A stretch of 64,000 bases of DNA from a phage: the sequence record PX969468.1. One strand, given 5' to 3'. A program made the translations under genes and the position numbers. The notes under the pieces were generated by a model. The model was given only the letters and a program-made list of their open reading frames with translations, had not been told where the DNA came from and made no database searches. Positions 1 to 64,000 of this stretch are shown here, piece after piece; within the stretch, counting starts at the first letter, position 1, and the number at the start of each line of letters is the position of its first letter.

Positions 1-149
1 AGCTGTTGCAAAAGAAACCGTCCCTGGTTTCTTCTCTTTTGCAGATGAGCTTTGAGTTCGTAACACAACCTTATGAACAGGCTTTCCATCGTCCCATACA
101 ACGCAAGCTGTGTGTGTCAACGACTGGTCTATGGATAATAGACGCTCTC

Positions 150-485
150 TCATGCTTCCTCATCCTCCTCTCCTTCATCAGGAGCATAAGCCTTATCTTT
201 GAACAAGACGAGAGAGCAAAGCTTAACATCTGTTTCCACACTGGTGAACATGCATAACCGCTCGCCCTCAATCAGCTCACAATCCTCTTTTAAAACAGCA
301 GACCATACACGGTCATCTGCGTAATCATCCGTGTACAGGATGTATGAAATGGTGTCATCTTCATACAACCGCCACATACCTGTGGCAACAACGAATGTGT
401 TTTTTGTTTTAAGTGTCCCTGTTGTATGATCATCCTCAAAAACAGCTTCCATAATTGCGTTATCTACAGCATTTTTAGTCATCAA
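150..485 (-). CDS. hypothetical protein (acidic C-terminus)
   Basis: 111-codon ORF; its start overlaps the stop of the upstream exonuclease gene (operon-style ATGA overlap); no recognisable motif. Confidence 0.4.
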   Translation of the reverse strand: MMTKNAVDNAIMEAVFEDDHTTGTLKTKNTFVVATGMWRLYEDDTISYILYTDDYADDRVWSAVLKEDCELIEGERLCMFTSVETDVKLCSLVLFKDKAYAPDEGEEDEEA

Positions 486-1621
486 ATTGCTCCAACATTT
501 CTAAGAACATTAACAAGTTTTGTTTGATCATTGAATGTTCGCTTCATATACAAACAGTCAAAAATTATACTCATCCATTGACCTACGGAAATTCTGCGAT
601 CAATACCATTGAAGTCAGTATACTTAACAACACCTTTCGGGAACCACTTCTTGTACTGATCAATAATAGCCACCCACATCTCCTTTGGAGTGCTGCACTG
701 AGACAGTAGGTAGAATGCTGAGGCATCCCCGAACTTACCCTTACCGATAAGTCCTTGATACGGCTTGATATTGTCAGCAGAGTCACCACACAGCATTTGG
801 TATCCGAAGAACAGCATCCCGTAACCACCAACCTCTCCATTAGGCTTCATGAAGATGTTCCCCATACCGTTATCGATCAGCATAGGGGTTTCCCTTACAA
901 AATCTCCCTTATCGTTTCGCATGGGATCGAACACAAGCCCCGGTAGTGTTCTTTGGTCCTTATCAATAGAGATAATAAACTTGTTGAACTTACCTGTTTT
1001 TTGGTAGTGGTTCCAACCTTCAAATTGCTGGATAGCTAACCAGTCGTCAGCCTCGATACCGTTGATCACTTGAGCATTATACTGCTTTTGGAGATACTGT
1101 CTTGCATCTCCAAGCAGCAGTGGTCGAAGAGTATTGTTACGGTTGGCTTTATATCTTTCCGGCATGGGAAGATCTAGTCTGAAATTACCTGTGCCTCCAA
1201 GTACCCCTACGCACCGATCTTCCGGAATACCGAGATAATTAAGGACTGCATTAGCTTTACACTTAATTGTGTGCAAGCAGTTCTCTACAGGATCAGGGGT
1301 TTGGATATCCAAGACATCGAAATCTTCTCGTGTCCACGGAATAAACTCCTTGCCAGCCTTTTTACATGCAGCTTCACGGTTGGTATTCTCAGCTTTTAAC
1401 CAACCACCAACGGTGTTCTTCTGCCGCCCCCAGAACTCTGTTCGTGTTTTAAACATCTTCTTACGTCCGGAGGCTTTGTGTGTTACCTCAATTGTCCTTT
1501 TTTCACAACTTGCTGCAGCTTGATATGCAACCTGATCGAAGTCATAATAAACTATAGCGTCAGGTTCAAGAAGATCAGCCAGACAATCTATGGACTCAAT
1601 AAGTGGATATTCTCTACTCAA
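482..1621 (-). CDS. 5'-3' exonuclease / flap endonuclease-like nuclease
   Basis: 379 codons; G-I-E-A-D-D motif and acidic clusters typical of the 5'-3' exonuclease (FEN/RNase H-like) family. Confidence 0.55.
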   Translation of the reverse strand: MSREYPLIESIDCLADLLEPDAIVYYDFDQVAYQAAASCEKRTIEVTHKASGRKKMFKTRTEFWGRQKNTVGGWLKAENTNREAACKKAGKEFIPWTREDFDVLDIQTPDPVENCLHTIKCKANAVLNYLGIPEDRCVGVLGGTGNFRLDLPMPERYKANRNNTLRPLLLGDARQYLQKQYNAQVINGIEADDWLAIQQFEGWNHYQKTGKFNKFIISIDKDQRTLPGLVFDPMRNDKGDFVRETPMLIDNGMGNIFMKPNGEVGGYGMLFFGYQMLCGDSADNIKPYQGLIGKGKFGDASAFYLLSQCSTPKEMWVAIIDQYKKWFPKGVVKYTDFNGIDRRISVGQWMSIIFDCLYMKRTFNDQTKLVNVLRNVGAI

Positions 1622-1922
1622 AGACCCTCCTGTTAGTTATTCTGCAAGATGGTTGGATGCTGTAATGGAATGCATCATCACTCTCTGCAATAAGTGACTC
1701 AACATCCCAATACTTTTCAAAAAGGAACGGATTAGACCCCCAGTGGTGGGTTATTTTCATCAAGGAGTCTGGTATCATATAACCACAGATCTTAATTACA
1801 TCGCCAGGTTGAATTGTGTTTTCATGAAGGTTGCTTGCCTTCTTCAGAATCATACCTTTATGATTCTCGTTTGCATACAACTGGACAATATCTTTATCTT
1901 CAACAATAAAAATTTTAAGCAT
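1614..1922 (-). CDS. hypothetical protein
   Basis: 102-codon ORF co-oriented and tightly packed in the leftward operon; no motif recognised. Confidence 0.4.
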   Translation of the reverse strand: MLKIFIVEDKDIVQLYANENHKGMILKKASNLHENTIQPGDVIKICGYMIPDSLMKITHHWGSNPFLFEKYWDVESLIAESDDAFHYSIQPSCRITNRRVFE

Positions 1923-1981
1923 ATCTAGTTCTCCTAGTTTATAGATATCTGACCGATAATATCAGATTAATAACACTTTTG

Positions 1982-2275
1982 TCAAGACTTTTTAGTCTTT
2001 CTTGGAGAGCTTTTTGTTGATCTTTTCCTTTTGTGGTAGATTCCAAGTGCAGCGTTTTCTTGGGCGCACGTTTTAACAGTTCTCAGACAAGAACTTTCAG
2101 CTTTAGGCAGGTTTAACTCCCACCAACCAAGCCAGTAAAGTTCTGATTCAGACAACTGCTCAGATTCAGCCTTCCGATACAAGGCTTGCATACCTCTGAT
2201 GATATCGTCCAGAGGTGTATCGAATACAAAAGCTGTCTTATCGAATTTCTCTTTTACAGGTCTCTTAGCCATCAA
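1982..2275 (-). CDS. hypothetical protein with basic C-terminal tail
   Basis: 97 codons; C-terminus KRKRSTKSSPRKTKKS; overlaps next gene by 11 nt. Confidence 0.4.
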   Translation of the reverse strand: MMAKRPVKEKFDKTAFVFDTPLDDIIRGMQALYRKAESEQLSESELYWLGWWELNLPKAESSCLRTVKTCAQENAALGIYHKRKRSTKSSPRKTKKS

Positions 2276-2729
2276 GGTAACCCTCTATCCACGAAAAGTC
2301 AGTCTTCCATTCTGGAACTTTACTAAGCTCACGCCACTCTGCAAAGCAGTCTCTGTAATACGCCTCTGCCATACCTTTGGTGATCTTATTCACCTTAGCC
2401 AACTGATTAACTGCCTGAGCATACTTTCCACGGATATTTGCTAACCCAGGATGCACCGATGTGTGACAATCTGGGCACAACGCTATCAGTCCGACAAGCC
2501 GGATCACTCCATCTTCGAAAGTGTAAAGTTCATGACACTCCACTGGGTGTTTGCTGCCTTTACCGCCGCACACCTCACAGGTGTAGTTGGCTTCTCTATA
2601 GCACTTCTTGCGGATCTTATCCCACTCACTCTTCTTTACAGCGTTTCGGAGGTTATTATACCAAGCTGTTTCTGGGATCAGTTGCACAATAAGCCTGCGT
2701 TCAGACTTCATTAAACGTCCGTCTTCCAC
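2265..2729 (-). CDS. HNH-type zinc-finger nuclease-like protein
   Basis: 154 codons; CEVCGG...HPVECHE...CPDCH arrangement of Cys/His resembling HNH/Zn-ribbon nucleases. Confidence 0.45.
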   Translation of the reverse strand: MEDGRLMKSERRLIVQLIPETAWYNNLRNAVKKSEWDKIRKKCYREANYTCEVCGGKGSKHPVECHELYTFEDGVIRLVGLIALCPDCHTSVHPGLANIRGKYAQAVNQLAKVNKITKGMAEAYYRDCFAEWRELSKVPEWKTDFSWIEGYLDG

Positions 2730-2738
2730 GTATTCTCC

Positions 2739-2945
2739 TCATTCAAAGAAATGGGTGCGAGGACAAGATCCAGCCTCGCCTTGTTTCACAAGCTCGTAGA
2801 GCTCACCTTGACTTGTCTCATAAAGGCAAATACGTTTACCATTGTCCCGGTATACATCGACAAGATACGCTGTTTCACCTGCAAACACGACACCACAGGC
2901 CAGACATGCTGCCATGAACAAAATTGCCAACAGAAAATCTTTCAT
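2739..2945 (-). CDS. small exported protein, possible lipoprotein
   Basis: 68 codons; N-terminal hydrophobic signal-like segment LLAILFMAACLACG with Cys in lipobox-like context, short hydrophilic body with two further Cys. Confidence 0.4.
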   Translation of the reverse strand: MKDFLLAILFMAACLACGVVFAGETAYLVDVYRDNGKRICLYETSQGELYELVKQGEAGSCPRTHFFE

Positions 2946-3008
2946 GGTTAAACCCTCCTAAACATTTTATGAGGTAACAATACCACGTCCGTGTGGTTAT
3001 GTCAATGA

Positions 3009-3770
3009 TCAATCCTTAACACAAGGTCTTGGATAGCCTCTGGATAACTTCCACTCAGTTAGTGACATCTCTCCGTAGAGACAGTTTACTTCCCAAGACT
3101 TTCTTGCACAAACTGCCTCCCACCACGGATTTAGCCACTTCCTGTCGTTGAAGCACCTTAAGTTTCTTCCTTTGTTATCTCGTGCCCTCCAACAGGTATC
3201 TTTCTTAGACCAATCAATACCGGGCAGGATATTATTCTTGTGCGGGTTTGGAACTATCTTTAAAGCCTCTTCCGGGTTGGCTATCGACCATTCAATCCTA
3301 GATTTAGCCTCTTCGAAAGTGTCAAAATCTCCCAACCTAACATTTACCCTATTTATCCTTCTACTTGCCCTCCACTTACCCTCTCTTTTCAGCCATACCA
3401 CACCAGTCACTGTAGAGGTATTATTGCTTTGTACATTTTCCAAGGCTCTCTTACAGTAGTTATCCCATGGCTTCAACATTTGAAGGTTTTCTATCTTGTC
3501 TACAGGCACTCCGTTAGTAGAATTTTTCTTAGATACGATATGATCGATATGCCAAGTATCTGTGACACATCCGTAAAACATGTCAAAAATTTCCCTATGT
3601 CTGCCACGTTTAACATTTGTCAGCTTATTGTACACTTGGAAATATCCAGTCTTTTTGTTGTAGTGTCCAGCCCTATTTCCATTCCTACTGTAGCCAGGTT
3701 TCCAAAAGATTAGATCACCATCCTTGTACCAATAAGGGTAATGATCATTAAAAAAGAAATGTATCTTCAT
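3009..3770 (-). CDS. HNH homing endonuclease with AP2-like DNA-binding domain
   Basis: 253 codons; H-I-D-H...N HNH core followed by segment GVVWLKREGKWRASRRINRVNVRLGDFDTFEEA typical of AP2 domains fused to phage HNH endonucleases. Confidence 0.6.
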   Translation of the reverse strand: MKIHFFFNDHYPYWYKDGDLIFWKPGYSRNGNRAGHYNKKTGYFQVYNKLTNVKRGRHREIFDMFYGCVTDTWHIDHIVSKKNSTNGVPVDKIENLQMLKPWDNYCKRALENVQSNNTSTVTGVVWLKREGKWRASRRINRVNVRLGDFDTFEEAKSRIEWSIANPEEALKIVPNPHKNNILPGIDWSKKDTCWRARDNKGRNLRCFNDRKWLNPWWEAVCARKSWEVNCLYGEMSLTEWKLSRGYPRPCVKD

Positions 3771-3796
3771 ATCTCAACACACCTCTGGTGTAGAAA

Positions 3797-3820
3797 GGTA
3801 GGCGAGTGGCCTACCTTTTG
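3797..3820. terminator. hairpin GGTAGGC-loop-GCCTACC with flanking T/A runs downstream of endolysin gene
   Basis: 7-bp perfect stem read directly; T-run on one side. Confidence 0.35.
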
Positions 3821-3824
3821 ATCA

Positions 3825-4322
3825 TTAATCCAGAACAACACCTCCAAACTCTACAAATTTCTTAAGCAACTTGTCAATGGTTTTTGGATTTTGGTCGTAC
3901 TGGTTGTATGGGAACGAAGCCCAAATATTTGAGGTCTTACGTATAGCAGATTTAATATGACCGTTATCTATGTCTTCAAGTGCTTTACGTTCCCTGATCA
4001 ACTGGATTGCCCACTTATCCTGGCTATCTGGTCCAAAATCCGGCAACTTAAGCTGTTTTTTGTAGTGTTCCCAGTATTTGACAAGAAATTGATATTTACC
4101 GCAGGCTGTAGTTCTTTGCCCTTTTGAGTTAAACACTTTACCAGGGCGACCGTTTGCAAAAGGGTGTGTAGAAAAATCTGTAAAGATTTCAGGTTTTCCG
4201 TCCATCCCGTATGCTACAACATCGTATCCTCCACATTTGGTGGCAGGGTGGGTTGTTGTTCCCTCTGCCCAGCCAATAAGATCCAAGAAAGCTTTTCGTT
4301 GAATATTTTTATCAAGTTTCAT
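3825..4322 (-). CDS. endolysin, lambda R-type lytic transglycosylase
   Basis: 165 codons; N-terminal QRKAFLDLIGWAEGT and overall pattern recalled as resembling phage lambda R; no signal peptide. Confidence 0.6.
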   Translation of the reverse strand: MKLDKNIQRKAFLDLIGWAEGTTTHPATKCGGYDVVAYGMDGKPEIFTDFSTHPFANGRPGKVFNSKGQRTTACGKYQFLVKYWEHYKKQLKLPDFGPDSQDKWAIQLIRERKALEDIDNGHIKSAIRKTSNIWASFPYNQYDQNPKTIDKLLKKFVEFGGVVLD

Positions 4323-4464
4323 TTTTCATACTCTCCAGTTCACTCATAACGAGCCCCGATCAGCACCACTGTGTGGTGTGGCTAGGTTGCCCAGTTCATA
4401 CATCAGGGCATATGTAGGTGCAAATTGAAAACACTTATTCAATTGGCTACTAAACATACCTAAA

Positions 4465-5748
4465 TTATTCCAGCACCTCCCAAGTGTCTGGGTTAACATT
4501 TCGGACGCAGATACCGACAGGGAATTGGTAGTTATTGTCTTCTGTCCTTGCTTGATATTTGAAGGTGACAAACTTGCCGATCATTTCCTGCATTCTGTCA
4601 TAGCTACGCTCCTCGTGCGTACCTTTCATCTTCATTTTAACAACAATACCTTCCTTGTCAACACAGATAAGAACACCTTCATCATTCTTATCTTTCTCAA
4701 CGTCAATAACTTTCACCTCTGCGTCGTTGAACTTTTTCCATTTCAATGCTTCAGATGTTCGCTGACCGTACTCGTATTTACCGCAGAAATTACGCATGAT
4801 AGTACCTTCATATCCTTCGGACATGAATATACCAACAGATTCTTCGCAATGATCAACTGTGTACGCAAGCTCTGCGTCAACAACCTTGATATGGTCAAGC
4901 ATCAGAGTGGTAACGGTATCCTCTGCATCCATAAGATCCTTGCAGCGTCCAGACTCTGTTTCTGGATCCCACCACACCTTGTCGCTAGGAATATCAAAAA
5001 TGTGATACTCCAGATCGTAGCTACAGTACCCACCGTAACGCAAATCATCACGAACAGGCTCAACATCGACAGGAATATCTACCTTGTTGAAGTTTTTGTA
5101 TGTTGATAAGCCTGCCTTAATTGCGGCATGACGGCGTTTTTTATCTGCCTCATAGTCTTTATCGATCTCGGCCTGAATCTCTTCCTGTGTGCGCCACCGT
5201 TTAGCAAGAGACACTATTTTCTGCAAAGGAAGACCATGAATGTATAGTTCCCCATCAAGTTGTTTAATCCCAGTGGTAGAATGGAAAGAACGAAGTTGCT
5301 CTAAAAGCTTTCCTTGAATAGGGTAGGACTTATTACCACGGGAAATAAATTTAGGCTCACCGTTTTGGAAAACAACTAGTAGACGAAGGCCATCTAACTT
5401 ACGCAAGATCCAGCAAGGTAATTTAAGTGCCTTTCCACGCTTCAGGTAGTCATGCACCAGCATGGGTAAAAGGTCAACACCCTGCTCGCAATCTTCCATA
5501 TTTTCAACATACCCCAGACGGACTTGTTTTTCCCACTTACTGATCGCTTCCAGCTCAGCCTGTTGCTCAGCTGTAGTTTCATTGGCACGACCCACGTTCT
5601 TAGGTGTGCAGATCGTCTCTTTGTATTGCAGTTTACCATCAAGCTTGCCAAACTCTACGATAACCTTATCACCATCCGTGAATACTTTCCACTGTTGGTA
5701 GCTGCCATCTTTATTCAGTGCGTACAGTGTTGTTTTGATTTGATGCAT
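4465..5748 (-). CDS. ATP-dependent DNA ligase
   Basis: 427 codons; adenylation motif K-L-D-G (KxDG) in RKLDGLRLLVV plus downstream ligase-like motifs. Confidence 0.65.
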   Translation of the reverse strand: MHQIKTTLYALNKDGSYQQWKVFTDGDKVIVEFGKLDGKLQYKETICTPKNVGRANETTAEQQAELEAISKWEKQVRLGYVENMEDCEQGVDLLPMLVHDYLKRGKALKLPCWILRKLDGLRLLVVFQNGEPKFISRGNKSYPIQGKLLEQLRSFHSTTGIKQLDGELYIHGLPLQKIVSLAKRWRTQEEIQAEIDKDYEADKKRRHAAIKAGLSTYKNFNKVDIPVDVEPVRDDLRYGGYCSYDLEYHIFDIPSDKVWWDPETESGRCKDLMDAEDTVTTLMLDHIKVVDAELAYTVDHCEESVGIFMSEGYEGTIMRNFCGKYEYGQRTSEALKWKKFNDAEVKVIDVEKDKNDEGVLICVDKEGIVVKMKMKGTHEERSYDRMQEMIGKFVTFKYQARTEDNNYQFPVGICVRNVNPDTWEVLE

Positions 5749-6017
5749 TACTCGGCCTCTTCCTTAAAAATTTTAAACATCTCTTCTTTACTCATTACCA
5801 ACCAGTCTCCCATAAAGTCAACTAACCAATCTCCCTGGTACAAGACTAGGTTACCAAACGGCTCTACAAGCTCACACATGCGACGAAGATCTCTGGTCCG
5901 AACAGGTGACGATGTAAACACACCTGTATCAATCCACCGTTGCAGATCAGATACTGATGAAGAGCTTCCGTCAAACTGGTGTGCTTCTACAGGTTTAGCA
6001 AGATTAAATAACGGCAT
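5748..6017 (-). CDS. hypothetical protein
   Basis: 89-codon ORF tightly packed between neighbours. Confidence 0.35.
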   Translation of the reverse strand: MPLFNLAKPVEAHQFDGSSSSVSDLQRWIDTGVFTSSPVRTRDLRRMCELVEPFGNLVLYQGDWLVDFMGDWLVMSKEEMFKIFKEEAE

Positions 6018-6312
6018 TACAGTCCTCCTTATCTAATAGGTCTTTTATCGGGTAAACAAGCAGGTGTGGATCGTAATAATTTATAGTTTTATTCTGCCAC
6101 ACTATGAACTTAATTACAACTAAATTTACCACATCTTTATCTCCATGTAGTCCAACACACAGATTTGTCCATATTTTGTGGTTGAATACTTTGCTGTCGA
6201 TGTAGATCTTAGTGTCAAACTTATCCTCTATCCTGCCTATGAGTTTAACCAACTCTTTCATCTGATCCCCAAACACAGCATCGTTTTCAAGATCTCTAGA
6301 GTGCTTGTACAT
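6004..6312 (-). CDS. hypothetical protein
   Basis: 102-codon ORF; AGGTAG-type RBS upstream of start on minus strand. Confidence 0.4.
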   Translation of the reverse strand: MYKHSRDLENDAVFGDQMKELVKLIGRIEDKFDTKIYIDSKVFNHKIWTNLCVGLHGDKDVVNLVVIKFIVWQNKTINYYDPHLLVYPIKDLLDKEDCNAVI

Positions 6313-6339
6313 AACTTTCTACCTCACTTGCATACTTTC

Positions 6340-6370
6340 CTAAACAAGTAAAGCCGGGATCGCCCCGGCT
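6340..6370 (-). terminator. rho-independent terminator-like hairpin after the MazG-like gene
   Basis: stem GCCGGG/CCCGGC with 5-nt loop followed on the minus strand by T-rich tract. Confidence 0.4.
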
Positions 6371-6376
6371 ATGTTA

Positions 6377-7090
6377 TTAAATATATTCTGTTACATCCTT
6401 GAAGCTTGAAGGCTTCATAATCTTACCTTTACTGTCGAGGAATATGATAACTTTATTTCCGTTGTAGAATTCTTCTTTAGCAACAAAACCTTCATAGCGA
6501 CCATCAAAGCGTCGCTCAAGATCTTTAATCTCCAACTCGATGAGTTGTTCAACAGGCATATCTGCACTGGCACCGTGTGAATACCGCAGATGGTTGACGC
6601 GTGCAAACTTGCTGTCATTAGATTTTAGAACCTTCCGCATCATCCCGCACACATCACCGCGAAGCTGGAACAGCAAAGCTGTTGACAACTCTGCTAAGCG
6701 GTAAGCAGACGCTCTTTGCTTAGAGGTATTTTTCGCAGCGATCAGTGTATCATAAAATTCACCGATCTTAAACTTAAGACCTCGCGGATTATCAAACAGG
6801 TTTGACCACTTTTCATGGTTATCGTTAACAAGATAAGCGGCATAACTTGTGACAACATGAAGATCGCAGGCCTCTTTTAGGAGATGATCCCCACCATCAC
6901 CTTTCTCCAACTCTTCCAAAACCTCATTGAACTCTTCCTCAATGAAACTCAGCTGAAGTTCGAATGGTGTGTATGATTTTTTCACTTTAGCTGCTACACG
7001 GTTCCAGTTTTCCACCCAGTTGGCAGACCAAAGGTAGTTTTCAGGCTGGGACAGTTTTTCCAGGTTGTCGATCAGTTTAGTATTCAGCAT
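6377..7090 (-). CDS. MazG-like nucleotide pyrophosphohydrolase domain protein (tentative)
   Basis: 237 codons; segment EEEFNEVLEELEKGDGGDHLLKEACDLHVV matches the E-x2-E...E-x-x-D acidic helix pattern of MazG-type enzymes. Confidence 0.4.
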   Translation of the reverse strand: MLNTKLIDNLEKLSQPENYLWSANWVENWNRVAAKVKKSYTPFELQLSFIEEEFNEVLEELEKGDGGDHLLKEACDLHVVTSYAAYLVNDNHEKWSNLFDNPRGLKFKIGEFYDTLIAAKNTSKQRASAYRLAELSTALLFQLRGDVCGMMRKVLKSNDSKFARVNHLRYSHGASADMPVEQLIELEIKDLERRFDGRYEGFVAKEEFYNGNKVIIFLDSKGKIMKPSSFKDVTEYI

Positions 7091-7104
7091 TAAAAGGCCT
7101 CCGC

Positions 7105-7866
7105 TTACAGTTCCATAAAGTTTTCTACGATGTCAATAAATGTTTTATCAGAGAAAGCGTCAACCGCCCCGTTAAACCAAACTGGGATGCCGCGATCCTC
7201 ATATTGATAAAGGTCGCTACGTGAAATGCCGCTTCCATCTGCACTCTGCGAATCATACTTGTTTACAATCAGTAGTTTTGTGCCTTTACAAGTAGCAGGA
7301 AACAATTCCCAGTTAAAATTAATAACTGTGTTAGAACAACCCACCAGAATCACCATATCATTGCTGGTAAGAGATGTCAATAGGTCATACATGTCTGTAT
7401 ACTTAGGAGCAACCTCACCGAAGAACACCACATTGGGCTTAACCCAAGTATACTTGCCTGTATCTACCTCCGTGTATCCGATATTTTTAATTACATCATT
7501 ACCTTCAGCATCTTCGTAGGTGATTTCAGGCAAATACCCGTGGACATGTAAGATATCTTCATGTTTAACACCAGCACGCTCCAGCAAATCATCTATATTG
7601 GTTGTCAGGTTGATCACACGACCAGACCAACGTGAATACCACTCAGCGATCCGGAGATGTGCAAGGTTAGGATCAACACTGCCCAGAGCTACACGCCGTG
7701 CATTGTAAAAGTCATGCACCTTATAGTAGTTCTTGGCAAAGGTGTGGATGTTACACACCTCATCGATGCTGAAATTCTCCCACATTGCAGTTTGACCAGA
7801 ACGAAAAGTTGGGATCCCAGATTCTGCGCTCAAGCCAGCACCAGAAATAACAATAAGTCGTCGCAT
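7105..7866 (-). CDS. Sir2-family (sirtuin-like) NAD-dependent enzyme
   Basis: 253 codons; GAGLSAESGIPTFR, TTNIDDL, HVHG and VKPNVVFFGE motifs in canonical order; no Cys4 zinc ribbon evident. Confidence 0.65.
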   Translation of the reverse strand: MRRLIVISGAGLSAESGIPTFRSGQTAMWENFSIDEVCNIHTFAKNYYKVHDFYNARRVALGSVDPNLAHLRIAEWYSRWSGRVINLTTNIDDLLERAGVKHEDILHVHGYLPEITYEDAEGNDVIKNIGYTEVDTGKYTWVKPNVVFFGEVAPKYTDMYDLLTSLTSNDMVILVGCSNTVINFNWELFPATCKGTKLLIVNKYDSQSADGSGISRSDLYQYEDRGIPVWFNGAVDAFSDKTFIDIVENFMEL

Positions 7867-7874
7867 AAATGTCC

Positions 7875-8225
7875 TTAGTAGATGTTTTGGTTGATCTCTA
7901 TTCCAAACTTCTTGAATGAGTCAGCAGCAAGCATAAATTTACGAGCCGCTGATGGGTTAGAAGTATGCACGAAAATCTTCACGTTGTCAACTACAGGAGG
8001 CTTACCAAATACAAATTTTTCCTCCAACATAGATAGGCAATCGTACCCTTCAAATACCTCTCCAAGATCGTTGTCCATGTGCCACTCAGAAACGCGCCTG
8101 TAGAGCTTTCCCTTATCGTTAATAAAATCCATAAACTCAGAGGAATTCTTTAGCCAAATAGCATCGGGGATCCCATAATTTGACGGATCTCTCAAGTCAT
8201 CCAGCCACACGATCAACTTCTTCAT
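7875..8225 (-). CDS. hypothetical protein, possible receiver-like (flavodoxin-fold) domain
   Basis: 116 codons; alternating hydrophobic strand/acidic loop pattern (LIVWLDD...SEWHMDND...KIFVHTSNP); assignment is pattern-based only. Confidence 0.3.
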   Translation of the reverse strand: MKKLIVWLDDLRDPSNYGIPDAIWLKNSSEFMDFINDKGKLYRRVSEWHMDNDLGEVFEGYDCLSMLEEKFVFGKPPVVDNVKIFVHTSNPSAARKFMLAADSFKKFGIEINQNIY

Positions 8226-9157
8226 TGCATATAGTCCTCGTTGTGGAAATAGCAGTCAAGTATCTCACGGCGTTCCTGCTCTAGGAGGCAGTTCCACACA
8301 TCTTCTGTGTAATTGTTACGAATGAAGTTTACCATGCCGTAAAACTCTTCGTCAATACGTTTAAAGATATCATCATCCCAAATCTTCCAAGCTTTACCCC
8401 TCATTACGGCCTTCCGTGCCAAATAGTATGGAGACTTGATCTTCAGCTGCAGATCATAAGGGTAGTAAGGCTTACGAATCATATACCCTTCACCTCTTGT
8501 TTCTGCAGCTAATTCTTTTGCATAGCTGAACGGAATTTCACGCACAGTGTGAGGACGTTTTGCACCAAGGTATTTGGCAATCCCATCTAAAGCTGCTTCT
8601 GGTAGCATTATTCCAGAATCATTATATCTGCAACCTATCAAATATGCGCCATGATCTTCCTGAACAATATGCGGATCTGAAGGGTGACAAATTTCAAACA
8701 TGAATGTCATGTTTTCATGGCCCATAACCTTCTTGATAAGATCTAAATTACCACATTGCTCCTGGATGGTTTCCTTTGCAAGGTTACAATATGGAGAATC
8801 AAGAGACCCGGTTGTTGAAAACAATAGTTCACCTTTATGAGATGATACCACACCAAGGAATCCGTTCTTTTTCTCTACCGCCGTCACAAGTTTATTGTCA
8901 GGCAGGTTGGTGGAGTTTTCTCCCAAATTAAACACTTTTGTGAAGGGCCATGCCACAACATTTCCTTCATTACCGACAACAATGCCTCGGCACTCTAGTA
9001 AACGCGGAGACAAATGCCATAAATTGTTGTAGAATACTTTTCTGGCATATTTGTAGATCTTTAATCCAAGATCTGGGTAATATCTGCTGGTTACAAGACC
9101 TTTGTCAACCAGGTCGTCTGCATTAAAATACTTCATCATACATTCCTCATTTGTCAT
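8222..9157 (-). CDS. RNA ligase-type covalent nucleotidyltransferase
   Basis: 311 codons; motif I K-x-N-G (EKKNGF), motif IV-like GEGYMIRKP, motif V-like LKIKSPYY; distinct from the DNA ligase at 4465..5748. Confidence 0.55.
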   Translation of the reverse strand: MTNEECMMKYFNADDLVDKGLVTSRYYPDLGLKIYKYARKVFYNNLWHLSPRLLECRGIVVGNEGNVVAWPFTKVFNLGENSTNLPDNKLVTAVEKKNGFLGVVSSHKGELLFSTTGSLDSPYCNLAKETIQEQCGNLDLIKKVMGHENMTFMFEICHPSDPHIVQEDHGAYLIGCRYNDSGIMLPEAALDGIAKYLGAKRPHTVREIPFSYAKELAAETRGEGYMIRKPYYPYDLQLKIKSPYYLARKAVMRGKAWKIWDDDIFKRIDEEFYGMVNFIRNNYTEDVWNCLLEQERREILDCYFHNEDYMQ

Positions 9158-9200
9158 TTTGTCCCTTTATTCTGCCACACAAATAACCTGGTGTCAACAC

Positions 9201-9229
9201 TTGAAATTAACAAAACAGTTAGGTATACT
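9201..9229 (+). promoter_or_regulatory. sigma70-like promoter (TTGAAA-17-TATACT) for the kinase operon
   Basis: hexamers and 17-nt spacer read directly in the divergent intergenic region. Confidence 0.45.
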
Positions 9230-9257
9230 CTCATTAAAATTAAAACGGAGAGTTACT

Positions 9258-9668
9258 ATGTCTAAAATGCTATATATCGTGCGTGGTCTACCAGGGTCTG
9301 GCAAATCAACACTGGCAAATGCGCTATCTTTAGAAGGTCTGTATCCACATTTTGAGAACGATATGTTCTGGTACGACGATGACGGCAATTACAATTGGGA
9401 TGCAAGTAAAGTAACACTTGCAGCAAAATGGTGCAAAGATAACGTAGAAGATATGATGCGTATGGGCTACGACCGTATCGTGGTAAGTAATACGTTTACA
9501 AAAGAAAAATATGTGCAAGAATATATTGACATGGCGATCAGTCATGGATATAGTTATACCGTGATCGTGGTTGAAAACCGCCATGGTAATAAAAGCATTC
9601 ATGATGTTCCAGACAGGGTTGTGGATCGTATGGAACGCCAGCTTAAAAACTGCATTAAACTTAAATGA
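9258..9668 (+). CDS. P-loop kinase, polynucleotide kinase-like
   Basis: 136 codons; Walker A GLPGSGKST near N-terminus; GGAG RBS 7 nt upstream; the track ORF starts upstream but the Met at 9258 has the RBS. Confidence 0.55.
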   Translation: MSKMLYIVRGLPGSGKSTLANALSLEGLYPHFENDMFWYDDDGNYNWDASKVTLAAKWCKDNVEDMMRMGYDRIVVSNTFTKEKYVQEYIDMAISHGYSYTVIVVENRHGNKSIHDVPDRVVDRMERQLKNCIKLK

Positions 9669-9675
9669 GGAATGT

Positions 9676-10230
9676 ATGAAATACTTTGTAACAAGCGACA
9701 CACACTTTCTCCACCAGCGGGTAATGGAGTTCGACTCATGTCAAAAACACAGATCTCAGTATGATCACAATCTTGACAGTATGAATGCGGGAATCATCAC
9801 CAAGTGGAACTCTGTTGTGTCACCTGCAGACACTGTGTTTCACTTGGGGGATATTGCGTGCACTAATGATAAGAATATCAACAAATTGCTTCCAGATGTT
9901 CTAAATATGTTGAACGGACATATTATTCTTGTTCGTGGTAACCATGACACAAGGACGACTGTCAGAATTATGAAAGAGTTCGGTCATGAGGTTGTAGATT
10001 ATTACGAGCTTCGCCACAACAAGAATTTGATCTGTATGAGCCATTACCAGTTTGCAAAGTGGAACAGAAAGCCTCACGGATCAGTCCAACTGTTCGGTCA
10101 TGCTCACGGAACCACACAGCAGTTGTTTGGCAGGCAGTTTGATGTCGGTTGGGATGTGTGGGGGAGACTCTTACCATTAGAAGAGGCATACCGTATTGCA
10201 ATGAGTCTTGCTATTGACAGCGGGGAGTAA
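9676..10230 (+). CDS. calcineurin-like metallophosphoesterase
   Basis: 184 codons; SDTHF, GDI, GNHD and GHAH motifs in canonical order. Confidence 0.6.
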   Translation: MKYFVTSDTHFLHQRVMEFDSCQKHRSQYDHNLDSMNAGIITKWNSVVSPADTVFHLGDIACTNDKNINKLLPDVLNMLNGHIILVRGNHDTRTTVRIMKEFGHEVVDYYELRHNKNLICMSHYQFAKWNRKPHGSVQLFGHAHGTTQQLFGRQFDVGWDVWGRLLPLEEAYRIAMSLAIDSGE

Positions 10231-10277
10231 TCCCTGCTATTTTAAAGAAAATTGCCACACAAGGAGAATCAGGAGAT

Positions 10278-10628
10278 ATGAAAGATGAGGATAAGCTGCT
10301 ATATCTTAAAGTCCCCCTTGAAATACTGTCTATGTCAAAAGTTTTGAATGGCACAACTGGGGAGGTTGTTGTTCTTGACTTATATGACAAGATCGTATAC
10401 TGCTACCTGCACAACTGGTATAAGCTTGGAGAAAATTCACGCTTCACACCCAGCACCAGGAAAATTGCAGCAGATGTTGGGATAAAGAAAACAAAAGCAG
10501 CAGCGTGCGTTAAAACTTTAGAATGTGCAGGAGTGGTTGAAATATCCACACAAGGGAGAGGTAAAAGATGCACATTTTCCAAAGTTTTGCCACCAGAAGA
10601 AGTTATTCGAATGTCAACAACTGGTTAG
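10278..10628 (+). CDS. putative DNA-binding protein (winged-helix/HTH-like)
   Basis: 116 codons; segment TRKIAADVGIKKTKAAACVKTLECAGVVEI has helix-turn-helix character; GGAG RBS. Confidence 0.35.
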   Translation: MKDEDKLLYLKVPLEILSMSKVLNGTTGEVVVLDLYDKIVYCYLHNWYKLGENSRFTPSTRKIAADVGIKKTKAAACVKTLECAGVVEISTQGRGKRCTFSKVLPPEEVIRMSTTG

Positions 10629-10702
10629 ACCAGTAAAAACTTAAACATCTGTACTATAAGGATTTGTATGTTTTATGTTCACTCTGGAGCAGAAGTTAGT
10701 AA

Positions 10703-10783
10703 CTGTCCGTGATACGGACACTACTGTCCGTCACGCGGACACATCTGCCCGTAATACGGACACTAACTGTCCGTGATACGGAC
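10703..10783. repeat. four tandem 17-bp palindromic sites TGTCCGT-N3-ACGGACA spaced 21-22 bp apart
   Basis: copies at 10703, 10724, 10745, 10767; first and fourth are perfect palindromes, second and third have 1-2 substitutions. Confidence 0.85.
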
Positions 10784-10826
10784 ACATAAAGAATATAACT
10801 AAAATAACTAAATAATAAAAAATAAA

Positions 10827-10886
10827 AGATCTAGTACTTATGGTACTAAAGTACATATACTTAACTTATGTAGAATATACTAGATC
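10827..10886. repeat. AT-rich region with inverted repeat GATCTAGTA...TACTAGATC containing two GATC sites
   Basis: 9-bp arms about 40 bp apart read directly; internal GTAC-rich palindromic segments. Confidence 0.7.
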
Positions 10887-10919
10887 CTAAGTACCATGTT
10901 TTAAATTTATTACTTATTA

Positions 10920-11285
10920 TGGGTAGTGTCGGCCCTTCATTGGCACTCGCCTACGAGGGGCGAGATGCCGGGCCTCCATAGTGCACACAATAACAGAAGT
11001 GCATACATGCAGGACTGTTAACATGTGTGGGAACGAAGCGATAGCGCAGGCCAAAGGCCGAGCACTAATGTGGACCACCGACGAAAGCTTGCCAGCGCCG
11101 GAAGGAGTCGGTTGAGAGCCTCCCGCGCGAGTTCGGATAAAGTTTATGTGTGGAAACTGACAAGAAGGACCCTAAATCGCTCCACAGCTATATAAACTAT
11201 ACCAAGTAAGGCAATCGCACCAGTTTGATAGAAAAGCTCGTTACAAAGCGATACAGTGAGTTTTTCTATAACTTGAAGAGGAGGC
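10920..11285 (+). other. GC-rich structured noncoding segment (candidate ncRNA)
   Basis: no ORF of 60 codons or more on either strand across 10629..11289; nested complementary stems such as GGCCC...GGGCC, CGCC...GGCG, GGCC-AAA-GGCC, GGAG...CTCC. Confidence 0.3.
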
Positions 11286-11289
11286 TGCT

Positions 11290-11868
11290 ATGAGTTCACG
11301 CAAAGATGCCAGTGAAAAGATTGCAAAACGTTATCAGAATGAAGAACAGATGGAGAAAACTTTCAAGTGGAAGCCAGGTTTCCAGCGTAATCATTCTAAC
11401 GCTCGTGATCGTAAGCATCCTGATAAGTGGCTAACACCGCCAAATGATGGCATGCAGGTTGGTGATGAGAAGGAGCTATCACCTGGAAAAGATGGCAACT
11501 ACATTCGCACTAAGGACGCTAGTCCAAAGGATGACAGCTATCTTGTAGATAAGGTTCTTAATGGTATTGATGTAGATGTTGACACTACACGGAACTTTTT
11601 TCTTGGGTGGTATCGCACAGGTTTTTTCGACATCAAGGCCATTCGTCGTGTTTGTGATATTAAAAAGTCTGCATATGATGACGACTCGTTACATCGCACA
11701 CTGAGACAATATTCAGAAAGATATGGTCATCCGGTTATCACTCTTGACGATGTTAACGAAGTGATGTATCATGCAGAGGTTGTTGCAGGCAGATTTGGTG
11801 ATGCATATCTTGATATCCTTTCTGCAAACGATGAGGTAATGTTGAATAAGATTTACTACGAACGTTGA
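11290..11868 (+). CDS. hypothetical protein
   Basis: 192 codons; strong RBS GAGGAGG; N-terminal half charged/low complexity. Confidence 0.5.
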   Translation: MSSRKDASEKIAKRYQNEEQMEKTFKWKPGFQRNHSNARDRKHPDKWLTPPNDGMQVGDEKELSPGKDGNYIRTKDASPKDDSYLVDKVLNGIDVDVDTTRNFFLGWYRTGFFDIKAIRRVCDIKKSAYDDDSLHRTLRQYSERYGHPVITLDDVNEVMYHAEVVAGRFGDAYLDILSANDEVMLNKIYYER

Positions 11869-11878
11869 GGAGAGCTTA

Positions 11879-12067
11879 ATGAACAATCCGGTAGCAAAGA
11901 ATTGTAATAAGTTCAACAAGTCTGCAATTCACACTGACAGGAAAAAGAGCTGGTCACCGGACATTGACGAGGAGCTGGAGAATTACTTTGAAGATCTGGT
12001 TACCAATGCAGGCGAGGTTGCGATTAAAGAATACGCAGACAGGAGGGATAAGGCCGGAATCTGTTGA
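11879..12067 (+). CDS. hypothetical small protein
   Basis: 62 codons; RBS GAGGAG upstream. Confidence 0.4.
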   Translation: MNNPVAKNCNKFNKSAIHTDRKKSWSPDIDEELENYFEDLVTNAGEVAIKEYADRRDKAGIC

Positions 12068-12092
12068 CAAAAATAATGTTACCTGATAAGAT
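12064..12092 (+). promoter_or_regulatory. sigma70-like promoter TTGACA-17-TAAGAT with TG extension
   Basis: read directly; precedes 12144 gene. Confidence 0.5.
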
Positions 12093-12143
12093 CTGCAATA
12101 TGATGTGATACAATTTTAACTTACGAGGTCTACAGGTAATGCT

Positions 12144-12386
12144 ATGTTTAAGGTTAAGCTCGTTTTCCGTTCCATGAATGAGGATTATTTAGAAGATGAA
12201 GGTGAATTTCGTGCACTAGATGATGCAATAGATTTTGCCAACGACTTAGCTTGTATGAATACGGGTTATGGTTTATGTTGTTGGGATGGTGGTGTTCAGA
12301 TTGGTGATAGCAAGATCTTCTACTTCTACCCTGAGCCCGATAACAAACAAATTAAGTATGTTTTATTTATTTGTGCTTTACAATGA
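12144..12386 (+). CDS. hypothetical small protein
   Basis: 80 codons; weak RBS. Confidence 0.35.
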   Translation: MFKVKLVFRSMNEDYLEDEGEFRALDDAIDFANDLACMNTGYGLCCWDGGVQIGDSKIFYFYPEPDNKQIKYVLFICALQ

Positions 12387-12674
12387 GGTTGTTTTCGTGT
12401 ATCATGATGAATATCCAATTTAAAGATGAGTTTGATGGCTTTATCTCCGGATGCTTTGAAACAGGGTTCGGAGAAGGCTGAGTTACCCTTAGAGGGCTTG
12501 ATAGTGCACCACACTTAAAATGGTAGGGGCAGCCAGCACATGACGATGTGACCCCAGCCAACCTGTAATAAGGTCGAGCCAGAGCGCGGTAATGGGTATC
12601 TGGTAACCCACTCGTTGGGTCTTGTTGGTCCAGGACGCTGGGCAAGTCGCAGGGAACACCACCCTGCGGCGAAC
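12387..12674 (+). other. GC-rich noncoding segment with a 26-codon mini-ORF and stable stems (candidate leader or sRNA)
   Basis: overlapping ORFs on both strands indicate absence of stops rather than coding; lies between a gene end and a consensus promoter. Confidence 0.25.
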
Positions 12675-12703
12675 TTGACAATCAGTATTTGCCGTGATAA
12701 AAT
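12675..12703 (+). promoter_or_regulatory. sigma70-like promoter TTGACA-17-TAAAAT with TG extension
   Basis: perfect -35, 17-nt spacer, near-consensus -10; 29 nt upstream of GGAGG RBS and ATG at 12732. Confidence 0.6.
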
Positions 12704-12731
12704 CCACCTATCACGTGATAATGGAGGAAAC

Positions 12732-13070
12732 ATGGCGGATACAACTAAAAAGCGTCGCCGTAGAGGCAGACCTCTGAAAGAGGAGTCCAACGCCATTCAG
12801 CTAGAGAAGAACATTCTTGATATGAAGGAATCTTTTATAGCGATGGTTCCAGAAGCTCACAAAGTTTTAAGAGAGCTGATGTTGGATCCGAAAACCAAGC
12901 AAAATATTCGTCAAAGCATTGCAGAGTATGTCCTTGATAAGGCAGACCGAATGCAGGAAGAATATGATGAGATGTTTGGTGAAGAGGAAGAGGTGGTAGT
13001 AGAAGAGGCTGAAAAACCAGCACCTTTTATGCCATTTACCACAGAGATACAGCCTGTTGGCAATAGTTAA
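12732..13070 (+). CDS. small AT-hook-like DNA-binding protein with acidic C-terminal tail
   Basis: 112 codons from the Met with GGAGG RBS; KKRRRRGRPLKEE (RGRP core) near N-terminus; C-terminus EEYDEMFGEEEEVVVEEAEK. Confidence 0.5.
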   Translation: MADTTKKRRRRGRPLKEESNAIQLEKNILDMKESFIAMVPEAHKVLRELMLDPKTKQNIRQSIAEYVLDKADRMQEEYDEMFGEEEEVVVEEAEKPAPFMPFTTEIQPVGNS

Positions 13071-13079
13071 AATATTTTC

Positions 13080-13108
13080 TTGACAAACTTTGCTTAACAG
13101 TGTAATAT
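13080..13108 (+). promoter_or_regulatory. sigma70-like promoter TTGACA-17-TAATAT upstream of tRNA cluster
   Basis: read directly; first tRNA begins about 60 nt downstream. Confidence 0.55.
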
Positions 13109-13166
13109 TATAAACATGGTCTCCCACCTTTTCTGGCGGCTCAGGTGTAAAAGAAAGCCACCCAGT

Positions 13167-13241
13167 GCCCTGTTAGCTTAGTGGATAAAGCAGCGGCCTT
13201 CTAAGCCGTTGACACTGGTTCGAGTCCAGTACGGGGTGCCA
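13167..13241 (+). tRNA. tRNA-Arg (anticodon TCT)
   Basis: hand-folded cloverleaf: acceptor GCCCTGT/ACGGGGT (two G-U), D-arm GCTT/AAGC, anticodon loop CTTCTAA, T-arm ACTGG-TTCGAGT-CCAGT, encoded CCA. Confidence 0.6.
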
Positions 13242-13245
13242 AATT

Positions 13246-13332
13246 GGGGAGTTATCCCGTAGAGGTAGCGGTGTAGACTGTAAATCTATTGTCATTGCGA
13301 CTCGGGTGGTTCGACTCCACCACTCCCCACCA
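13246..13332 (+). tRNA. tRNA-Tyr (anticodon GTA), long variable arm
   Basis: acceptor GGGGAGT/ACTCCCC, anticodon stem GTAGA/TCTAT with loop CTGTAAA, T-arm GGTGG-TTCGACT-CCACC, encoded CCA. Confidence 0.6.
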
Positions 13333-13446
13333 AATTTATATTTTTAAATGCATAAATCATACAGATAATGACATTGATATTTATCGTCGTTTATACTAGT
13401 CACTAACTGCTCGAAAATCAGTGTCATTATCAGTGTAATTTATAAA

Positions 13447-13537
13447 GGAGGGTAGGGAGCAATGGTGCTCAAGCGGTCTTGAAAACCGTCCCGTTGAGGA
13501 TGACTCGATGATGGTTCGATTCCATTACTCTCCGCCA
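13447..13537 (+). tRNA. tRNA-Ser (anticodon TGA), long variable arm
   Basis: acceptor GGAGGGT/ACTCTCC, anticodon stem-loop GCGGT-CTTGAAA-ACCGT, T-loop TTCGATT, encoded CCA. Confidence 0.55.
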
Positions 13538-13635
13538 CATTGTTGACCTTGTAATTAAGCGAAAGCCGGAAGCAGAACCGGATTATCAAATGTTACAGTC
13601 GTCATCGCCGACTAGCCACATGGTCAACATATTGC

Positions 13636-13735
13636 GCTAGGTAAGCCCTTTGGCAAGGGCGAGGATTTTTAATCCTGAAAATAGACGAGGTAGTCGTTGA
13701 ATACATAGGTGGTTCGATTCCATCACCTAGCACCT
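13636..13735 (+). pseudogene. atypical tRNA-like element (Lys-TTT-like 5' half, ~30-nt insert, no encoded CCA)
   Basis: perfect 7-bp acceptor GCTAGGT/ACCTAGC, D-arm GCCC/GGGC, anticodon-like loop TTTTTAA, T-arm GGTGG-TTCGATT-CCATC, but about 30 nt between anticodon arm and T-arm and CCT instead of CCA. Confidence 0.3.
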
Positions 13736-13738
13736 TTT

Positions 13739-13814
13739 GCTGATGTAGCACAATTGGCAGTGCAATTGATTTGTAATCAATAGGTTGCAGGTTCAAGTCC
13801 TGCCATCAGCACCA
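13739..13814 (+). tRNA. tRNA-Thr (anticodon TGT)
   Basis: perfect acceptor GCTGATG/CATCAGC, D-arm GCAC/GTGC, anticodon stem ATTGA/TCAAT loop TTTGTAA, T-arm GCAGG-TTCAAGT-CCTGC, encoded CCA. Confidence 0.7.
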
Positions 13815-13815
13815 T

Positions 13816-13890
13816 GGCCCTGTAGCTGGAAGGTTCAAGCAAGCGACTCATAATCGCCAGACGGTGGTTCAATTCCACCCAGGGCCACCA
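13816..13890 (+). tRNA. tRNA-Met or Ile2 (anticodon CAT)
   Basis: perfect acceptor GGCCCTG/CAGGGCC, anticodon loop CTCATAA, T-arm GGTGG-TTCAATT-CCACC, encoded CCA. Confidence 0.6.
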
Positions 13891-13901
13891 AATAATAAAT
13901 A

Positions 13902-13978
13902 CTCCGCGTAGCTCAGCTTGGTAGAGCGCCTGATTTGGGATCAGGAGGTCGAGTGTTCGAATCACTCCGTGGAGACCA
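13902..13978 (+). tRNA. tRNA-Pro (anticodon TGG)
   Basis: acceptor CTCCGCG/CGTGGAG, canonical D-arm GCTC-AGCTTGGTA-GAGC, anticodon stem CCTGA/TCAGG loop TTTGGGA, T-arm GAGTG-TTCGAAT-CACTC, encoded CCA. Confidence 0.7.
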
Positions 13979-14024
13979 CCTTTAGTTATACTTTAAATAT
14001 ATACACACAAAAGGAACCTTTAAA

Positions 14025-14294
14025 ATGTATACACTTAAAATTGTAGAACGTGTAAATCCAACCCATACTTTAGATCTTCGTGACGATTTCAACCCTCTTG
14101 CTGTAAATCTTCGAGAGTCGTATCATGAACTAAGCTGCGATGCAGTTGTGGTCTTCTTTGAAGACAACTCTGAAGGGGCAGTAGCTTGTGTTGTTGATAG
14201 CGAGCAGAAGTTTTATATTTACAGAGATGTGGATGCTTACTTGATGAATGAGAATGCGGTTACTGTCAGAATCATCCACCGAGTGCCTCGATAA
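14025..14294 (+). CDS. hypothetical protein
   Basis: 89 codons; followed by terminator. Confidence 0.45.
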   Translation: MYTLKIVERVNPTHTLDLRDDFNPLAVNLRESYHELSCDAVVVFFEDNSEGAVACVVDSEQKFYIYRDVDAYLMNENAVTVRIIHRVPR

Positions 14295-14347
14295 GTATTA
14301 GTCTCCTTTTAGTTAGTTTCGATCTATTTAGGTTACTCAATTTTAAC

Positions 14348-14383
14348 CCGCCCCGTTAGCTGTATAGCTGCGGGGTTTTTTCG
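14348..14383 (+). terminator. rho-independent terminator
   Basis: stem CCCCG/CGGGG enclosing a palindromic loop, followed by TTTTTT. Confidence 0.55.
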
Positions 14384-14399
14384 TTTCTGGAGCCTTAAA

Positions 14400-14798
14400 A
14401 TGATTTCAGTCTTAACATTGATGAGTAAATACAGAGGGATCATAAAAGGTTTAGTTTTTGCAGCGGCTATAGGCATGGCTTATCTTGGGGCCGTGTATTG
14501 GTTTAACTCTAAGCTCAATGATGCTTATCAGGAAGGTGTGTCAGCAACAGAGTTAAAGTGGGAACGGATCCTTGACCAACAACAAAAGCAGGCCGACAAA
14601 ATTAAAATGGGCCACGCAGAGGAGGTTAAAAACCTTGAAAAATCTCTTTCTGATCTACAGGATAAATTAAATATGGCTGAGAAGGCAGGTAAAGAAAAGC
14701 AGATTATCTACCTCCAATCTCCTGAAGGTAAGAAGTCAACACTTCCTGATCAGCTAATAGATATTTATAATGAGAGTATCAATCAGGAGGTTCGATGA
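14400..14798 (+). CDS. i-spanin (Rz-like inner-membrane spanin)
   Basis: 132 codons; N-terminal TM segment GLVFAAAIGMAYLGAVYWF then coiled-coil-like periplasmic domain; stop overlaps start of next gene. Confidence 0.6.
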   Translation: MISVLTLMSKYRGIIKGLVFAAAIGMAYLGAVYWFNSKLNDAYQEGVSATELKWERILDQQQKQADKIKMGHAEEVKNLEKSLSDLQDKLNMAEKAGKEKQIIYLQSPEGKKSTLPDQLIDIYNESINQEVR

Positions 14799-15082
14799 GA
14801 GTTACTGCACTGGTTGTTTTGTGCTTGTTATTGTGTGGGTGTGCAACCAGCGTTGAGAGAGAATACAAGATTGACCCTCCGGATGTAGGAAGGTTGATTG
14901 TTAAACCTCCCGAGGGTGCTATGAAACCACCTGCTAAAGCTATCCCTTTGAAGAAAGGTGCGCCAGATGCGGTGAATTCTGGCATTATGAGGGATAATAA
15001 CCTGTCTTGTAGTAATGATAGAGCTAAATTGATCATTTTGCAAGACTATATAAGAACACTGTTTCCAAAGGAGAGAGGTTAA
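14795..15082 (+). CDS. o-spanin (Rz1-like outer-membrane lipoprotein)
   Basis: 95 codons; signal peptide with lipobox L-C-G-C, proline-rich mature part. Confidence 0.6.
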   Translation: MRVTALVVLCLLLCGCATSVEREYKIDPPDVGRLIVKPPEGAMKPPAKAIPLKKGAPDAVNSGIMRDNNLSCSNDRAKLIILQDYIRTLFPKERG

Positions 15083-15507
15083 TGTCTAAGATTTACGGAC
15101 CGTGTTCTGAAAAGCAGAAGATGATCCTAGAGAACGATGCAGATATTTTGGTGATCGGAGGTGCAGCTGGGTCTGGAAAGTCGTTCCTCTTGCAGCTAAT
15201 GCCACTTAAAATTATTGATGACCCACACAGCTCTGTGGTTATGTTCCGAAGAACAACTCCACAGTTGGAAGGTGAGGGTGGGCTATGGCCTAAAGCAGTA
15301 GCTATTTACAGTGATCTGCCTGAAAACATTAAACCAAAGTTCAGAGAGAAGGATCATAAGTTTATTTTTCCACGGTTTGATCCGAGCACTGGCAAGTGGG
15401 ACAGGAGCAAAAAAGGGGCCGTTGTAAAATACTGCCACATGGAGTATGTCCAAGATAAGCTTAACCATCAAGGCCTTGAGTACACCATGGTTTGCTTCGA
15501 TGAGGGT
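15082..15507 (+). CDS. terminase large subunit, exon 1 (ATPase domain)
   Basis: Walker A GGAAGSGKS and Walker B VCFDEG; reading frame stops at TAA immediately after DEG. Confidence 0.65.
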
Positions 15508-16390
15508 TAATTTGTAGCTCTCGTAAAACCTCCCTAATTGCGGGGAAATCTTTATTATTGACACCACCAACCTGTTATGGTAACATGATAGAGGCTTCGA
15601 AGAGAGATCGAAGGTATGGTAACAGTGTGTTGATTTAGATAATCCGCAGCGAAGCATCCGAGAGGATGAACGTTCAACGACTAGTCGAAAGACGTAGAAT
15701 CAAGCGATTCGAAACGGGAGGGTGAATGTGTAATACTAAAAAATGTATGGATTGCCAAAGAGTTCTACCTCTTGATGATTTCTTTTTATCATCTAAGAGC
15801 CAGGATGGATACTCAGGTACATGCAAGGAATGCTATATGTACTACAGGAAGAATGGATCTCGTAGAAACAAAAATATGGTTAAGAGAGATGATGCAGCAT
15901 CTTTTATTCAAGACTTACTGAAGAAAGGTGAGCTTTTTGAATGTAAATCTTGTCATGAAAGTATGCTTGCTGATAGTTTTTACACAAAACGCGACTATGG
16001 TAAAGTGTATCTAGTCACGAACAGGTGTAAGATGTGTGAAAAGTTTTATCAGATTGAGAAGAAATTTCACATAACAAAAGATGAATACTATCGTCTACTC
16101 TCAGATCAAGATCATAAGTGTGCAATCTGTAGAATATCTCTTGATGAGTATAAGACTCAAGGATATAGAGATTTCTTTTGTGTTGATCATGACCATAAAA
16201 CTGGTGCTGTAAGAGGGTTGCTTTGTGATAAATGCAACAGGGCTTTAGGTTTCTTCCAAGAGGATGAGGAAACCATTCTTAGAGCGGCAGAGTATTTACA
16301 CATTCATAAGATATAGTCTGGTCTGCATGGAGACATGCAGCTGCCTGAAAATGGCGGGGCAAGACTAGCGACCTTGCCCGAACATAAACG
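15508..16390 (+). mobile_element. group I-like intron carrying an HNH endonuclease gene, inserted in the terminase large-subunit gene
   Basis: P/Q/R-like core elements AATTGCGGGGA (15536..15546), AATCCGCAGC (15641..15650), GTTCAACGACTAG (15672..15684); possible guide GCTCTC (15517..15522) pairing with exon end GAGGGT; ends in G; 3' boundary could be 16387 or 16390. Confidence 0.55.
15726..16316 (+). CDS. HNH homing endonuclease (intron-encoded)
   Basis: 196 codons; GGGAGGG RBS; several CxxC pairs and HNH core CVDHDHKTGAVRGLLCDKCNRALG. Confidence 0.7.
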   Translation: MCNTKKCMDCQRVLPLDDFFLSSKSQDGYSGTCKECYMYYRKNGSRRNKNMVKRDDAASFIQDLLKKGELFECKSCHESMLADSFYTKRDYGKVYLVTNRCKMCEKFYQIEKKFHITKDEYYRLLSDQDHKCAICRISLDEYKTQGYRDFFCVDHDHKTGAVRGLLCDKCNRALGFFQEDEETILRAAEYLHIHKI

Positions 16391-17512
16391 ACGCAATTCG
16401 AATGGGAGCAGATAGACTATTTGATGTCTCGTCTGCGATCTCAGTCAAAGTATCCATCAAGAATGGTTATCAGCTGTAACCCCGACTCAGAACACATGCT
16501 TGCCAAACTGGTTAGGTGGTGGTTGGACGATGAAGGGTATCCAGATCCGGAGAAATGCGGTAAGAAAAGATATTTTATCCGACGCGACGGGGAATTTATC
16601 TGGGGAGATTCTAAAGAAGAGTTGATAGAGAAATACACCACGGTTAACGGACTTGGCGTAGAGATCAAGCCAAGACCGTTGTCATTCTCGTTCATAGGCG
16701 CAACAATATTCGATAATCCTGTCTGTTTGAGAGACAACCCAGAATACCTTGCTTTCCTCGAAGGTCTACCAGAGCTGGAAAAAGCTCAGCTTCTCCATGG
16801 TAACTGGTTTGCAAAGCCTGAGGGTGCAAACTATTTTCAAAGATCTTTCCTTCGTGATGCCGATAGAGTACCTCTTGGGTCAGTATCTTGCAGGGCATGG
16901 GATAAGGCAGGAACCGAGAGAACTTCCGGTAATAAATTTCCTGACTTTACTGCCAGTATTAAGGTAAGTAAAGATAGCGACGGATTTTATTACCTGTCCG
17001 GTGATTATTGTCCTGAGAACGTGGATGACGGGAGGTATTCCACAGGTCTGGAAGGCAAGTTCTGTAAAAAGGCTGGTGAACGAGATGTGATCATCAGGAA
17101 ACAGGCGCAGTTCGATGGTGATGATTGCATAATCGTCTTCTCTGTGGACCCAGGGCAGGCAGGTAAGAGTGAGTTCTTAACCTCCTCCAGATCCTTGCTT
17201 GCCGAAGGGTTCAGGGTTGAAGAAGACCCAATGCCTTCCAACAAGTCTAAACTGACAAGGTTCTCACCTTTTGCCAATCTTGCCCAACAAGGAATGGTGA
17301 GGATTGTAAAATCCAGTTTCCATCCTGATACTCTGGAAGCATTTCTGACTGAACTTGAAAAATTCAACGGGGAAAGATCAACATTTAACAGAAAAGACGA
17401 CTGGGCCGACTGCGTAGCTTCTGCGATTAATTTCCTGGAGAAAGAGGAGGTAGCACTTCCTTGTGTGATTCCATCAATCTCATCACCTTCTATGTTCAAG
17501 CGTTTTATCTAA
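16391..17512 (+). CDS. terminase large subunit, exon 2 (nuclease domain)
   Basis: in-frame continuation TQFEWEQIDYLMSRLRS without convincing start/RBS; joins exon 1 as ...VCFDEG|TQFEW... Confidence 0.55.
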   Translation, partial: TQFEWEQIDYLMSRLRSQSKYPSRMVISCNPDSEHMLAKLVRWWLDDEGYPDPEKCGKKRYFIRRDGEFIWGDSKEELIEKYTTVNGLGVEIKPRPLSFSFIGATIFDNPVCLRDNPEYLAFLEGLPELEKAQLLHGNWFAKPEGANYFQRSFLRDADRVPLGSVSCRAWDKAGTERTSGNKFPDFTASIKVSKDSDGFYYLSGDYCPENVDDGRYSTGLEGKFCKKAGERDVIIRKQAQFDGDDCIIVFSVDPGQAGKSEFLTSSRSLLAEGFRVEEDPMPSNKSKLTRFSPFANLAQQGMVRIVKSSFHPDTLEAFLTELEKFNGERSTFNRKDDWADCVASAINFLEKEEVALPCVIPSISSPSMFKRFI

Positions 17513-17523
17513 GTGTTGCCAAT

Positions 17524-17552
17524 CTTAATTAGATGTGGTACAATAAAGTAAT
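17524..17552 (+). promoter_or_regulatory. sigma70-like promoter TTGCCA-17-TACAAT with TG extension
   Basis: read directly upstream of portal gene. Confidence 0.45.
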
Positions 17553-17570
17553 TGGAGATACTAGCCCTCT

Positions 17571-17596
17571 GACGAGGGCTATTTTGTTATACTGTT
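17571..17596 (+). terminator. terminator-like hairpin AGCCCTC-TGAC-GAGGGCT + ATTTTGTT in portal leader
   Basis: perfect 7-bp stem and T-rich tail, located between the promoter-like site and the portal start. Confidence 0.45.
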
Positions 17597-17612
17597 TTGA
17601 GGGGTAAAGCTT

Positions 17613-19169
17613 GTGTCCAAAAAGAACCGCAGGAAACACAACGCCACAGCCAAAACTGTGAATAAATCTGGGAACGCAGGCGCACCAACTCATAATGTTC
17701 GTATGAGTGAGATCGGTTCTGGCGCACTTTCCCAAATTATGGCAGAATCGCAATCTATGATGGTTGAGGAATTGCGTTGGCCTCAGCTGATTGCCACAGT
17801 GGAGACTATGAAATGTGATTCCACAGTTGCTACTGCCTTAGATACAAAATATGTTTTCATCACGAAAGCATTCAATGATTTTAAGATCCTTTATAATGTT
17901 AAAAGTGAAGACTCTAAGAAAGCTGCCGAGCTTATAGAGTATTCTTTGCGTAATTTGGCAAACCAACAAACTCTTCGAGATATTGCAAGAAGCGCAGCTA
18001 CCTTTAACGAGTATGGTTTTTCACTGTTTGAGAAAGTATACCGCAGAGAGAAAGAAGGTAAATACGCCGGGATGCTTCTTATTGATAAAATTGCATTCCG
18101 ACCTCAGGCCAGTTTGTCCAGATCAGAGCCGTTTGTCTTTGACAAGAATAGTAGAACACTGACAGGTATTTATCAATCACCTAATGCATTTCTAAACACG
18201 CAGAATGCACGCTGGGCTGGTCCTCTTGCTGCAATGCCTTCAAAAGGCTTTAATGAGCCTGAAATTTTCATCCCTGCTAAAAAGCTTATGCTCATGACTC
18301 TGTCAGGAACAGAATCTAACCCTGCAGGTGTGTCACCAATGATAGGTTGCTACAGATCTTTCCGTGAGAAAGTCTTGATTGAAAACCTTGAGGTAGTTGG
18401 CTGCTCCAAAGACCTTGGTGGTGTGCTTGAGCTGAAAATTCCTTCCAATATTCTGAACAAGGCCAGCATTGACCCGAATTCAATGGAAGGGAGAATGGTT
18501 GCAGATCTTATGCTTGACGCAGCAAATGCCCATAGTGGGGAGCAAAGTTTCTTTATACTTCCGTCTGATAGAGATAAGTCTGGTAAAGAGCTTTACTCCA
18601 TGACCCTGAAGGGGGTTGATGGTATGGGCAAGCAGTATTCGACTAAAGATTTGATTGATGCCCGTAAGAAGGCGATTCTTGACCGTTTCGGTGCTGGCTT
18701 TATTAACCTCGGTAACGATAACGTTGGATCCTTCTCTCTGTCTGAGTCAAAACAGTCTATCCATGGTCATTTTGTTCAGCGTGATATAGATATTATCACT
18801 GAAGCCTTCAATAAGGATCTTATTCCACAGCTTCTGGCATTGAATGGTATCATCCTTGAAGATGATGATATGCCTAAACTGAAACCTGGTCTGATTGAAG
18901 AGGTGGACATGGAGAGCTTCTCCAAATTTGTCCAGAGGATCGGTGCTGTAGGTTACTTGCCAAAAACTCCTGCAGTAATTAATAAGATTCTTGAAGTAGG
19001 CGGGTTTGATGAAAGATTTGACGAGGACATGGATCAGGAAGAGCTGATGAAGCTCTTGGGCCAGGATATCAGTAGGGCTGGTGATGGAATGGCTGCAGGA
19101 TCCACTGGTAACGGCACTTCTAAGATGTCATCAACCAGAGATAATTCCATATCCAACATGGAAAATTAA
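17613..19169 (+). CDS. portal protein (probable)
   Basis: 518 codons, GTG start with GAGGGG RBS; position directly after terminase; size in portal range. Confidence 0.55.
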   Translation: MSKKNRRKHNATAKTVNKSGNAGAPTHNVRMSEIGSGALSQIMAESQSMMVEELRWPQLIATVETMKCDSTVATALDTKYVFITKAFNDFKILYNVKSEDSKKAAELIEYSLRNLANQQTLRDIARSAATFNEYGFSLFEKVYRREKEGKYAGMLLIDKIAFRPQASLSRSEPFVFDKNSRTLTGIYQSPNAFLNTQNARWAGPLAAMPSKGFNEPEIFIPAKKLMLMTLSGTESNPAGVSPMIGCYRSFREKVLIENLEVVGCSKDLGGVLELKIPSNILNKASIDPNSMEGRMVADLMLDAANAHSGEQSFFILPSDRDKSGKELYSMTLKGVDGMGKQYSTKDLIDARKKAILDRFGAGFINLGNDNVGSFSLSESKQSIHGHFVQRDIDIITEAFNKDLIPQLLALNGIILEDDDMPKLKPGLIEEVDMESFSKFVQRIGAVGYLPKTPAVINKILEVGGFDERFDEDMDQEELMKLLGQDISRAGDGMAAGSTGNGTSKMSSTRDNSISNMEN

Positions 19170-19188
19170 AAATTATCAACACAGGGGG

Positions 19189-19217
19189 TTGCAAAACCTC
19201 CTTTGGCGTGATAAAAT
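19189..19217 (+). promoter_or_regulatory. sigma70-like promoter TTGCAA-17-TAAAAT with TG extension
   Basis: read directly. Confidence 0.5.
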
Positions 19218-19236
19218 AATCCACATGGGGAATAAG

Positions 19237-19656
19237 ATGCCACAGGAAGAAATGATTTCCTACGAAATCATCTACGAGCCTGACACTAAAGATGCTCACG
19301 GTGAGTGGATGAGTAAAGACACCATCAAAAAGGCTAAAGATAACTGGGACGCAGCATACGCCGCAGGCCTAGTTTCTGAAAACCTTTTTCACTTGACCTC
19401 TACAGATGCTTTCACTATTGAAAAGACGTGGATTCAAGAAGAGTTTGATGTTGTAGTAATTGGCACTGAGCAGGTCATCAAGGCTGGCTCTTGGGTTGCT
19501 AAAGTTAAATACAATAATCCTGAACTATGGGAAGCTAAGAAGGCTGGCATTGTTGGTGGCCTAAGCATTCAGGCAACAGGTAATGTTGATGAAGAAACTG
19601 GTGAAATTACCAACGTAAACTTCGGGATCAGTGTTGTAGAAGAGGGCAATGAATAA
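19237..19656 (+). CDS. head morphogenesis protein, possible prohead protease-like
   Basis: 139 codons from Met with GGGGA RBS (track ORF begins inside portal); position between portal and scaffold; weak GLSIQ motif. Confidence 0.3.
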   Translation: MPQEEMISYEIIYEPDTKDAHGEWMSKDTIKKAKDNWDAAYAAGLVSENLFHLTSTDAFTIEKTWIQEEFDVVVIGTEQVIKAGSWVAKVKYNNPELWEAKKAGIVGGLSIQATGNVDEETGEITNVNFGISVVEEGNE

Positions 19657-20633
19657 TGTCTGAAAAAACGATTACTATTAAAGAGAAGGGGATTGCCCTG
19701 TGCCATAAGGCGCAAGGCTATAGCGCTAACAACAGACCTGTATCTCTTTTGATGAAGAGTGATCTTAAGCCTGAGCAGTTAACAGACGACATTGTTAAGG
19801 CACTTCGCCAAGTTACTGTGGAGCTTAGTTTTGAAGAATACCTGCGTCGTTTCTTCGATATGTGGTATGATGATGCTAAAGCACTTGCACACATGCTTGG
19901 TTTTGAGATTGAAGAGGAGGCTTGGGCTAAAGAGCATCCTGATTGGGAATGGGCGCAAGCTGACGCAGAGTCTTGTATTGCATGGCTGGAAGAGCGTTGT
20001 GATAACGTGACCATTCATAAAGCTGCAAAAGAAGGCAAACAGCTTAGTGTGGTAGATCAATACAGCCTGTTAAAAACACAACAGATTTTTGAACAAGTAA
20101 CCGCTGATCTCTTCGATAAAGAAGGGAACCTGATCAAGGCGGTACAGGAACCTGCTGAGGTGGATAAAACTACCGAGGTGGATGATGTTGCAAAATCCGC
20201 AAATACCGAGGAGAATCCGGTGGACGTAACCAAAACTAAAGAGTATCTGGATCTGCTGAAGCAAGTAGAAGAGCTGAAAGCAACCCAGAGTAAAGCTGAA
20301 GAAATCATCAAGGCCCAGGTTGAAGTTGAAAAAGCTAAAATGCTGACTAAGGCTCAAGCTTTAAGCTTTGTTGGTGAAGAAGATCACGCAACCCTGGTTG
20401 ACTTCATGCTGGAAAAAGCTAACGAACCTATCGTAGCTATGCTGGAGAAAGCTCAAGCAAAAATTGAAGAGCTGGAAGCAGAGGTGCATAAAACTAAAGA
20501 AGAGTTTGCCACCACTGAACATGGTAATGATGGCGAACCTGTTGTGGATGATATTGCAAAATCCGCAGAAGAAATTCTTGCTGAAAACGTTGCAAAAGCA
20601 CTTGCTCGTGCACGTGCAGAATCTGCCAAATAA
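19656..20633 (+). CDS. scaffolding protein (probable)
   Basis: 325 codons; highly charged, alanine/glutamate/lysine-rich, coiled-coil-like; immediately upstream of decoration and capsid genes. Confidence 0.5.
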   Translation: MSEKTITIKEKGIALCHKAQGYSANNRPVSLLMKSDLKPEQLTDDIVKALRQVTVELSFEEYLRRFFDMWYDDAKALAHMLGFEIEEEAWAKEHPDWEWAQADAESCIAWLEERCDNVTIHKAAKEGKQLSVVDQYSLLKTQQIFEQVTADLFDKEGNLIKAVQEPAEVDKTTEVDDVAKSANTEENPVDVTKTKEYLDLLKQVEELKATQSKAEEIIKAQVEVEKAKMLTKAQALSFVGEEDHATLVDFMLEKANEPIVAMLEKAQAKIEELEAEVHKTKEEFATTEHGNDGEPVVDDIAKSAEEILAENVAKALARARAESAK

Positions 20634-20653
20634 GACATTAACGGGGGAAATAA

Positions 20654-21043
20654 ATGATTACCGCTCAATATTCTGATATCGTGCTCGGCAAAGTTGATTC
20701 TAGCGATGCTGGCTACAATTTTAAAGAGATGGAAATTACACTGACAGAGCACCATCATGCTGGTACTGTTGTAACAAAAACTGGCACTATCGCTAACGAT
20801 GATGGCTCAGACGTTTATGGTGTTCTCGTAGACCGAGCTCTGGTAAAAGATGCAGGAAAAGTTCATCTCGCTGAGCCTCTGCAAACAGGTCAGAAATATA
20901 AACTGGTTGTTGCAGTTCACGGTGTTACCTTTGCAAAAGATAAGCTGCTGGGGTCTAACGGTGAAGCAGCTAAGCAGGCTGTTCTTGAAAAGCTGGAAGC
21001 TCTGGGTAACAAAGTTCACGTCCAGACTCTTGGTGAAGAGTAA
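20654..21043 (+). CDS. head decoration-like protein
   Basis: 129 codons; position immediately before the major capsid gene as in lambda D-E arrangement. Confidence 0.4.
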   Translation: MITAQYSDIVLGKVDSSDAGYNFKEMEITLTEHHHAGTVVTKTGTIANDDGSDVYGVLVDRALVKDAGKVHLAEPLQTGQKYKLVVAVHGVTFAKDKLLGSNGEAAKQAVLEKLEALGNKVHVQTLGEE

Positions 21044-21091
21044 GCCCTAAATTGTTCGGGAAAATATTTAAGTTTTACTTTGGAGAAATAA

Positions 21092-22102
21092 ATGATTACT
21101 CGTAAAGATGAATTTGGCATTGTCGATTTAGGTGCTACTCTGGACCTTGTTCCGCGTCAATTTCGCCTGATTACCGGTATGGATCTGTTCGAAACTCGTC
21201 TCGGCACCTCAACAATTGCTCAGATTGAACGTGTTGATGAAGTTGTAACCGACATTCCGGCACGCCGTCGTGGTGGTGAGCGTAACTACGTGGGTAGTGA
21301 ACGTGCTCAGGTTAAAAACCTGAACATCCCGTTCTTCCCTCTGGACAAAGGCATCACCGCAGCAGATGTTCAGAACTTCCGTCGTTACTTCACCCCTGAT
21401 GCTCCGAAAACTGTTCAGGACGTAGTAACCCGCGTTGTTCGCCGTATCCGTGTTTCTCATGAAGCACTGCGTGAGAAAGCACTGTTCCAGGCTATTCTGG
21501 GTAAATCCTATGCGCCTGGTGACACAACCTGTCAGTATGACTACTACACTCTGTGGGGTGTGTCTCAGAAGTCTGTTGAGATTGACCCTGCAAAAGCAGA
21601 TCAGGATCCGATGGAGGTTCTGGAAGAAGCTCGTCTGCACATCGCGCTGCAAGCTGGCGATAACGCAGCTGGCTATCGTATTGTAGCCCTGTGCTCACCA
21701 GAGTTCTTCAGTGCTATTACCCATCACCCTCTGGTAGAACTGGCATACACCTATTACGGCTCTGCTCAGGAACCTCTGCGTCGCCGTCTGGGTGCTGGCG
21801 GTCAAGACAGCGTATACCGTGTGTTTGAGCATAAAGGTATCACCTTTATCGAAGATATCTCTGGCAATATTCCTAAGAAAGAAGCTCGCATTCTGCCGAT
21901 GGGTATTGATCAGATGTTCCAGCTGCACTTTGCTCCGGCAGACGATGTTAACGAAGCAAACACCCCAGCACAGGAACTGTACATGTGGTATAAACACTCT
22001 GCATACCTGCGTGAAGAGAAGATTGAATCTGAAACTTCTATGCTGGCAGTTAACACCCGTCCAGAGCTGGTTGTTAAAGTAACTCTGAAAAACGGTGACT
22101 AA
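21092..22102 (+). CDS. major capsid protein (probable)
   Basis: 336 codons; follows scaffold and decoration genes; strong terminator follows. Confidence 0.6.
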   Translation: MITRKDEFGIVDLGATLDLVPRQFRLITGMDLFETRLGTSTIAQIERVDEVVTDIPARRRGGERNYVGSERAQVKNLNIPFFPLDKGITAADVQNFRRYFTPDAPKTVQDVVTRVVRRIRVSHEALREKALFQAILGKSYAPGDTTCQYDYYTLWGVSQKSVEIDPAKADQDPMEVLEEARLHIALQAGDNAAGYRIVALCSPEFFSAITHHPLVELAYTYYGSAQEPLRRRLGAGGQDSVYRVFEHKGITFIEDISGNIPKKEARILPMGIDQMFQLHFAPADDVNEANTPAQELYMWYKHSAYLREEKIESETSMLAVNTRPELVVKVTLKNGD

Positions 22103-22126
22103 TCACTAAGGTGATTCATCCCATAC

Positions 22127-22155
22127 GGGGAGGGGGTTCTCCCCTCCCCTTTTTA
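22127..22155 (+). terminator. strong rho-independent terminator after capsid gene
   Basis: stem GGGGAGGGGG/CCCCTCCCC with 4-nt loop then TTTTT. Confidence 0.7.
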
Positions 22156-22182
22156 TTTATTAGGGTTTAACAGGAGTGTCCC

Positions 22183-23010
22183 GTGAAGAGAGCCGTATAT
22201 CCAGTTGAGTATGATCCTCTATTAAGAGTTTTCAACAATCAGTTAAGTTTTTATCAATTTTTAGCACAATATAACCCAGAAATCAATGTTGGTTTATCAG
22301 CCCTGCTGCCACCAACAGAATTCGTTATTGGCAGTGTTCACTATCCATGCAGAACGATTGTAGACTTCTTCGAGAAGATTGCAAAACATACAGGCCTGCC
22401 AATTGATACTGGTATTTCAACTATCCGTATGGGTGTTATTCTTCTGTTCTTCACAGAAAACCTTGATGAAAGCACTTTAACACTGCAAAGCGGGGATGTC
22501 AATATCACACTCACTCCGTCAGTGTTTAAAGAGGTAGATGCTGCTTTCCAAGTTTCCGTGGCAGAGGGCCATTTATGGGACCCTGTAGGGATGCCTAAAA
22601 AAGTGACCATAAACGATGAGCAATGCAACATTGTTTATGAAGAAGATACCCAAACTTTCACCATTGAGTGGCCTAAGAAACGTTCTCAGGTTGTAAATCT
22701 TGGACTGGTCTCTACGATAGCTCCACCTCCTGAACCAGAGCCGGAGCCGCCTGTAGGTCCTACTGAACCTAGTGGTGACGGTGAAGTTACTGTAGCAGAT
22801 CCGCAAGATGTGACTGTATCATCTTCCTCATTTGTAGCCATTGAGAATAAGGATGAAATCCTTAAACAGGCCGCAGCTCTTAACAACGAAGATGACAAAA
22901 GTGGTTCAAAAGATGCACTCCAAACCTTCGCTAAAGAGTACGGTGTTACCTTAAGTAAGGCAAAAACTTTCCAAAATATGATGAAAGATTTTGAGGCTGC
23001 ACTGGCATAA
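22183..23010 (+). CDS. structural protein with Pro/Glu-rich linker
   Basis: 275 codons; GTG start with AGGAG RBS; PPPEPEPEPPVGPTEP linker. Confidence 0.45.
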   Translation: MKRAVYPVEYDPLLRVFNNQLSFYQFLAQYNPEINVGLSALLPPTEFVIGSVHYPCRTIVDFFEKIAKHTGLPIDTGISTIRMGVILLFFTENLDESTLTLQSGDVNITLTPSVFKEVDAAFQVSVAEGHLWDPVGMPKKVTINDEQCNIVYEEDTQTFTIEWPKKRSQVVNLGLVSTIAPPPEPEPEPPVGPTEPSGDGEVTVADPQDVTVSSSSFVAIENKDEILKQAAALNNEDDKSGSKDALQTFAKEYGVTLSKAKTFQNMMKDFEAALA

Positions 23011-23019
23011 TTTTGTTAA

Positions 23020-23056
23020 GGCCCCTTCCAAATCAGGAATGGGGCTTTATTTTTAC
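23020..23056 (+). terminator. terminator-like hairpin
   Basis: stem GCCCC/GGGGC with long loop followed by TTTATTTTT. Confidence 0.4.
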
Positions 23057-23069
23057 GAGGTATTTTCAA

Positions 23070-23690
23070 ATGGCATGGTATGAAGATGAAGAGATTATCC
23101 CGTCACCGCCTAACCATGATGGTGTAGTCGATACCCCAGAAGAGCCACCAAAAGAAGATCCTGTACCTCCAGAACCTGATCCAGACCAACCTCTTATTAA
23201 TATTATGAGGTTGTTGCTCGGCAATGTTGATGAGGAAACTCTCCCTGATGAGGTAATTAAAACATTCCTTGACATGGAGAAGTTGAAACTAAATTATCCG
23301 GCAGATCCTGATAAGCTACCTCTACTTAAATACAATGTGCTTGTGCAACTTGTGCGGTGGCTGATGATGCAGGAAGTGTCCAGCGGTAATGCAAGTATAA
23401 CTTCCCGTCTGGAAAAAATAGGTGATGAGACTATAGAGATTCGTGGTGGGTCTTCCTACGCTCAATGGAAAGATTTCCTTGATTGGCTGCTGGCACACCC
23501 CGACTATGTAGATTCTGAGCTAGATGCTTACAGCAGAATGATTATCATTGGTGGTGTTCGTGTAGATGAAGGAATTCGGGTTAAATTTAATGAAAACAGC
23601 AACGGGCCGTTCGATGTCCAGGGTATTACACCTATCAGTGGTCTAAATAACCAACCTCCTCGCCACCCAAGACGCAAACGCAGTTTTTAA
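23070..23690 (+). CDS. hypothetical structural protein
   Basis: 206 codons from Met after the terminator (track ORF extends upstream through it). Confidence 0.45.
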   Translation: MAWYEDEEIIPSPPNHDGVVDTPEEPPKEDPVPPEPDPDQPLINIMRLLLGNVDEETLPDEVIKTFLDMEKLKLNYPADPDKLPLLKYNVLVQLVRWLMMQEVSSGNASITSRLEKIGDETIEIRGGSSYAQWKDFLDWLLAHPDYVDSELDAYSRMIIIGGVRVDEGIRVKFNENSNGPFDVQGITPISGLNNQPPRHPRRKRSF

Positions 23691-23696
23691 AAATTG

Positions 23697-23725
23697 TTGC
23701 TTTTGATGTATCTTTGTGGTAAAAT
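23697..23725 (+). promoter_or_regulatory. sigma70-like promoter TTGCTT-17-TAAAAT with TGG extension
   Basis: read directly. Confidence 0.45.
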
Positions 23726-23743
23726 ACATTAGTGAGGGATATA

Positions 23744-24202
23744 ATGCTAAAGGTTAAATGTCAAACAAGGTTCAACCTAAAGCGTTTAGATCGCTTCTAC
23801 AAAGAACTTGTGAGACTTGAAAGTAAAACAATAACCTACGGCTTTTATGACGAACCTCACCCGTCAGGCTTAAATATGGCAACATTGGCAGCCATTCACA
23901 ACTTCGGTTGGAACGGGCTGCCTGTTCGCAATTTCATGGAGACAGCCTTTGCATTTCACAGCACTCAACTACAGACCTTGACAGAAAAATTGTTGAGAGC
24001 TATGGCTAGAGGATCAAGTGCAGAGGCTATTCTTAAGCAGATGGGGGACACAGGGGCCAAAGCTATCCAGTTTGTTATTGAGGCTGGTCAGTTTAGTAAC
24101 CCTACTGTTAGTGAGCAGTGGGCACAAGAAAAGGGCTTCAACGAGGCTATGCGGCATTACGATGTGCTGCTTGAATCTGCAACCTTTAAAATTGGACAGT
24201 AA
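23744..24202 (+). CDS. head-tail joining / neck protein (tentative)
   Basis: 152 codons from Met with GAGGG RBS; position between head and tail genes. Confidence 0.35.
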   Translation: MLKVKCQTRFNLKRLDRFYKELVRLESKTITYGFYDEPHPSGLNMATLAAIHNFGWNGLPVRNFMETAFAFHSTQLQTLTEKLLRAMARGSSAEAILKQMGDTGAKAIQFVIEAGQFSNPTVSEQWAQEKGFNEAMRHYDVLLESATFKIGQ

Positions 24203-24217
24203 AAATAAGGGGGTTGA

Positions 24218-24643
24218 GTGGCAGCAGGTTATAAGCTGATAGGAAAGAACAGGCTAATACCTCGTAAAACATTCAAAGGTCGCCACAGAGTGTATAACAA
24301 AACAGTTGGTGGTCCTTTTGCTAACGAGGGGTTAGAACTTAAGTATGAAGAGTTTGATGTCTTAGAGTGTGTTGTGCAGCCGTTGACAGGAAGGGCAGCC
24401 AAAGATTACTCCTCTCAAATAAACCCTGAAGGTGACAGACAGTACGAGGCTTTTACAGTTTACTCCTCAACCAAGTTGTATAGTCCGGATGAAGGAACAT
24501 ATGCAATGGCTGACCAAATTCAGCTGCCCGACATCCGTGGTGACTTGAAATGGTTTACTGTTTTAAAATGCGATGCATATGTTACCTCTGGTGGTGGGAG
24601 ATATAGATTTTTTGTGGTAGAAGAGCCTGAAGGAGAAAACTGA
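24218..24643 (+). CDS. hypothetical structural protein
   Basis: 141 codons; GTG start. Confidence 0.4.
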   Translation: MAAGYKLIGKNRLIPRKTFKGRHRVYNKTVGGPFANEGLELKYEEFDVLECVVQPLTGRAAKDYSSQINPEGDRQYEAFTVYSSTKLYSPDEGTYAMADQIQLPDIRGDLKWFTVLKCDAYVTSGGGRYRFFVVEEPEGEN

Positions 24644-25194
24644 TGGAAGCTTTCGAAAAAGTTTTTTCTGATCTTGAAACAACCATTGCTAAGCTCGTCA
24701 AGGTTGCCACAGGAAGAACTGTAGTTCTGGCAGAAAGCTCTACCATACCTAAGCCGGAAGGTGAGTTTGTACTTTTACAAACCTTGGCGATCAATCCAAC
24801 CACTTGGGAAGATAATGAGTTTCAAGACGCGGAGGGTAATGCCTACGTCACCCACAGTTACACTGTTACTTATCTGTTAACAGCTTATCGTGGCAGGGCA
24901 TATGCTGCACTTAGCAGAGTATTGCAAGCAATAAACCTTCCGATGTTTTATGACAAGTATTTCCCTCTGGGATCGTGCTTTGCCTACTCTAACAATTCAA
25001 CAATCTCACCTCAAAGAGTGCCGTTGAATAAGCAGACGTATGAAAATAGAGCCACTGTGATGCTGACATTTAACGTAAGGTTTGTTGAAACAGACATTGG
25101 GGCTTTTGAGGATCTTGAGGGAATTAAGGCTGAAATAACCACACACTTCCCTTCACCCAATTCTGGTAAAGCGGTTACAGACAGTGGTCAGTAA
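24643..25194 (+). CDS. hypothetical structural protein
   Basis: 183 codons; start overlaps upstream stop. Confidence 0.4.
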   Translation: MEAFEKVFSDLETTIAKLVKVATGRTVVLAESSTIPKPEGEFVLLQTLAINPTTWEDNEFQDAEGNAYVTHSYTVTYLLTAYRGRAYAALSRVLQAINLPMFYDKYFPLGSCFAYSNNSTISPQRVPLNKQTYENRATVMLTFNVRFVETDIGAFEDLEGIKAEITTHFPSPNSGKAVTDSGQ

Positions 25195-25266
25195 TCGTTA
25201 TAATTGTGTAGTGTAATGATTACACTGCGTGTTTGATATCCGTGCACAGATATTAAGAGGAAACAA

Positions 25267-26643
25267 ATGCCATATTTAGATAAAGTGGTAGATGTTACAG
25301 TTAACCTCGGAACCCAGCCTATTGACACTGTAGGTTTCGAAACTCCCCTGTTCATCGCTATCCACAACAACTTTACTGAGCGAGCTCGCGTATATGCAGA
25401 GCTGGATCAGATGGTGGAAGATGGTTTCGCACAAGGCTCTGCAGCGTATGAGTTTGCAGCAAAAGCTTTTGGTGGTGTATTCCCTCCACAATACGTTATG
25501 ATCGGTAGACAGGCCAAAGAAAAGACCACTGTAGATTTTAAAGGTATTGCTGCCGCAGCTGATACCGATGTCGTAATGACTATTGCAAAAGGTAGCTACA
25601 ATACCTCTTTGATAGTCCCTATCTCTGGTGGAACAGCTGCAACTCAGATTGCAGAATCAATGAAGACTAAAATCGAAGCAGATGATAACTTGGACGATAT
25701 CACTGTAGAGGCTGCTGATGGTGTTATCACCATCACTGGTGACTGTACTGTTGGTTACCATACTGGTAACTATACAATCAAAAATATCGCCAATGCTGAA
25801 AAACCTTCTACAGTAGTTGATAAGATCAATGCTGAGCGTGACAATTGGTACTTCCTGTGCCATGAAGACCACACCGACATTGAAGCATGTGCTAAGTGGG
25901 CTCAGGCTAACTACAAGCTGCATGTCTACTCTACGGCAGAAGATGTGACTGGTAAAGATAATAACATCGCCACCAAACTGAAAGCTGCACAATATGACAG
26001 TGTCGGCATGTACGATCCTCGCGCAGATAAGGACTTCCCAGAGGGTGGTATCGTAGGCGCTATGGCATCCAACGATCCGTCTTACGGTGACAGCTTGCAT
26101 TTAAAACAGATGCCGGGTGTGATTGCACCATCTATGACTTTAACTCAGCGTATGGCGATTTGGGAAAACCACGTTAACTTCTACAGAATGATTAACGGTG
26201 TTGGTGCTTTCTGGGAAGGCAAGTGTGCTTCAGGTCAGTATGCAGACGCTATTCGTTTTGCACACTGGATCAAGTTCAGATCTGAAGAATCTATGTTTGG
26301 GTACATGCATCGTCGCTCCAACATGGGTTTAAGCATGAAGATGTCTGATGATGATCTTCCGGTTATCAAGTCTGTCCTGATGAACAACCCAATCAACACT
26401 GGCATTAAGAATGGTGCGATCCTGACAGGTTTTGACGAAGACAACAATGTGTTCTACGACCCGATCATCACAGTTCCTAAACGTGCAGAGATTCCAACCA
26501 ATCAGTTGGCTGCTCGTGTTCTGGAAGGTGTGAAAGTAGAACTGGTGTATAACAACGCCCTGCACTTCGTTCGTATCCGGATCAACGTCCTTCTGGACAA
26601 AGTTGGTTCTAAATCCACCAATGCTGTTGCAATGACTGAATAA
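25267..26643 (+). CDS. major tail protein, sheath-like (tentative)
   Basis: 458 codons; first gene of the tail block, followed by a 157-codon tube-sized gene, chaperone pair and tape measure. Confidence 0.4.
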   Translation: MPYLDKVVDVTVNLGTQPIDTVGFETPLFIAIHNNFTERARVYAELDQMVEDGFAQGSAAYEFAAKAFGGVFPPQYVMIGRQAKEKTTVDFKGIAAAADTDVVMTIAKGSYNTSLIVPISGGTAATQIAESMKTKIEADDNLDDITVEAADGVITITGDCTVGYHTGNYTIKNIANAEKPSTVVDKINAERDNWYFLCHEDHTDIEACAKWAQANYKLHVYSTAEDVTGKDNNIATKLKAAQYDSVGMYDPRADKDFPEGGIVGAMASNDPSYGDSLHLKQMPGVIAPSMTLTQRMAIWENHVNFYRMINGVGAFWEGKCASGQYADAIRFAHWIKFRSEESMFGYMHRRSNMGLSMKMSDDDLPVIKSVLMNNPINTGIKNGAILTGFDEDNNVFYDPIITVPKRAEIPTNQLAARVLEGVKVELVYNNALHFVRIRINVLLDKVGSKSTNAVAMTE

Positions 26644-26653
26644 GGAAGACTAG

Positions 26654-27127
26654 ATGGAAACTCAAATTTTAACTCCTTATGCTTATGATCCTAAAAAGGT
26701 CAAACTGTATCTGATGCAGCAGCGTGTCACTGGCTTCGCTGCTGACACCAAGATCGTTGTTTCAAGAAACGAAGACAACATCTACCCTCACGTTGGTGTG
26801 GATGGCGAAATGTCTGCTGCCCTGTCTCGTAACCAATCTGGTGTTATGACTGTATCTTTGCAGAACACTTCTGTATGGAACGCTTACCTTTCTGACTGGC
26901 AGAAACAGGCATCGATTACTGGCCTGGTATTCTTCCCGGTTCTGCTGGAAGGTAGCCAGGGCCCTGGTATTTCCACAATTGGTTGGATCCAGAAACAGCC
27001 TGACCTGACTTACGGAACCGAAGTAGGTCAGCTGGACTGGGATATCGGTATTCTGGATGCATGGCTCAACCGTGATAACATCACTGGTGCTCTTACTGGC
27101 CTCGCAGGTCTTGCAGGTATTATCTAA
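26654..27127 (+). CDS. tail tube-like protein (tentative)
   Basis: 157 codons; position between putative sheath and chaperone genes. Confidence 0.4.
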   Translation: METQILTPYAYDPKKVKLYLMQQRVTGFAADTKIVVSRNEDNIYPHVGVDGEMSAALSRNQSGVMTVSLQNTSVWNAYLSDWQKQASITGLVFFPVLLEGSQGPGISTIGWIQKQPDLTYGTEVGQLDWDIGILDAWLNRDNITGALTGLAGLAGII

Positions 27128-27145
27128 GGGCACACTTTAGCATAA

Positions 27146-27175
27146 GCCTCACCTTCGGGTGGGGCTTTTTGCTTT
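27146..27175 (+). terminator. rho-independent terminator
   Basis: stem GCCTCACC/GGTGGGGC with TTCG loop and TTTTT. Confidence 0.6.
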
Positions 27176-27217
27176 TATGGTTTTGACACACGTTCTTGAA
27201 TTGCTTGAAAGGTTAAA

Positions 27218-27246
27218 TTGACAATGCACCATAATCATGGTAAAAT
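27218..27246 (+). promoter_or_regulatory. sigma70-like promoter TTGACA-17-TAAAAT with TGG extension
   Basis: read directly. Confidence 0.6.
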
Positions 27247-27289
27247 ACACAAATATGGTGCACAACATGACTAATAAGGATGCTATAAA

Positions 27290-27763
27290 ATGGCTATAAA
27301 CTTTAGACCTACAACAGAGATTGATTTAGCAGGGCACAACTTTGTGATCACCCACTGGGGACCGATGAAAGCAATGAAAAACATGCCTAAAATCGGTAAG
27401 ATTGTGGCTGTCCCGCTAGGTGCTATCGGTGGATCTATTATCTCAGGCGGTCAGAACATGGCAGAGGTCCTTCCTACAGCTCTGGCTTACCTGTTCCAAG
27501 AACTTGATGATAACTCTATTGAAGAGCTATTTAAAATCTTGTTCGAAGATATTACCGTAGATGGTGTGGATAAGCTTAACCCGGATGTTGTGTTTGCAGG
27601 GCATCTGCTGGAGATGATTAAGCTGGCAGGTAAGGTTCTGGAGGTTAACTACGGCTGTTTTTTCACACAAGACGGTTTAGGAAGCCTTCTGGAGATGTTA
27701 CAGCAGATGGGTATGATTCAGCAGGTGAACAACCTGGATCAGACTCCGGAAGAGCAGGAATAA
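27290..27763 (+). CDS. tail assembly chaperone (G-like)
   Basis: 157 codons directly upstream of tape measure gene. Confidence 0.5.
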   Translation: MAINFRPTTEIDLAGHNFVITHWGPMKAMKNMPKIGKIVAVPLGAIGGSIISGGQNMAEVLPTALAYLFQELDDNSIEELFKILFEDITVDGVDKLNPDVVFAGHLLEMIKLAGKVLEVNYGCFFTQDGLGSLLEMLQQMGMIQQVNNLDQTPEEQE

Positions 27764-27774
27764 GCAAGGTTGTT

Positions 27775-28023
27775 GTGAGGGCCAGTGAGTGGGCAGCCAA
27801 GAACAGTTCACTCAACTGGTTCGACTTTCTTTGGTGCAGGGTGCTCAAGAATTTCAAAGGGGAAAATTTTGAATCGCTAAATCTTGCAGATATGGCGTAT
27901 TTCCTGAAGCTCTGTGAGTATCTTGATATCGAAGAATTCCTAGATACCGTCCAAAACAGGGAAATGGAGCGGGAGCAGAAGGCTGCCGCAGCTGCTGCGA
28001 AAGCTAAGCGCAGGAGAGGATAA
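27775..28023 (+). CDS. possible chaperone frameshift extension (T-like) or small independent gene
   Basis: ORF in the -1 frame relative to 27290..27763 and open across that gene's stop; no slippery heptamer identified. Confidence 0.3.
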   Translation: MRASEWAAKNSSLNWFDFLWCRVLKNFKGENFESLNLADMAYFLKLCEYLDIEEFLDTVQNREMEREQKAAAAAAKAKRRRG

Positions 28024-28028
28024 TCTAA

Positions 28029-28064
28029 GGGCCGGATTCCTTTTCTGGGATCTGGCCCTTTTTA
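28029..28064 (+). terminator. terminator-like hairpin
   Basis: stem GGGCCGG/CTGGCCC followed by TTTTTATT. Confidence 0.45.
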
Positions 28065-28077
28065 TTATGAGGAAACC

Positions 28078-30411
28078 ATGGCTACAAACAAAATAGTTGC
28101 CACAACAGTCAACAAGATTGGCTTTGAGATAGAGAACTCCTCCTACAAAAAAGCTGTAGAGAAAATTCGCAGTATTGGGAGGGAGTTCAGGAAACTGGGC
28201 GAGGATTTTAACTCAGCCAACCCCATGAGTAGATGGCAGGCGGTAGCTGTTAAAACCCAGCAGACAATGCAGAGGGTTGCCAGACAGCAATCTCAGGCAA
28301 ATGCTAAACTGCACAGAGAGAGCGTAGCACAGGCCAAGAAAGAGGCTGCAGTAAGGGCTGCAATAGAACGTAGGGAGAATGCGAGACGTAAACAAGCTGT
28401 AGGTAATCTTACCGCTAAAAATCCAGAAATGGCTAGGATGCGTAAGTTCTACCAGCAGCAAGCTAAAGAGGCCAAAAAGGCTGCCAAATCTGCACCAGTG
28501 TCTTACGGCGGTTATAAGCCACCTAAGGCAAGAGTTCTGGCTAATGCTAAAGCTTTCAAATATATCCCCGGTAACCCTAATATGGGTGGTGTGGCTTCCG
28601 ACCCTAATCTTGTGAAAGCTCAGACAGCTGCTATGAATCGTTATCATAGACAGCTAAGAAGGGACGGTAAAGCTGGTATGGATAATAGGCTTATGTCGGA
28701 TCGTGAGGCAAGAAGAACCCACCTCTACAACTCCGCGATAAGACTTTCTGCCAAGTATGGTGCCGGATTCCGTGGAAGCTTGCCAGGATACTCAGAGTTA
28801 GAGTCCAGGTTTGCTCGCGGGGAGATGAAAAAGTCAACCTTTAACGCCCACCTGTCAGCGCTGCAGTCTGGATTTAAAAGTGCCACCAGCCAAACGCTTA
28901 CACTAGGCGATGCCATGAGAGACTTACGTAGATCTGTTATTAATGCAACAGCTGCGTATACAGCTTTTTCTGGATTTGCTGCGGTTAACAGATCCGGTCA
29001 CATGATGGAGGGGGCAAGTGCTGCTCTTACTGCTGTTACTGGAGATCCAAACAAAGCCAACAGTGAGGTTGCGTTTGTCCAGCAAGAGGCTATGCGTCTT
29101 GGTTTTGATCTCAAATCTGGTCTTCAAGGTTACGCCCAAATGTCGGTAAACGCCAAAAACCAGATGACAAACCAGGAAGTGCATGAGCTGTTTTCTGCAT
29201 ATTCCCAGTATGCTGCTGCTTATGGTGCTGATGAGGTAAAATACCAGCGCGGTATTATGGCAATCCAACAGATGCTCGGTAAGGGACAAGTAATGTCCGA
29301 AGAGCTGAAGCAACAACTCGCTGAAGCATTGCCTGGTGCATATGAACCTTTTATCAAGGCCACCAAAGAGGCTTTTGGTCTTTCTGAACTCTCCATGGAT
29401 CAGTTCATGGACATGATGAAGAAAGGTGAGGTTAAAACAGCCAAGATCATGAAGTATGTAGCTAAGTACATGAACGAGGCATCTGCAGCTGGTTATGAAA
29501 GAATGCAGAAGTCTAACGTGCTGGCAGAAAACAGACTGAAAACCTTCATCGAACTGACTCGTCAGAAACTGTTCACCCGTTGGTCTGACGAACTAACAGA
29601 GTTCTATTATACACTAATCCGCACTGGTGAGACTCTGCAATTTGTGTGGGATGCCTCTGGTGATTTTGTTAGCGGGTTTGTGAGAGGCCTTAACTGGGTA
29701 GTTGGTGAACTAAACAATACTATAGTTAAGATCCGCATGTTTTTCCTTGAATGGGGTATTAAATGGGGATTCATAACAGCTAAGACGAAGGAATATTCTG
29801 AAGAGCTTCATGACACCTTTAGCTATGCTAAATGGGCAGGGTTTGCTGCTGCCATCATGCTGGTCGTCAACGCCCTAACAAAAGGTTTTGTCATGGCATC
29901 TATGCTTGTAAAAACCTTTAAATTCCTTAATTCTCTAAGAGGTGCAGCTGGAGCAGCAGGTGCAGCTACTGCAGAAGGATCTGGTGGTGGCGCGGCAGGA
30001 AAAGGTGGAGGTGGCCTCAAGACACCTGGTGGTAAAGTTGGTCTGCTTGGCAAGCTGGGCATTATCGGTACAATATTAAGCGCCGGGGAATTATTTAATG
30101 ACCGTTTCAACCCGCTGAGTGAAAGAAATCAGCAACTGGATACTATCAGCGATATGATTCGCAAAGATATCATATCGGGAGGTAACGGGTTTGTTAATCC
30201 TTTGGACACCTTGCCGGGTGGGACTCTTCCGTTGCCAGGTGGTCCTGGTTTTGCTTCTCAATTAAGAACTATGGAAATGCTACCTTTAGAGATCAGTGAT
30301 GGGAAAATCACGCTTTCCATAGATGAGGGCGAGTTTAGCAAAATACTTGATGCAAAACTTGAGTGGGAGAACAGTAAAGATATCAACTTCATGTCTACCG
30401 ACCTTTGGTAG
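28078..30411 (+). CDS. tail tape measure protein
   Basis: 777 codons; long helical, A/K/Q-rich sequence with Gly-rich segment and hydrophobic stretch; position after chaperone pair. Confidence 0.7.
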   Translation: MATNKIVATTVNKIGFEIENSSYKKAVEKIRSIGREFRKLGEDFNSANPMSRWQAVAVKTQQTMQRVARQQSQANAKLHRESVAQAKKEAAVRAAIERRENARRKQAVGNLTAKNPEMARMRKFYQQQAKEAKKAAKSAPVSYGGYKPPKARVLANAKAFKYIPGNPNMGGVASDPNLVKAQTAAMNRYHRQLRRDGKAGMDNRLMSDREARRTHLYNSAIRLSAKYGAGFRGSLPGYSELESRFARGEMKKSTFNAHLSALQSGFKSATSQTLTLGDAMRDLRRSVINATAAYTAFSGFAAVNRSGHMMEGASAALTAVTGDPNKANSEVAFVQQEAMRLGFDLKSGLQGYAQMSVNAKNQMTNQEVHELFSAYSQYAAAYGADEVKYQRGIMAIQQMLGKGQVMSEELKQQLAEALPGAYEPFIKATKEAFGLSELSMDQFMDMMKKGEVKTAKIMKYVAKYMNEASAAGYERMQKSNVLAENRLKTFIELTRQKLFTRWSDELTEFYYTLIRTGETLQFVWDASGDFVSGFVRGLNWVVGELNNTIVKIRMFFLEWGIKWGFITAKTKEYSEELHDTFSYAKWAGFAAAIMLVVNALTKGFVMASMLVKTFKFLNSLRGAAGAAGAATAEGSGGGAAGKGGGGLKTPGGKVGLLGKLGIIGTILSAGELFNDRFNPLSERNQQLDTISDMIRKDIISGGNGFVNPLDTLPGGTLPLPGGPGFASQLRTMEMLPLEISDGKITLSIDEGEFSKILDAKLEWENSKDINFMSTDLW

Positions 30412-30422
30412 TAAACTGTGTA

Positions 30423-30446
30423 GGGGGCTCTGGCCCCCTTTATTTT
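30423..30446 (+). terminator. rho-independent terminator
   Basis: stem GGGGGC/GCCCCC, 4-nt loop, TTTATTTT. Confidence 0.6.
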
Positions 30447-30453
30447 ATCAGTG

Positions 30454-30482
30454 TTGTAAAAACGGCTATTTTATGATACAAT
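30454..30482 (+). promoter_or_regulatory. sigma70-like promoter TTGTAA-17-TACAAT with TG extension
   Basis: read directly. Confidence 0.45.
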
Positions 30483-30515
30483 ATTTAGATGGTATCGGAG
30501 TGTCCTGGAGAGGTT

Positions 30516-31400
30516 ATGCAAAGTAATATAGTTGATGAAAAAGACCTGTACAAGCCTCAAGAGGTTAAATCTCCAAAGGCTGAAAAGGCAGAGCAGCAAA
30601 CCGAAAGCGATGTAAAGTACACTATGTTTGTCAGCGGTCTTAACTATGGCGGTCGCAACATAGAAATGAAGGGTAAAAACTTTACTAACGATCTTGCCAT
30701 TATCTTCGATCAGGTTGAGAATTACTCTTTCAAACATTCTGTTGATAAGACGGGGTTTGCGGTGGAAGATAAATCTACCCTGTCAGACCACGCTGTAATT
30801 AAAGATGGTGTATTTTCTTTTACCGGTAGGGTAAATACATCTCCACATATAATCTATGAGCAAAACTACATCGATAGGAATACTGACTCTAAAAACCCTG
30901 CAGCATCTATGCGACCAAGTGCTGCACTGGAGGCTTTGACTGAGATCATTAACAAGCGACAGTTGGTTTCTTTGGTTACCGAGGAGAGACTTCTTGAGAA
31001 CTACATCATAACCAGCCTTTCTGCCAGCAAGTCTGTTGGTGAAGGTGCTGCAATGGTTTTTGATGTAGAACTTACAGAGTTCCGCACATTCTACTTGAAC
31101 AAAGTTGTTAATGCAACTGTATACAGCAATCCTAAGAAAGTAGGCAAGACCCAACAAAAAGGTGCTGTCAACGACTGTAAGAATGGTAGTAACGTAGGTA
31201 ACAAGAGGGACACAGGAGCATTCGCAGACACCGCATCCACAAATGCTGCAGAGGAGTGGCAGCCATATAAATCTATGATGTGGACAGATGAAAACGGTGT
31301 TACCCAATCGGCTGCGGATTGGTATTACCAGGAATATGGAAGACCTTCTACCATAGTCCCATCTGAGCAGGGAAACTACGACAAAGTTAACGGGAAATAA
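30516..31400 (+). CDS. hypothetical tail/baseplate protein
   Basis: 294 codons from Met with GGAGAGG RBS; track ORF starts within the promoter. Confidence 0.4.
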   Translation: MQSNIVDEKDLYKPQEVKSPKAEKAEQQTESDVKYTMFVSGLNYGGRNIEMKGKNFTNDLAIIFDQVENYSFKHSVDKTGFAVEDKSTLSDHAVIKDGVFSFTGRVNTSPHIIYEQNYIDRNTDSKNPAASMRPSAALEALTEIINKRQLVSLVTEERLLENYIITSLSASKSVGEGAAMVFDVELTEFRTFYLNKVVNATVYSNPKKVGKTQQKGAVNDCKNGSNVGNKRDTGAFADTASTNAAEEWQPYKSMMWTDENGVTQSAADWYYQEYGRPSTIVPSEQGNYDKVNGK

Positions 31401-31412
31401 GGGGAGCGTATA

Positions 31413-31793
31413 ATGGAGCTTAAAGATTGGTGCATAATCACCTTTGTGTGGGACATTGACGGCTTTCCTGATCAAACCATGCGTGTTGTTTTAGACAATG
31501 AAACGTATGAAATGCGTATGCAATGGAATGAGAGGGATGAGTCCTGGTGGTTATCTCTTGGTCCAGTAGGTGACAGCCCTTTAGTAACCAGAAAAGTAAC
31601 AGCTTGTCAAGATATTTTAGACGGACTGCATTACAGAGATGATTTACCAAAAGGTAGACTGATGGCGCTGTCGTTTAAAGACGATCAATATTGGGGTAGG
31701 GTTGGAAGATATAACCTTGGGGCGAGATCTGAGCTACAGCTTGTATACGGCACCCCGGTTGATCTTTACAAGGAACAGCAAGGGTTAGAATAA
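31413..31793 (+). CDS. hypothetical baseplate protein
   Basis: 126 codons. Confidence 0.4.
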   Translation: MELKDWCIITFVWDIDGFPDQTMRVVLDNETYEMRMQWNERDESWWLSLGPVGDSPLVTRKVTACQDILDGLHYRDDLPKGRLMALSFKDDQYWGRVGRYNLGARSELQLVYGTPVDLYKEQQGLE

Positions 31794-32797
31794 TGGCAGA
31801 GTACAGACGTAGAACATGGCGATTATTGTTTGGTCGTCCGGTAGAGCATGGGGGTAAATCAAAAACCAATATCCCAAAATCTGTTGAAAAGAAAGGGGAT
31901 AGTGATTCCGGAGTTTATGAAGTTAGCTCAGACACTGGTGCTGCCAATATAGAGTTTGACATACAAAAGGACAATACCAAAGAGCCGAACAAAGGTTATG
32001 TGACAGTTTACAACCTGTCTGACGATACAGTTAACTATCTGGATATGCATCAGGCTGATGCCCTTGCAGTTATGTTTGAAGCTGGCTATGATAATGAGAA
32101 CCAGTTGATATTCTCCGGAACTGTGGAGTTTGTTGAAGACAGGTGGGAAGGTCCGACCAGAAAAACTAAGTTCATCTTTGGGGATGGTACTGAGAACATC
32201 ATTAAGTGCCAAAGCACAAGATCTTATCAGAAAGGCACACCTCTGAACTCTGTGCTTAATGACCTACTGAAGGATATGAACTTGCCAAAAGGTAGGGTTG
32301 TGGGTTTTGGAAACCAGACCCTGCAATACTCTATGGCTTTCTCTGGAAACACTGCAGAGAACCTCCGCAGGTTTGCAAGACTGACCAATTCAACATTTAG
32401 CGTTCAGGATGGAGCTTTGTATTGGACCAAGGTTGGAAAAAGGTTCAAAGACTCTGTGTTTGAAATAAGTGCAGAGTCTGGGATGCACGGATCGCCTACC
32501 CCTAAAAACCCAGAACCTGCTAAAAAACGAAAAGCTAAAGCTGCTGCCAAAGGTGGTTCGACATCTAAAAAGAAAAAGAAAAACCCGAGAGAGGATGTTG
32601 GTCTTACTGTAACCACATGCCTTAACGGAGCTATCCTCCCAGAGTCCACTATTTATCTTAAAAGCAAGCAATATACAGGCTTCTATAAGGTGATCACGGT
32701 GCATCATAAGGGCACCATAGAAGGCGGTGATTACACTACAGAGCTTGGCCTTGGGGAAACAGTGGGTGGAGTTGTTGACAAAACTGAGGAGGTATAA
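31793..32797 (+). CDS. baseplate hub-like protein (tentative)
   Basis: 334 codons; located immediately upstream of spike-like and gp25-like genes; Lys-rich internal segment. Confidence 0.3.
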   Translation: MAEYRRRTWRLLFGRPVEHGGKSKTNIPKSVEKKGDSDSGVYEVSSDTGAANIEFDIQKDNTKEPNKGYVTVYNLSDDTVNYLDMHQADALAVMFEAGYDNENQLIFSGTVEFVEDRWEGPTRKTKFIFGDGTENIIKCQSTRSYQKGTPLNSVLNDLLKDMNLPKGRVVGFGNQTLQYSMAFSGNTAENLRRFARLTNSTFSVQDGALYWTKVGKRFKDSVFEISAESGMHGSPTPKNPEPAKKRKAKAAAKGGSTSKKKKKNPREDVGLTVTTCLNGAILPESTIYLKSKQYTGFYKVITVHHKGTIEGGDYTTELGLGETVGGVVDKTEEV

Positions 32798-33474
32798 TGG
32801 CAATAAATAGGAAAGATGCTGCTGTAAGATCCTTTATAGAAAAAATAATGAGGGACTACCACACCAGCATCAGGGCCAGAGTTGTCAGTGTTGACTACAG
32901 TATTCCTTCTGCAGCCGTGCAGCCAATAGCTGAAACCACGTTTGATGACGGAGATGTGGAGAGATACCCTCTTATCTATGACGTTCCAATTCAGGTGATG
33001 TCTGCAAACAGCGGAAAGGCAAGGTTAACACTTCCTATTAAGGCTGGAGATGTTGTAGGATTGCAGTTTTCAGAGAGAAATGAAAACAATAACGACGATC
33101 AACAAACTCACGGCCTGTTTCCAGGGTGGGCAATCACCTCTGTTCATTCAGACTCAAACGCCTTACAGATCGATCCTGATAATGTAGAGTTATGGAATGA
33201 TAGGGTTTATTTTAAACTGACACCTTCTGGCGATTTTGAGCTTCAAACACCTGGTGGGACATTACGGTGCGACAGCAGCGGGGAGTTTTCTTTCACTAAC
33301 GGGGCTGCCAATTTGCGAGCTGCTGTGGATGGGAATATCAGAATGAATGGTGCTACAATAGACCCATCTGGTAGAATTATAACTGCTGCTGGCGTGGATT
33401 TGGATTCATTCTATGCAGAATATAAAGGTCATACCCACTCTTGCCCTGATGGCGAGACAAGTGGACCGCACTAA
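32797..33474 (+). CDS. baseplate central spike protein (gpV/gp45-like)
   Basis: 225 codons; C-terminal tip YKGHTHSCPDGETSGPH (His-x-His ... Pro-x-Gly) reminiscent of metal-binding spike apex of P2 V-type proteins. Confidence 0.45.
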   Translation: MAINRKDAAVRSFIEKIMRDYHTSIRARVVSVDYSIPSAAVQPIAETTFDDGDVERYPLIYDVPIQVMSANSGKARLTLPIKAGDVVGLQFSERNENNNDDQQTHGLFPGWAITSVHSDSNALQIDPDNVELWNDRVYFKLTPSGDFELQTPGGTLRCDSSGEFSFTNGAANLRAAVDGNIRMNGATIDPSGRIITAAGVDLDSFYAEYKGHTHSCPDGETSGPH

Positions 33475-33486
33475 TAGAGGGCTTTC

Positions 33487-34203
33487 ATGGCTACGCTTTA
33501 TAGTGATATATTGATGGACCCACAGACAGGCGATTTGGCGATAGACAAAGGTCTTGAGTTGATAGATTCAAACCAGGTAAGTCTGCGCCAGCGCTTGTGG
33601 ATGAGGTTTAATACGTGGAAGGGGAGCTGGTACTTTGACGAACTGTTTGGCTTCCCTTATATGGACTTTCTCAGTAAGAAGGTCATGAAGACTGTTCTTG
33701 ATAACAAGATTATGGAAGTGGCAAGACAAGAGCCGGATGTGCTAAACATCATAAACTTCCAGTCTACCATGGACCGAAGATCGAGAACATACCAAGCGTT
33801 CTTTGAGGTTGTTACCAAAGAGAACGAGATTGTAAGGCTGGCTTTCGTAGGTCTTGATCAGTTCACCTACCCACAACCTGATTCTGGGACAACCTCTCTC
33901 TGTGATGATGAGGGTTGGATTAAGTGGGCTAATAAACTGTACTACCTGATCAACTTCAGATTACCTAGAACCGGAGATGCTACATGGTGGAACCAGTATG
34001 CTGGTCCTGAGATGGAAAACCCGATCCCTGTAGGCTCTCTGTTGACTCAGGATAAAGATCTGCTGATGACTGAGGCAGAACAAACCATTAACCGCAATAC
34101 CTGGACACTTGCTCCAGATGAGCGCGAATACTCTGGTGTTATTGCTACCTCCAATGATGAGGCTATTGCCAACCAGTCTGGTCGTGCTATTGATGTTAAC
34201 TAA
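33487..34203 (+). CDS. baseplate wedge protein with gp25/GpW-like N-terminal domain
   Basis: 238 codons; N-terminal LYSDILMDPQTGDL...LRQRLWMRFNTWKGSWYFDELFGFPY resembles the gp25/W family pattern. Confidence 0.45.
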   Translation: MATLYSDILMDPQTGDLAIDKGLELIDSNQVSLRQRLWMRFNTWKGSWYFDELFGFPYMDFLSKKVMKTVLDNKIMEVARQEPDVLNIINFQSTMDRRSRTYQAFFEVVTKENEIVRLAFVGLDQFTYPQPDSGTTSLCDDEGWIKWANKLYYLINFRLPRTGDATWWNQYAGPEMENPIPVGSLLTQDKDLLMTEAEQTINRNTWTLAPDEREYSGVIATSNDEAIANQSGRAIDVN

Positions 34204-34212
34204 GGAGAAATC

Positions 34213-34881
34213 ATGGCTGTAGCTTATCCTACAATACCAATTCCAGATCTTGAAGATGCAGAAACAGTCCTGAGTGATGACTTCTTGGTTGTCAACCAGA
34301 CTGATGGGACAAGAAAGGCTAAGATTGACGATGTTGTCAACGATCTTAGCATTACTAAGATAGTCTATTTCACAGATGGTGGCTATCTTAAGAGCAAGAA
34401 GGACTTTGCTTATGACCCAGAGACTAAGCGCTACTACACGTGGAACGGGGATTATCCTAAAATAATCCTCCCAGACTCCACTGTAGAGGGTGCTGGGGGT
34501 GTGTCTGCAAATGCATGGTCTGTTTTTGGTGAGCTTGCTGCAACTTCTTATGGCAGAATAGTTGATTACGGATCTATCGGCGGTCAGCTTGATATGGATC
34601 TTGAAGTTGCGGATACCTTTAAGGTTCGACTAACTTCAAATACCACAATCTCTTTTGAAAATCAAACAGAAGGTCTTGAAGGTGTGGCGAGAACTATAAC
34701 CGTATGCATTACTCAGACCTCTGGCGGCAACAAAGTCTACTGGCCTGATAATGTTAAATGGGCCTACGGAAGAGATCCTATCCTAACATTTACAGCTGGT
34801 GCAACAGATATTTTCAAGTTGGAAACCTACGACAACGGGTTAACTTGGTACGGGGCACTGATCATCGCAGGAGCTATCTAA
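34213..34881 (+). CDS. tail fibre/spike-like protein with conserved N-terminal anchor domain
   Basis: 222 codons; N-terminal ~100 residues align with the N-terminus of the 37516..41316 protein. Confidence 0.45.
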   Translation: MAVAYPTIPIPDLEDAETVLSDDFLVVNQTDGTRKAKIDDVVNDLSITKIVYFTDGGYLKSKKDFAYDPETKRYYTWNGDYPKIILPDSTVEGAGGVSANAWSVFGELAATSYGRIVDYGSIGGQLDMDLEVADTFKVRLTSNTTISFENQTEGLEGVARTITVCITQTSGGNKVYWPDNVKWAYGRDPILTFTAGATDIFKLETYDNGLTWYGALIIAGAI

Positions 34882-34882
34882 G

Positions 34883-37480
34883 ATGCGTATTCAACACAAC
34901 ATTGATAACGTATTTCAGATGATTGAGGGGCACAGGAAGTGCCTCGATAACAACACAGGTATTACCAACACCTCTACACAAAATAGGCTAGTAAACCCTG
35001 ATGGTCTTATAGCTGCAGGGTGGGCAGGTAATAAGATAAATAATGATTGGGCAATGCATGAGTCCCAAGCTGTGTTGATTCTGGGATACATTGAAGCATA
35101 CAGGGCATCGAAAAGCGATTTCTATCTGGATAGGGCAAAAGATGCTTGGGAAGCTTACAATAGTCATCTTCTGGGTGCATATGCTGTAGAAAGTAAAATG
35201 CAAAGATTGTCCCACTACCCTCTATCCACAGACGGGGTTCCATCACATGGTGGGTTTAAAGATGTGGTGGTGTCTTTTACCAATGGTAGAGGAAAAATCC
35301 CAACTGGATCTCCGACATGGGGGGAATACCTGGACAAGGCATTCCAAGCGTATAACGGTGTGTTAGGAAGAAACACTGTAGACTCTGATGTTTACGGTGG
35401 CACAGATGCTAACCCAGATTGGACAACATCCGGATTAAGTTGGTGGGTTGAGTGGTACATAGCATGGGATGGTAACCGCTATTGGGCTAACGGTAGCATA
35501 GCCGACAGTGGTCATACGTCTGTAGAGTTCGGCACAATCCAATTACAAGATAAGGGTGTTACAGGCAGCCACAAGGTGACCTATTGTGTAAGATTACCTC
35601 AAGAGCAGGGTGGATCGGTGATACCTGCAGGATCCCCTGTAATTGTAAATCCTATAAACGTGGTTGCAGATAATCAGGCCCCAGAGCTGGACGGGGAAGA
35701 AATGTGGTGTGACGCTTGTTATCAACTCTACACCTTGACAGGTGAGGAAAAGTATTACACCGCGTTTAAACAGTCTTACAACAAGTTGCTTAATTTCAGT
35801 GATATAAACGCCTACGACAAGCTGTTTAGAAAGACCACGTTGATTAAGGCACCGTTCACGGATGGTACTTGTCTTGTTGCAGGAACAGTTCCTGTCATGA
35901 GCAGGGACAGTGACGGGTATATCAATTTTAGAATGAACGCACGCCAGCCTTGCGAAATAATTCAAAAAGGGACTACATACAAAATAGGCAGAGATGCTGA
36001 AATTGTTATGAATTTCGGAGGAGAAGGGGTTCTGTTCCAGCCGCATTTCATCCTTAACGATGGCAACAATAACAAAAAACAGTACAGGATAGGGGTTCCT
36101 TTTGGAGGGGCAGAGGTAACAGAAGTAGTTGCCAAGGTCACTGATTTCGTAGAGGTAGTTGGTAAAGACGGTAATCCGTATCTCTTACCTAAAGAGGAAA
36201 ACATTGCCGTAAGCGGTGGTGCTAGTGTCAGTATGCAGTATGATACCGACATTTACAACCACTCTGACAACTTCACCCGTTGTAATATAGCAAGAGGCAA
36301 AGTAACTTTCAATTTTGGAAGAGAGATTTCTTTAAACTCAGTAACTTATCGATCAGATGATGAGATGGTAAGGGTCAAATTTCTTGACAAAGACAGGTGG
36401 TTATGGTATGCTGATCTATATGCCACTAATGGACAATGGATAACAGAAACTCTTACTCTAGGAGATTTCAAACTAGATCCGACACAACCTCATCACACCG
36501 AAGAAGAGATTAAACCTTTCTTTGCTAATCCTAAGGGGCTCACCTCTGTAGATTTCAGCCTAAGCGACAGACAGATAGGTAATGGCTTGTTTGATCTGTA
36601 TTGCGTCAACACACTGCCGCAATTTTATATTGCAGATAGAGATGCTTATCTAATCTGGTTTAGCGTATGGATGGCAAGCAAGACAGAATCAACCGCTAAG
36701 GTTGGCGATTGCTATGTCAGAAACTACAAGCAAGGTGCATACAGGCACACACCGGGTGTGTTCCCTGCCGGAAAGGTGATAGATAAGGAAAACTATCTCT
36801 TAGAGGAAAGGCCAAATTGGCCCTACCCTGGCATGCAATACCCAGCAGTCTACTGCATGGGTGCAGAAAACATAGATCGCCATAGATTGTCAAATACAAT
36901 AGGCTTTCTGTATGACGCTCAAGTCTGGTATAATAATACATTTAAGACAGAGGGTCCAGTTGCCTCACGTTATGTATGGCAAAGAGGTAATGAAGGGTTG
37001 ACTGGTTGGTGGGAGATGGTAGATAACTCTAAGCTCCAGTCAAGATCTTTTGTTGCTGCGTGCCGCACAATATATGAGCTCAAGAAACATAAAGAACCTG
37101 TTGATGAAAGACTATTCCTGTTCTGCCAGAAATGGGCATGGTTCCTCAACAGATTCCAGTCATCTCATTCAGGAAATCTGCCTACAGACTTTAACACCTC
37201 TGGGGGATATTCTTATCAGGACAGAGGAGACAGGATGTGGGTGGTAGGTGAATGGCTTGCAGGTTGCTGCTGGCTAGGTCTGTGCGGGTATTCAGAGACA
37301 ATACCTCAAATAGATATTGTTGTGGAAGCCTGTGTGAAGCTACTGCAAAAGCACCACTTCATTAATGGGGATAATATTTTAAACGGCTGCTGGGCAGTTT
37401 CTGACCCGGTTGGCTATCACTCTGGCGAAATCCTTCGCGGTCTAGGTCTTTATGCTCAATACCGTGGATTGTACCTTTAA
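34883..37480 (+). CDS. large tail-associated protein, possible glycan-degrading enzyme
   Basis: 865 codons; co-located with fibre genes; Trp/Tyr/Asp/Asn-rich composition typical of carbohydrate-active structural proteins; no catalytic motif confirmed. Confidence 0.3.
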   Translation: MRIQHNIDNVFQMIEGHRKCLDNNTGITNTSTQNRLVNPDGLIAAGWAGNKINNDWAMHESQAVLILGYIEAYRASKSDFYLDRAKDAWEAYNSHLLGAYAVESKMQRLSHYPLSTDGVPSHGGFKDVVVSFTNGRGKIPTGSPTWGEYLDKAFQAYNGVLGRNTVDSDVYGGTDANPDWTTSGLSWWVEWYIAWDGNRYWANGSIADSGHTSVEFGTIQLQDKGVTGSHKVTYCVRLPQEQGGSVIPAGSPVIVNPINVVADNQAPELDGEEMWCDACYQLYTLTGEEKYYTAFKQSYNKLLNFSDINAYDKLFRKTTLIKAPFTDGTCLVAGTVPVMSRDSDGYINFRMNARQPCEIIQKGTTYKIGRDAEIVMNFGGEGVLFQPHFILNDGNNNKKQYRIGVPFGGAEVTEVVAKVTDFVEVVGKDGNPYLLPKEENIAVSGGASVSMQYDTDIYNHSDNFTRCNIARGKVTFNFGREISLNSVTYRSDDEMVRVKFLDKDRWLWYADLYATNGQWITETLTLGDFKLDPTQPHHTEEEIKPFFANPKGLTSVDFSLSDRQIGNGLFDLYCVNTLPQFYIADRDAYLIWFSVWMASKTESTAKVGDCYVRNYKQGAYRHTPGVFPAGKVIDKENYLLEERPNWPYPGMQYPAVYCMGAENIDRHRLSNTIGFLYDAQVWYNNTFKTEGPVASRYVWQRGNEGLTGWWEMVDNSKLQSRSFVAACRTIYELKKHKEPVDERLFLFCQKWAWFLNRFQSSHSGNLPTDFNTSGGYSYQDRGDRMWVVGEWLAGCCWLGLCGYSETIPQIDIVVEACVKLLQKHHFINGDNILNGCWAVSDPVGYHSGEILRGLGLYAQYRGLYL

Positions 37481-37515
37481 CATAGGGGGCTGTTTGCCCC
37501 CTTTCAGGAGAAAGA

Positions 37516-40500
37516 ATGGCTGATATTAAAGTTGTCAGAATTGAATCTCTTCCTGCCACTACCGCAGTGACAGAGGATGATTACCTGGTTGTTCAACAAC
37601 CAGACCTGACTCGTCGTGTAAAAATTGGCGATGTTGTCCATGTTGATGGGACTGTTTCTCATGTAATCTCCTTTAAGGAAGGTGGTAAGTTAAACGGCCC
37701 AATGGATTTTGCCTACTTCGAAGAGGAAGACCTCTACCTGCGTTGGAAAGGCGAATTTCCACACACTGTTCCTGCACTGTCTTCACCGTACTCCGATGGT
37801 GGGATTACTGACGCTGCATGGATGGTATATACAGATCCGTCCTTAAGGGAGGAGCTGGAATCTACCATTGGCGCATCTATGATCATGACAGCCGAAGGGC
37901 AGTCTGTCCAGGATGTAATGGATGTTACTGTTCAGACAGCTAACGATGCTAAAGCCCTTGCACAGCGTGTAGATTTTGGTACAGTGCACACTGTAGGCGA
38001 TGTTATTCACCTTGATAACTTTGTTGGCCCTGCAGTTATTGAAGAGGGAAGAACTACCAACTACCCTTCTGTAGCAGCTGGTGAAAAATTTCTGAATGGT
38101 GTGGTATCTCGTCGTGATACTACAACTGTTGATGGTATTTTCCGTGGCGCTACTTCAGGAGCCATGTATACCATTGCAGTAACCAACGGTGTGGCAACAA
38201 CAAAAAGAATAGCACTTCGTGATGAATTTAAACGCCTAGAGGCAAATACCCCAACAAGAACAGTTATCCGTGCTGGAGATGACTTAAACACGGCAGGGTA
38301 CTTGCAGCTTGACGCAACAGGCCGTTGGGGCATGTGGAACCAACAAACAGCCTCGTGGCAACCTCTTGCTATAGAGCAAGGCGGTACAGGTGCCAGGGAT
38401 GCCGCAGGTGCACGCATTAACTTGGGGGCTTTCTATAAGCAACGTGCAGCCCTTGAGCCAAATTTCAATATCAATAACTTGACTGGTAATCAGGATGGTG
38501 TATACTACCAACCGATGACTGCTTATGCAACCGAGGCAAATGGTTACCCTGCAGGTTCTGGTGCTGGTCACTTGATTGTTTGGCAGAACAATGCTAACGG
38601 CGGTACAGGTTGTCGTCAGGAATACTATCCATTCTCTAACGTAGATGTTTGGTATTTGAGAACCTATCAGGCCAACACAAACCAGTGGACTGCATGGCAG
38701 CCGATGGTCAGACCTCGTAACGATGATACCTTTAGATCGCACATCGGTCTTGGGCCTAGAAATACCCCTACCTTCGGGCACCTTTACCTGTCTCAAAGTT
38801 CTGCTGATGTTAAGTCGGCATCAGGTATTGTTAACGGGGACAAATACAGTGCTGACGGTGTCCTTGAGCACGGGTATAGGATCTACTCTGAAGTAAGAAA
38901 CGACAATAAGGCTTGGTTGACAATCCACCTACACAAAGGTGCAAAAGGATCTGAAACTCATAGATATTTGGGTTTCCGCGAAGACGGTGTATTAGACTGC
39001 CCTAAATACATGCAGGTTGGGGATCTTACTGGTCAGCTGACAAACTGGGGACTTGGAGAGTGGATCCGTAGTTCAGGGGCAGAAAGAGGCTTCTGGGGGT
39101 CTAAGAAAGCCGCCAAGATGGTTGTCTGGGATGGTGGGATGGACGAATCCGGTAACGGCACTCTGGAATGGGGTGTTTATAACAACCGGAAGGCCAAGTG
39201 GGAACCTTTACCTCAAGCCGCAGGCGGCACTGGGGCTACAACTTTAGCAGATGCTCAGAATCTGTTCAAAGTTCCTATAGCAGCAGGTGTAAAAGACTTC
39301 TTGACACTGCCAAGAACCGCAGGGATGGAAGATGGGAAATACTACCCAATTATCGTTAGAACAGATCCGTATTACGCCCCTTCGACAGGTACAGATATTA
39401 CCATAGTCACCAGGTCTTCATCTGGAAATGACCCTATGAACTGTGCCACCCTGCAGTGTCACTATAGAACTGGTGGCTGGACGGACAGGGGAGACTCTTT
39501 CTACGGGGTAGTAAATTTCTACCAGAATGAAAAAGCACTTCTTGGGATGGTTGCTCCAACAAGGGGTAAACAAGAGTATGTTGCTTTCTATGTAGAGGCT
39601 CGTGCTTTCCCTGTCAGCATATACGCAAGTAGAAATGTTGTCGAAGTGTTTACCAGAGAGCAAGATTACCAGGTCGGGGCTGTAACAGACAATCAGGATG
39701 GGGTTAAGTTCGTTGCACCTCTTCAGTCAGCAGATTTGAATCTTGCTATTCTTGGAGATAACAACACCAATACCAGACCTATTGTTGACTTCAAAGGTAC
39801 TTCAGGGTTCTACACTGGTGGCGGCACACAGTGGCACTATATAGGCACTGCTGAGCGCTATGCTGTGATGAGCAAAATGAATATGCCAAAAGTCGAGCTA
39901 TGGGCAGACGGCCTTGACTATTTGTGCTACGGCAGTCCTAGAAAGGCGTTATTCTCTAATGCAGGATTCCAGTGTGCATCCGATGGGACAGAGGATCTGA
40001 CTAACGGTACGTTTACCTCTAAATGCGGTAATGGTGCTGGTCTCAAAGGTCAGGCAGAGTTCAGATCTACTCCAGAGGCTGGTCAAGTTATTGTTCGTGA
40101 TGTTGTAGGTTCTGCTCACAGATTCTACAACTTCAACAAAGATGGCACTTTCTCAGCTCCTGGTGGTTTTGTATGCCACACAGGTGCAGACTGGAACAAC
40201 CAGTTCGGGAATAACAACCCTTCTAAAATAATGGCTGGTAACGTCAACGGACCTGAAGGTTCCATGGTTGTAGCAGGGTTGTCGGTTGGTTTTTCTGGAA
40301 ACTACGCTTTCCAGATGGCAGGTCGTTTAGACCAGCTGTACACTCGTTCCATAGAGCAGGGAAACCACAGAGCGTGGAACAAAGTTATTCAGCACCGTGG
40401 TCAAGGGTTGGGAACTAATGACCTTAACGACTACAAAGGAGATAGAGAGGGTTTTTATCATCAGGAGGCCAATGCTCAAGCCGCACTTGATAGAAACTAC

Positions 40501-41316
40501 CCATGCTCTCAGGCAGGTACTCTCCTTGTCTATAGAAACTATGTCAACGTTCCAGAGAGTTGCGTACAGGAATATACAACATATCTTGGAGAAAAATTCC
40601 TGCGTTATGGAACAACGATAGGTGGTGTTTTCACATGGGGCCATTGGCAGCAGCTTGGCGGTAAGGGTATCACTTTAAAAACTCAAGGGTCCAATCTTGA
40701 ACCTGAGTTCACAATACACACAGGTGGTGGTACTGATGTTACCAACACTTCGAACATGCCTTCTAATACAGGCAGGTTGTACTATTGGGGTGATGGCGCT
40801 GATAGGAAGAATGTGTTTGAGTTTCAGATAAGTGATAACTCAACAGCCGCCAGCTGGGTATTCCACTGCGGAGCTAAGGCAGATGAGGCTAAATCAAGAT
40901 ATTTTGCTGTCAACGGCACGGTAGAATGTACCACTGTTAGCCAAAGTTCCGATAGAGACCTGAAGGATAATATAGAGGTCATACCTAACGCTCTGGAAGC
41001 AATTAGAAAGATGAAAGGCTATACCTACACCTTGAAAGAGAATGGTATGCCTTATGCAGGCGTGATTGCTCAAGAGGTTATGGAAGCATTGCCAGAGGCA
41101 GTAGGATCTTTCGTGAAAAGGAAGGAAATAGAAGGTCCTACTCAAGACGGTATTCCTCTGATGACCGAGGAAAGGTTCTATAACGTTGACTACGCAGCTG
41201 TAACAGGCTTGCTTGTCCAGGTTTGCAGGGAACAGGACGATAAAATAACCGCCCTTGAGGAGCAGGTTAAAAAATTGACAGAGGTTGTTACTGGATTGCA
41301 AGAGAAACTGAAGTAA
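37516..41316 (+). CDS. long tail fibre with C-terminal intramolecular chaperone (peptidase S74-like) domain
   Basis: 1266 codons; C-terminal ...SQSSDRDLKDNIEVIPNALEAIRKMKGYTYTLKENG... followed by coiled coil, matching self-cleaving chaperone domains of phage fibres. Confidence 0.6.
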   Translation: MADIKVVRIESLPATTAVTEDDYLVVQQPDLTRRVKIGDVVHVDGTVSHVISFKEGGKLNGPMDFAYFEEEDLYLRWKGEFPHTVPALSSPYSDGGITDAAWMVYTDPSLREELESTIGASMIMTAEGQSVQDVMDVTVQTANDAKALAQRVDFGTVHTVGDVIHLDNFVGPAVIEEGRTTNYPSVAAGEKFLNGVVSRRDTTTVDGIFRGATSGAMYTIAVTNGVATTKRIALRDEFKRLEANTPTRTVIRAGDDLNTAGYLQLDATGRWGMWNQQTASWQPLAIEQGGTGARDAAGARINLGAFYKQRAALEPNFNINNLTGNQDGVYYQPMTAYATEANGYPAGSGAGHLIVWQNNANGGTGCRQEYYPFSNVDVWYLRTYQANTNQWTAWQPMVRPRNDDTFRSHIGLGPRNTPTFGHLYLSQSSADVKSASGIVNGDKYSADGVLEHGYRIYSEVRNDNKAWLTIHLHKGAKGSETHRYLGFREDGVLDCPKYMQVGDLTGQLTNWGLGEWIRSSGAERGFWGSKKAAKMVVWDGGMDESGNGTLEWGVYNNRKAKWEPLPQAAGGTGATTLADAQNLFKVPIAAGVKDFLTLPRTAGMEDGKYYPIIVRTDPYYAPSTGTDITIVTRSSSGNDPMNCATLQCHYRTGGWTDRGDSFYGVVNFYQNEKALLGMVAPTRGKQEYVAFYVEARAFPVSIYASRNVVEVFTREQDYQVGAVTDNQDGVKFVAPLQSADLNLAILGDNNTNTRPIVDFKGTSGFYTGGGTQWHYIGTAERYAVMSKMNMPKVELWADGLDYLCYGSPRKALFSNAGFQCASDGTEDLTNGTFTSKCGNGAGLKGQAEFRSTPEAGQVIVRDVVGSAHRFYNFNKDGTFSAPGGFVCHTGADWNNQFGNNNPSKIMAGNVNGPEGSMVVAGLSVGFSGNYAFQMAGRLDQLYTRSIEQGNHRAWNKVIQHRGQGLGTNDLNDYKGDREGFYHQEANAQAALDRNYPCSQAGTLLVYRNYVNVPESCVQEYTTYLGEKFLRYGTTIGGVFTWGHWQQLGGKGITLKTQGSNLEPEFTIHTGGGTDVTNTSNMPSNTGRLYYWGDGADRKNVFEFQISDNSTAASWVFHCGAKADEAKSRYFAVNGTVECTTVSQSSDRDLKDNIEVIPNALEAIRKMKGYTYTLKENGMPYAGVIAQEVMEALPEAVGSFVKRKEIEGPTQDGIPLMTEERFYNVDYAAVTGLLVQVCREQDDKITALEEQVKKLTEVVTGLQEKLK

Positions 41317-41323
41317 CTGTTCT

Positions 41324-41350
41324 GCCCTCGCTTCGGCGGGGGCTTTTTGT
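41324..41350 (+). terminator. rho-independent terminator
   Basis: stem GCCCTCGC/GCGGGGGC with TTCG loop and TTTTT. Confidence 0.6.
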
Positions 41351-41355
41351 TTGTA

Positions 41356-41384
41356 TTGCGTATTAACTCAAAATCTGGTAAAAT
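41356..41384 (+). promoter_or_regulatory. sigma70-like promoter TTGCGT-17-TAAAAT with TGG extension
   Basis: read directly. Confidence 0.5.
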
Positions 41385-41415
41385 AGCTATCATGATTGTT
41401 TAACCTGGAGGCACA

Positions 41416-42006
41416 ATGTTTTTATGGGAAAGGCCTAGATACCTTCCAGATATTAGATTGGAGCTGCTGGCAGATATTGTTACGTTTAAAAGTCCGTTTA
41501 CAGGTAAAACGCAAAAAGTGACCTATGCCACACCTAACTGGAAAGGCACTTTGACGGTTTCCAATATCAGCGAGTCACAGCTGCTAGAGCTTAAGAGCTT
41601 TGTTGATCAGGTGTATAAAGATGGGAACATTTTTCTTATTAAAACGTACGGTCACTCAGTAACAGCTAATGAGCCAATCGCCCTTGGGCCTACTGGTAAC
41701 GACGATTTTTTGAAGACGGTCGGATGGGAGCCAAACAGAGACATAGCCAGAGCTGGGGATAAAATATCTGTCAATGATGAATTGAAAGTGGTAACAGCTC
41801 CAGTGCGCAGCGATGGTGTTGGGTCTGCTGTCATAAGCATATCCCCAAGACTTAGAAAACCTATTGCCGCAGGGGACACTATGAAGATAATAACTCAATC
41901 CCCAAAGGGTAGGTTTCATATCAGAGATATTTATAAAATTAAGCAAAAAGTCGATGCTATGCAAAAAGGTGATAATATAGTTATCAACTTCTTTGAGGAT
42001 TTCTAA
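41416..42006 (+). CDS. tail tip/baseplate assembly protein (tentative)
   Basis: 196 codons; GGAGG RBS; first of three small genes preceding the J-like gene. Confidence 0.35.
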   Translation: MFLWERPRYLPDIRLELLADIVTFKSPFTGKTQKVTYATPNWKGTLTVSNISESQLLELKSFVDQVYKDGNIFLIKTYGHSVTANEPIALGPTGNDDFLKTVGWEPNRDIARAGDKISVNDELKVVTAPVRSDGVGSAVISISPRLRKPIAAGDTMKIITQSPKGRFHIRDIYKIKQKVDAMQKGDNIVINFFEDF

Positions 42007-42007
42007 G

Positions 42008-42559
42008 ATGATTAGAGCGCCATTAGATAATTTATTTCTTGAAAAGCTGGAGCTTGATAGTGTTGAGATCTTAATTGCTGCAAAGCTAGAGCTACCAACA
42101 GGTACTGTCAGGGTGTGCTCAGGAACTGGTGTTGTGGTGATTGAGGGGCAACATTTTATAGGGATAGGTGGATCAGCAACATTGACCGCTGTGTCTGAGA
42201 AAGATGCCACCAACTTCGGGTCTGTGGTAGCAACATTGAACGGGTTTGATCCAAAGTATGTAGGTGATCTGCTGAAGACGGAGTATTCGGGTTGTCGTGC
42301 CACGTTGTATATCACAGCTATGGAGAATGGTTTACCTGTTACAACCAATGGCTTGTTTGACGGCCTTATAACAGACATGGCTATTCAGACAGGGGAGAAT
42401 AGTGCTTTGTCCATATCCATATCTTCCATCTTCAACAGCTGGTTAAGAGGTTTTCCTTATCGGTACACAGAGGAGAGCCATAGCTCAAGAAACGATAATG
42501 ACAGATTTTTTAAATATGTGGATCAGGTGGCAAGCCGCCCGATCATTTGGGAGGTTTAA
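42008..42559 (+). CDS. tail tip/baseplate assembly protein (tentative)
   Basis: 183 codons from ATG just after upstream stop. Confidence 0.35.
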   Translation: MIRAPLDNLFLEKLELDSVEILIAAKLELPTGTVRVCSGTGVVVIEGQHFIGIGGSATLTAVSEKDATNFGSVVATLNGFDPKYVGDLLKTEYSGCRATLYITAMENGLPVTTNGLFDGLITDMAIQTGENSALSISISSIFNSWLRGFPYRYTEESHSSRNDNDRFFKYVDQVASRPIIWEV

Positions 42560-42984
42560 TGAGCACACACCCTCGTTTAGTGGACTGGCAAGAAAGATTG
42601 TGGAAAGTGTTTGACGAAGAAGCCACCGTCCCGTTTGAATGGGGATTCCACGATTGCTGCACTTTTGCGGCTAAGTGTGTTGATGCCCAATACGGAACAG
42701 ATTTTCTTTCTAACTTTGAAGGAACGTATAAAACAGAGTTGGAAAGCAAGAGATGGTGCATGCTTCGTTTCAAAACCACACATCTGCCTACTATTTTTGA
42801 TCTCTTTTTGACTCGATTGGATACTCCTAAACAGGTTCAGCGTGGTGATATTGTTATTTTCGAAGGTCTGAACGGGCTCACCGCTGGTGTGTTCTGGAAC
42901 AACCAGATTTGGGCGAAAGGTGATAAAGGGATCTTTATGTTCGACATGAAAGATTCTATCGTTGTTGATGTCTGGAGGTATTAA
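42559..42984 (+). CDS. tail assembly protein with Cys-containing FHDCCTF motif (tentative)
   Basis: 141 codons from Met with GGAGG RBS; motif WGFHDCCTFAAKC; position immediately before J-like gene. Confidence 0.35.
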   Translation: MSTHPRLVDWQERLWKVFDEEATVPFEWGFHDCCTFAAKCVDAQYGTDFLSNFEGTYKTELESKRWCMLRFKTTHLPTIFDLFLTRLDTPKQVQRGDIVIFEGLNGLTAGVFWNNQIWAKGDKGIFMFDMKDSIVVDVWRY

Positions 42985-45900
42985 TGCCAATTGCAATGAT
43001 TGATAACATCGTTGCTTCTGCAAGATCTTCGAGCTATGACTGGAACGCATCCAAGGCAGCTCTGGCTGACAGCCTGAACACTGTTACCACCAGAACCCTT
43101 GATAAGATTTTCGAAGGCAACAAATCTTACAGAAGTCAACAAGATAGACAAAAACTTCTCAGATCTTCTGCTGCACCTTGCTCTGTAGTATATGGGAAGA
43201 CACGTACATCTGGATTGCTTGCGTTTTTAGAGCAGGACAGGGACAGAACCCTTCATTGTGCTATTGTTCTTGCCAATCATCCCTTGGAAGGTATAGAAGA
43301 TATACTTATCGACGGTAATCCTATTTCCTCGTATGGGGATTTGGTATCGTGGGAGTTGCATAACGACAGGAAAACCTCTGATCCTTTCATGGGCACACAC
43401 TGCCCTTCGTGGTCACCAGACATGATAGGTAGAGGGATCAGTTGGCTACGTGCCAGCTTTAAGTTTGACCCTAACAAGTTTCCTTTTGGGTTGCCAAACG
43501 TTACACTTGTCAAGGTTGGTAAAAAATGTTATGATCCTCGTATCAGTAAAGAGGTGTATACCAACAACGCTGCCTTGGTGATTCTGGACTATCTAAGAAC
43601 GTACCTTAAATGTCCTGACGAAACCATCAACTGGGAGTCCTTCAAGGAAGCTGCCAACATATGCGACGAGGCTGTAAAAAACGCGGACGGAACCAGTGAG
43701 CGCCGTTACACCATTAATGGTGAGTTCGACATGGACGAAGCACCAGCAAGTATTATGGCAGAAATGCTGAAGGCTTGTGGTGCAGATCTTAGCTATGTAG
43801 CTGGCAAATACGGTCTGCTGGTAGGTGCATACTATGGCCCGGCAACAATGACACTGAGTGAGGACTGTGTTTGCGGTGAGGTTAAGATCTATCCTGAAGC
43901 CTCCTTCGACAAAAGATCAAACACAATAACTGGGAGATTCACCAGTCCAACCAAAGGGTATTCTGAAACAGACTTCCCATCGGTGTTCGTACCTGAATGG
44001 GTAGAGAAGGACGGAGAAAGAAAGATAATTGATATAGATTATCGTTTTGTTACCAGTCCTTATCAGGCTCAGCGTGTTTCCGCAATATTCTTAAGACGTG
44101 CCAGAGCTGGCAGGATTATTGAAGTAACCTGCAATATGCGGGGTTTTAAATTTAAGCCTGGGCGTTACGTTACGATGGACCTCCCAAGTATTGGTATAGT
44201 GGGCCAAGAAATGAGGGTTCTTGAATGGGAGTTCACCAAAAAGGGCGGTGTCAAGGTAAAACTCCGTCAAGATGCTAAAGAGTGGAATGATGCCACAGGG
44301 CAACTTCCGGATTCTGGAGATGTGGATATTCCGATATCCCCGTCCGGTGTAGCTCAACCGCAAAACTTCAGATACTCTGTTCTTCAAGCTGGGGAAGTAA
44401 CTCATGGTGTTTTGGCTTGGGACAACGTTGGAACTTATGCTCAAAATATTGTGCAGGTAAGAAAGAACGGAGAGATTATTTGGACAGCGCAAACAGTCGA
44501 GCAGTTTGTCCGCGTAGAAGGATTGACCAAAGGGTCATATACAGCAACCGTGGTTGCAACATCTTATAAGGGTGGTGTATCTCCAGAAGCCTACTGCGAG
44601 TTCAACATTCAAGCACCTGAAGCTCCTGTTTCTGTAGAAGTTAAGCAGGGATACTTTGCTATCACCTTGATTCCGCACAGCAGGGACTTAGCAAGTGTAA
44701 GCACCCAGTATGATTTTTGGACATCTGGTATGACAAGGTTGCCTGACACAAGTGATGCAACCGTTACTTCAAAAGCCACCCGTATGGGTGTTGGTTCAAC
44801 TTGGACATCTGAAGGTCTGCAGAACGATAAGATTTATTATTGGTATATTCGAACCACAAACGCTTTTGGTAGTTCTCAGTTTGTAGAATGCGCTGCACGC
44901 TGCTACACCTCTATTGAAGATTTGATGCCTCAGATAGATGCTGAATTTAAAAAGACAGAAACTTATAAAGAGTTGATGAGCACTTTAGATTCCTCTATCG
45001 AGGAGGTTGAAAATCGTGTCATAGAGCTTAACAAGTACATGGACGGAAGGGTAGATGAGGCATTCCAACAACTTGGAGATAGGATAGGTGCGGTAGTTAC
45101 AGAGACAACTCAGAAGTTTGAGGATGTCAATGGAAATATCACAGCTCTGGATAGGAAACTTGTTGCTGCACAGAACAAGTTCACCAACGATCTGAACACT
45201 GAAAGTGGAAGACTGGCATCCCTGATCGAGACAACCAATAAAGCAACCACTGATCTTCTGAACAAAAAGACAGAGGCTTTAGACGAGAAATTGGTTGCAG
45301 CCAAAGGGGAGTTGGTAGAACAAATAAGTGGTGTGGAGAGCGGATACCTTGCCGGAGATAAAACTCTAGATGGCAAGATCAATACCCAGAGAACGGAACT
45401 TGATGCAAGCATCTTAAGCACCAACCAGGCGACAGTGGATCTTCTCAACAGGACATCTGAAACTCTGGATCAAAAGATCAGTCAGACAAACGCGACGGTA
45501 TCTAAGAACTATACCACCCTTGATGGTAAGATAACTACCGCAAAAACTGATCTCAATACCTTGATTGCCAATACCAACAAGGCCACCACAGATTTGTTGA
45601 ATCAGAAAACCTCTGCACTGTCGGAGCAGATAACTTCTGCACGTGGGGAAATTTCTACCAACAAACAGGCGATTAAGGATTTAGATGGGAAGCTGACCTC
45701 CACAAAAACAGCACTGGACGCTACAATCTCCGATACCAACAAAGCAACCGTGGATCTTATTAACGGCACAGCGTCAGCTATTCGTCAAGAACTTGCTGTT
45801 GCTAAGCAGGAGATCATTGATGATGTCGGTGATGTGTCAGAGCTTAGAGCTGCAGTAGCTACAACATCTAAGGCTGTGACAGACTTAGAGGGCAAAGTAA

Positions 45901-46823
45901 ATGCTCAATGGGGCACAAAAATACAGGTAGACTCCGCAGGGAATAAGTATGTGGCAGGTATCCAGTTAGGCATGGAAGGCTCTGGAGGCCAAGTTCAGTC
46001 ATATTTCATGGTTAGCGCAAACAACTTTGCGGTATACAACCCAGGCAATGGAACAGCAACCCTTGCTTTCGCAATCAAGAACAACCAAGCGTTCTTGAAA
46101 GACGCTTTTATAGAGAACGGCACGATCTCTTCTGCCAAGATCGCGCAAGAAATTTCGTCAAACAACTACGATGGCAATGGGTACCACAAATACGGTTGGT
46201 ATATTAACAAGAACGGGCACGCCCAGTTTATGGATGTGTGGGTGAAAGGTAACATCAACGCTAGTGCAGGTAACTTCACAGGGGCAGTTAACGCTACCAG
46301 TGGCACCTTCCGTGGAGATGTTTATGCCAACAATGGTAGCTTTAGAGGAACCATAGATGCAACAGGAGGTACATTCCGTGGACGTGTAGAAGCTTCCGTT
46401 ATCCGTGCTAACCAGTTCGAAGGTGCGATTGTTGCACACAGGACTTACGGAGATTGTGCTCCAGTATACAACTCCCAGCAAAGGGTTTGCCGTTGGAGGT
46501 GGAGATATGTAGATAACGTTTCAGGTCAGGGTAAGAACGTAACATTCTTCTTTAAACTGAATGGTACTCTTGCCAGCTCCCAGCTTAACGTTTGGATAGC
46601 CGGACATCAAATCCTTGCAGGCAAGAAGTACGGAAACGACAACAACGGCATGTGTGCGGTAGGGATAACAGGTCTTGGTGAACAAACTATAGACATTATC
46701 GTCGAGATTTACACACCATGGTCAACGTCAAGTGTGACAGGGGTTACAATATCTTGTCCAACCGTAATAGTTAGTCGTTCAAACTCTAGCCTCCAGGGAC
46801 CTTGGAACGAGTCTCATGACTAA
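42984..46823 (+). CDS. lambda J-like tail tip / host-specificity protein with internal tandem repeat region
   Basis: 1279 codons; segments QAPEAPVSVEVKQGYFAITLIPH and YVAGIQLGMEGSGGQVQSYFMVSANNFAVYNPGNG resemble conserved blocks of lambda J as recalled; central ~240-residue region of imperfect repeats (TNKATTDLLN...). Confidence 0.6.
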   Translation: MPIAMIDNIVASARSSSYDWNASKAALADSLNTVTTRTLDKIFEGNKSYRSQQDRQKLLRSSAAPCSVVYGKTRTSGLLAFLEQDRDRTLHCAIVLANHPLEGIEDILIDGNPISSYGDLVSWELHNDRKTSDPFMGTHCPSWSPDMIGRGISWLRASFKFDPNKFPFGLPNVTLVKVGKKCYDPRISKEVYTNNAALVILDYLRTYLKCPDETINWESFKEAANICDEAVKNADGTSERRYTINGEFDMDEAPASIMAEMLKACGADLSYVAGKYGLLVGAYYGPATMTLSEDCVCGEVKIYPEASFDKRSNTITGRFTSPTKGYSETDFPSVFVPEWVEKDGERKIIDIDYRFVTSPYQAQRVSAIFLRRARAGRIIEVTCNMRGFKFKPGRYVTMDLPSIGIVGQEMRVLEWEFTKKGGVKVKLRQDAKEWNDATGQLPDSGDVDIPISPSGVAQPQNFRYSVLQAGEVTHGVLAWDNVGTYAQNIVQVRKNGEIIWTAQTVEQFVRVEGLTKGSYTATVVATSYKGGVSPEAYCEFNIQAPEAPVSVEVKQGYFAITLIPHSRDLASVSTQYDFWTSGMTRLPDTSDATVTSKATRMGVGSTWTSEGLQNDKIYYWYIRTTNAFGSSQFVECAARCYTSIEDLMPQIDAEFKKTETYKELMSTLDSSIEEVENRVIELNKYMDGRVDEAFQQLGDRIGAVVTETTQKFEDVNGNITALDRKLVAAQNKFTNDLNTESGRLASLIETTNKATTDLLNKKTEALDEKLVAAKGELVEQISGVESGYLAGDKTLDGKINTQRTELDASILSTNQATVDLLNRTSETLDQKISQTNATVSKNYTTLDGKITTAKTDLNTLIANTNKATTDLLNQKTSALSEQITSARGEISTNKQAIKDLDGKLTSTKTALDATISDTNKATVDLINGTASAIRQELAVAKQEIIDDVGDVSELRAAVATTSKAVTDLEGKVNAQWGTKIQVDSAGNKYVAGIQLGMEGSGGQVQSYFMVSANNFAVYNPGNGTATLAFAIKNNQAFLKDAFIENGTISSAKIAQEISSNNYDGNGYHKYGWYINKNGHAQFMDVWVKGNINASAGNFTGAVNATSGTFRGDVYANNGSFRGTIDATGGTFRGRVEASVIRANQFEGAIVAHRTYGDCAPVYNSQQRVCRWRWRYVDNVSGQGKNVTFFFKLNGTLASSQLNVWIAGHQILAGKKYGNDNNGMCAVGITGLGEQTIDIIVEIYTPWSTSSVTGVTISCPTVIVSRSNSSLQGPWNESHD

Positions 46824-46830
46824 CAGTAAA

Positions 46831-46858
46831 GCCCCGCTTCGGCGGGGTTTATTTTTAT
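46831..46858 (+). terminator. rho-independent terminator
   Basis: stem CCCCGC/GCGGGG with TTCG loop then TTTATTTTTAT. Confidence 0.65.
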
Positions 46859-46865
46859 GCTCGGA

Positions 46866-46894
46866 TTGACTATTGTTACAAAATTTGGTAAAAT
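46866..46894 (+). promoter_or_regulatory. sigma70-like promoter TTGACT-17-TAAAAT with TGG extension
   Basis: read directly. Confidence 0.55.
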
Positions 46895-46927
46895 ACCTTG
46901 TAGAGATTTTCATACCGGAGGAGTGAC

Positions 46928-48418
46928 GTGGCTAAGTATGGATTGACAGAGGCTGGTTTCGTTATACCAACCCTAAATGACCTAATCGTTGAAACTAAGC
47001 AAAGCCTGATCCGTGCTTTTGGCGAAAACTTCAACGTACAGAGTAACTCCGTTGCAGATAAGCTGACCACTATCTTCAACGAGCGAGAGTATCAACTTAT
47101 TCTTATGGCAGCATCTGTATACGCATCGCAGACGCTGTATGGGGCAGAAGGTATTTACCTGGATGAGCTTCTTGGAAGACAGGGTATTTACCGAAGAGGC
47201 CGTTCTAAATCATCAGGTACCTGCCAGTTGACAATCAACACAACTGTGCCGTACAATATGATTTATGATTCCAAAACTTATACGCTGGACAGTGGCAACT
47301 TTGTTCTTAGCAACGATGTGCAGGTGGCGGGAAATCTTATTGCTCACAGAATAAACGCTCCAGACCTAAGAATTGGGAAATACAACTTTCAAATTACCAA
47401 CCAGACAGACGGAAGTATCAAAACAAAAAGTTTGGTTTTAACAGATAAGGCTCTGGACTCTTCTGATTTGCCAAGCTTTTACGGCGAGATTAAGCAATTC
47501 ATTGTCGATAATACAACCCTGCTGAATGATGATTTAATTCAGATAGATATGTTGACAGGGACGTTGTGGATAGGGTACAATTCGAATCTTGATCAGGTTG
47601 GACTTAATAGCAGGGTAGATTTCAGAGTATCCCCGATTGTAGGGGAAAGAACTATCACCCTAGATGTTATCGCTAACGAGGCTGGTGAGCTGTCAAGAGA
47701 GGCAGAAACCGTGACAACAATGTCACCTACTCCCAGCGGATTTATCAAGCTTACCAACCGAGAAAGATTCAATGAGGGTAGGGATGTTGAGAAAGACTCT
47801 GAGTATCGCTTAAGAGCTTCCAGCACTAAACAGCTGACATCTAAAGCTACCCGTCCTGCAATCCTTAGCGCTGTAAGCGAGGTGAAAGGTGTTGAAAAAG
47901 TAAGAGTGTTCTCTAACAACACCGATAAAACGGATGTGAAAGGTATACCACCTTATAAGTTTCAAGTGGTGGTGTTTGGTGGTGCAACAGAGGATATCTG
48001 TCAGGCGCTGTATCAAACCATAGCTTGCACAAACAGAACTTATGGGAATATCTTCTACGATATTACCACATCAGACGGTCAGACTGAAAGGATTTATTAC
48101 TCCAAGGCAAATACCTACCGCCTAGATGTAAGAATTACCTACTCAGGTGCTGCGCTTTCCACAACCGAAAAAGATGCCATTGTAGAGGCTCTTTTGCAGG
48201 TTGTTAACGGACTGGATGTTGCAGATACGTTGTACAATATCCAATTGGTTGGTGCTGCATCGGCTGCTGTGTCAATAGGCAGATTTAACAGACTTGTAAT
48301 TCAAGTCAAACCTGTGGGGGCCTCTGATGAAGCTTACACTACAAACGATATTGTTGCAAACATGACTGAGGTGTTTGACCTAGACGAAAGTAATATAACT
48401 TTCCAACAAACTATTTAA
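46928..48418 (+). CDS. baseplate/tail structural protein
   Basis: 496 codons; GTG start with GGAGG RBS. Confidence 0.4.
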   Translation: MAKYGLTEAGFVIPTLNDLIVETKQSLIRAFGENFNVQSNSVADKLTTIFNEREYQLILMAASVYASQTLYGAEGIYLDELLGRQGIYRRGRSKSSGTCQLTINTTVPYNMIYDSKTYTLDSGNFVLSNDVQVAGNLIAHRINAPDLRIGKYNFQITNQTDGSIKTKSLVLTDKALDSSDLPSFYGEIKQFIVDNTTLLNDDLIQIDMLTGTLWIGYNSNLDQVGLNSRVDFRVSPIVGERTITLDVIANEAGELSREAETVTTMSPTPSGFIKLTNRERFNEGRDVEKDSEYRLRASSTKQLTSKATRPAILSAVSEVKGVEKVRVFSNNTDKTDVKGIPPYKFQVVVFGGATEDICQALYQTIACTNRTYGNIFYDITTSDGQTERIYYSKANTYRLDVRITYSGAALSTTEKDAIVEALLQVVNGLDVADTLYNIQLVGAASAAVSIGRFNRLVIQVKPVGASDEAYTTNDIVANMTEVFDLDESNITFQQTI

Positions 48419-48429
48419 GGCGGTGAGAT

Positions 48430-49116
48430 ATGGCAGAGATTAAGTCGGATGTCAACCACATCCACACTCTGCCAGATTTTGTTCAGGGAGGTCTTGATTA
48501 CCTGCCTGGGGATTTTCTGGCTGAGAAGGTTAATTTAGTCACATTCTTAACCGTGTACCTTAAAAGGTTGGAGAATGTTGATAAAATACTGGTAGGCTTG
48601 GCTGAAGGAAGATTGCTTAACAATGCCAGCGGGAGATACCTTGACGAAGTTGGTAATCAACTTGGTATCCTTAGGAATGGTCTTTCAGACGCGGATTTTC
48701 GTGCTACGCTGATTATTCAGCAGGCAGCATCATCAAGAGGTGGTACTCGCGAAGATGTCATCTCCACCTTACGACAGTTGTTCGGAAGAGATAATTTCGA
48801 TACGTGGAAAGGTGACAATTTCAGGTTTGACATAAACATTAGAAAAACTTGCTTTGACATATTGCAGTCTATCGACCAGATCTTAGATATGCTGCCATTG
48901 CCTTGTCATTTGCGTCTTACGGAATCGCAAGGGCAAGCTTTTGGTTTTGAAGGGGACTCTGCAGCTCTCGGCTTCGGATCAGTGTGGGAAGAAAACCAGT
49001 TCGGGGTTGGTGGGTTGGCTACTTTGTTATATGTTCCTGACGTAAGACCTGATTGGGACACCACAACTATTTATTGTGAAAGTATTACAGTAAACGCAAC
49101 TAGACAGGAGGGTTAA
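48430..49116 (+). CDS. baseplate/tail structural protein
   Basis: 228 codons. Confidence 0.4.
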   Translation: MAEIKSDVNHIHTLPDFVQGGLDYLPGDFLAEKVNLVTFLTVYLKRLENVDKILVGLAEGRLLNNASGRYLDEVGNQLGILRNGLSDADFRATLIIQQAASSRGGTREDVISTLRQLFGRDNFDTWKGDNFRFDINIRKTCFDILQSIDQILDMLPLPCHLRLTESQGQAFGFEGDSAALGFGSVWEENQFGVGGLATLLYVPDVRPDWDTTTIYCESITVNATRQEG

Positions 49117-51188
49117 TGGCAATAGCTGTTTTTAAACCTTACCGTGATTACTCTACAATGGCTGCACGGTTTCATTACCGCACAGTTCAAGATACTGCAG
49201 TTCCAGGTAGGGATTATGATCATGTTGAGGGTGATATAACTATTCCGGTTGGGGCAACCAGTATTGAGATTCCTGTAGAAATTGTTGACAAATTGCCAAA
49301 CAGGTTGCCAAGAAGCTTCTTTATGGAGTTTTCATCAAACTCCCAAGGGGTTATGATTGGAACACAAAGAGCGAAATGTACAATAGTTTCAGATGAGAAT
49401 CTTGACAGAATATCTTGGGATACCGTTGAGGAGAGAATGTTTCACCCAAGATACTGGGTTACAACCACACAGCAGACTGAAAGCACCTGTATTGTTGCGG
49501 ATAATAACTGCTGTATTAACCGTTTAGTGTCAAGAACATATGGAGGCATGGCTGGGTGCATTTGGGAAACAGTTGACAAGTATGACCATTTCGGTATTGG
49601 ATTTGATGATCACTACGAGATGAGAAACACCAAGCTTTGGTTCAGAATGTCAATAACCAATGCCAGCAACTTTTCCACCCCTGAAAAGATGATTATGACT
49701 GTAGACCTTGTTGATGGTACAATCATCTATGTTCCTTTAGCTCAATATGCTGTCAGCATCTCAGAGGATAAGAATGTTGCAGAAATTCATATTGATTTCG
49801 AGGACTGCGTCGGGATGGACCAGAACAACAACATGATGGGTGTTGATCCTCGGCAGGTGAGAAGGATTCTAATACCACTTATGCCTAAAGATTGGGTAGG
49901 TAATAGCACAGACCCGAGAACGGAAAATGTAGAGTGTGAGCTGCGTCTAGATCTGCTTCAGCCGGACACAGGCTGGAAAATGATGCAACTTAACAATATC
50001 CAGGTGAAAGAGCACGACGTCGGGATCTGCACAGCATATGACGATATGTGGAACGTATCCCCTTTAAGGGTGTTGAGCAATATCAAGCGCCTTGGCTATA
50101 CCGGAACCATAAATCATTATGTTGGTATGAGTCATTATTATGACTACACATGGTCAGGAACCCAATGGTCTATAAACAAAACAGGGGCTCTAAACGCTGC
50201 AGCTTATAAATGGCATGATGATTTTATGTACAATGCCAAACGACATGACTTCGACGTTATGCAGTCTGTAAGCTTTGAGCTTTATAGCGATGCCTGCCCG
50301 TTGGAATGGACCCAGAGAGACTGGAACGATAACTATGCTAAAACAGGCTATACGCCTTGTAGTTACCTCCTGTCTCCAACCATTGAAGAGGGTATGAATT
50401 TCCTTACTGCGGTATTTAAGAATTTTGCATCAGCCGCTATGAGAAACAACCTGCCAGTGATTATGCAGATTGGTGAACCGTGGTGGTGGTTCAATACCGA
50501 TACTCGTAAGCCTTGTATTTATGACTACCCTACAAAGCAGGCGTTTTATGATGAGACTGGTGAATATGCACTAGACATTGGGACTATTGACGATCCTAAA
50601 ACTGGCGGTGTTTATGACAAGTATGTAGCATTTTGTCGTGGTAAGCTTGGCGCTCGTATTGCAGCCATTTCAAAGGCAATAAAAGCACACGCTGCATCGG
50701 CTCAGATGACAGCTTTACTGTTTTTCCCCACTATTATGGAAACCGAGCTTACGCAAAAACTGAACCTTGCTGACCAATATAAAAAGGAAGCAGGTGCTCT
50801 TGATTTCTTCTGCACTGAGTGCTACGATTGGGTGATGCAGGGAGGTATTGAAAAGGCAAAAGAGTCTGTAAACATACCTATCGTTAAGTTAGGTTGGAAA
50901 CCGTCTGAAATACAATACCTTGCAGGGTTCGTTCCTAGCAAAGAGCTTGCTCCGGTATATGGCTACGACCCAACCAGGAATTACCAAGAATTTTTATGGA
51001 GATGTATTTGCGGAAACATGGCAACCATAGAGTATAGATACCCTGAGGTAAAACAGTATGTGTGGGCATACCCGCAAGTAATGTCTGACAGCATCACTGT
51101 TACCGCTAGAGATTCTACCGTGCTTCATATGGGGCAGGTTGCTCTGAAAGGGTATGTAGAAGATGTTGTCCCGCCAGACTTCTCATAA
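49116..51188 (+). CDS. tail-associated protein, N-terminal Calx-beta-like segment (tentative)
   Basis: 690 codons; N-terminal DYDHVEGDITIPVGATSIEIPVEIVD pattern; Trp-rich C-terminal region. Confidence 0.3.
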   Translation: MAIAVFKPYRDYSTMAARFHYRTVQDTAVPGRDYDHVEGDITIPVGATSIEIPVEIVDKLPNRLPRSFFMEFSSNSQGVMIGTQRAKCTIVSDENLDRISWDTVEERMFHPRYWVTTTQQTESTCIVADNNCCINRLVSRTYGGMAGCIWETVDKYDHFGIGFDDHYEMRNTKLWFRMSITNASNFSTPEKMIMTVDLVDGTIIYVPLAQYAVSISEDKNVAEIHIDFEDCVGMDQNNNMMGVDPRQVRRILIPLMPKDWVGNSTDPRTENVECELRLDLLQPDTGWKMMQLNNIQVKEHDVGICTAYDDMWNVSPLRVLSNIKRLGYTGTINHYVGMSHYYDYTWSGTQWSINKTGALNAAAYKWHDDFMYNAKRHDFDVMQSVSFELYSDACPLEWTQRDWNDNYAKTGYTPCSYLLSPTIEEGMNFLTAVFKNFASAAMRNNLPVIMQIGEPWWWFNTDTRKPCIYDYPTKQAFYDETGEYALDIGTIDDPKTGGVYDKYVAFCRGKLGARIAAISKAIKAHAASAQMTALLFFPTIMETELTQKLNLADQYKKEAGALDFFCTECYDWVMQGGIEKAKESVNIPIVKLGWKPSEIQYLAGFVPSKELAPVYGYDPTRNYQEFLWRCICGNMATIEYRYPEVKQYVWAYPQVMSDSITVTARDSTVLHMGQVALKGYVEDVVPPDFS

Positions 51189-51200
51189 TCAGGAGATAAA

Positions 51201-52241
51201 ATGTCAAAACCTAGTTTTCCATTAGAGATTTGGGCAGAGGAGGATCAGGTTCTGCCTAACACCCACAGACAGAACAGGCTACGCCCGATTGATGATTTGT
51301 GGAGAAAAGGTTGGGATCTTGGTCAAAAGCCCTCATGTGAAGAACTTAACTATATTTTCAATATGCTCGGAACTTGGGCAAAATACATTGCTGACGAGCA
51401 GATCCCCGCTCAAGAAGGCCGTTATCTGGTACGCGATAATAACTTGAGTGATCTTTTGAACATCCCTGTTGCCCGTAGAAACCTTGGGATTATTACTAAG
51501 GAAGAGGCAGACGCCAGGTATGTAAAAGTTACAGGTGATACAATGACAGGCCCATTGGGTTTGCAACGTATCAACTTTAAAGCTGCCGAGACAGACAGGG
51601 CTTGGATAGAGACAACTATTGGCCCAGATAAGACAACTCTCGACTTTGGGTTAAGTGATAATATTGGGTCGTTTGATGATGGTGGTACATCTACAGTAGA
51701 TGCGTTTCGTTGGAGATTTCAGCCAACTCAGCCGGATATCAATCCGGAGTTCACTTTGATGTACCTTAACGCGATCACGGCTAACCGTGCGCTGTTGAAA
51801 GTGGTAGGCAATGTTGAAGTTGTCGATAACATGAGGTGCAATAACCTTACTATTAGCAATACAGCAACATTCACCAACTGTAATGTGGCTAGTCAGTTGA
51901 CGGCTGGGTCAGTGTATGTTAATGGTGGTACAAGTTGTGACAGTATGGTTGTAAGAAGTCAGCACTGTGTTGTCGGTAACAGAAATGTGGTGCGCTCTGT
52001 AAATGGAGTGACGGCTAACGGTAACGGTGATGTAACAATCACTATCCCGCAGACAGGTGTGCAAGACATCAGAATCGGTGCAAGACTTGTTGACGGCGTT
52101 TCCGAATCTCCAATTCGCAACGGCTACGTTGTCACAGGCTGGCATTTCGGTGACAAAAAAGAGATGCGTGGTTCAACCTACTGGGCAGGACCTTTACAAA
52201 AACTTGTAAATGGTCAATGGATCACTGTTAATTATGCATAG
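51201..52241 (+). CDS. tail fibre protein (paralogue A)
   Basis: 346 codons; paralogous to 53256..54299 (shared PL-IWA N-terminus, FRWRFQP core, C-terminal VNGQWITVNYA). Confidence 0.55.
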   Translation: MSKPSFPLEIWAEEDQVLPNTHRQNRLRPIDDLWRKGWDLGQKPSCEELNYIFNMLGTWAKYIADEQIPAQEGRYLVRDNNLSDLLNIPVARRNLGIITKEEADARYVKVTGDTMTGPLGLQRINFKAAETDRAWIETTIGPDKTTLDFGLSDNIGSFDDGGTSTVDAFRWRFQPTQPDINPEFTLMYLNAITANRALLKVVGNVEVVDNMRCNNLTISNTATFTNCNVASQLTAGSVYVNGGTSCDSMVVRSQHCVVGNRNVVRSVNGVTANGNGDVTITIPQTGVQDIRIGARLVDGVSESPIRNGYVVTGWHFGDKKEMRGSTYWAGPLQKLVNGQWITVNYA

Positions 52242-52255
52242 ATCGGAGGACTAGC

Positions 52256-52840
52256 ATGAAAATACTTCAAGAGTTTAAACTTTACCAACCGGGATCTGGC
52301 GAATACCACGCCAACAAGGAAACCAAAGAGCTGACCCCTCAAGAGGTTGAGGATTACACCGCATACACTGGGTATTTTTTACGTAATGATGATGGCGATT
52401 GGTATGTGCAGTCACGAACATTACGACAAGAAAATCCGGGTTGTATCTTCCTACTTGTTGACGAGAAGGGAATTCTTAAGACATCTACAGAAGAGCCTGA
52501 TGCCTTATGGCCTGCTCCAGGTCTTCGTGTGGTTATCGCCAAAAAAGAAGAGGTACCAGAAAACATTATGCTTCACCACGACGCTTTGCGTTTAGTTGGT
52601 GATGAATTTGTCACAGATAATGAATTCTTTGTTCAACAGGCAGAGGGTGTCATAGAGACAGAACTTGCTTGGGCTACTGCTAGAATTGGTGCCTATCAAG
52701 ACATGATTGACCTTGAATATGATCTTACTGATGACCAGAAACGTAACATCAGAGATTTGAAAATGTACAGGGTAAAACTTCTTGAAATAGATACATCTAA
52801 AGCCCCTGACATTTTCTTCCCGGAGCGACCTACCCTCTAA
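52256..52840 (+). CDS. tail fibre assembly chaperone (Tfa-like)
   Basis: 194 codons immediately downstream of fibre gene; C-terminal LTDDQKRNIRDLKMYRVKLLEID pattern. Confidence 0.45.
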   Translation: MKILQEFKLYQPGSGEYHANKETKELTPQEVEDYTAYTGYFLRNDDGDWYVQSRTLRQENPGCIFLLVDEKGILKTSTEEPDALWPAPGLRVVIAKKEEVPENIMLHHDALRLVGDEFVTDNEFFVQQAEGVIETELAWATARIGAYQDMIDLEYDLTDDQKRNIRDLKMYRVKLLEIDTSKAPDIFFPERPTL

Positions 52841-52851
52841 GAGGAGGTGTT

Positions 52852-53166
52852 GTGGAGTTGGATTTGGCGGCATTGTACGGTATCTGCATGGGTACCGTTG
52901 TCCCGATCTGTGTATGGGCTTTCAACCAGTGGCACACCAAATGGAAAGGCATTTCCAAGAGGTTGGATGAACTGGAGAAAGACCTCATCTTAGTGAAAAA
53001 CAGTATGGTTACAAAAGATAAACTTGATTCCGTTATCGAGACCCGGTTAAGCAAGCTAGAGGCCGATATTAACGACCTTAAGCAGGATGTCAGGACAGAT
53101 GTCTCCGGCATCCGAGCTGATGTACAAAAGATTTTGCACATGCTTGTAGAGCATAGTAAAAGGTAA
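52852..53166 (+). CDS. small membrane protein, TM helix + coiled coil (holin-like candidate)
   Basis: 104 codons; GTG start 4 nt after GAGGAGG; N-terminal hydrophobic helix LAALYGICMGTVVPICVWAF then charged helical tail. Confidence 0.35.
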   Translation: MELDLAALYGICMGTVVPICVWAFNQWHTKWKGISKRLDELEKDLILVKNSMVTKDKLDSVIETRLSKLEADINDLKQDVRTDVSGIRADVQKILHMLVEHSKR

Positions 53167-53196
53167 ACAAAGGTCAGGACGGAAAGGACTCCGTTC

Positions 53197-53225
53197 TTGC
53201 ATTTTGTTTCCTAAAGTGTTAAAAT
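53197..53225 (+). promoter_or_regulatory. sigma70-like promoter TTGCAT-17-TAAAAT with TG extension
   Basis: read directly; preceded by a short hairpin. Confidence 0.45.
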
Positions 53226-53255
53226 AGTCCTAAGGAATTTTCTCAGGAGAACGTG

Positions 53256-54299
53256 ATGACTAAACCAGTTATCCCTCTTGATATTTGGGCCAATCAGGAT
53301 GTTGTGCTTGAAAATACGGGAGAATTGAATAAGTCTCAACCAAAAAAAGAAGAGAGATTGAAAGGTTGGGATATGACACAAAGAGTGGCATGTGAAGTTG
53401 TTAACTTTGAACTTCACATGCTTTCTGCGTGGTTAAAGCATTTAACAGAAGATGTTGTCCCAGGATGGGATAATAGATTCTTAAGGGTCACTAATAATCT
53501 AGCAGACGTTCCAGACAAAGCTGCTGCACGTCAAGTTCTCAATGTATACTCGCCTGAAGAAATGGACGATCTGTATGTTGACAAGTCTGGAGACATAATG
53601 ACTCAGACTCAAACTTTAGGCCTTCAAAGAATCGAGTTTGCATCTGCGTCAACAGACAATGCGGCAATATATACCACCATAACCTCAGACAAGACGATGA
53701 TGGATTTCTGGATTATGGACAACATCGGTGGTGCTGACGGCACAGATCTTGATGATCCTTCTCACCAAATAGACGGGTTCCGTTGGAGATTTCAGCCTTC
53801 TGGTGGGCAGCCTGTGTTTTCGGCTATGAAGCTCAATGCTATAACTGCCAACCGTGCAAGACTGGCTATTCAAGGAAATCTTGAATGCAACGATGCAAAA
53901 AGTTCCTCTGCAAATGCCAATGCAGTTACTATACCAAGAGCCACTGTTAATGGTCAACAATCCTGTGGAAGCGCTCAAATAGGTGGAAGAGTTGATTGTA
54001 ACGATGAAACCGTCAGGGGCCAATATGCAACAGTTGGTGGAAGAAACGTGGTCCGTAGGGTAAATGGTAACAGCGCAGACGGTAGTGGTAACCTTACTAT
54101 TCCTATGCCTAGTAGGGGTGTTGAAGATGTAAGGATAGCAAACCGTTTCAGAACCACCTACAGAGAATCAAGAGTATACCCTGGGCATGTAATGTGCTCC
54201 GGCAATTACGCCTATAAACACCCGTATCAGGGCGACTATTGGACTGGAGCCATTCAAAAATTTGTAAATGGTCAATGGATCACTATATCTTATGCTTAA
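53256..54299 (+). CDS. tail fibre protein (paralogue B)
   Basis: 347 codons from ATG with CAGGAGA RBS; paralogous to 51201..52241. Confidence 0.55.
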   Translation: MTKPVIPLDIWANQDVVLENTGELNKSQPKKEERLKGWDMTQRVACEVVNFELHMLSAWLKHLTEDVVPGWDNRFLRVTNNLADVPDKAAARQVLNVYSPEEMDDLYVDKSGDIMTQTQTLGLQRIEFASASTDNAAIYTTITSDKTMMDFWIMDNIGGADGTDLDDPSHQIDGFRWRFQPSGGQPVFSAMKLNAITANRARLAIQGNLECNDAKSSSANANAVTIPRATVNGQQSCGSAQIGGRVDCNDETVRGQYATVGGRNVVRRVNGNSADGSGNLTIPMPSRGVEDVRIANRFRTTYRESRVYPGHVMCSGNYAYKHPYQGDYWTGAIQKFVNGQWITISYA

Positions 54300-54310
54300 A
54301 AAGAGGGTAA

Positions 54311-54577
54311 ATGAAATTAACTCAGTTTTTATGGGGGTTGGTTGCAGCATCTGATGACCCTACGAAAGTGTCCCAATCTAAGCTATGGTCAAACATAGGC
54401 ATGGCAGTGATGACTGGGGTGTTTATTCATATGGGGTACAATGATACGCTTCCTGAATGGTATGCGTGGATATATGCACCTTCAGTAGCCTGCCCCCAGC
54501 TTATTAGCAAATTCATCTCGCTCCGGTGGGGTTGCCAGCACCCTGACCACGTTAAAAACGAAGAGCAAAAAGCTTAA
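54311..54577 (+). CDS. small hydrophobic protein (membrane protein or fibre accessory)
   Basis: 88 codons; hydrophobic segments FLWGLVAA and IGMAVMTGVFIHMGY. Confidence 0.35.
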   Translation: MKLTQFLWGLVAASDDPTKVSQSKLWSNIGMAVMTGVFIHMGYNDTLPEWYAWIYAPSVACPQLISKFISLRWGCQHPDHVKNEEQKA

Positions 54578-54586
54578 GGAGAAATC

Positions 54587-56332
54587 ATGGCGCAAGACAT
54601 GACAAGCTTCGAGCAGGCGGTAGATCAAGTAATTGTTGATTCTGAACGTTTGCACTTGATTGTCAACGGTAACGCTGTGGATGAAGTTGTCGTAGAGGAT
54701 GGGACCACCATCCCTACGGTACGAAAAGCCATGCTTGACACCCTTTATTTTAAAACGCCACCAATCCCTTGGGCGTATGGTGCATCCACAACAGTTTTTA
54801 ACCAGTTGTATGAGTTTAAAGGGGATACAGGCACTCAGTGGTGGTATGCCCCAGCAGCATCAAAATCTAACCCGGTTAGGATGCCAGCAGATCCTTCACA
54901 ATCTCCGAACTGGAGATTATATACCGATTCTGCAGTAATGGCAAAATACTACGCAAAACTTAACAGTCCAAGGTTCGAAGGTGACCCGAGAGCACCTACA
55001 CCTCCAATGGACGATAAGTCCGAGTCTATAGCAAACACAGAGTTTGTTGTTGACTATGTGGATAGTATATTCAAAGCCATGGAGGGGATGAAAGTAACTG
55101 TAGGGTCTTTGGTAGTAAAAGGTCTTACAGAACTGGCTAACACCATAGTTGGTGGCACCCTTACCATACACGGGCCTGTTAATGGAGCGGATTCTACTGC
55201 ACGCTTCAGGAACCTAATCCTTACTGCAAATACTTCTACACTAACTTTTGCGTGGAGCGATCCTAAGCATGCCGACTGGAGAAGCACAGAGCTGCAACCT
55301 CATGAAGTATCCACCCACAGAGTTATAGCCGACACTATAACCTCTGGGAAACCAGTGGCTAATAACAACGATGTGCATTTTGACGGTCTAGGTAATAACT
55401 TTTTTGACTACGTGTACATTCGTGGTAATGCCATGAAGGCAGCAACCGAACCGACATTGCAGGTCGATGGGACCACTAGGGTTAAGAACCTTGAGGTGAC
55501 AGGTACCGTTACAGGGATAACCTACTCTGTCGATGGCACCATGATCTACCCTAGCTATATTGAAAGCACGGGTGACGCATTAATAAATGGTGATTTGGAG
55601 GTTGGCGGGTCTGTAGTTATTCGAGGTACGGCCTCTATCCAAAACATAGCTCTGAATACTCTCAGAGTCAATGAGCGTGCAACTTTTGAAGGAGAAGGGC
55701 TTACAGCCAACAAAGGTGTAATTACCGAGCTGACAACCACCACTTTAACTGCAACAACTGCAAACTCTGAAAACTGCAACGTTACCAGAAACTTGCAGGT
55801 AAATGGGGATGTTAGTTTAAACGCAGCAGGTACGGGCACCACCTACCTTCACAACCTTGAAATATCCGGCACAGTGACTGGTTGGCTGCCAGACTTCTCT
55901 AATGTCAACTTTGTCTGTAATGGTATTAACTCTAGTGGTAAGATAACCACCTCTCAAGAAATTGAGGCTGGTAAAACCATCACTGCCCCTACTTTCCACG
56001 CAGGGAAGGTAGATTTCGATTTAGAGGAGGTTGACGCGTCCAGTGGGACATGGACACCTAACGGGCAGGCCAGTATGTATGTTGTCCACGCTAAAGGGGA
56101 TTTTACAATAGGCCAATGGCCTGGAACATCGGCTGAAGATAAACCTTACCCGTTTACTGCAATCATCTATGTCATTCAAGATGCCGTAGGCCACAACGTG
56201 ACTTTGCACGATAAATATGCCATACTGTCGGCTACCCCTGTTATTAACAACAAAGCCAACAGCGTCACCTTGCTACAATTGACATATTGTGGTGTTGGTG
56301 ATATCGTAGATGTGGTTATTGCACAACGTTAA
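54587..56332 (+). CDS. tail fibre protein
   Basis: 581 codons; motif KLNSPRFEGDPRAPTPP resembling the conserved tail-fibre motif; Gly/Thr/Asn-rich repeats. Confidence 0.55.
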   Translation: MAQDMTSFEQAVDQVIVDSERLHLIVNGNAVDEVVVEDGTTIPTVRKAMLDTLYFKTPPIPWAYGASTTVFNQLYEFKGDTGTQWWYAPAASKSNPVRMPADPSQSPNWRLYTDSAVMAKYYAKLNSPRFEGDPRAPTPPMDDKSESIANTEFVVDYVDSIFKAMEGMKVTVGSLVVKGLTELANTIVGGTLTIHGPVNGADSTARFRNLILTANTSTLTFAWSDPKHADWRSTELQPHEVSTHRVIADTITSGKPVANNNDVHFDGLGNNFFDYVYIRGNAMKAATEPTLQVDGTTRVKNLEVTGTVTGITYSVDGTMIYPSYIESTGDALINGDLEVGGSVVIRGTASIQNIALNTLRVNERATFEGEGLTANKGVITELTTTTLTATTANSENCNVTRNLQVNGDVSLNAAGTGTTYLHNLEISGTVTGWLPDFSNVNFVCNGINSSGKITTSQEIEAGKTITAPTFHAGKVDFDLEEVDASSGTWTPNGQASMYVVHAKGDFTIGQWPGTSAEDKPYPFTAIIYVIQDAVGHNVTLHDKYAILSATPVINNKANSVTLLQLTYCGVGDIVDVVIAQR

Positions 56333-56340
56333 TATATCTG

Positions 56341-56367
56341 ACCGCTCCTGACGGGGCGGTTTTCTTA
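56341..56367 (+). terminator. terminator-like hairpin
   Basis: stem CCGCTCC/GGGGCGG, loop TGAC, then TTTTCTT. Confidence 0.45.
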
Positions 56368-56380
56368 TCTGGAGAACACA

Positions 56381-59300
56381 ATGCTTCCAATCCCTTTGCT
56401 AAAACTTGGTCGTCATTTCCTCGATAAGAGGGGTGGAGTTAAGGAACTTGCTGTTCTGTCATACCCAATAGACAACAGTGACGGTACAAGCACTACAGTG
56501 CCATATGTAAATAGCTTAGCCATACTTTTTGACGACGGTCAACTCAATATTACAGGTTACAACAGGTTCGGGGAGTGCAGGACTGGAGATCTTGACACGA
56601 TAAACTACCCAAATGAGGCTGCCTGGAACGTTGATCATGTGTGGAGAGCAGACCGTGCGTTTGTGATCCGAACTTTTGATAATCAGTTTTTCTACATCGG
56701 CTGCACTGCAGGGCTTATTGGATCTGATGCTGCAGGTGGTAATGATGTTTGTGTAAGGGAGTGGACACCTCTTCCTGAACAGATTGTTAAAGGGTTGCAC
56801 CTTGACACCCACCCGGAGCGCCTTGTTGAGGTGATGGGTGGTATTAACAACACTGTCTGGGTTATTGCAGAGGCAGAAGGCACAGGCATACTGAATCTGT
56901 ATGGGTCTGGTAACAACACCTACGGATCTTTGCATGTAGATAAAAATCAGCATGCAACCCCTGTAAAGATCGGTGAGACATCGGAAAATCCTGAAACAGG
57001 CCCTTGGAAAAACCCAAGCATTAACTGCGAGGTGCATGACAACTCTGTTATTTTCGGTGGTCCTAGAGGTTTCTGGATTGCTGGATACGACTTTCTGAGA
57101 AATAACAGTAGAAACGACCTTGTTTGGCCTCCTGTGCAGATTACTCGTAACGATTTGAGAGGCATTCCTGCAGATGAGGAGTGGAAAGGGTTTATGTGTG
57201 GTCCTAACGGGGCAATAATTGCCACACAGAGGATGCACAAACCTAATGACCAGCAGCTTGTTAACGTATTCTACGGGCAAGACGTCTGGGGAGATGACAC
57301 ATGGCGTTCCTTAAATATCACCTACACCCATGAGGTGATAATGGCTCGTGGATACGGCACAAGTGGCATTTTCTTCAATAATGGCACTAAGCAGTATCGT
57401 GGGTTCTCTCGCAACTTGTGTAATGATATTGGTGCACAATCTGCAAACAATAGCCCTAGGGCCAATTTTATCCACTATCAAGCTCTTGCTACAGCTAAAT
57501 ATGTTGAGCAACGCCTGCCAGTTAGCTGGACAGAGAGTGTTTATTTCCAAGGCATCCACAGAGAAGGTTTCTTAGGGACCTTTACTGTTGTTAATGGTAA
57601 ACTTTGGTGGTCAGGCATCCCGAGGGGAAGTTTTGCAGGATCTAACAACCTGTTTGGCGGCAGACTTAATAGTCAGGGGTTCACAGAGGTTCCTGAGAAT
57701 TGGTATAAAAATGTCCCAGTAGACAGTTGGGGTGTTGATGATATTTTCGATGTTAACGGTGTTAGCAGCGTTAGCAATATCTACATTGGTGACACGGTCA
57801 AGATGAAACTGAAGCCTCAGCCAGAGGGGGCTACGTTCATTATTGACAAAATTGAACTGGTAAATGCTGCAGGCACGGTTGTTACAGATGCAAATTACCA
57901 ATTCTCCACCAACTGGAACCACGGTGGGGCCAACGAAGTTGTTGTTACCCAATATAACAGAAATGTTAACAGACGTGGACTGTACTCTGTAAAAATAACC
58001 TATCATGACAAACATGGCACAGGCAGAACCCACACAACAAGGACTTTGAACTGGAACACTATCGTCCCAGCGTACCCGTCTGATGGTAAATGGCATACTG
58101 TCGGTAGAAACAAACAGTTCCATGTCAACGATACTGTATACTTTGGGTTGAATGCCGCCCAGCCTGCAGTAGAAGGGGATACATCGTATATGGTCAGACT
58201 CCATAGAATGGATGCTGGATCAGTAACTTATGATGTTACTCAAGAGATTTATAATCAGCGACGAAATACCTATGATAACTTGGTGCAGACACAGGCCTTA
58301 TGGGAGTTCAACCCAAACGGCAGAGGTGGTAAAATGTTGCAGGTCAATGAACAAAACTGGACATCGTTGACTGTTCACGAACACCAAAACCCTTGGCCTG
58401 ATCCTGGAAAACCTAACTCTGGTGCTCGTACACTGAAAATTGTCAGCCATGATGTAGGGTATTTCGGAATACGCTGGGAAGCTACAGTAAGATATGCTGA
58501 TGGGACAACAAACAACATAGGGATCACTCTTGGTGGCACTAGTGAGGATAACTCACTGAAAATTGCCTACACCCCTAGAGGCATCTCTATTGACAATATG
58601 GATGTTGTTCGCAACGGTTACGGCGATGTGAATGTCAAAGTTACTCTTGGCGAACATCTTGGTGGGGAAAGGATCATCATGTATGCCTTTGATCATGACC
58701 CTCGCACCAATGGAACCTATGCAGACCAAGCATGGAGTTACCTGATAAGCGCACCTGAGCCAAATACTAAAGAATTCTACTATGGTATGAAGCGAGATGT
58801 GTGCAAGAAAACAGGAACACATGACTGGATTGCTATCTGCGTTAAAGATGAGCGCACAGCTTGGGATGAGCCTGTTAACAGATGGTTCATAGGTATTCCT
58901 ACCAGAAGTGATAAGTATGTCGCAGAGTATATTGTATGCATGGGCGGTACCAACCTGAACATGTGTTGGAACGAAGATGTAAACAAATACTCTGATTATG
59001 ACTATATGAGGGATTACTCTTGCAATCTGTGGTTTAACCAAACTACAGGTTACCCTCCGCGTCAGGCAAGGGTAAATCCTGCAATCTTTACAGATACTCA
59101 GGTTTTCTTGACAAAACAGGCCAACGAGGTTCAGACCTTCAAGAATAAATACGATCCTAACAAGTGGTTCTACAACTGTTACGGCGCATTTTTCTGGGGC
59201 CCTGGTGAGTTACCTGGTGGAGGATCTTGCTTGAATGAGGCAACTTACGCCAGTGACTACATCATGGGGCAGGTCAAGAAGTATAAGATAATTCCCGGTC

Positions 59301-62008
59301 CTGAAACTCTGGGTAATGCCGTTGACCCTTATATCATCATGACTGCACTGAGATCCAACATGGACGGGACATCCATGTCTATGCAAATTCCGGTAACAAA
59401 CGGGTACAAACGTGTTGTGATGATCATTAAGTGCGACTTAATAGGTAAACAAGTTCTTGCAGAAAACGGGACATCCACACATCCTTTTGAGGTTGCTCTG
59501 CACTATCAGTTTGCTGACTCACCTTTTGCAGGCGATAAGAGAATATCTGATACAGATGCACAGCGTTGTAAGAAAGTATTGTTGGGTGCAGGTTGGTGGT
59601 GGTATGAGTTTGATTTAACAGACAAATTCACCGACACGTCTAAAGTTGTAACAGGACTTCGTCTAGACCTTGGTGAGAACATGCACAAAGCTGTTTGTGA
59701 TGGCACCTATGGTGACCCTACAATATACCTAAAATATATTTCTTTTGAGCATCCGGAAGATGTTGTCTACGGTCCAAAACTGAGATTGTTTGGCAGTTGG
59801 ATTGCAAAAGATAGGGTAGGGATGGGTAAGAAGGTGAGAGGGTTCTTGGTTGATGCAGGAACAGAAGACATGCTGGTTAATGCAGTATGGCCTGAATTAC
59901 CCGGGACTCAGTGGAACAACTCAGCCAAATCTATAAACTGGTTTAACATTCATAGAGCCATGTGGACCACCAACTGCTACTTGTGGAGAGAGCTTAACGA
60001 TCAGGCCTTTGGCTTCAGCGATGGTAGAAGGATGGCGATCATTTGCTGGACAACACTGCAAAGATGTTATGACCATGACTACGAGATTGGGGGCAGGGCA
60101 TGGAAAAATATCAGGGACAGAATCATAACCAATTTTGCAGACGACAACGGTGGTGGAGCACATAACTTTGGCACAAGCCGACTCATCCATTTGAACGGAT
60201 CCTCAGCCTACAAGAAAGAAGGTTACTCTGGGTCTATGATCGAGTGGGGTCTGGTGAAAGATGCTCGCGTATTGATGGGCCAGCAACTTGCTGCCGCAAT
60301 AGGTCCCAGCGCAGTGCAGTCGGTTAAACCAGCGTGGTTCGATATTCCAATATGGTCATCTGGAACACCAGGAACTGCTGCAATCAATCCTACTACCGGG
60401 GATCTGGAAATCTCTTGGGAGGACTTGAAGCAGGTTGGGGGCTGGGATAAGACAGGGTACCAGGTGCAATGGTGGAGGTCTGACGGATCGTTAGCTGCTG
60501 ATGAGTTTGTTAAGGACAACTTCTACACCATGCCCTCTGCAAAAGCACAACAACTGTTCGGTCAGTCTACCCCGTCAACGATCACCATGTCCATGTGCTG
60601 TAAAGACAACAGGACTGGAGCTTTGGGCCCAAGGGTTGCTAAAGTTTTCTCAGGTATCAAATGGAATCTTCCTGTTCAAAGTGTTGCATGGAAGCAAATA
60701 GGCGATAACAAGCTGCTAGTTACCCCAGCTTGTCAGTTCAACGCAACTCTTAACGTTGATCCTGCTGTTGCGGCAAACTCAGCTAAAGCTTCTGACTTCT
60801 CTGTGTCTAACACTGCCATGGCAGATGTGAGGAAGATTGACACGCTGAACGCCAGAATTACCTGTAAAAACACTTATGGCACATTTCAGATCATCAACAA
60901 CTTCACAGACGCGGATTCTAAGGTAGTGAGGACAGCAAGCCAGACTCTGAGTTTAGGAACTCTGGCCTATGCGGCCCTGATCACTGAACAGTCAGCAACA
61001 CTCCAAGGGGGTGGTGTAGGCAAGTCCATTACAACACCTGTGTGGAAGCCAAATGAGTGGGTTGTGTTTGATTTGACCGTGGACTTCTCCAGCGATAATA
61101 ACTGGACATGGGTAAGGAATTGCTTGTCACAACTGATGGGTGGTCCAAGCTCCGTTAGTGATAGCCACTACTCCACTGACCCGAGTGTGTTTCAGGTGGG
61201 TAAAACTCACCCGGAGACTGGAGCAACGTTGCCTGACAGGAAGTATGCTTTGGTTTGCATCTCTTACGGGAAGGCAGATGTCACCTTCTCAGGGACACAC
61301 ACTTATAACGGAACCTACAACTTCTCAAGGAAGTATAGTCTCAAAGCAGGGAACATTATAGACGAGGTTGGTGTGCTGTATAATCCTGGCAACGGCATAG
61401 GGATTGTGGGCGGTAAACTGCAGATGCAGGAACCTTCTATTACCCCTTCCAACGTATCCGGGATTAGAAAGACTTGGGAAAGTAGTAATACCAACATTGC
61501 AACAGTGGATGCCACCACAGGGCTGGTAACATTTAAAGCTACTGGGAATGTCACCATAAAGTTTGTAGTTACAGATGATGCAGGCCGCAAAACGTCTTCA
61601 ACATCGTTTACTGTCAGACAGATGGCACCTCAGTGGTTTATTTGGGAAGGAAATCCTCTTGACGGGGCTTACCCTAGACCTGCAGGAACGTCCAATATGA
61701 GGGTCTTTACCGGTCCGGTCATGAACAATCCGACCACAACCACCAACCCTACATTTTTTGGTGCTTACATACCTGAAATTATTGGCCTACCAAGGAACCA
61801 GATACAACTGCTTTTCGGAGCAGGTGTTGATGGTCTAGCCACTTTTGGGTACAGTGACAACATTGATGCAGCCAGAAGCTCGGGTTGGATTGGATTTAAG
61901 TTTCAGTGGAACCCTGGTGGTAGAACATTAGGTGTTGCAAGCATAGGTGTTATGCTACCTGGTGACCAGCAATACCATCTCGAAGCTTATACAAACTTCC
62001 CTAGTTAA
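56381..62008 (+). CDS. very large virion-associated protein (putative receptor-binding/tail protein) with Ig-like domain
   Basis: 1875 codons, uninterrupted; N-terminal repeats with YGSGNNTYGSLHVD-type motifs (propeller-like, tentative); C-terminal segment SITPSNVSGIRKTWESSNTNIATVDATTGLVTFKATGNVTIKFVVTDDAGRKTSSTSFTV typical of bacterial Ig-like domains. Confidence 0.5.
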   Translation: MLPIPLLKLGRHFLDKRGGVKELAVLSYPIDNSDGTSTTVPYVNSLAILFDDGQLNITGYNRFGECRTGDLDTINYPNEAAWNVDHVWRADRAFVIRTFDNQFFYIGCTAGLIGSDAAGGNDVCVREWTPLPEQIVKGLHLDTHPERLVEVMGGINNTVWVIAEAEGTGILNLYGSGNNTYGSLHVDKNQHATPVKIGETSENPETGPWKNPSINCEVHDNSVIFGGPRGFWIAGYDFLRNNSRNDLVWPPVQITRNDLRGIPADEEWKGFMCGPNGAIIATQRMHKPNDQQLVNVFYGQDVWGDDTWRSLNITYTHEVIMARGYGTSGIFFNNGTKQYRGFSRNLCNDIGAQSANNSPRANFIHYQALATAKYVEQRLPVSWTESVYFQGIHREGFLGTFTVVNGKLWWSGIPRGSFAGSNNLFGGRLNSQGFTEVPENWYKNVPVDSWGVDDIFDVNGVSSVSNIYIGDTVKMKLKPQPEGATFIIDKIELVNAAGTVVTDANYQFSTNWNHGGANEVVVTQYNRNVNRRGLYSVKITYHDKHGTGRTHTTRTLNWNTIVPAYPSDGKWHTVGRNKQFHVNDTVYFGLNAAQPAVEGDTSYMVRLHRMDAGSVTYDVTQEIYNQRRNTYDNLVQTQALWEFNPNGRGGKMLQVNEQNWTSLTVHEHQNPWPDPGKPNSGARTLKIVSHDVGYFGIRWEATVRYADGTTNNIGITLGGTSEDNSLKIAYTPRGISIDNMDVVRNGYGDVNVKVTLGEHLGGERIIMYAFDHDPRTNGTYADQAWSYLISAPEPNTKEFYYGMKRDVCKKTGTHDWIAICVKDERTAWDEPVNRWFIGIPTRSDKYVAEYIVCMGGTNLNMCWNEDVNKYSDYDYMRDYSCNLWFNQTTGYPPRQARVNPAIFTDTQVFLTKQANEVQTFKNKYDPNKWFYNCYGAFFWGPGELPGGGSCLNEATYASDYIMGQVKKYKIIPGPETLGNAVDPYIIMTALRSNMDGTSMSMQIPVTNGYKRVVMIIKCDLIGKQVLAENGTSTHPFEVALHYQFADSPFAGDKRISDTDAQRCKKVLLGAGWWWYEFDLTDKFTDTSKVVTGLRLDLGENMHKAVCDGTYGDPTIYLKYISFEHPEDVVYGPKLRLFGSWIAKDRVGMGKKVRGFLVDAGTEDMLVNAVWPELPGTQWNNSAKSINWFNIHRAMWTTNCYLWRELNDQAFGFSDGRRMAIICWTTLQRCYDHDYEIGGRAWKNIRDRIITNFADDNGGGAHNFGTSRLIHLNGSSAYKKEGYSGSMIEWGLVKDARVLMGQQLAAAIGPSAVQSVKPAWFDIPIWSSGTPGTAAINPTTGDLEISWEDLKQVGGWDKTGYQVQWWRSDGSLAADEFVKDNFYTMPSAKAQQLFGQSTPSTITMSMCCKDNRTGALGPRVAKVFSGIKWNLPVQSVAWKQIGDNKLLVTPACQFNATLNVDPAVAANSAKASDFSVSNTAMADVRKIDTLNARITCKNTYGTFQIINNFTDADSKVVRTASQTLSLGTLAYAALITEQSATLQGGGVGKSITTPVWKPNEWVVFDLTVDFSSDNNWTWVRNCLSQLMGGPSSVSDSHYSTDPSVFQVGKTHPETGATLPDRKYALVCISYGKADVTFSGTHTYNGTYNFSRKYSLKAGNIIDEVGVLYNPGNGIGIVGGKLQMQEPSITPSNVSGIRKTWESSNTNIATVDATTGLVTFKATGNVTIKFVVTDDAGRKTSSTSFTVRQMAPQWFIWEGNPLDGAYPRPAGTSNMRVFTGPVMNNPTTTTNPTFFGAYIPEIIGLPRNQIQLLFGAGVDGLATFGYSDNIDAARSSGWIGFKFQWNPGGRTLGVASIGVMLPGDQQYHLEAYTNFPS

Positions 62009-62018
62009 CAGGAGGCAA

Positions 62019-62050
62019 ATAAAAAGGGGGCCAGACGGCCCCTTTCTTTT
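62019..62050. terminator. bidirectional rho-independent terminator between convergent genes
   Basis: stem GGGGCC/GGCCCC, loop AGAC, A-run upstream and T-run downstream. Confidence 0.65.
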
Positions 62051-62055
62051 TATAA

Positions 62056-62256
62056 TTAGTAATATTCCCAACACGACCCATCTTCAGACGGCTGGACACG
62101 CTTACCTTCATGATCGACATAGGTGTAACCACAGCCTTCACAGATAACAGGGGCCGCATAACCTTCCTTCCACTGGTCCTCTGTGATCAGTCCTTTCAGA
62201 TCTCCGCAGTCACGACCAAACAACTCTTCAGAACAATCTTTGCAAAAATCAGCCAT
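62056..62256 (-). CDS. small Cys-rich zinc-ribbon-like protein
   Basis: 66 codons; CKDC...CEGCG pairs. Confidence 0.4.
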   Translation of the reverse strand: MADFCKDCSEELFGRDCGDLKGLITEDQWKEGYAAPVICEGCGYTYVDHEGKRVQPSEDGSCWEYY

Positions 62257-62259
62257 TTC

Positions 62260-62706
62260 TCAGTCCTCGCATTTAACAAATTTTTCTACAGATCCACCAA
62301 GCACAGCTTGTTGTTTAATGGCACTTTCTTCATCATAGTGGGTAGATTTATGTTCCGTACCTCCAAACTTACCTGTGTGGAAGGTGTGCACCCAAATCTC
62401 TTTAGGAAGGGATTTATTCTCTTCCTCCACCAACTCCCACATACCCCACAAGTGATCTGTGATATCTCTGATGAAATATCCCTCACCGAGGTTTGTATTC
62501 ACACTATAAGCTGATTCGTGATCTCCGCAAATATAACGGAAGGCAGTGTACTCTTTACCTGGTGTGAAGTGAGTGTCCATTAGTATAGCTGTTAAAGAAT
62601 AAGGGTCTCGAAAGCCTAAGAACTTTAGTTTAACAATTTCGACATTTACATCCGCAAGATTATCCATGACGATCTCCTCTGTTCGGTTGGTGAGATAATC
62701 ATACAT
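62260..62706 (-). CDS. hypothetical protein
   Basis: 148 codons; His-rich motifs GDHES and HTFHTG; function not assignable. Confidence 0.4.
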   Translation of the reverse strand: MYDYLTNRTEEIVMDNLADVNVEIVKLKFLGFRDPYSLTAILMDTHFTPGKEYTAFRYICGDHESAYSVNTNLGEGYFIRDITDHLWGMWELVEEENKSLPKEIWVHTFHTGKFGGTEHKSTHYDEESAIKQQAVLGGSVEKFVKCED

Positions 62707-62831
62707 AGATCTGGTGTTGGTGTCAAGTTTAATTTTAAGCGATTCTGGGGAGGTATTTTGTTCAGGAGGGTAATCACACAGGGTAGGGCAATTTATGAAG
62801 GCACAGGCCTCGTTTGAGGCCTTAAAATAGG

Positions 62832-63212
62832 TTATGACGCTTTGACGTAGCGCTCTGACAAAGCTGGGAAGCCAAAAGCAGTACCTATACTACCGTATGC
62901 TACCCACCAGTGAAGTTCATCGTGACACCATTTTCCGATCAGGAAGGTGCTGGGGTAGCGGGTCAGTATTTTGGCATAAGCTTTAGGGTCTGCATCCTCT
63001 GGGATAATGATACTTGGAACATCTTTGTTATGACCACAGCAGCAGTTTAGAGTTTTCAATCCTGCCGCCCATAGACTCATGATAGGCTTAGCCATGCACT
63101 TATCAAGGCACACACGTTTTTTGCCGTCACGGAGCTTTTTAGGCACATCAACGATAACATTTTGATGCTTGGCACCTTTCACTTTCCAATTATAGGATTT
63201 ACACTTGCACAT
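62832..63212 (-). CDS. hypothetical Cys-rich protein
   Basis: 126 codons; CKCK, CLDKC and NCCCGHN clusters suggest metal binding. Confidence 0.4.
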   Translation of the reverse strand: MCKCKSYNWKVKGAKHQNVIVDVPKKLRDGKKRVCLDKCMAKPIMSLWAAGLKTLNCCCGHNKDVPSIIIPEDADPKAYAKILTRYPSTFLIGKWCHDELHWWVAYGSIGTAFGFPALSERYVKAS

Positions 63213-63409
63213 TTAATCAGTCTCCATCTAGAAAGCAATACTTTACTTAAAATCTTTGTCACCTATTACGATTGCACGAATCCACTCATTGTGATGTTCA
63301 ATGGCGGTAAGATGTAACATAATGCAGTGATTGTCATTACCAAACACGGTGCGGTAAGCTTTAGCAGCACCATGATATAACTTCCACATCAGGTAATGAT
63401 ATCTTCGCC

Positions 63410-63889
63410 TCATGGCTCTTTCTCCGGTTCAGGATCTGGGTAATCTTCAATAATAAAGGGCCATCCGTTCCGCTTAGCCTCAGACTTGTACTCAATCTCC
63501 TTCATTGCAAACTCTAACTGATTTTTAGCCGGAATACATGCCGGAGAATCATCCACCCAGATGTCAGGGTAGATATCGAACTGCGCCAGGTAGGCTGCCT
63601 TCTGCACACCGCCTGTATAGAACACACCTACGTCCAACTCTTTGCGCCAATACTCAATGTCCACGTTGTCTTGAGTGATGAATCGGAAAGTCACAAGGTA
63701 TACTGTCCACCCTTCCTTTTTCAAGTCCCTAATCAGACGGGAGAAGATGAAAGGACTCGCATTAAATGTTCCATCAAAGTCAATGGCAATGATGTGTGTG
63801 CCGTGGCGAGTCTCGTATGGATTGCTTGTGGTAAGATTACTGTAGTTAAAAGGAACTTCTTCCCCGCAGTAGCTGTAGTCCATATTCAC
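63410..63889 (-). CDS. HAD-superfamily phosphatase-like protein (possible nucleotidase)
   Basis: 159 codons; motif I IAIDFDGTF (DxDGT). Confidence 0.45.
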   Translation of the reverse strand: MNMDYSYCGEEVPFNYSNLTTSNPYETRHGTHIIAIDFDGTFNASPFIFSRLIRDLKKEGWTVYLVTFRFITQDNVDIEYWRKELDVGVFYTGGVQKAAYLAQFDIYPDIWVDDSPACIPAKNQLEFAMKEIEYKSEAKRNGWPFIIEDYPDPEPEKEP

Positions 63890-64000
63890 ACCTTCTCGTT
63901 GATAAATTTACGGGCGGTTTGGTGAGTTGTTTCTGCTGTCTTCAGAATGATATTAATTTTATTGTCAAGATCATTCATCTCTGCAGTTAATTCAGGAATC

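What the first reader, a model, noticed from the sequence alone, without database searches (positions are those of the whole stretch)
2739..2945. Small exported/lipoprotein-like gene sandwiched between two HNH endonuclease genes
Seen in sequence: a 68-codon ORF with a hydrophobic N-terminus containing LAACLAC and a short Cys-containing hydrophilic body. Established knowledge: small phage-encoded lipoproteins made early can block the phage's own receptor (superinfection exclusion). Inference: a candidate exclusion lipoprotein; signal type (lipoprotein versus Sec) is uncertain because the lipobox is non-canonical.
Basis: partly seen in the sequence, partly recalled or inferred. Interest (0 to 1): 0.4.

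Follow-up and report, generated by a model that had tools for sequence, protein, structure and literature searches.

The report
Small secreted phage protein, not lipoprotein
The 68-codon gene is real and belongs to a conserved, uncharacterised family of rV5-like phage mini-proteins that are exported to the periplasm with an ordinary cleavable signal peptide, so it is not a lipoprotein, and what it does there has not been tested.

Summary
The ORF at 2739..2945 (- strand) is a genuine gene. It is rV5 gp90, member of phrog_4641 (function unknown), in a Vequintavirus 99.8% identical to phage SophiaRose. It has a strong Shine-Dalgarno site and its own sigma-70-type promoter. It does lie between two HNH genes, but the upstream HNH is a mobile insertion found in only 19 of 121 relatives. 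Elsewhere the gene directly follows the endolysin.

The lipoprotein reading fails. Cys14 and Cys17 are confined to the rV5 clade: 99 of 119 family members have no N-terminal Cys and only 1 has a strict lipobox. In contrast, 120 of 121 members have a small-residue -3/-1 site (90 are AxA) just before the conserved core. The N-terminus evolves almost freely (dN 0.94), while the 46-residue mature part is under strong purifying selection (dN 0.17) and always has exactly two Cys.

The most likely product is a Sec-exported, signal-peptidase-I-cleaved periplasmic mini-protein with four beta strands and probably one disulfide. Its fold matches only generic small beta-barrels and no characterised protein.

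An early envelope-protection or superinfection-exclusion role is possible but untested. Neighbouring genes are not conserved across genera. The phage's spanins lie elsewhere, and its candidate holin is a different gene.

The parts
2739..2945 (-). Gene for the 68-aa pre-protein (rV5 gp90 orthologue, phrog_4641), including the TGA stop at 2739-2741
   Evidence: ORF listed; phrog_4641 E 4e-28; 100% identical to the rV5, FFH2 and SophiaRose proteins; rV5 Table S3 lists gene 90 as 68 aa, 7603 Da, pI 4.8, with no function
2880..2945 (-). Predicted Sec signal peptide, residues 1-22 (MKDFLLAILFMAACLACGVVFA), with signal peptidase I cleavage after VFA, before G23
   Evidence: A -3/-1 small-residue site at the aligned position in 120 of 121 family members, 90 of them AxA; sequence otherwise unconserved, dN 0.94; Cys14 and Cys17 not conserved
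2742..2879 (-). Mature 46-residue domain (GETAYLVD...CPRTHFFE): four beta strands and two invariant Cys (Cys40, Cys61 of the precursor)
   Evidence: AF2 model pLDDT 90.5, strands 2-12, 15-21, 27-32 and 42-45; invariant T, L, D, Y, C, Y, C, P; exactly 2 Cys in 119 of 119; dN 0.17
2953..2959 (-). Shine-Dalgarno sequence AGGAGGG, 7 nt before the ATG
   Evidence: Read from the sequence; the AGGAGGG stretch is identical in the window, FFH2 and SophiaRose, and a purine-rich GGAGGG run is also present before the ATG in the divergent L003 lineage
2977..3005 (-). Sigma-70-type promoter TTGACA-17 nt-TATTGT with a TG extended -10 (rV5 promoter P090)
   Evidence: Consensus scan, 10 of 12 matches plus TG; listed independently as P090 in rV5 Table S4; TTGACA and TGGTAT invariant while the spacer and leader diverged in lineage L003
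3009..3770 (-). HNH-AP2 homing-endonuclease gene inserted between the endolysin and the promoter of the small gene; context, not a functional part
   Evidence: phrog_99 E 2.5e-20, Pfam AP2 and HNH; present in 19 of 121 related records; absent in FFH2 and rV5
3825..4322 (-). Endolysin, the ancestral upstream neighbour of the small gene in Vequintavirus; context
   Evidence: phrog_90 endolysin E 4e-51; 51% identical to the FFH2 endolysin; 45% identical to the endolysin that precedes the orthologue in L003. Resemblance to lambda R lysozyme is from my own knowledge
2265..2729 (-). Downstream HNH gene (rV5 gp91 orthologue), conserved in the genus; context
   Evidence: phrog_5200 E 1e-72; rV5 Table S3 gene 91; a PVP-SE1 homologue is annotated

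Best explanation
The gene encodes a pre-protein that is exported and acts in the periplasm.

Shown or strongly indicated:
- It is transcribed from its own sigma-70-type promoter, and probably also by read-through from upstream genes.
- It is translated from a strong Shine-Dalgarno site.
- The N-terminus has a positively charged residue (K2), a hydrophobic core and a small-residue -3/-1 site (V-F-A before G23). That is the layout of a Sec signal peptide cut by signal peptidase I.

Inferred:
- Cleavage releases a soluble, acidic 46-residue protein into the periplasm.
- The protein folds into a four-stranded beta mini-domain.
- Its two invariant cysteines form a disulfide, made by DsbA.

Guessed function:
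- Because it is probably made early, is stand-alone, and is more conserved than its neighbours, it most likely binds a conserved envelope component or an incoming phage part.
- This would protect or condition the infected cell's envelope, for example by superinfection exclusion or protection from lysis-from-without. That is the kind of job done by T4 Spackle or P1 Sim.
- It would do this without any lipid anchor and without receptor specificity.

Sub-confidences: exported with a type I signal, not a lipoprotein, about 0.85. Soluble periplasmic after cleavage, about 0.75. Exclusion or protective function, about 0.3.
For: Export signal:
- 120 of 121 family members have a -3/-1 small-residue site 1-4 residues before the conserved core (90 AxA, 16 VxA). 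Median signal length is 24, and most have a net positive n-region.
- The N-terminal region is the least conserved part (dN 0.94), against dN 0.17 for the mature part with saturated dS. This pattern fits a cleaved targeting signal.
- No lipobox: 99 of 119 lack any N-terminal Cys and 1 of 119 has a strict lipobox. Divergent members carry textbook sites: PAFA|T in PVP-SE1, VAA|G in Phapecoctavirus, ASA|S in the Serratia phage.

Periplasmic domain:
- Exactly two Cys in the mature part in 119 of 119.
- Confident AF2 beta model, pLDDT 90.5.

Promoter:
- Found in the scan and published independently as P090 in rV5.
- Its hexamers are conserved across a diverged spacer.

Stand-alone and conserved:
- Present in 291 phage records across Vequintavirus, Seunavirus, Certrevirus, Klebsiella, Serratia, Erwinia and Proteus relatives, and Phapecoctavirus.
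- Its neighbours differ between genera.
- The mature domain is 76% identical to lineage L003. Over the same comparison the exonuclease is 78%, the ligase 65% and the endolysin 45%.
- A variant sits beside a lambda-Kil-like gene in another phage-like element.
Against: - No signal-peptide predictor could be run, and there is no experimental localisation.
- The uncharged N-terminal stretch is long (19 residues in the window protein, family median 18.5), so an uncleaved signal anchor is not excluded. GenBank annotators call the product a 'putative membrane protein'.
- The window protein formally matches a relaxed lipobox pattern at Cys14.
- Early timing is inferred only from promoter type and genome position. 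No transcriptome of an rV5-like phage was found.
- The promoter scan found about as many sites as in shuffled sequence (13 against 9.7 expected).
- Nothing links the protein to exclusion specifically. The fold searches return only generic small beta-barrels.
- Exclusion genes are often accessory, whereas this gene is core to the group.
Confidence: 0.55

Rival explanations
1. A periplasmic protein as above, but with a different job. It could inhibit or hijack a conserved host envelope enzyme, transporter, stress sensor or envelope-located defence system. It could also bind a cell-wall or glycan component. In each case it would be host takeover or anti-defence rather than exclusion of other phages.
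For: All the export evidence applies equally. The gene is core across genera with different hosts and receptors and strongly conserved, which suits a conserved host target. The invariant Asp and Tyr residues on the first two strands could form a ligand site, but that is speculation.
Against: No host homologue, known domain or informative structural match was found. No partner gene is conserved nearby. Nothing points to a particular target.
Confidence: 0.22
2. A lysis-timing factor. It would be a periplasmic or signal-anchored regulator working like the T4 RI antiholin, or a partner of the endolysin or holin. It would be kept next to the endolysin because it works with the lysis system.
For: In Vequintavirus the gene lies 63 nt downstream of the endolysin. 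The endolysin/small-gene pair stays together in lineage L003 although the surrounding gene order differs. The holin of rV5-like phages is not firmly identified (LL12 announcement PMC6658697). rV5 and PVP-SE1 have rIIA and rIIB homologues (PMC7344957).
Against: - The adjacency is lost in PVP-SE1, CR8, the Serratia phage, the Salmonella phage and Phapecoctavirus.
- Ten Pectobacterium phage records carry a homologue. At least some Pectobacterium Certreviruses (CB7 and PhiTE) use a different endolysin type and lack rII genes.
- The gene has its own sigma-70-type promoter.
- It is beta-rich, unlike RI, which I recall as helical.
- The rV5 holin candidate gp129 has two transmembrane segments and so offers no large periplasmic domain to bind.
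Confidence: 0.12
3. One reading: an outer-membrane lipoprotein, lipidated at Cys14 or Cys17, that blocks the phage's own receptor in the manner of T5 Llp or Cor.
For: FMAAC14 matches the residue pattern of the PROSITE lipoprotein profile, and K2 lies in the n-region. A small Cys-containing body with a likely disulfide resembles Llp in general terms. That comparison rests on my own knowledge.
Against: - As I recall the PROSITE positional rule (15-35), Cys14 falls outside it, and Cys17 has Cys at -3 and Leu at -2.
- The N-terminal Cys residues are absent in most of the family while the AxA site is kept.
- The same phage's real o-spanin shows what a proper lipobox looks like (LLCG|C at position 16).
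- The gene is not next to receptor-binding genes.
- As I recall from the BASEL phage study, rV5-like phages rely on glycan receptors reached with several fibres.
Confidence: 0.06
4. An uncleaved bitopic inner-membrane protein (N-in, C-out) that acts as the missing holin.
For: One hydrophobic segment of about 19 residues. The gene is next to the endolysin in this genus. Database entries call it a 'putative membrane protein'.
Against: - The hydrophobic segment is the least conserved part, whereas the transmembrane segments of a holin would be expected to be conserved.
- The cytoplasmic part would be only 2-3 residues, and there is no charged cytoplasmic tail.
- The AxA site is conserved.
- The promoter is of the sigma-70 type.
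- The gene is not linked to the endolysin outside this genus.
Confidence: 0.04

Closest known systems
phrog_4641 / rV5 gp90 / PVP-SE1 gene 119 product (annotated 'hypothetical membrane protein')
   Same: Direct membership. The window protein matches the profile over its full length at E 4e-28. It is 100% identical to rV5 gp90. Divergent members from Seunavirus, Certrevirus, Phapecoctavirus and metagenomes all fall in this one PHROG.
   Different: Nothing differs. The family has no assigned function, and its usual label 'membrane protein' is probably a signal peptide misread as a transmembrane helix.
T4 Spackle (gp61.3) and P1 Sim: phage-encoded periplasmic superinfection-exclusion proteins with cleavable signal peptides (from my own knowledge)
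   Same: Small, stand-alone and exported to the periplasm by a Sec-type signal. Encoded by a lytic myovirus among early or middle genes. In this genus the gene sits next to a lysozyme-type gene.
   Different: No sequence or fold similarity: Spackle is helical and this protein is all-beta. At 46 residues the mature protein is much smaller. No exclusion phenotype or target is known.
T5 Llp and T1/phi80 Cor: receptor-blocking lipoproteins
   Same: Small exported phage proteins with a Cys-containing body.
   Different: Those proteins need a lipobox and a lipid anchor, block one protein receptor (FhuA), and are encoded by or near receptor-binding genes. This description is from my own knowledge. 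Here there is no conserved lipobox, the gene lies in the replication module, and it is conserved across genera with different hosts.
T4 RI antiholin (from my own knowledge)
   Same: An N-terminal export signal followed by a small periplasmic domain. A possible link to lysis through endolysin adjacency in this genus.
   Different: RI uses a signal-anchor-release domain, has a helical periplasmic domain and binds the large periplasmic domain of holin T. Here there is an AxA cleavage site, a beta fold and no T-like holin. The rV5 candidate holin gp129 has two transmembrane segments.

Membership tests
Bacterial lipoprotein (Lgt/LspA substrate) | Lipobox [LVI][ASTVI][GAS]C with the Cys at about position 15-35 and a positive n-region | tested here: not met
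   There is no strict lipobox. The relaxed PROSITE-style pattern matches only FMAAC with the Cys at position 14, which is outside the 15-35 rule as I recall it. Cys17 has Cys at -3 and Leu at -2.
Bacterial lipoprotein (Lgt/LspA substrate) | The lipidated Cys is conserved among homologues | tested here: not met
   99 of 119 homologues have no Cys before the mature core, and 1 of 119 has a strict lipobox. Lineages P0006-P0010, PVP-SE1, Phapecoctavirus and CR8 lack it.
Bacterial lipoprotein (Lgt/LspA substrate) | Lipid modification and globomycin-sensitive processing | not testable with these tools
   Needs palmitate labelling and globomycin treatment.
Sec signal peptide cleaved by signal peptidase I | Positive n-region, hydrophobic h-region and small uncharged residues at -3 and -1 before the mature protein | tested here: met
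   MK(D) n-region, hydrophobic core, V-F-A|G. 120 of 121 family members have such a site at the aligned position, 90 of them AxA, with median signal length 24.
Sec signal peptide cleaved by signal peptidase I | Signal region evolves freely while the mature part is constrained | tested here: met
   Signal peptide dN 0.94 against mature dN 0.17. In the mature part 25 codon changes are synonymous and 11 nonsynonymous.
Sec signal peptide cleaved by signal peptidase I | Actual cleavage and periplasmic location | not testable with these tools
   SignalP and LipoP are not available here. Needs fractionation and N-terminal mass spectrometry.
phrog_4641 | Significant full-length match to the family profile | tested here: met
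   E 4.4e-28 over residues 1-68 of a 68-position profile. Distant members also match.
T5 Llp / Cor receptor-blocking exclusion lipoproteins | Sequence or fold homology to Llp or Cor | tested here: not met
T5 Llp / Cor receptor-blocking exclusion lipoproteins | Blocks adsorption or receptor function | not testable with these tools
   Needs adsorption and plating assays.
Holin | Conserved transmembrane segment(s) retained in the membrane plus a charged cytoplasmic tail | tested here: not met
   The hydrophobic segment is the least conserved part and is followed by an AxA site. The C-terminal part is a Cys-containing beta domain. No cytoplasmic tail is possible with an N-terminus of 2-3 residues.
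Holin | Linked to the endolysin gene across relatives | tested here: inconclusive
   Adjacent in Vequintavirus and lineage L003. Not adjacent in PVP-SE1, CR8, the Serratia phage, the Salmonella phage or Phapecoctavirus.
o-spanin (Rz1-like) | Lipobox plus an adjacent or embedded i-spanin partner | tested here: not met
   The phage's i-spanin and o-spanin pair is at window 14400..14795 and 14795..15079 (+), and the o-spanin has a proper lipobox. The pair is also reported for rV5-like phages in PMC6139136 and PMC6658697. No i-spanin lies next to the small gene.
T4 Spackle / RI-type periplasmic phage proteins | Homology to Spackle or RI in sequence or helical fold | tested here: not met
   The model is all-beta. 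No such PDB match was found.

The most novel reading that the evidence does not exclude
phrog_4641 would be a previously unrecognised class of phage periplasmic effector. It would be a roughly 45-residue disulfide-locked beta mini-protein, core to rV5-like, PVP-SE1-like and phAPEC8-like myoviruses and also present in an unrelated Kil-carrying element. It would bind a conserved envelope component of Enterobacterales early in infection. Possible effects are blocking DNA entry by later phages, neutralising an envelope-located defence, or stabilising the wall until lysis. It would share no fold or sequence with Spackle, Sim, Imm, RI or Llp.
Probability: 0.3. Interest if true: 0.55.

Novelty: new member of a known kind. 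Interest (0 to 1): 0.3.

Why it matters
rV5-like phages are widely used in therapy and biocontrol cocktails against E. coli O157 and relatives, yet most of their genes have no known function.

This analysis changes the reading of the gene from 'membrane protein' or 'lipoprotein' to a probably soluble periplasmic protein. It also shows the gene is a strongly conserved core gene with its own promoter. That makes it a well-defined, easily cloned candidate (46 residues after cleavage) for finding a new phage-host contact point in the periplasm.

If it does exclude other phages, that would bear on the design of cocktails that combine related phages. As it stands, this is an ordinary small secreted phage protein of unknown function, not a surprising one.

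Tried and rejected
- **Known families.** Pfam, NCBIfam and PDB sequence searches gave nothing.
- **Exhaustive profile search.** A search of 1.8 billion representatives gave only small phage-type homologues plus three repetitive large proteins that I judge spurious.
- **Conserved partner gene.** I looked across genera. Neighbours differ and none has an informative PHROG.
- **Endolysin as functional partner.** The idea holds only in Vequintavirus and one sister lineage and fails elsewhere.
- **Inhibitor of a secreted SleB-like hydrolase.** This enzyme is reported for Certrevirus. Six tail and baseplate ORFs had no such domain. That query is unreliable, so the idea is dropped rather than disproved.
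- **Expression data.** No transcriptome of an rV5-like phage was found in the library.
- **The roughly 20-kb element carrying a homologue.** There was no match in phages, plasmids or complete E. coli genomes.
- **Two short metagenome contigs** gave no useful context.

Full report
**What the window is.** The region 2200-3900 is 99.8% identical to Escherichia phage vB_EcoM_SophiaRose and 97-99% identical to many other Vequintavirus (rV5-like) genomes. All genes around the finding are on the - strand, in this order: DNA ligase, endolysin (3825..4322), an HNH-AP2 gene (3009..3770), the small ORF (2739..2945), a second HNH gene (2265..2729), two small genes, then a 5'-3' exonuclease.

**The observation.**
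- The 68-codon ORF exists as described. Its sequence is MKDFLLAILFMAACLACGVVFAGETAYLVDVYRDNGKRICLYETSQGELYELVKQGEAGSCPRTHFFE.
- An AGGAGGG Shine-Dalgarno site lies 7 nt before the ATG.
- The ORF is a real gene. It matches phrog_4641 over its full length at E 4e-28. It is identical to gene 90 of rV5, listed in that paper's Table S3 as 68 aa, 7603 Da, pI 4.8, with no function.
- Against a 62%-identical orthologue, the mature part shows 25 synonymous and 11 nonsynonymous codon differences, with dN 0.17 and dS saturated.
- The motif is MAACLAC, not LAACLAC.
- Both flanking genes are HNH genes. However, the upstream one is a mobile insertion present in only 19 of 121 related records. In FFH2 and rV5 the small gene follows the endolysin after a 63-nt gap.

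**Lipoprotein or ordinary signal peptide.**
- A first search found about ten close clusters. An exhaustive profile search and a second word-indexed search with a diverse alignment raised this to 187 clusters, all 63-86 residues long.
- In the alignment, the two N-terminal cysteines of the window protein are confined to the rV5 clade. A sister lineage reads MKTLWAVFISAMMFASGSAWS|GDTAYLVD, with no Cys.
- Across 119 members with a recognisable core, 99 have no Cys before the mature domain and only one has a strict lipobox. All 119 have exactly two Cys in the mature domain.
- What is conserved at the junction is a signal-peptidase-I site. 120 of 121 members have small residues at -3 and -1 within 1-4 residues of the conserved core (90 AxA, 16 VxA), with a median signal length of 24.
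- Divergent members have textbook sites...SSPAFA|TVNTL in PVP-SE1...TVAA|GQITL in Phapecoctavirus and ...GKASA|SQTM in a Serratia phage.
- The signal region evolves almost freely (dN 0.94) while the mature part is constrained. That is the expected pattern for a cleaved targeting signal, not for a functional transmembrane helix.
- The window protein does match the residue pattern of the PROSITE lipoprotein profile at FMAAC14. But position 14 is outside the 15-35 rule as I recall it, and the match is not conserved.
- For contrast, the same phage's real o-spanin (window 14795..15079) has a proper lipobox with the Cys at position 16.

**The mature protein.**
- After cleavage at VFA|G, the product would be 46 residues long and acidic. 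The invariant positions (precursor numbering) are T25, L28, D30, C40, Y42, C61 and P62, with Y32 nearly invariant.
- AlphaFold2 predicts a four-stranded beta mini-domain with high confidence (pLDDT 90.5, pTM 0.70).
- The two invariant cysteines, in an exported protein, most likely form one disulfide. This is inference. I could not inspect the model coordinates.
- Pfam, NCBIfam and PDB sequence searches were empty.

**Expression signals.**
- A sigma-70-type promoter, TTGACA-17 nt-TATTGT with a TG extended -10, lies at 3005..2977, in the 63-nt gap upstream.
- On its own this is weak evidence. The scan found 13 sites in the region against 9.7 expected from shuffled sequence.
- Two things strengthen it. 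The same site is listed independently as promoter P090 in the rV5 paper's Table S4. And in the divergent L003 lineage the TTGACA and TGGTAT elements are invariant while the spacer and leader have diverged completely.
- The HNH insertion in the window lies just upstream of this promoter and leaves it intact.
- Early expression by host RNA polymerase is therefore likely but inferred. I found no transcriptome for any rV5-like phage.

**Context across relatives.**
- Homologues occur in 291 phage records. These include Vequintavirus, Seunavirus (PVP-SE1 gene 119, annotated 'hypothetical membrane protein'), Certrevirus (CR8_243), Phapecoctavirus, and phages of Klebsiella, Enterobacter, Erwinia, Proteus, Serratia and Pectobacterium. 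All tested members fall in phrog_4641.
- The gene always sits in the replication and recombination region, but its immediate neighbours differ:
  - an endolysin in Vequintavirus and lineage L003, where the pair has stayed together despite a rearrangement;
  - a protease-like lipoprotein in PVP-SE1;
  - an unknown 168-residue protein in CR8;
  - exonuclease genes in Phapecoctavirus.
- The mature domain is 76% identical between the window and L003. That is as conserved as the exonuclease (78%) and much more than the adjacent endolysin (45%).
- A variant with a longer charged n-region lies beside a lambda-Kil-like gene on roughly 20-kb contigs from E. coli assemblies.

**What it most likely does.**
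- The well-supported part is export by a type I signal peptide and release of a small, probably disulfide-bonded beta protein into the periplasm (confidence about 0.75-0.85).
- The function is inference. The protein is stand-alone, probably early, strongly conserved and periplasmic, and it is encoded by a lytic phage. It most plausibly binds a conserved envelope component or an incoming phage part.
- My best single guess is protection of the infected cell, meaning superinfection exclusion or resistance to lysis-from-without. T4 Spackle and P1 Sim do this kind of job (from my own knowledge). I put this at about 0.3.
- Another periplasmic host-takeover or anti-defence role is nearly as likely.
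- A lysis-timing role is supported only by the endolysin adjacency in one genus. It is weakened by the loss of that adjacency elsewhere, and by the gene's presence in Pectobacterium phages, at least some of which use a different endolysin and lack rII genes.
- A holin role does not fit. The hydrophobic segment is the least conserved part, an AxA site follows it, and there is no cytoplasmic tail. The rV5 authors proposed gp129, a protein with two transmembrane segments, as the holin.
- The spanins are already accounted for next to the terminase.
- The Llp/Cor-type model of a receptor-blocking lipoprotein fails on the lipid anchor, on homology and on gene location.

**Verdict.** 'Lipoprotein' is not supported, and the exclusion idea survives only in a generic, untested form. 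The gene is already in the databases as a hypothetical or 'membrane' protein of an uncharacterised PHROG. What this analysis adds is the likely soluble periplasmic location, the breadth of the family, the conservation pattern and the conserved promoter. Interest is modest.

Noticed in passing
window 3009..4322 (- strand): The endolysin here is only 51% identical to the FFH2/rV5 endolysin, although the DNA on the small-gene side is about 99% identical. The divergent allele sits directly next to the extra HNH-AP2 gene, which 19 of 121 relatives carry. Similarity to FFH2 resumes exactly at the shared GATTGA stop region. This looks like an endolysin allele swap carried along with a homing endonuclease. 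I did not check whether all 19 HNH-carrying records have this endolysin allele.
   Followed up: partly
GenBank records MG065635-MG065690: About 19 records named 'Campylobacter phage', with host given as Campylobacter jejuni, are 97-99.8% identical to E. coli Vequintavirus genomes over this region. They are probably mislabelled or contaminant E. coli phages.
   Followed up: no
L013 7885..8130 and L014 10001..10246 (roughly 19.9-kb contigs from E. coli assemblies): A phrog_4641 homologue (81 aa, with a long charged n-region) lies in a same-strand gene array with a lambda-Kil-like gene, a Dit-like tail gene, a 759-aa protein, a TnpB (IS605 OrfB) gene and an HNH gene. A dozen different homologue clusters sit on contigs of similar size (18.6-21.6 kb). 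There is no match in the phage, plasmid or complete E. coli genome collections. The element is unidentified.
   Followed up: partly
window 2875..3012 (- strand) and protein P0004: One database protein (90 aa) fuses the out-of-frame ORF 2875..3012 to the small gene. This is most likely a frameshift error in an assembly, not an alternative product.
   Followed up: partly
window 14400..15079 (+ strand): The phage's i-spanin and o-spanin pair overlaps by one base and lies beside the split large-terminase gene, far from the endolysin. The terminase gene is interrupted and has an HNH gene within it, as published for rV5.
   Followed up: no
window 2265..2729 (- strand): The downstream HNH gene (rV5 gp91) is conserved in the genus and has homologues at the equivalent place in PVP-SE1 and in the Serratia and Salmonella relatives. 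It therefore behaves like a resident gene rather than a recently inserted homing endonuclease.
   Followed up: no

Follow-up and report, generated by a model that had tools for sequence, protein, structure and literature searches.

Two small genes embedded in the tail-fibre cluster of this phage most likely form a displaced lysis module, and the 88-aa two-helix protein encoded by the second of them is probably the holin. The window, meaning the whole 64,000-nucleotide stretch analysed, belongs to a Vequintavirus (an rV5-like myophage of E. coli) and is 94–96% identical to published genomes. Scattered lysis genes without an identified holin are already known for this group from the lysis-gene descriptions of rV5 (Kropinski et al. 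2013, PMC3606486), LL12 (2019, PMC6658697) and the Certrevirus CB7 (2020, PMC7344957). These papers report identical genes in identical places, with the lysin amid DNA-metabolism genes, the spanins adjoining the large terminase and no lysis cassette. The holin was never positively identified; it was either assigned to ORF129 by counting transmembrane domains (TMDs) alone or left open, and in none of the papers were ORF29 or ORF31 (phrog_1322 and phrog_5345) tied to lysis. The new part would be the link to lysis that the gene context of homologues suggests for the two small ORFs at 52852–53166 and 54311–54577. We consider an ordinary holin-endolysin-spanin pathway, with its genes in three places, to be the best explanation, and hold it with somewhat better than even confidence. 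The first two of these places contain the following features.

2739–2945, minus strand: 68-aa protein, orthologue of rV5 ORF90 (hydropathy, phrog_4641, rV5 annotation)
3009–3770, minus strand: inserted HNH homing-endonuclease gene that separates the endolysin gene from the 68-aa gene (relatives' annotation)
3825–4322, minus strand: 165-aa soluble endolysin with a lytic transglycosylase fold, lambda R / P2 K type (PDB, phrog_90, relatives' annotation)
14400–14798, plus strand: i-spanin, 132 aa, N-terminal TMD and periplasmic coiled coil (phrog_4297, relatives' annotation)
14795–15082, plus strand: o-spanin, 95 aa, outer-membrane lipoprotein (phrog_1267, lipobox)
15082–15510, plus strand: large terminase, first exon of an intron-split gene (relatives' annotation)

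Over its full length the endolysin aligns with lambda lysozyme (PDB 1AM7/3D3D, E 6e-35), and it matches phrog_90 'endolysin' (E 4e-51), in agreement with the annotation of relatives. Together with a hydrophilic N-terminus that contains neither a signal nor a SAR segment, this alignment bears out the original prediction of a lambda R-type endolysin without a signal peptide. The protein is a minority allele, with 51% identity to the rV5 lysin and 57% to P2 gpK. It shares full-length homology and the catalytic Glu (WAEGT for WSEGT in lambda) with the lambda R and P2 K endolysins; in contrast to lambda and P2, where the endolysin gene adjoins a holin gene (S or Y), it stands isolated amid ligase and HNH genes. 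Gene content and sigma-70-like promoters suggest that it belongs to an early operon. As anticipated, this soluble enzyme needs a holin, and no recognised holin is located near the endolysin or the spanins. The companion claim that no small membrane-protein gene is adjacent stands only in the strict sense, since a 68-aa protein with a strongly hydrophobic N-terminus is encoded just one HNH gene away. This HNH gene is missing from the corresponding position in rV5, where ORF89 and ORF90 are adjacent on the map: ORF90 lies 64 nt from the lysin, has its own sigma-70-type promoter (P90) and is annotated 'contains transmembrane domain'. The 68-aa protein begins with a signal-anchor or signal peptide (residues 4–22, Kyte-Doolittle 2.74), followed by a 45-aa domain with two cysteines, and it belongs to phrog_4641, a family of unknown function. 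It may act in the periplasm as a factor in lysis or exclusion.

Both spanins match families named 'Rz-like spanin'. The i-spanin (phrog_4297, E 1e-48) has its TMD at residues 14–35 and belongs, in the classification of Kongari et al. 2018, to the rV5 spanin family. The o-spanin (phrog_1267, E 4e-22) carries the lipobox LLCGC (L-C-G-C) and a further periplasmic Cys. The two genes overlap by 4 nt, and the o-spanin stop codon abuts the first large-terminase exon at 15082, which places the pair right before terminase as originally described. In rV5, the terminase is encoded in three segments (PMC3606486).

The third place is the tail-fibre cluster, in which both predicted ORFs were found, the first of them after a Tfa gene (Caudo_TAP).

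52256–52840, plus strand: Tfa, tail-fibre assembly protein, encoded directly 5' of the putative lysis module (Pfam Caudo_TAP, E 8e-12; phrog_136, E 2e-36)
52852–53166, plus strand: 104-aa membrane-tethered coiled-coil protein, rV5 ORF31 (phrog_5345, E 1e-48)
53176–53197, plus strand: weak terminator-like hairpin just 3' of the 104-aa gene (consensus scan only; no bearing on function)
53253–54299, plus strand: second short-tail-fibre paralogue (ORF translations, annotation)
54311–54577, plus strand: 88-aa protein, orthologue of rV5 ORF29 and best holin candidate (phrog_1322, E 2.7e-32)

A scan of the whole window for small ORFs with a TM-like segment, in line with the check suggested for the holin search, returned no other on-strand, non-overlapping one. 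Seunavirus, Certrevirus and Aeromonas Plateaulakevirus all keep both candidate genes, together with a polytopic third gene, downstream of Tfa. The paralogue at 53253–54299 holds the slot where other genera encode this polytopic membrane protein of ~150 aa (phrog_7451), and a tblastn search with the Seunavirus protein gave no match in the window. As a counterpoint to a lysis module, the candidate genes in this phage are linked to tail-fibre genes and not to lysis genes.

The 88-aa protein has a short helix at its N-terminus, then two helices of low hydrophobicity (~22–43 and ~49–73) and a charged C-terminal tail. Its charge distribution predicts an N-in/C-in topology, and AlphaFold2 returns a helical hairpin (pLDDT 75). 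The earlier description of this ORF as a small TM protein fails by hydropathy, given a maximum Kyte-Doolittle score of 1.27 (17 residues) below a standard threshold; we call the protein membrane-embedded only on the basis of the family annotation and the AlphaFold2 hairpin. Because the helices are so weakly hydrophobic, ORF29 was not flagged by TMHMM or Phobius and is absent from the TM census of rV5. Sixty cluster representatives came out of an exhaustive profile search; in phrog_1322, the core S-[HQ]-[ST]-K-x-W-x-N and the two helices are conserved, and the charged tails after them vary. The protein belongs to none of the curated holin families by sequence, HHalign detected no similarity to the T7 holin gp17.5 (0.4%), and neither candidate is covered by a Pfam or NCBIfam model. 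Class II holins have two TMDs in an N-in/C-in arrangement, as exemplified by S68 of phage 21. The 88-aa protein resembles them in its small size, its hairpin of Gly/Ala/Ser-rich, weakly hydrophobic helices, its charged C-terminal tail and the adjacency of its homologues to endolysin genes in cassettes. In contrast to this class, phrog_1322 occurs mostly alongside soluble rather than SAR endolysins, and hole formation by the 88-aa protein is hypothetical.

Homologues of the 88-aa protein occur in the Mu-like Pseudomonas phage Bise and in 80 betaproteobacterial prophage loci, which stem mostly from one clade (Neisseriaceae, other Betaproteobacteria) and related Mu-like elements and do not amount to 80 independent observations. 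In 56 of 71 prophage loci, the closest ORF upstream that reaches 120 aa codes for a peptidoglycan hydrolase. These hydrolases represent nine Pfam families: Amidase_3 (20), GH108 (14), Amidase_2 (11), CHAP (5), VanY (2), and Phage_lysozyme, M15_3, GH19 and M15_2 (one each). Downstream, an o-spanin-like lipoprotein ORF is present in 57 of the 80 loci. The endolysin gene directly abuts the phrog_1322 gene in 23 loci. For 17 of these, the 500 nt upstream contain no further TM ORF, and the endolysin N-termini are non-hydrophobic. In Bise, Mor is followed by a VanY/M15_4 endolysin and the phrog_1322 member (with a 4-nt overlap); next come a TM protein that matches Rz weakly (phrog_1152, E 3.5e-4) and more genes up to TerS. 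Independent metagenome contigs also show Peptidase_M15_4 followed by a phrog_1322 member. That this family fills the slot between endolysin and spanins suggests that the 88-aa protein is a stronger holin candidate than the 104-aa protein, although gene context does not distinguish which of the two would form the hole.

A different holin was proposed by Kropinski et al., who named the 78-aa ORF129 because it was the sole rV5 protein with two TMDs by TMHMM and Phobius alike (PMC3606486); the tail-fibre-embedded genes would then do something else. The orthologue lies outside the 64-kb window, ~18 kb past its left end amid small genes of a leftward unit. In the rV5 sequence, where we examined it, ORF129 has TMDs at residues 10–28 and 40–58 with Kyte-Doolittle scores above 2.5 and a highly charged C-terminal tail (KNIRKEKKESRDGDRT), and it is conserved in 116 Vequintavirus records. 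However, this gene has no lysis-gene context anywhere, no homologue was detected outside the genus, and its family (phrog_10061) is of unknown function. The basic loop RRKVK would favour an N-out/C-out topology, unlike that of class II holins. Furthermore, holins that have been confirmed are late genes (PMC9239132), but the leftward unit carries promoters of the sigma-70 type; the later annotation of LL12 by a lysis-specialist group accepted no holin (PMC6658697). We consider this assignment unlikely, although less so than the other alternatives.

The other tail-fibre-embedded gene has a GTG start and a strong Shine-Dalgarno sequence (GAGGAGGT). Its 104-aa product starts with four residues and a strongly hydrophobic TMD (residues 5–25, Kyte-Doolittle 2.08), followed by ~79 aa that are predicted to be cytoplasmic. 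HHalign connects it over 85 columns (96.1%, E 3.5e-9) to coiled-coil proteins with a single TMD, a family that 64 of 82 canonical prophage lysis loci encode. The original prediction favoured this ORF as the holin. Its link to lysis is upheld by these comparisons; its architecture is that of an accessory or regulator and not of a typical holin. Single-TMD holins such as T4 T exist, and the hydrophobic TMD, the strong ribosome-binding site and the occurrence of the family in cassettes would suit such a role, with the 88-aa protein as antiholin or unrelated. Yet the prophage homologues lie 0.3–1.6 kb downstream, past the spanins and not beside the endolysin. Tblastn also recovers the 104-aa protein from fewer phage records (224, versus 374 for the 88-aa protein), and no homologue was found in the tail module of the Phapecoctavirus-like phage Eryne, where phrog_1322 alone is retained. 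Finally, the predicted N-out/C-in topology, the four external residues and the cytoplasmic helical domain match the Mu releasin gp25 (DUF2730), a protein that Chamblee et al. 2022 (PMC9239132) showed not to act as a holin. We regard a 104-aa holin as improbable.

Instead, we propose that the 104-aa protein is a lysis accessory, antiholin- or releasin-like. It is built like gp25: about 100 aa long, with ~4 residues in the periplasm, a TMD at the N-terminus, basic residues at the membrane junction and, in the cytoplasm, a helical domain of ~75 aa. Its homologues in Mu-like elements are also encoded a few genes past the endolysin. Unlike gp25, it has no DUF2730 Pfam match (HHalign 18% against the gp25 family, and 3% for the prophage subfamily), and the endolysin in the window lacks a SAR domain.

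Since the families of both tail-fibre ORFs occur in ordinary lysis cassettes elsewhere, these ORFs are the strongest contenders for the timing module that has been missing. In the proposed pathway, the lambda-R/P2-K-type transglycosylase would be produced from the leftward DNA-metabolism operon, with a timing that we infer, and stay harmless in the cytoplasm. The two-gene membrane module in the presumably late tail-fibre cluster would set lysis timing, as the context of the homologues suggests: the 88-aa protein would build up in the inner membrane and then open holes that release the endolysin, and the 104-aa N-out/C-in protein may tune or assist it. The Rz/Rz1-type spanin pair, identified by family membership, would remove the outer membrane.

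Neither candidate would serve lysis in this phage if both acted in membrane-side fibre or baseplate assembly or in superinfection exclusion. Membrane-protein genes beside receptor-binding genes are known from T5 (llp) and phi80/N15 (cor), and in large virulent myophages the two genes always lie amid tail-fibre genes. Public names for both families are all 'hypothetical' or 'membrane protein', with the exception of one relative in which the 88-aa protein is annotated 'tail fibre assembly protein similar to phi92 gp144'. Against this view, members of both families sit in lysis cassettes of Mu-like elements, with tail-fibre genes far away, Menderavirus has a lone phrog_1322 gene in its replication module, which argues that the family is not tied to fibres, and neither orthologue is represented in virion mass-spectrometry of rV5. 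The holin would then lie elsewhere, possibly in the 68-aa protein whose gene adjoins the lysin in rV5, but its signal-peptide-like N-terminus, its early sigma-70-like promoter (3005–2977, TTGACA-17-TATTGT) and its weak, marginal matches outside the genus make this an unlikely holin, and we find the whole reading improbable.

A displaced module with the 88-aa protein as candidate holin has parallels in other phages. The T7 record confirms a similar layout: an amidase (gene 3.5) amid DNA-metabolism genes, a holin (gene 17.5) after tail-fibre gene 17, and spanins (18.5/18.7) between the terminase genes. The T7 endolysin is an amidase as opposed to the lambda-R-type transglycosylase of the window, and, in contrast to both T7 and T4, the candidate holin is paired with a second membrane protein. 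In T4, the holin gene t directly follows gene 38, and the candidate holin gene is likewise found downstream of fibre and fibre-assembly genes.

Megablast with positions 3000-16000 of the window matched 748 phage records, the best of which belong to Vequintavirus and cover the full length at 94-96% identity. Members of this genus are rV5-like myophages with genomes of ~138 kb. The window corresponds approximately to the stretch from ORF96 to ORF22 of rV5, reverse complemented, and its gene map was taken from the annotated relatives SophiaRose and 241Ecol014PP. The features that matter for lysis are arranged as follows:

1-9157, minus strand: DNA-metabolism unit
2739-2945, minus strand: gene for a 68-aa protein with a strongly hydrophobic N-terminus of 19 residues and a 45-aa domain with two cysteines
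3825-4322, minus strand: lambda R-type endolysin, 165 aa, homologous to lambda lysozyme over its full length
~9200-62000, plus strand: unit including the structural genes
14400-14798, plus strand: i-spanin, matching phrog_4297 ("Rz-like spanin") at E 1e-48, transmembrane domain (TMD) at residues 14-35
14795-15082, plus strand: o-spanin with a lipobox, matching phrog_1267 at E 4e-22
52256-52840, plus strand: Tfa
52852-53166, plus strand: gene for a 104-aa protein (rV5 ORF31 orthologue)
54311-54577, plus strand: gene for an 88-aa protein (rV5 ORF29 orthologue)
~62000 onwards, minus strand: short block after the plus-strand unit

As the original prediction had claimed, the endolysin carries no signal peptide. 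A phmmer search against the PDB aligns residues 4-162 to residues 4-153 of lambda lysozyme (1AM7, E 6.4e-35; 3D3D, E 8.6e-35), and the catalytic glutamate is retained (E20 in WAEGT, aligned to E19 in the lambda motif WSEGT). The N-terminus, MKLDKNIQRKAFLDLIGWAEG, is hydrophilic, and the hydropathy scan flagged no hydrophobic segment that could serve as signal peptide or SAR domain. Since this lambda lysozyme homologue keeps its catalytic Glu and lacks a hydrophobic N-terminus, we conclude that it is soluble and depends on a holin. The gene is a minority allele: the flanking DNA is ~95% identical to that of other Vequintavirus genomes, but the protein shares only ~50% identity with the common rV5-type lysin and 57% with P2 gpK. 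At an identity of at least 99%, the allele occurs in only 20 phage records. The lysin gene looks as if it has been replaced like a cassette, with first and last codons conserved. A second peptidoglycan hydrolase of rV5, the SleB-like "cell wall hydrolase" ORF2 (Pfam Hydrolase_2, Table S3), is encoded beside rIIA, outside the window.

The spanin pair was also correctly placed directly before the terminase, since it ends exactly at the start of exon 1 of the intron-split gene for the large terminase. The i-spanin combines the N-terminal TMD with a periplasmic helical domain and the family match. The o-spanin (MRVTALVVLCLLLCGC...) contains, in addition to the lipobox cysteine, another Cys at residue 72, and the two genes share a 4-nt overlap. 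Both the dispersal of these genes and the missing holin are already on record. The rV5 paper of 2013 identified the lysin as gp89 and recovered no homologue of a holin (PMC3606486), the rV5 spanins have been catalogued in the literature, and the spanins of CB7, rV5 and PVP-SE1 were reported to adjoin the large terminase instead of lying in a lysis cassette (PMC7344957). For Gotham and KPP-1, a holin was likewise not reported. What is new is the assignment of a specific candidate holin module to this widely isolated phage group.

Candidates for this role were sought over the whole window by a six-frame hydropathy scan combined with tiling of the on-strand genes. Apart from the spanins, only three candidates emerged, namely 2739-2945, 52852-53166 and, below threshold, 54311-54577. 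All other TM-positive six-frame ORFs lie on the non-coding strand or within larger genes and were dismissed. Both small membrane-protein ORFs that had been proposed among the tail-fibre genes exist, and the gene ahead of the 104-aa protein is Tfa; of the two proposed TM proteins, only the 104-aa protein passes the scan.

The statement that no small membrane-protein gene lies adjacent to the endolysin needs correction, since the 68-aa gene is parted from it only by an HNH gene. In rV5, this 68-aa gene is the immediate neighbour of the lysin gene and is served by a promoter of its own. In its architecture, the 68-aa protein is reminiscent of small phage factors of the periplasm, for example T4 RI or Spackle. 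The HNH gene (3009-3770) fills precisely the interval between the two genes, at a site that is empty in rV5, and a second HNH gene follows downstream. A sigma-70-like promoter-like site precedes the 68-aa gene (3005-2977), but as promoter and terminator scans report consensus matches only, this site carries little weight.

The 88-aa protein matches phrog_1322, labelled "membrane protein" in PHROGs, from residue 1 to 87 (positions 1-86 of the 87-position profile, E 2.7e-32). When 1.84 billion representatives were searched exhaustively with a profile, 60 small proteins (65-160 aa) were returned, and all 58 family representatives match phrog_1322 as well. These proteins share the core S-H/Q-T/S-K-x-W-x-N and two helices, and their charged tails vary. 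An AlphaFold2 model based on the 58-sequence alignment places helices at residues 2-11, 22-43 and 49-73 (mean pLDDT 75, core 75-90), and the charge distribution predicts an N-in/C-in topology. The C-terminal tail is charged (RWGCQHPDHVKNEEQKA); the tails of the homologues are variable and highly charged. The hydrophobicity of the helices is low (Kyte-Doolittle 1.27), and ORF29 is absent from the TMHMM/Phobius census of rV5, which explains why TM-based searches for a holin missed this protein.

Neither Pfam nor NCBIfam contains a match for the 88-aa protein, and its relatives have none in NCBIfam. Its family members are publicly named "hypothetical" or "membrane protein" throughout, and word-indexed protein searches recovered close relatives only. 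An assignment to DUF2644 was rejected, as four of 58 distant members touch this family weakly and none of 77 prophage or phage members matches it; a literature search on DUF2644 and "Beta-Proteobacterial Holin" found nothing. Homology to the T7-type holin gp17.5 was rejected as well (HHalign probability of the family profile 0.4%, no Pfam match).

The genomic context of the homologues places the family in lysis cassettes. In the Pseudomonas Mu-like phage Bise, the gene order is Mor, endolysin, phrog_1322 member, a TM protein of 165 aa that matches Rz weakly, further genes, TerS and TerL. The Bise endolysin is of the VanY/Peptidase_M15_4 type (phrog_2649, E 1.6e-32) and its gene overlaps the phrog_1322 gene by 4 nt. 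Two unrelated metagenome contigs likewise encode Peptidase_M15_4 followed directly by a member of the family. Scanning 185,579 species genomes with a pattern from a narrow alignment uncovered 80 phrog_1322 loci, nearly all in Betaproteobacteria (e.g. Neisseria, Chromobacterium, Nitrosospira, Iodobacter). In 56 of 71 loci, the closest ORF of 120 aa or more on the upstream side encodes a peptidoglycan hydrolase from one of nine Pfam families. An o-spanin-like lipoprotein ORF lies no more than 1.3 kb downstream in 57 of 80 loci and an i-spanin-like ORF in 42. These counts overstate how many observations are independent, because the prophage loci form phylogenetic clusters and are largely of the Mu-like type. 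Hydrolase and phrog_1322 genes adjoin directly at 23 loci, and at 17 of these the 500 nt upstream contain no other ORF with a TM segment; most of the hydrolase N-termini are non-hydrophobic.

This linkage to lysis genes is found only among the homologues. In the window, 50 kb separate the 88-aa gene from the endolysin and 39 kb separate it from the spanins. It is encoded on the structural strand, 11 nt past one tail-fibre gene and 9 nt ahead of the next. The family as such is not tied to tail fibres, since Menderavirus and related contigs carry the gene by itself, within the replication module.

The 104-aa protein consists of four residues (MELD), a TMD at residues 5-25, a K/R-rich segment (NQWHTKWKGISKR) and a coiled coil of ~79 aa. 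By the positive-inside rule, it is predicted to be N-out/C-in. This predicted layout, in which a single N-terminal TMD leaves hardly any residues in the periplasm and is followed by a helical domain in the cytoplasm, resembles that of the releasin gp25 of Mu, a 99-aa N-out/C-in protein with four residues on the periplasmic side and a cytoplasmic domain of 73 aa (PMC9239132). We claim shared architecture alone, because HHalign assigns a probability of 0.4% to a relationship with gp25 as a single sequence and 18% with the family profile (E 1.3e-3, collinear over 88 columns); DUF2730 is not among the Pfam matches of the 104-aa protein at E values up to 1. The two systems also differ in the endolysin: the partner of the Mu releasin is a SAR endolysin whose N-terminus is basic, whereas the endolysin of the window lacks a SAR segment.

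With tblastn, 224 phage records match the 104-aa protein and 374 match the 88-aa protein. The prophage loci encode a single-TMD coiled-coil family of the same architecture as the 104-aa protein; its genes lie downstream of phrog_1322 at distances of 0.3-1.6 kb. A local HMM detected members in 64 of 82 loci, Bise among them. Among 2378 ORFs, the only non-self matches of an HMM for gp31-like proteins, the orthologues of the 104-aa protein, are members of this family. HHalign aligns the gp31-like proteins to the Neisseriaceae-type subfamily with 96.1% probability (E 3.5e-9, 85 columns including the TMD). A mixed alignment of the prophage proteins had remained ambiguous at 47%, and splitting off this subfamily was decisive. 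The alignment and the locus counts show that homologues of both genes sit together in canonical endolysin-spanin cassettes. A 92-aa ORF of Bise (4734-5012 of the examined locus) was considered as o-spanin given its phrog_462 label "lipoprotein"; as the local HMM search assigns it to the coiled-coil family (E 1e-32), the label looks misleading.

The two genes also travel together among tail-fibre genes. In Seunavirus (GEC_vB_MG) and Certrevirus (KaOmega), the order is Tfa, 104-aa homologue, a polytopic protein of ~155 aa, 88-aa homologue and tail fibre, with the polytopic membrane-protein gene joined by an ATGA overlap. Aeromonas phage 2L372D (NC_048769) contains the same triad, including an unannotated polytopic ORF of 146 aa (3520-3960 of the examined locus). 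Of the three, the tail module of the Phapecoctavirus-like phage Eryne retains the 88-aa homologue alone. The middle gene of Seunavirus (phrog_7451) has no homologue in the window, where a short-tail-fibre gene (53253-54299, 348 aa) occupies the corresponding slot. This gene and its paralogue 51201-52241 (346 aa) flank the Tfa and 104-aa genes, which suggests that a duplication or insertion has split a membrane-protein module.

Building on the identity of the endolysin and the spanins, on family membership and on the gene context of the homologues, we infer hole formation by the 88-aa protein, a division of roles between the partners and the timing of expression. The soluble endolysin would build up in the cytoplasm until the 88-aa protein, made late alongside the tail fibres, acts as the holin; the 104-aa protein may regulate or assist it, and the spanins would complete lysis. 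The layout is parallel to that of T7, in which the holin gene (17.5) comes after the fibre gene (17) and the spanins are found beside the terminase. In T4, t follows gene 38, and the window parallels this arrangement as well. A bolder reading, which we consider rather unlikely, is that both proteins jointly form a two-component system that has escaped recognition and through which a fully soluble endolysin is exported or released. Such a system would be common to Vequintavirinae and many Mu-like prophages. If true, it would answer the question raised by the Mu releasin about releasin-like proteins in phages without SAR endolysins. Any joint action of the pair would bear on the role of such proteins beside soluble endolysins.

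The strongest competitor for the role of the 88-aa protein as holin is ORF129, which the rV5 paper proposed and which lies ~18 kb past the left end of the window. Its homologues are confined to the genus and it belongs to a PHROG of unknown function; we consider it an unlikely holin, and it would become the main remaining candidate should the pair proposal fail. The 104-aa protein, favoured by the original prediction, has the clearer TMD, but its releasin-like architecture and the place of its homologues in the cassettes, behind the spanins and away from the endolysin, suit a helper better, and we find it improbable as the holin itself. Equally improbable is that the pair is not lytic in this phage, with the holin elsewhere or identical with the 68-aa protein, given the cassettes in which the homologues of both genes sit.

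The holin sets lysis time and burst size, and in rV5-like phages it has been listed as "not identified" since 2013. Few coliphages are isolated more often than these phages (Vequintavirinae and their relatives); one of them, LL12, was described as a component of a commercial product (PMC6658697). Both phrog_1322 and phrog_5345 (the family of the 104-aa protein, with its prophage relatives) are widespread families named "hypothetical", and their link to lysis cassettes would help to annotate several hundred of the phage and prophage records recovered here.

Several side observations were also made. Many records of the MG0656xx series ("Campylobacter phage A142", "C2" and others) are 95-96% identical over 13 kb to the E. 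coli Vequintavirus described here; their Campylobacter jejuni labels probably reflect contamination or mis-assignment. Homing-endonuclease-type genes occur at 2265-2729 and 15726-16316 in addition to 3009-3770, one of them an EndoVII/HNH-type ORF within the split large terminase gene. A tRNA-like cluster at 13167-13978 comprises seven genes (Arg-tct, Tyr-gta, Ser-tga, Thr-tgt, Met-cat, Pro-tgg and one odd call). The odd call (13636-13734) spans 99 nt with a four-base anticodon and is annotated as "tRNA-Stop(tta)" in one relative.

Follow-up and report, generated by a model that had tools for sequence, protein, structure and literature searches.

A 64,000-nt window of sequence record PX969468.1, from an rV5/FV3-like Escherichia coli phage (Vequintavirus), encodes a Sir2-fold protein of 253 codons whose gene partners are predicted RNA end-processing enzymes. 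We tentatively read this protein as a predicted active, zinc-less sirtuin derived from the CobB/SIRT5 class that supplies the NAD+-dependent step in a phage module for healing and sealing the ends of RNA, probably tRNA, a reading whose chances we place a little below even. It is based on the identity of the partners, the operon layout, and a linkage that recurs in differing gene orders. The finding is real and already known. The sirtuin gene is annotated in more than 100 phage records, and Iyer et al. (2022; PMC9503650, section 3.7.3) described the same neighbourhood from computational analysis, with Escherichia phage V5 as prototype, and proposed that the sirtuin strips RNA 2'-phosphates as Tpt1/KptA does. 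The novelty implied by the first-pass annotation of this DNA is thus withdrawn, and as a scan result the locus adds little to existing annotation and literature.

Gene organization of the sirtuin locus

The window showed 95–97% identity to rV5-like phages. Three minus-strand open reading frames were found exactly where the first-pass annotation had placed them, at 6377–7090 (237 aa), 7105–7866 (253 aa), and 7875–8225 (116 aa). They belong to a four-gene minus-strand unit with the order RNA ligase, cREC, Sir2, MazG-like, in which the ligase and cREC genes overlap by 4 nt and the following gaps are 8 nt (cREC to Sir2) and 14 nt (Sir2 to MazG-like). The genes for an AAA_33 kinase and a calcineurin-like phosphoesterase point the other way, away from the intergenic region that they share with this unit, and all six module genes lie inside 6377–10230 of the window. 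The features of the locus are as follows.

4465..5748, minus strand: ATP-dependent DNA ligase (PF01068, PF14743; phrog_114 at 2.9e-83), in the next transcription unit downstream
6352..6370, minus strand: intrinsic-terminator-like hairpin from the terminator scan, AGCCGGG-loop-CCCGGCT with a T-rich tail, 6 nt past the MazG-like stop
6377..7090, minus strand: all-alpha NTP pyrophosphohydrolase of the MazG/dimeric-dUTPase superfamily, with a conserved C-terminal GK-x-x-KP hairpin; start behind GGAGG
7105..7866, minus strand: zinc-less class-III-like sirtuin (Sir2; PF02146 at 3.4e-28, phrog_2162 at 7e-108); start behind AAGGA
7875..8225, minus strand: cREC, cyclic-phosphate processing receiver-like protein (PF20274 cREC_REC at 2.2e-14, phrog_1479 at 5e-35)
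8222..9157, minus strand: Rnl1-family ATP-dependent RNA ligase (PF09511, RNA_lig_T4_1, at 8.3e-15; phrog_562 at 1.8e-66), first in the unit
9169..9197, minus strand: sigma-70-like promoter match ahead of the ligase gene, TTGACA, 17 nt, CAGAAT, with an upstream TG (consensus scan, 10/12; consensus match only)
9201..9229, plus strand: divergent sigma-70-like promoter match ahead of the kinase gene, TTGAAA, 17 nt, TATACT (consensus scan, 10/12; consensus match only)
9252..9668, plus strand: divergent P-loop kinase of the AAA_33/polynucleotide-kinase type (PF13671 AAA_33 at 2.9e-10)
9676..10230, plus strand: calcineurin-like metallophosphoesterase (PF12850 at 1.7e-6, PF00149 at 4.1e-6; PDB 1xm7 at 7e-11)

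The terminator-like hairpin had an RNA folding energy of -14.3 kcal/mol (z -2.4). Its stem was invariant and its loop variable in the alignment with JES2013 and L002, and an exact-pattern search for it in the fetched related loci gave no match because the loop length varies among genomes. Predicted from the gene spacing, the promoter-like site, and the hairpin, co-transcription of the ligase, cREC, Sir2, and MazG-like genes is plausible.

The ligase scored 39 bits against the T4 RnlA equivalog model (cutoff 242), and its motifs K-x-N-G, EGYVIR, and LLKIK were invariant in six homologues. Searches of the PDB with the single ligase sequence and with a six-member profile returned no solved relative, so that it may lie nearer T4 Rnl1 or nearer the Trl1 ligases, which require a 2'-PO4; a PDB search with the kinase returned nothing informative. 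The true start of the ligase is probably an ATG at about 9139/9136, after GAGGA. These genes change the context in which the sirtuin is to be read: the first-pass annotation set it among nucleotide-metabolism genes, overlooking the RNA ligase, the polynucleotide-kinase-type kinase, and the calcineurin-like phosphoesterase, which make the context one of RNA end-healing and sealing.

A zinc-less sirtuin with an intact active site

The assignment of the 7105–7866 protein to the Sir2 fold is far beyond chance. Its PF02146 score was 99.2 bits against a Pfam gathering threshold of 24, and E. coli CobB matched it by sequence at 2e-21. The AF2 model had a pLDDT of 89.7; when it was searched with Foldseek, CobB was the top match (E 2e-18, TM 0.73–0.83), followed by SIRT5 and Sir2Af. 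Profile and structure comparison thus upheld both the Sir2 fold and the catalytic His109, on which the earlier identification depended, and the four motifs named there (GAGLSAESGIPTFR, TTNIDDL, HVHG, and VKPNVVFFGE) were all found in the protein. NCBIfam deacylase models matched down to 5e-36 and remained below their cutoffs (best 123.9 bits, cutoff 243).

Conservation was examined in 29 homologues at 45–92% identity. Residues G9, A10, G11, S16, G17, F21, R22, Y54, R57, N90, D92, H109, G110, S178, and N202 were invariant, so that the NAD pocket and the catalytic residues are intact, while the Gln of the TQNID-type motif is replaced by Thr (TTNIDD). The reported lack of a Cys4 zinc ribbon was borne out: the protein has three Cys in total and none between His109 and Lys143, a stretch in which Cys was found in 0 of the 29 homologues. 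At the position of the ribbon, the AF2 model has a confident three-strand beta module (pLDDT about 94). The Cys4 ribbon is missing from some branches of the Sir2 superfamily, and its loss is therefore compatible with membership.

The phage protein has its fold in common with CobB (PDB 1s5p, 6rxj) and human SIRT5, and likewise the catalytic His, the NAD pocket, and the FY-x-x-RR segment. In alignment, its class III pair Y54-x-x-R57 falls on the E. coli CobB segment FYNARR; the Y-x-x-R pair holds the succinyl carboxylate in both CobB and SIRT5. The phage-encoded clade differs from these enzymes in having lost the four zinc cysteines while keeping the beta module, and in having TTN(I/V)DD in place of TQNID.

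The receiver-like protein

The 116-aa protein matched PF20274 over residues 5–98 with 54.3 bits (cutoff 27), which sustains the receiver fold seen in the first-pass annotation. The Glu that it had placed at the phospho-acceptor position did not hold up, as Glu47 is deleted in one homologue. The residues invariant in the homologues were D9, D10, H49, D51, N52, D53, H87, S89, N90, P91, and K96. Of these, D9, D10, D51, and D53 supply the acidic residues of receiver-like positions and are candidate counterparts of CheY D13 and D57. An hhalign comparison with CheY put E47 on D57, without significance; at a probability of 0.3% over nine columns, this comparison is unusable. Single-sequence and profile searches of the PDB with the cREC protein gave chance matches only. 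Here and in eight related loci the neighbours of cREC are the RNA ligase and the sirtuin, with no histidine kinase, which fits the RNA-repair and NAD-processing context of the family. The cREC family as a whole is reported to be experimentally uncharacterised (PMC9503650).

Linkage in related phages

The type 2 sirtuin-centred RNA-repair neighbourhood (Viruses 14:1977, PMC9503650; Escherichia phage V5 and Proteus phage Mydo) brings together a sirtuin, cREC, MazG, a nucleotide kinase, and a T4-like RNA ligase; a calcineurin-like phosphoesterase is an optional member. All of these components are present here, and since nothing substantive differs, we assign the locus to type 2. Our analysis adds to that description the ligase-cREC-Sir2-MazG unit lying between a promoter-like site and a conserved hairpin, and the divergent placement of the kinase and phosphoesterase genes, in a gene order unlike that of Mydovirus-like phages.

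In 13 type 2 loci, from phages of about 140–150 kb, the ligase, kinase, phosphoesterase, and sirtuin occurred together, joined by cREC in eight; the AAA_33 kinase and the calcineurin-like phosphoesterase accompanied the sirtuin in 12 related loci. A DNA ligase gene was near Sir2 in 15 loci. It was the most constant neighbour of the sirtuin in Vequintavirinae- and Mydovirus-like loci, and in the latter the two ORFs overlap at the end of Sir2.

At 28 T5-like loci, T5 included, the gene immediately downstream of the orthologous sirtuin codes for a phosphatase of the HAD_SAK_2 "Swiss Army Knife RNA repair" type (PF18143, 4e-20). The Sir2-like gene of phage T5 (type 3 of PMC9503650, typified by phage SP15) is 55–56% identical to that of the window and has the same invariant residues, and it likewise adjoins an RNA end-processing phosphatase. 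Around the T5 sirtuin we detected nothing related to the ligase, cREC, kinase, or MazG-like protein; its neighbours are nrdD and two DUF7415 proteins.

With the queries used, neither partner set was found at 23 of the 64 sirtuin loci. In one phage of about 150 kb (L032) the sirtuin had only DUF or unassigned neighbours, and in a 518-kb jumbo phage (L064) an AAA_33 kinase was located 1.9 kb from the sirtuin, along with RNaseH-like, methyltransferase, and amidoligase genes. The linkage of the sirtuin to RNA repair is therefore frequent and not universal, and the counts overstate the number of independent cases because many of the loci are close relatives.

The MazG-like protein and its ties to the sirtuin

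The 237-codon protein had been called MazG-like, and this was supported by a phrog_671 match (5.5e-22), by Pfam matches of family members, and by invariant acidic residues. Alone, it fell under the Pfam cutoff (PF01503, PRA-PH, E 0.083), and a profile search of the PDB put HisE at 0.049 and MazG at 0.87. Among the 44 members of its family, at 21–35% identity, 30 matched PF01503 (best 3.9e-7) and 10 matched PF03819. E53, E56, and D76 were invariant in this family and E52 nearly so, so that the acidic metal-binding motif (EE-x-x-E ... E/D-x-x-D) is present; N158 and K161 were also invariant. The protein has the four-helix core fold of the MazG superfamily, and it belongs to a small family (164 representatives in 1.84 billion proteins). 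Its closest resemblance is to dUTPases. Similarity to dimeric dUTPases (staphylococcal phage Dut, 5myd; C. jejuni, 1w2y) and to MazG/HisE was marginal in sequence and not significant in Foldseek, and unlike those all-alpha pyrophosphatases the phage protein carries an additional beta hairpin at its C-terminus, which is conserved and contains an invariant GK-x-x-KP.

The coupled nucleotide hydrolysis that the first-pass annotation read from the adjacency of the two genes is weak, for that adjacency is not kept: in Mydovirus-like phages the DNA ligase gene comes between Sir2 and the MazG-like gene, which are about 2 kb apart, and in T5-like loci no MazG-like relative was detected near Sir2. Both observations agree with a reading that we judge evenly balanced, namely that the MazG-like protein is a phage dUTPase or dNTP-sanitiser uncoupled from the sirtuin and merely sharing its transcript in Vequintavirus. 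Also in its favour, the annotation of a relative with ThyX and RNR genes lists no further dUTPase. Against it, a MazG-like gene lies within a few kb of the module in 13 of 13 type 2 loci, and the MazG-like protein could take the role of the Nudix enzyme in the jumbo-phage version of the module (PMC9503650).

Possible functions of the sirtuin

The domain assignments, the intact active-site residues, the arrangement of the operon, and the recurring linkage were observed directly. With the activities and substrates of all the module proteins taken as predicted, the pathway can be outlined following Iyer et al. 2022 (PMC9503650). Cleavage of tRNA or mRNA by host metal-independent RNases would produce ends with a 2',3'-cyclic phosphate and a 5'-OH. 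The kinase would phosphorylate the 5' end, cREC and/or the metallophosphoesterase would open or remove the cyclic phosphate, and the RNA ligase would seal the break. The remaining 2'-phosphate would then receive the ADP-ribose of NAD+ through the sirtuin and thereby be removed, the role of Tpt1/KptA in fungal and plant tRNA splicing, and the product of this step could be degraded by cREC and a pyrophosphatase (the MazG-like protein here, a Nudix enzyme in jumbo phages).

Each component has a single counterpart in Tpt1/KptA and the fungal and plant Trl1 (ligase-kinase-CPDase), which are proposed as functional analogues: an enzyme consuming NAD+ stands next to an Rnl1-family ligase, a kinase of the polynucleotide-kinase type, and an enzyme that processes cyclic phosphates. 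A Rossmann sirtuin is unrelated to the ART-like fold of Tpt1/KptA, and the phage protein is therefore not a member of that family; Pfam, NCBIfam, and PDB searches for Tpt1 homology in it returned only sirtuins. In the replication half of a close relative, no Tpt1/KptA, 2H, Macro, or Nudix gene is annotated, which favours the sirtuin for this step. The sirtuin as remover of 2'-phosphates is a proposal from gene context, and we found no experimental work on phage sirtuins or on the rV5 or T5 Sir2 genes in our literature search. To our knowledge, use of a phosphate nucleophile is not documented for any sirtuin. That the protein truly works as an RNA 2'-phosphotransferase seems doubtful to us. On that view it would join the AAA_33 kinase, the Rnl1-family ligase, and cREC, the last serving as cyclic phosphodiesterase, in a non-homologous phage replica of the Trl1-Tpt1 pathway, and the conserved Tyr/Arg anion pocket of class III enzymes might now bind phosphate. 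If true, no Sir2-fold enzyme before it would have been shown to pass ADP-ribose to a phosphate of a nucleic acid, and sirtuins would gain a new class of reaction; the idea is published, and the biochemistry would be new. Common coliphages (rV5-like, T5-like, and Mydovirus-like) would in that case possess a way of repairing RNA that depends on NAD+ and converges with eukaryotic tRNA splicing, presumably to counter host anticodon nucleases, and cREC would become directly testable in a tractable E. coli phage.

The best matches of the sirtuin in both sequence and structure, the lysine deacylases CobB and SIRT5, count against the RNA-repair reading, as do the retained Y-x-x-R pair and FGE substrate loop. 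Because of these relatives and the invariant pair, protein deacylation is still a live possibility, and to this extent the earlier suggestion of a role in protein acylation stands. The protein could be a conventional CobB-type NAD+-dependent lysine deacylase, possibly favouring acidic acyl groups such as succinyl, that acts on host or phage proteins in early infection. Its targets might be the neighbouring ligases or adenylate-forming enzymes, which need an unmodified catalytic lysine, and its siting among ligase genes would then reflect regulation and not RNA chemistry; the constant DNA ligase neighbour, overlapping the Sir2 ORF in Mydovirus-like loci, is in line with this, as are the intact catalytic His and the NCBIfam deacylase matches, even if below cutoff. 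We nevertheless regard a conventional deacylase as rather unlikely. The whole clade has lost the Cys4 zinc module, which canonical deacylases need structurally, identity to CobB reaches only 26–27%, E. coli already provides CobB, and deacylation leaves unexplained the repeated linkage to RNA end-healing phosphoesterases in unrelated backbones.

The intact NAD-binding and nicotinamide-cleaving residues would also suit an enzyme that manipulates the host NAD+ pool or interferes with NAD-based immunity, as a NADase or by consuming or altering ADP-ribose-derived signals, and cREC and pyrophosphatases have been predicted to act on soluble ADP-ribose derivatives as well (PMC9503650, PMC7824862). Such a role is improbable: NAD+ depletion would hurt the phage carrying the enzyme, a close relative has no annotated NAD-salvage genes, and the structural neighbours are deacylases, not ThsA- or DSR-type NADases. 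The defence Sir2 NADases (ThsA, DSR1/2, SIR2-HerA, and pAgo-associated SIR2) belong to the same Sir2 superfamily and cleave NAD+, whereas the phage sirtuin has no sensor or partner domains. The likeness to defence NADases raised in the first-pass annotation was not found. A PADLOC scan of four proteins gave no meaningful match (best E 0.0074 over 33 residues), on which a defence-type or defence-mimic Sir2 was rejected, and PF13289 SIR2_2 was below threshold (E 0.016, 15.7 bits, cutoff 24.5). A stable ADP-ribose mark left on an RNA end or a protein, of the SirTM type or as in Tpt1 5'-phosphate capping and without completed 2'-phosphate removal, seems more improbable still. The intact active site in an RNA-end context would allow it, and there is precedent in the Tpt1 family, whose enzymes ADP-ribosylate 5'-phosphate ends (PMC12678800, PMC10415124). 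The activity has no direct support, and no Macro or other eraser gene lies nearby, unlike in the sirtuin-Macro pairs of PMC9503650.

Further points weigh against the RNA-repair reading that we tentatively favour. The link to MazG is loose, and the metallophosphoesterase could heal RNA ends completely. In T4-type Rnl1 repair, removal of a 2'-phosphate is unnecessary. The T4 Pnkp-Rnl1 repair of tRNA in response to the anticodon nuclease PrrC is also a heal-and-seal pathway of kinase, phosphoesterase, and Rnl1-family ligase, and it has no sirtuin, cREC, or MazG partner; here the kinase and phosphatase are separate AAA_33 and calcineurin-like proteins, not a HAD fusion. In favour of RNA repair, and as in T4, phage tRNA genes are close by in the window: a cluster of seven lies 3 kb from the module, and its products are possible substrates.

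A predicted four-gene unit beside RNA end-processing genes

The three open reading frames of the first-pass annotation were found at the positions assigned to them, all on the minus strand, and a fourth gene upstream of them encodes an RNA ligase.

5748-6017, minus strand: small protein (phrog_14585)
6004-6312, minus strand: small protein (phrog_7684)
6377-7090, minus strand: MazG-like protein, 237 aa
7105-7866, minus strand: sirtuin (Sir2), 253 aa
7875-8225, minus strand: cyclic-phosphate processing receiver domain (cREC) protein, 116 aa
8222-9157, minus strand: Rnl1-family RNA ligase, upstream of cREC (PF09511, 8e-15; phrog_562, 2e-66)
13167-13978, plus strand: tRNA calls Arg-tct, Tyr-gta, Ser-tga, an odd 99-nt call, Thr-tgt, Met-cat and Pro-tgg

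The end of the ligase gene shares 4 nt with the start of cREC, 8 nt separate the cREC stop from the Sir2 start (with AAGGA ahead of Sir2), and 14 nt separate the Sir2 stop from the MazG-like start (with GGAGG ahead of the MazG-like gene). Ahead of the ligase gene stands a sigma-70-like site matching the consensus (TTGACA-17-CAGAAT); six bases past the MazG-like stop, a GC-rich hairpin runs into a T-rich tail. In two relatives the hairpin stem was invariant and the loop differed. The tight spacing, promoter-like site and terminator-like hairpin support a predicted unit of four genes (ligase, cREC, Sir2, and MazG), in line with the co-transcription proposed by the first-pass annotation. The two small proteins, whose genes separate the terminator from the DNA ligase gene, had no Pfam match, and their relatives accompany the module in 10–11 of 13 related loci with a changed gene order. 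Transcription from the promoter-like site would be expected to begin just ~5 nt before the mechanical start of the ligase, the ATG at 9157. Because an internal ATG pair at ~9139/9136 (9136-9157, minus strand) follows GAGGA and agrees with the shorter coding sequence of JES2013, an rV5-like relative, the real start is probably at this pair.

The nucleotidyltransferase motifs of the ligase were invariant, and the protein stands well apart from the T4 RnlA equivalog. Across a 95-bp gap, the other strand encodes an AAA_33 P-loop kinase of the polynucleotide-kinase type, faced by a second sigma-70-like site (consensus match), and a calcineurin-like phosphoesterase. Given these three neighbors, the gene context is RNA end-healing and sealing, not the general nucleotide metabolism in which the sirtuin had been placed. 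The seven ARAGORN tRNA calls lie 3 kb from this RNA-repair module; only four tRNAs are annotated in the corresponding region of the JES2013 RefSeq record. The odd call (13636-13734) scored 35.5 bits with the Rfam tRNA model despite its 4-base anticodon (atcc), and the Ser call does not exceed the Rfam gathering score.

The sirtuin and cREC proteins

The 253-aa protein matched PF02146 (3.4e-28) and phrog_2162 (7e-108), and its closest solved relatives by sequence were E. coli CobB (2e-21) and SIRT5. An AlphaFold model built from 29 homologues (pLDDT 89.7, pTM 0.88) retrieved CobB as the best Foldseek match (2e-18, TM 0.73–0.83), followed by SIRT5 and archaeal Sir2. These matches strongly support a Sir2 fold, and the sirtuin motifs reported earlier were present. 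Among the 29 homologues (45–92% identity), the NAD-pocket residues G9-A10-G11, F21, R22, N90, D92, S178, and N202 were invariant, as were the catalytic H109 and the FFGE loop; this conservation points to a predicted active enzyme. Y54 and R57 were also invariant and fall on FYNARR in the alignment with CobB; we take them to be the class III Y-x-x-R pair, with which SIRT5 and CobB bind acidic acyl groups. As noted in the first pass, a Cys4 zinc ribbon is lacking: the three cysteines of the protein all lie outside the ribbon segment, and the four zinc cysteines were missing in every member of the clade. At this position, the structural model places a well-predicted three-strand module.

The 116-aa protein matched PF20274 (cREC_REC, "cyclic-phosphate processing receiver domain") at 2.2e-14, far over the gathering score, so the earlier impression of a receiver fold was right. 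Its comparison with CheY by hhalign gave a probability of 0.3% and just repeated a string match (VSEW/ISDW). Residues D9, D10, H49, D51, N52, D53, H87, S89, N90, P91, and K96 were invariant; the Glu first suggested for the phospho-acceptor-like position, Glu47, is deleted in one homologue, and its placement there was not supported. That homologue (locus L042, 1287-1973) has an apparent N-terminal extension of ~95 aa, absent from the others. The cREC family was defined by the group that published the RNA-repair model discussed below, and is described there as experimentally uncharacterized (Iyer et al. 2022, PMC9503650).

Recurrence of the sirtuin linkage in phage genomes

Over the 5.9 kb around the sirtuin unit, more than 100 phage genomes in the database, of the rV5/FV3/JES2013 type (Vequintavirus), showed 95–97% identity; the gene in the middle is already recorded there as "Sir2-like protein" or "NAD-dependent deacetylase". 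A RefSeq relative encodes on one strand a DNA ligase, two hypothetical proteins, a nucleotide pyrophosphohydrolase, Sir2, a hypothetical protein and an RNA ligase, followed on the opposite strand by an ATPase and a phosphoesterase. The accessions MG065635-MG065677 include 18 "Campylobacter phage" records with ~95% identity to this E. coli Vequintavirus; those listed carry no annotation, and the C. jejuni host given for 16 looks doubtful.

A scan of viral contigs for the sirtuin clade yielded 64 loci, many of which are closely related, so that the counts overstate independence. In 13 loci, from phages of ~140–150 kb, the sirtuin occurs with the ligase, kinase, phosphoesterase, DNA ligase, and MazG-like genes, and in eight of these also with cREC. 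Their order, on a single strand, is phosphoesterase, ligase, cREC, kinase, Sir2, DNA ligase, orf89, and MazG; since gene order differs, the Sir2-MazG adjacency of the window is not conserved. DNA ligase is the most constant linked gene (15 loci). In the Mydovirus-like contigs L023-L027, L031, and L059, its open reading frame overlaps the end of that of the sirtuin (~7750-7775). In 28 T5-like loci, phage T5 included, the next gene downstream of a sirtuin orthologue (55–56% identity) encodes a HAD_SAK_2 "Swiss Army Knife RNA repair" phosphatase. The sirtuin linkage is found again in two or more genome backbones that are unrelated. The remaining 23 loci matched neither partner set with the queries used; of two sampled, one had only uncharacterized neighbors, and in the other, a jumbo-phage locus, an AAA_33 kinase gene lies at a distance of 1.9 kb. 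Downstream of the phosphatase, phage T5 (locus L003) encodes two tandem DUF7415 proteins (8651-9481; 3e-33 and 3e-30), which may be part of the sirtuin-phosphatase module.

Possible roles of the sirtuin

Sirtuin-centered neighborhoods of this kind have already been analyzed in the literature, and types 2 and 3 of that study, the latter typified by phage SP15 with a sirtuin coupled to a Swiss-army-knife HAD phosphatase, were recovered independently here (PMC9503650). The sirtuin was proposed there to be KptA/Tpt1-like, stripping 2'-phosphates from RNA, and the associated phosphoesterases were suggested to open the cyclic phosphate or process an ADP-ribose cyclic phosphate product. We tentatively adopt this model as the best explanation. 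In its favor, the sirtuin is repeatedly linked to enzymes that process RNA ends, the tRNA cluster is 3 kb off, and the annotation of one close relative includes no Tpt1, 2H, Macro, or Nudix gene. The components also correspond one by one to those of the pathway of Trl1 (ligase, kinase, and cyclic phosphodiesterase) plus Tpt1 in fungi and plants. The sirtuin would then remove RNA 2'-phosphates within the RNA-repair module, and the phosphoesterases would act on the cyclic phosphate or on ADP-ribose cyclic phosphate. We found no experimental test of the proposed sirtuin role in the literature, and the phage offers a tractable system for testing this unproven and unusual enzymatic prediction.

The main alternative is an ordinary CobB-like lysine deacylase, as the closest relatives of the protein and the retained Y-x-x-R pair would suggest; the lost zinc module and the gene context speak against it, and we consider it rather unlikely. 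Action on the NAD pool or against host immunity, the role first suggested, found no specific support: the sirtuin had no meaningful match among defense-system models, and the defense-type SIR2_2 Pfam model scored under threshold, which leaves this role improbable. A stable ADP-ribosyltransferase seems slightly less probable still. Overall, the first-pass observation was correct, with domain calls that were good for a reading made without tools; its interpretation missed the RNA-repair context.

The MazG-like protein

By itself, the 237-aa protein matched PRA-PH weakly (E = 0.083), and a sequence search for a solved relative found none. It matched phrog_671 ("nucleotide pyrophosphohydrolase") at 5.5e-22. 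An exhaustive search showed a small family of 164 representatives, in which 30 of 44 sampled members singly matched PF01503 and 10 matched PF03819. The family profile retrieved only HisE and MazG from the PDB, both sub-significant and aligned on the EE-x-x-E ... D motif. Residues E53, E56, D76, N158, K161, K223, and K226 were invariant among members at 21–35% identity. Since phrog_671, the Pfam matches of the family, the profile, and the invariant acidic residues agree, the protein is probably a member of the all-alpha NTP-pyrophosphatase superfamily, in support of the MazG-like call. Its model was moderately confident (pLDDT 76) and had no significant Foldseek match. Structurally the protein is nearest to dimeric dUTPases, and it may equally well be simply the phage's dUTPase-like dNTP sanitizer, with no partnership with the sirtuin. 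It differs from those enzymes in an extra conserved C-terminal hairpin (residues 215–237; 6377-6445). This invariant GK-x-x-KP element (K223, K226, P227) lies outside the canonical four-helix core, is kept down to 21% identity, and may take part in substrate binding.
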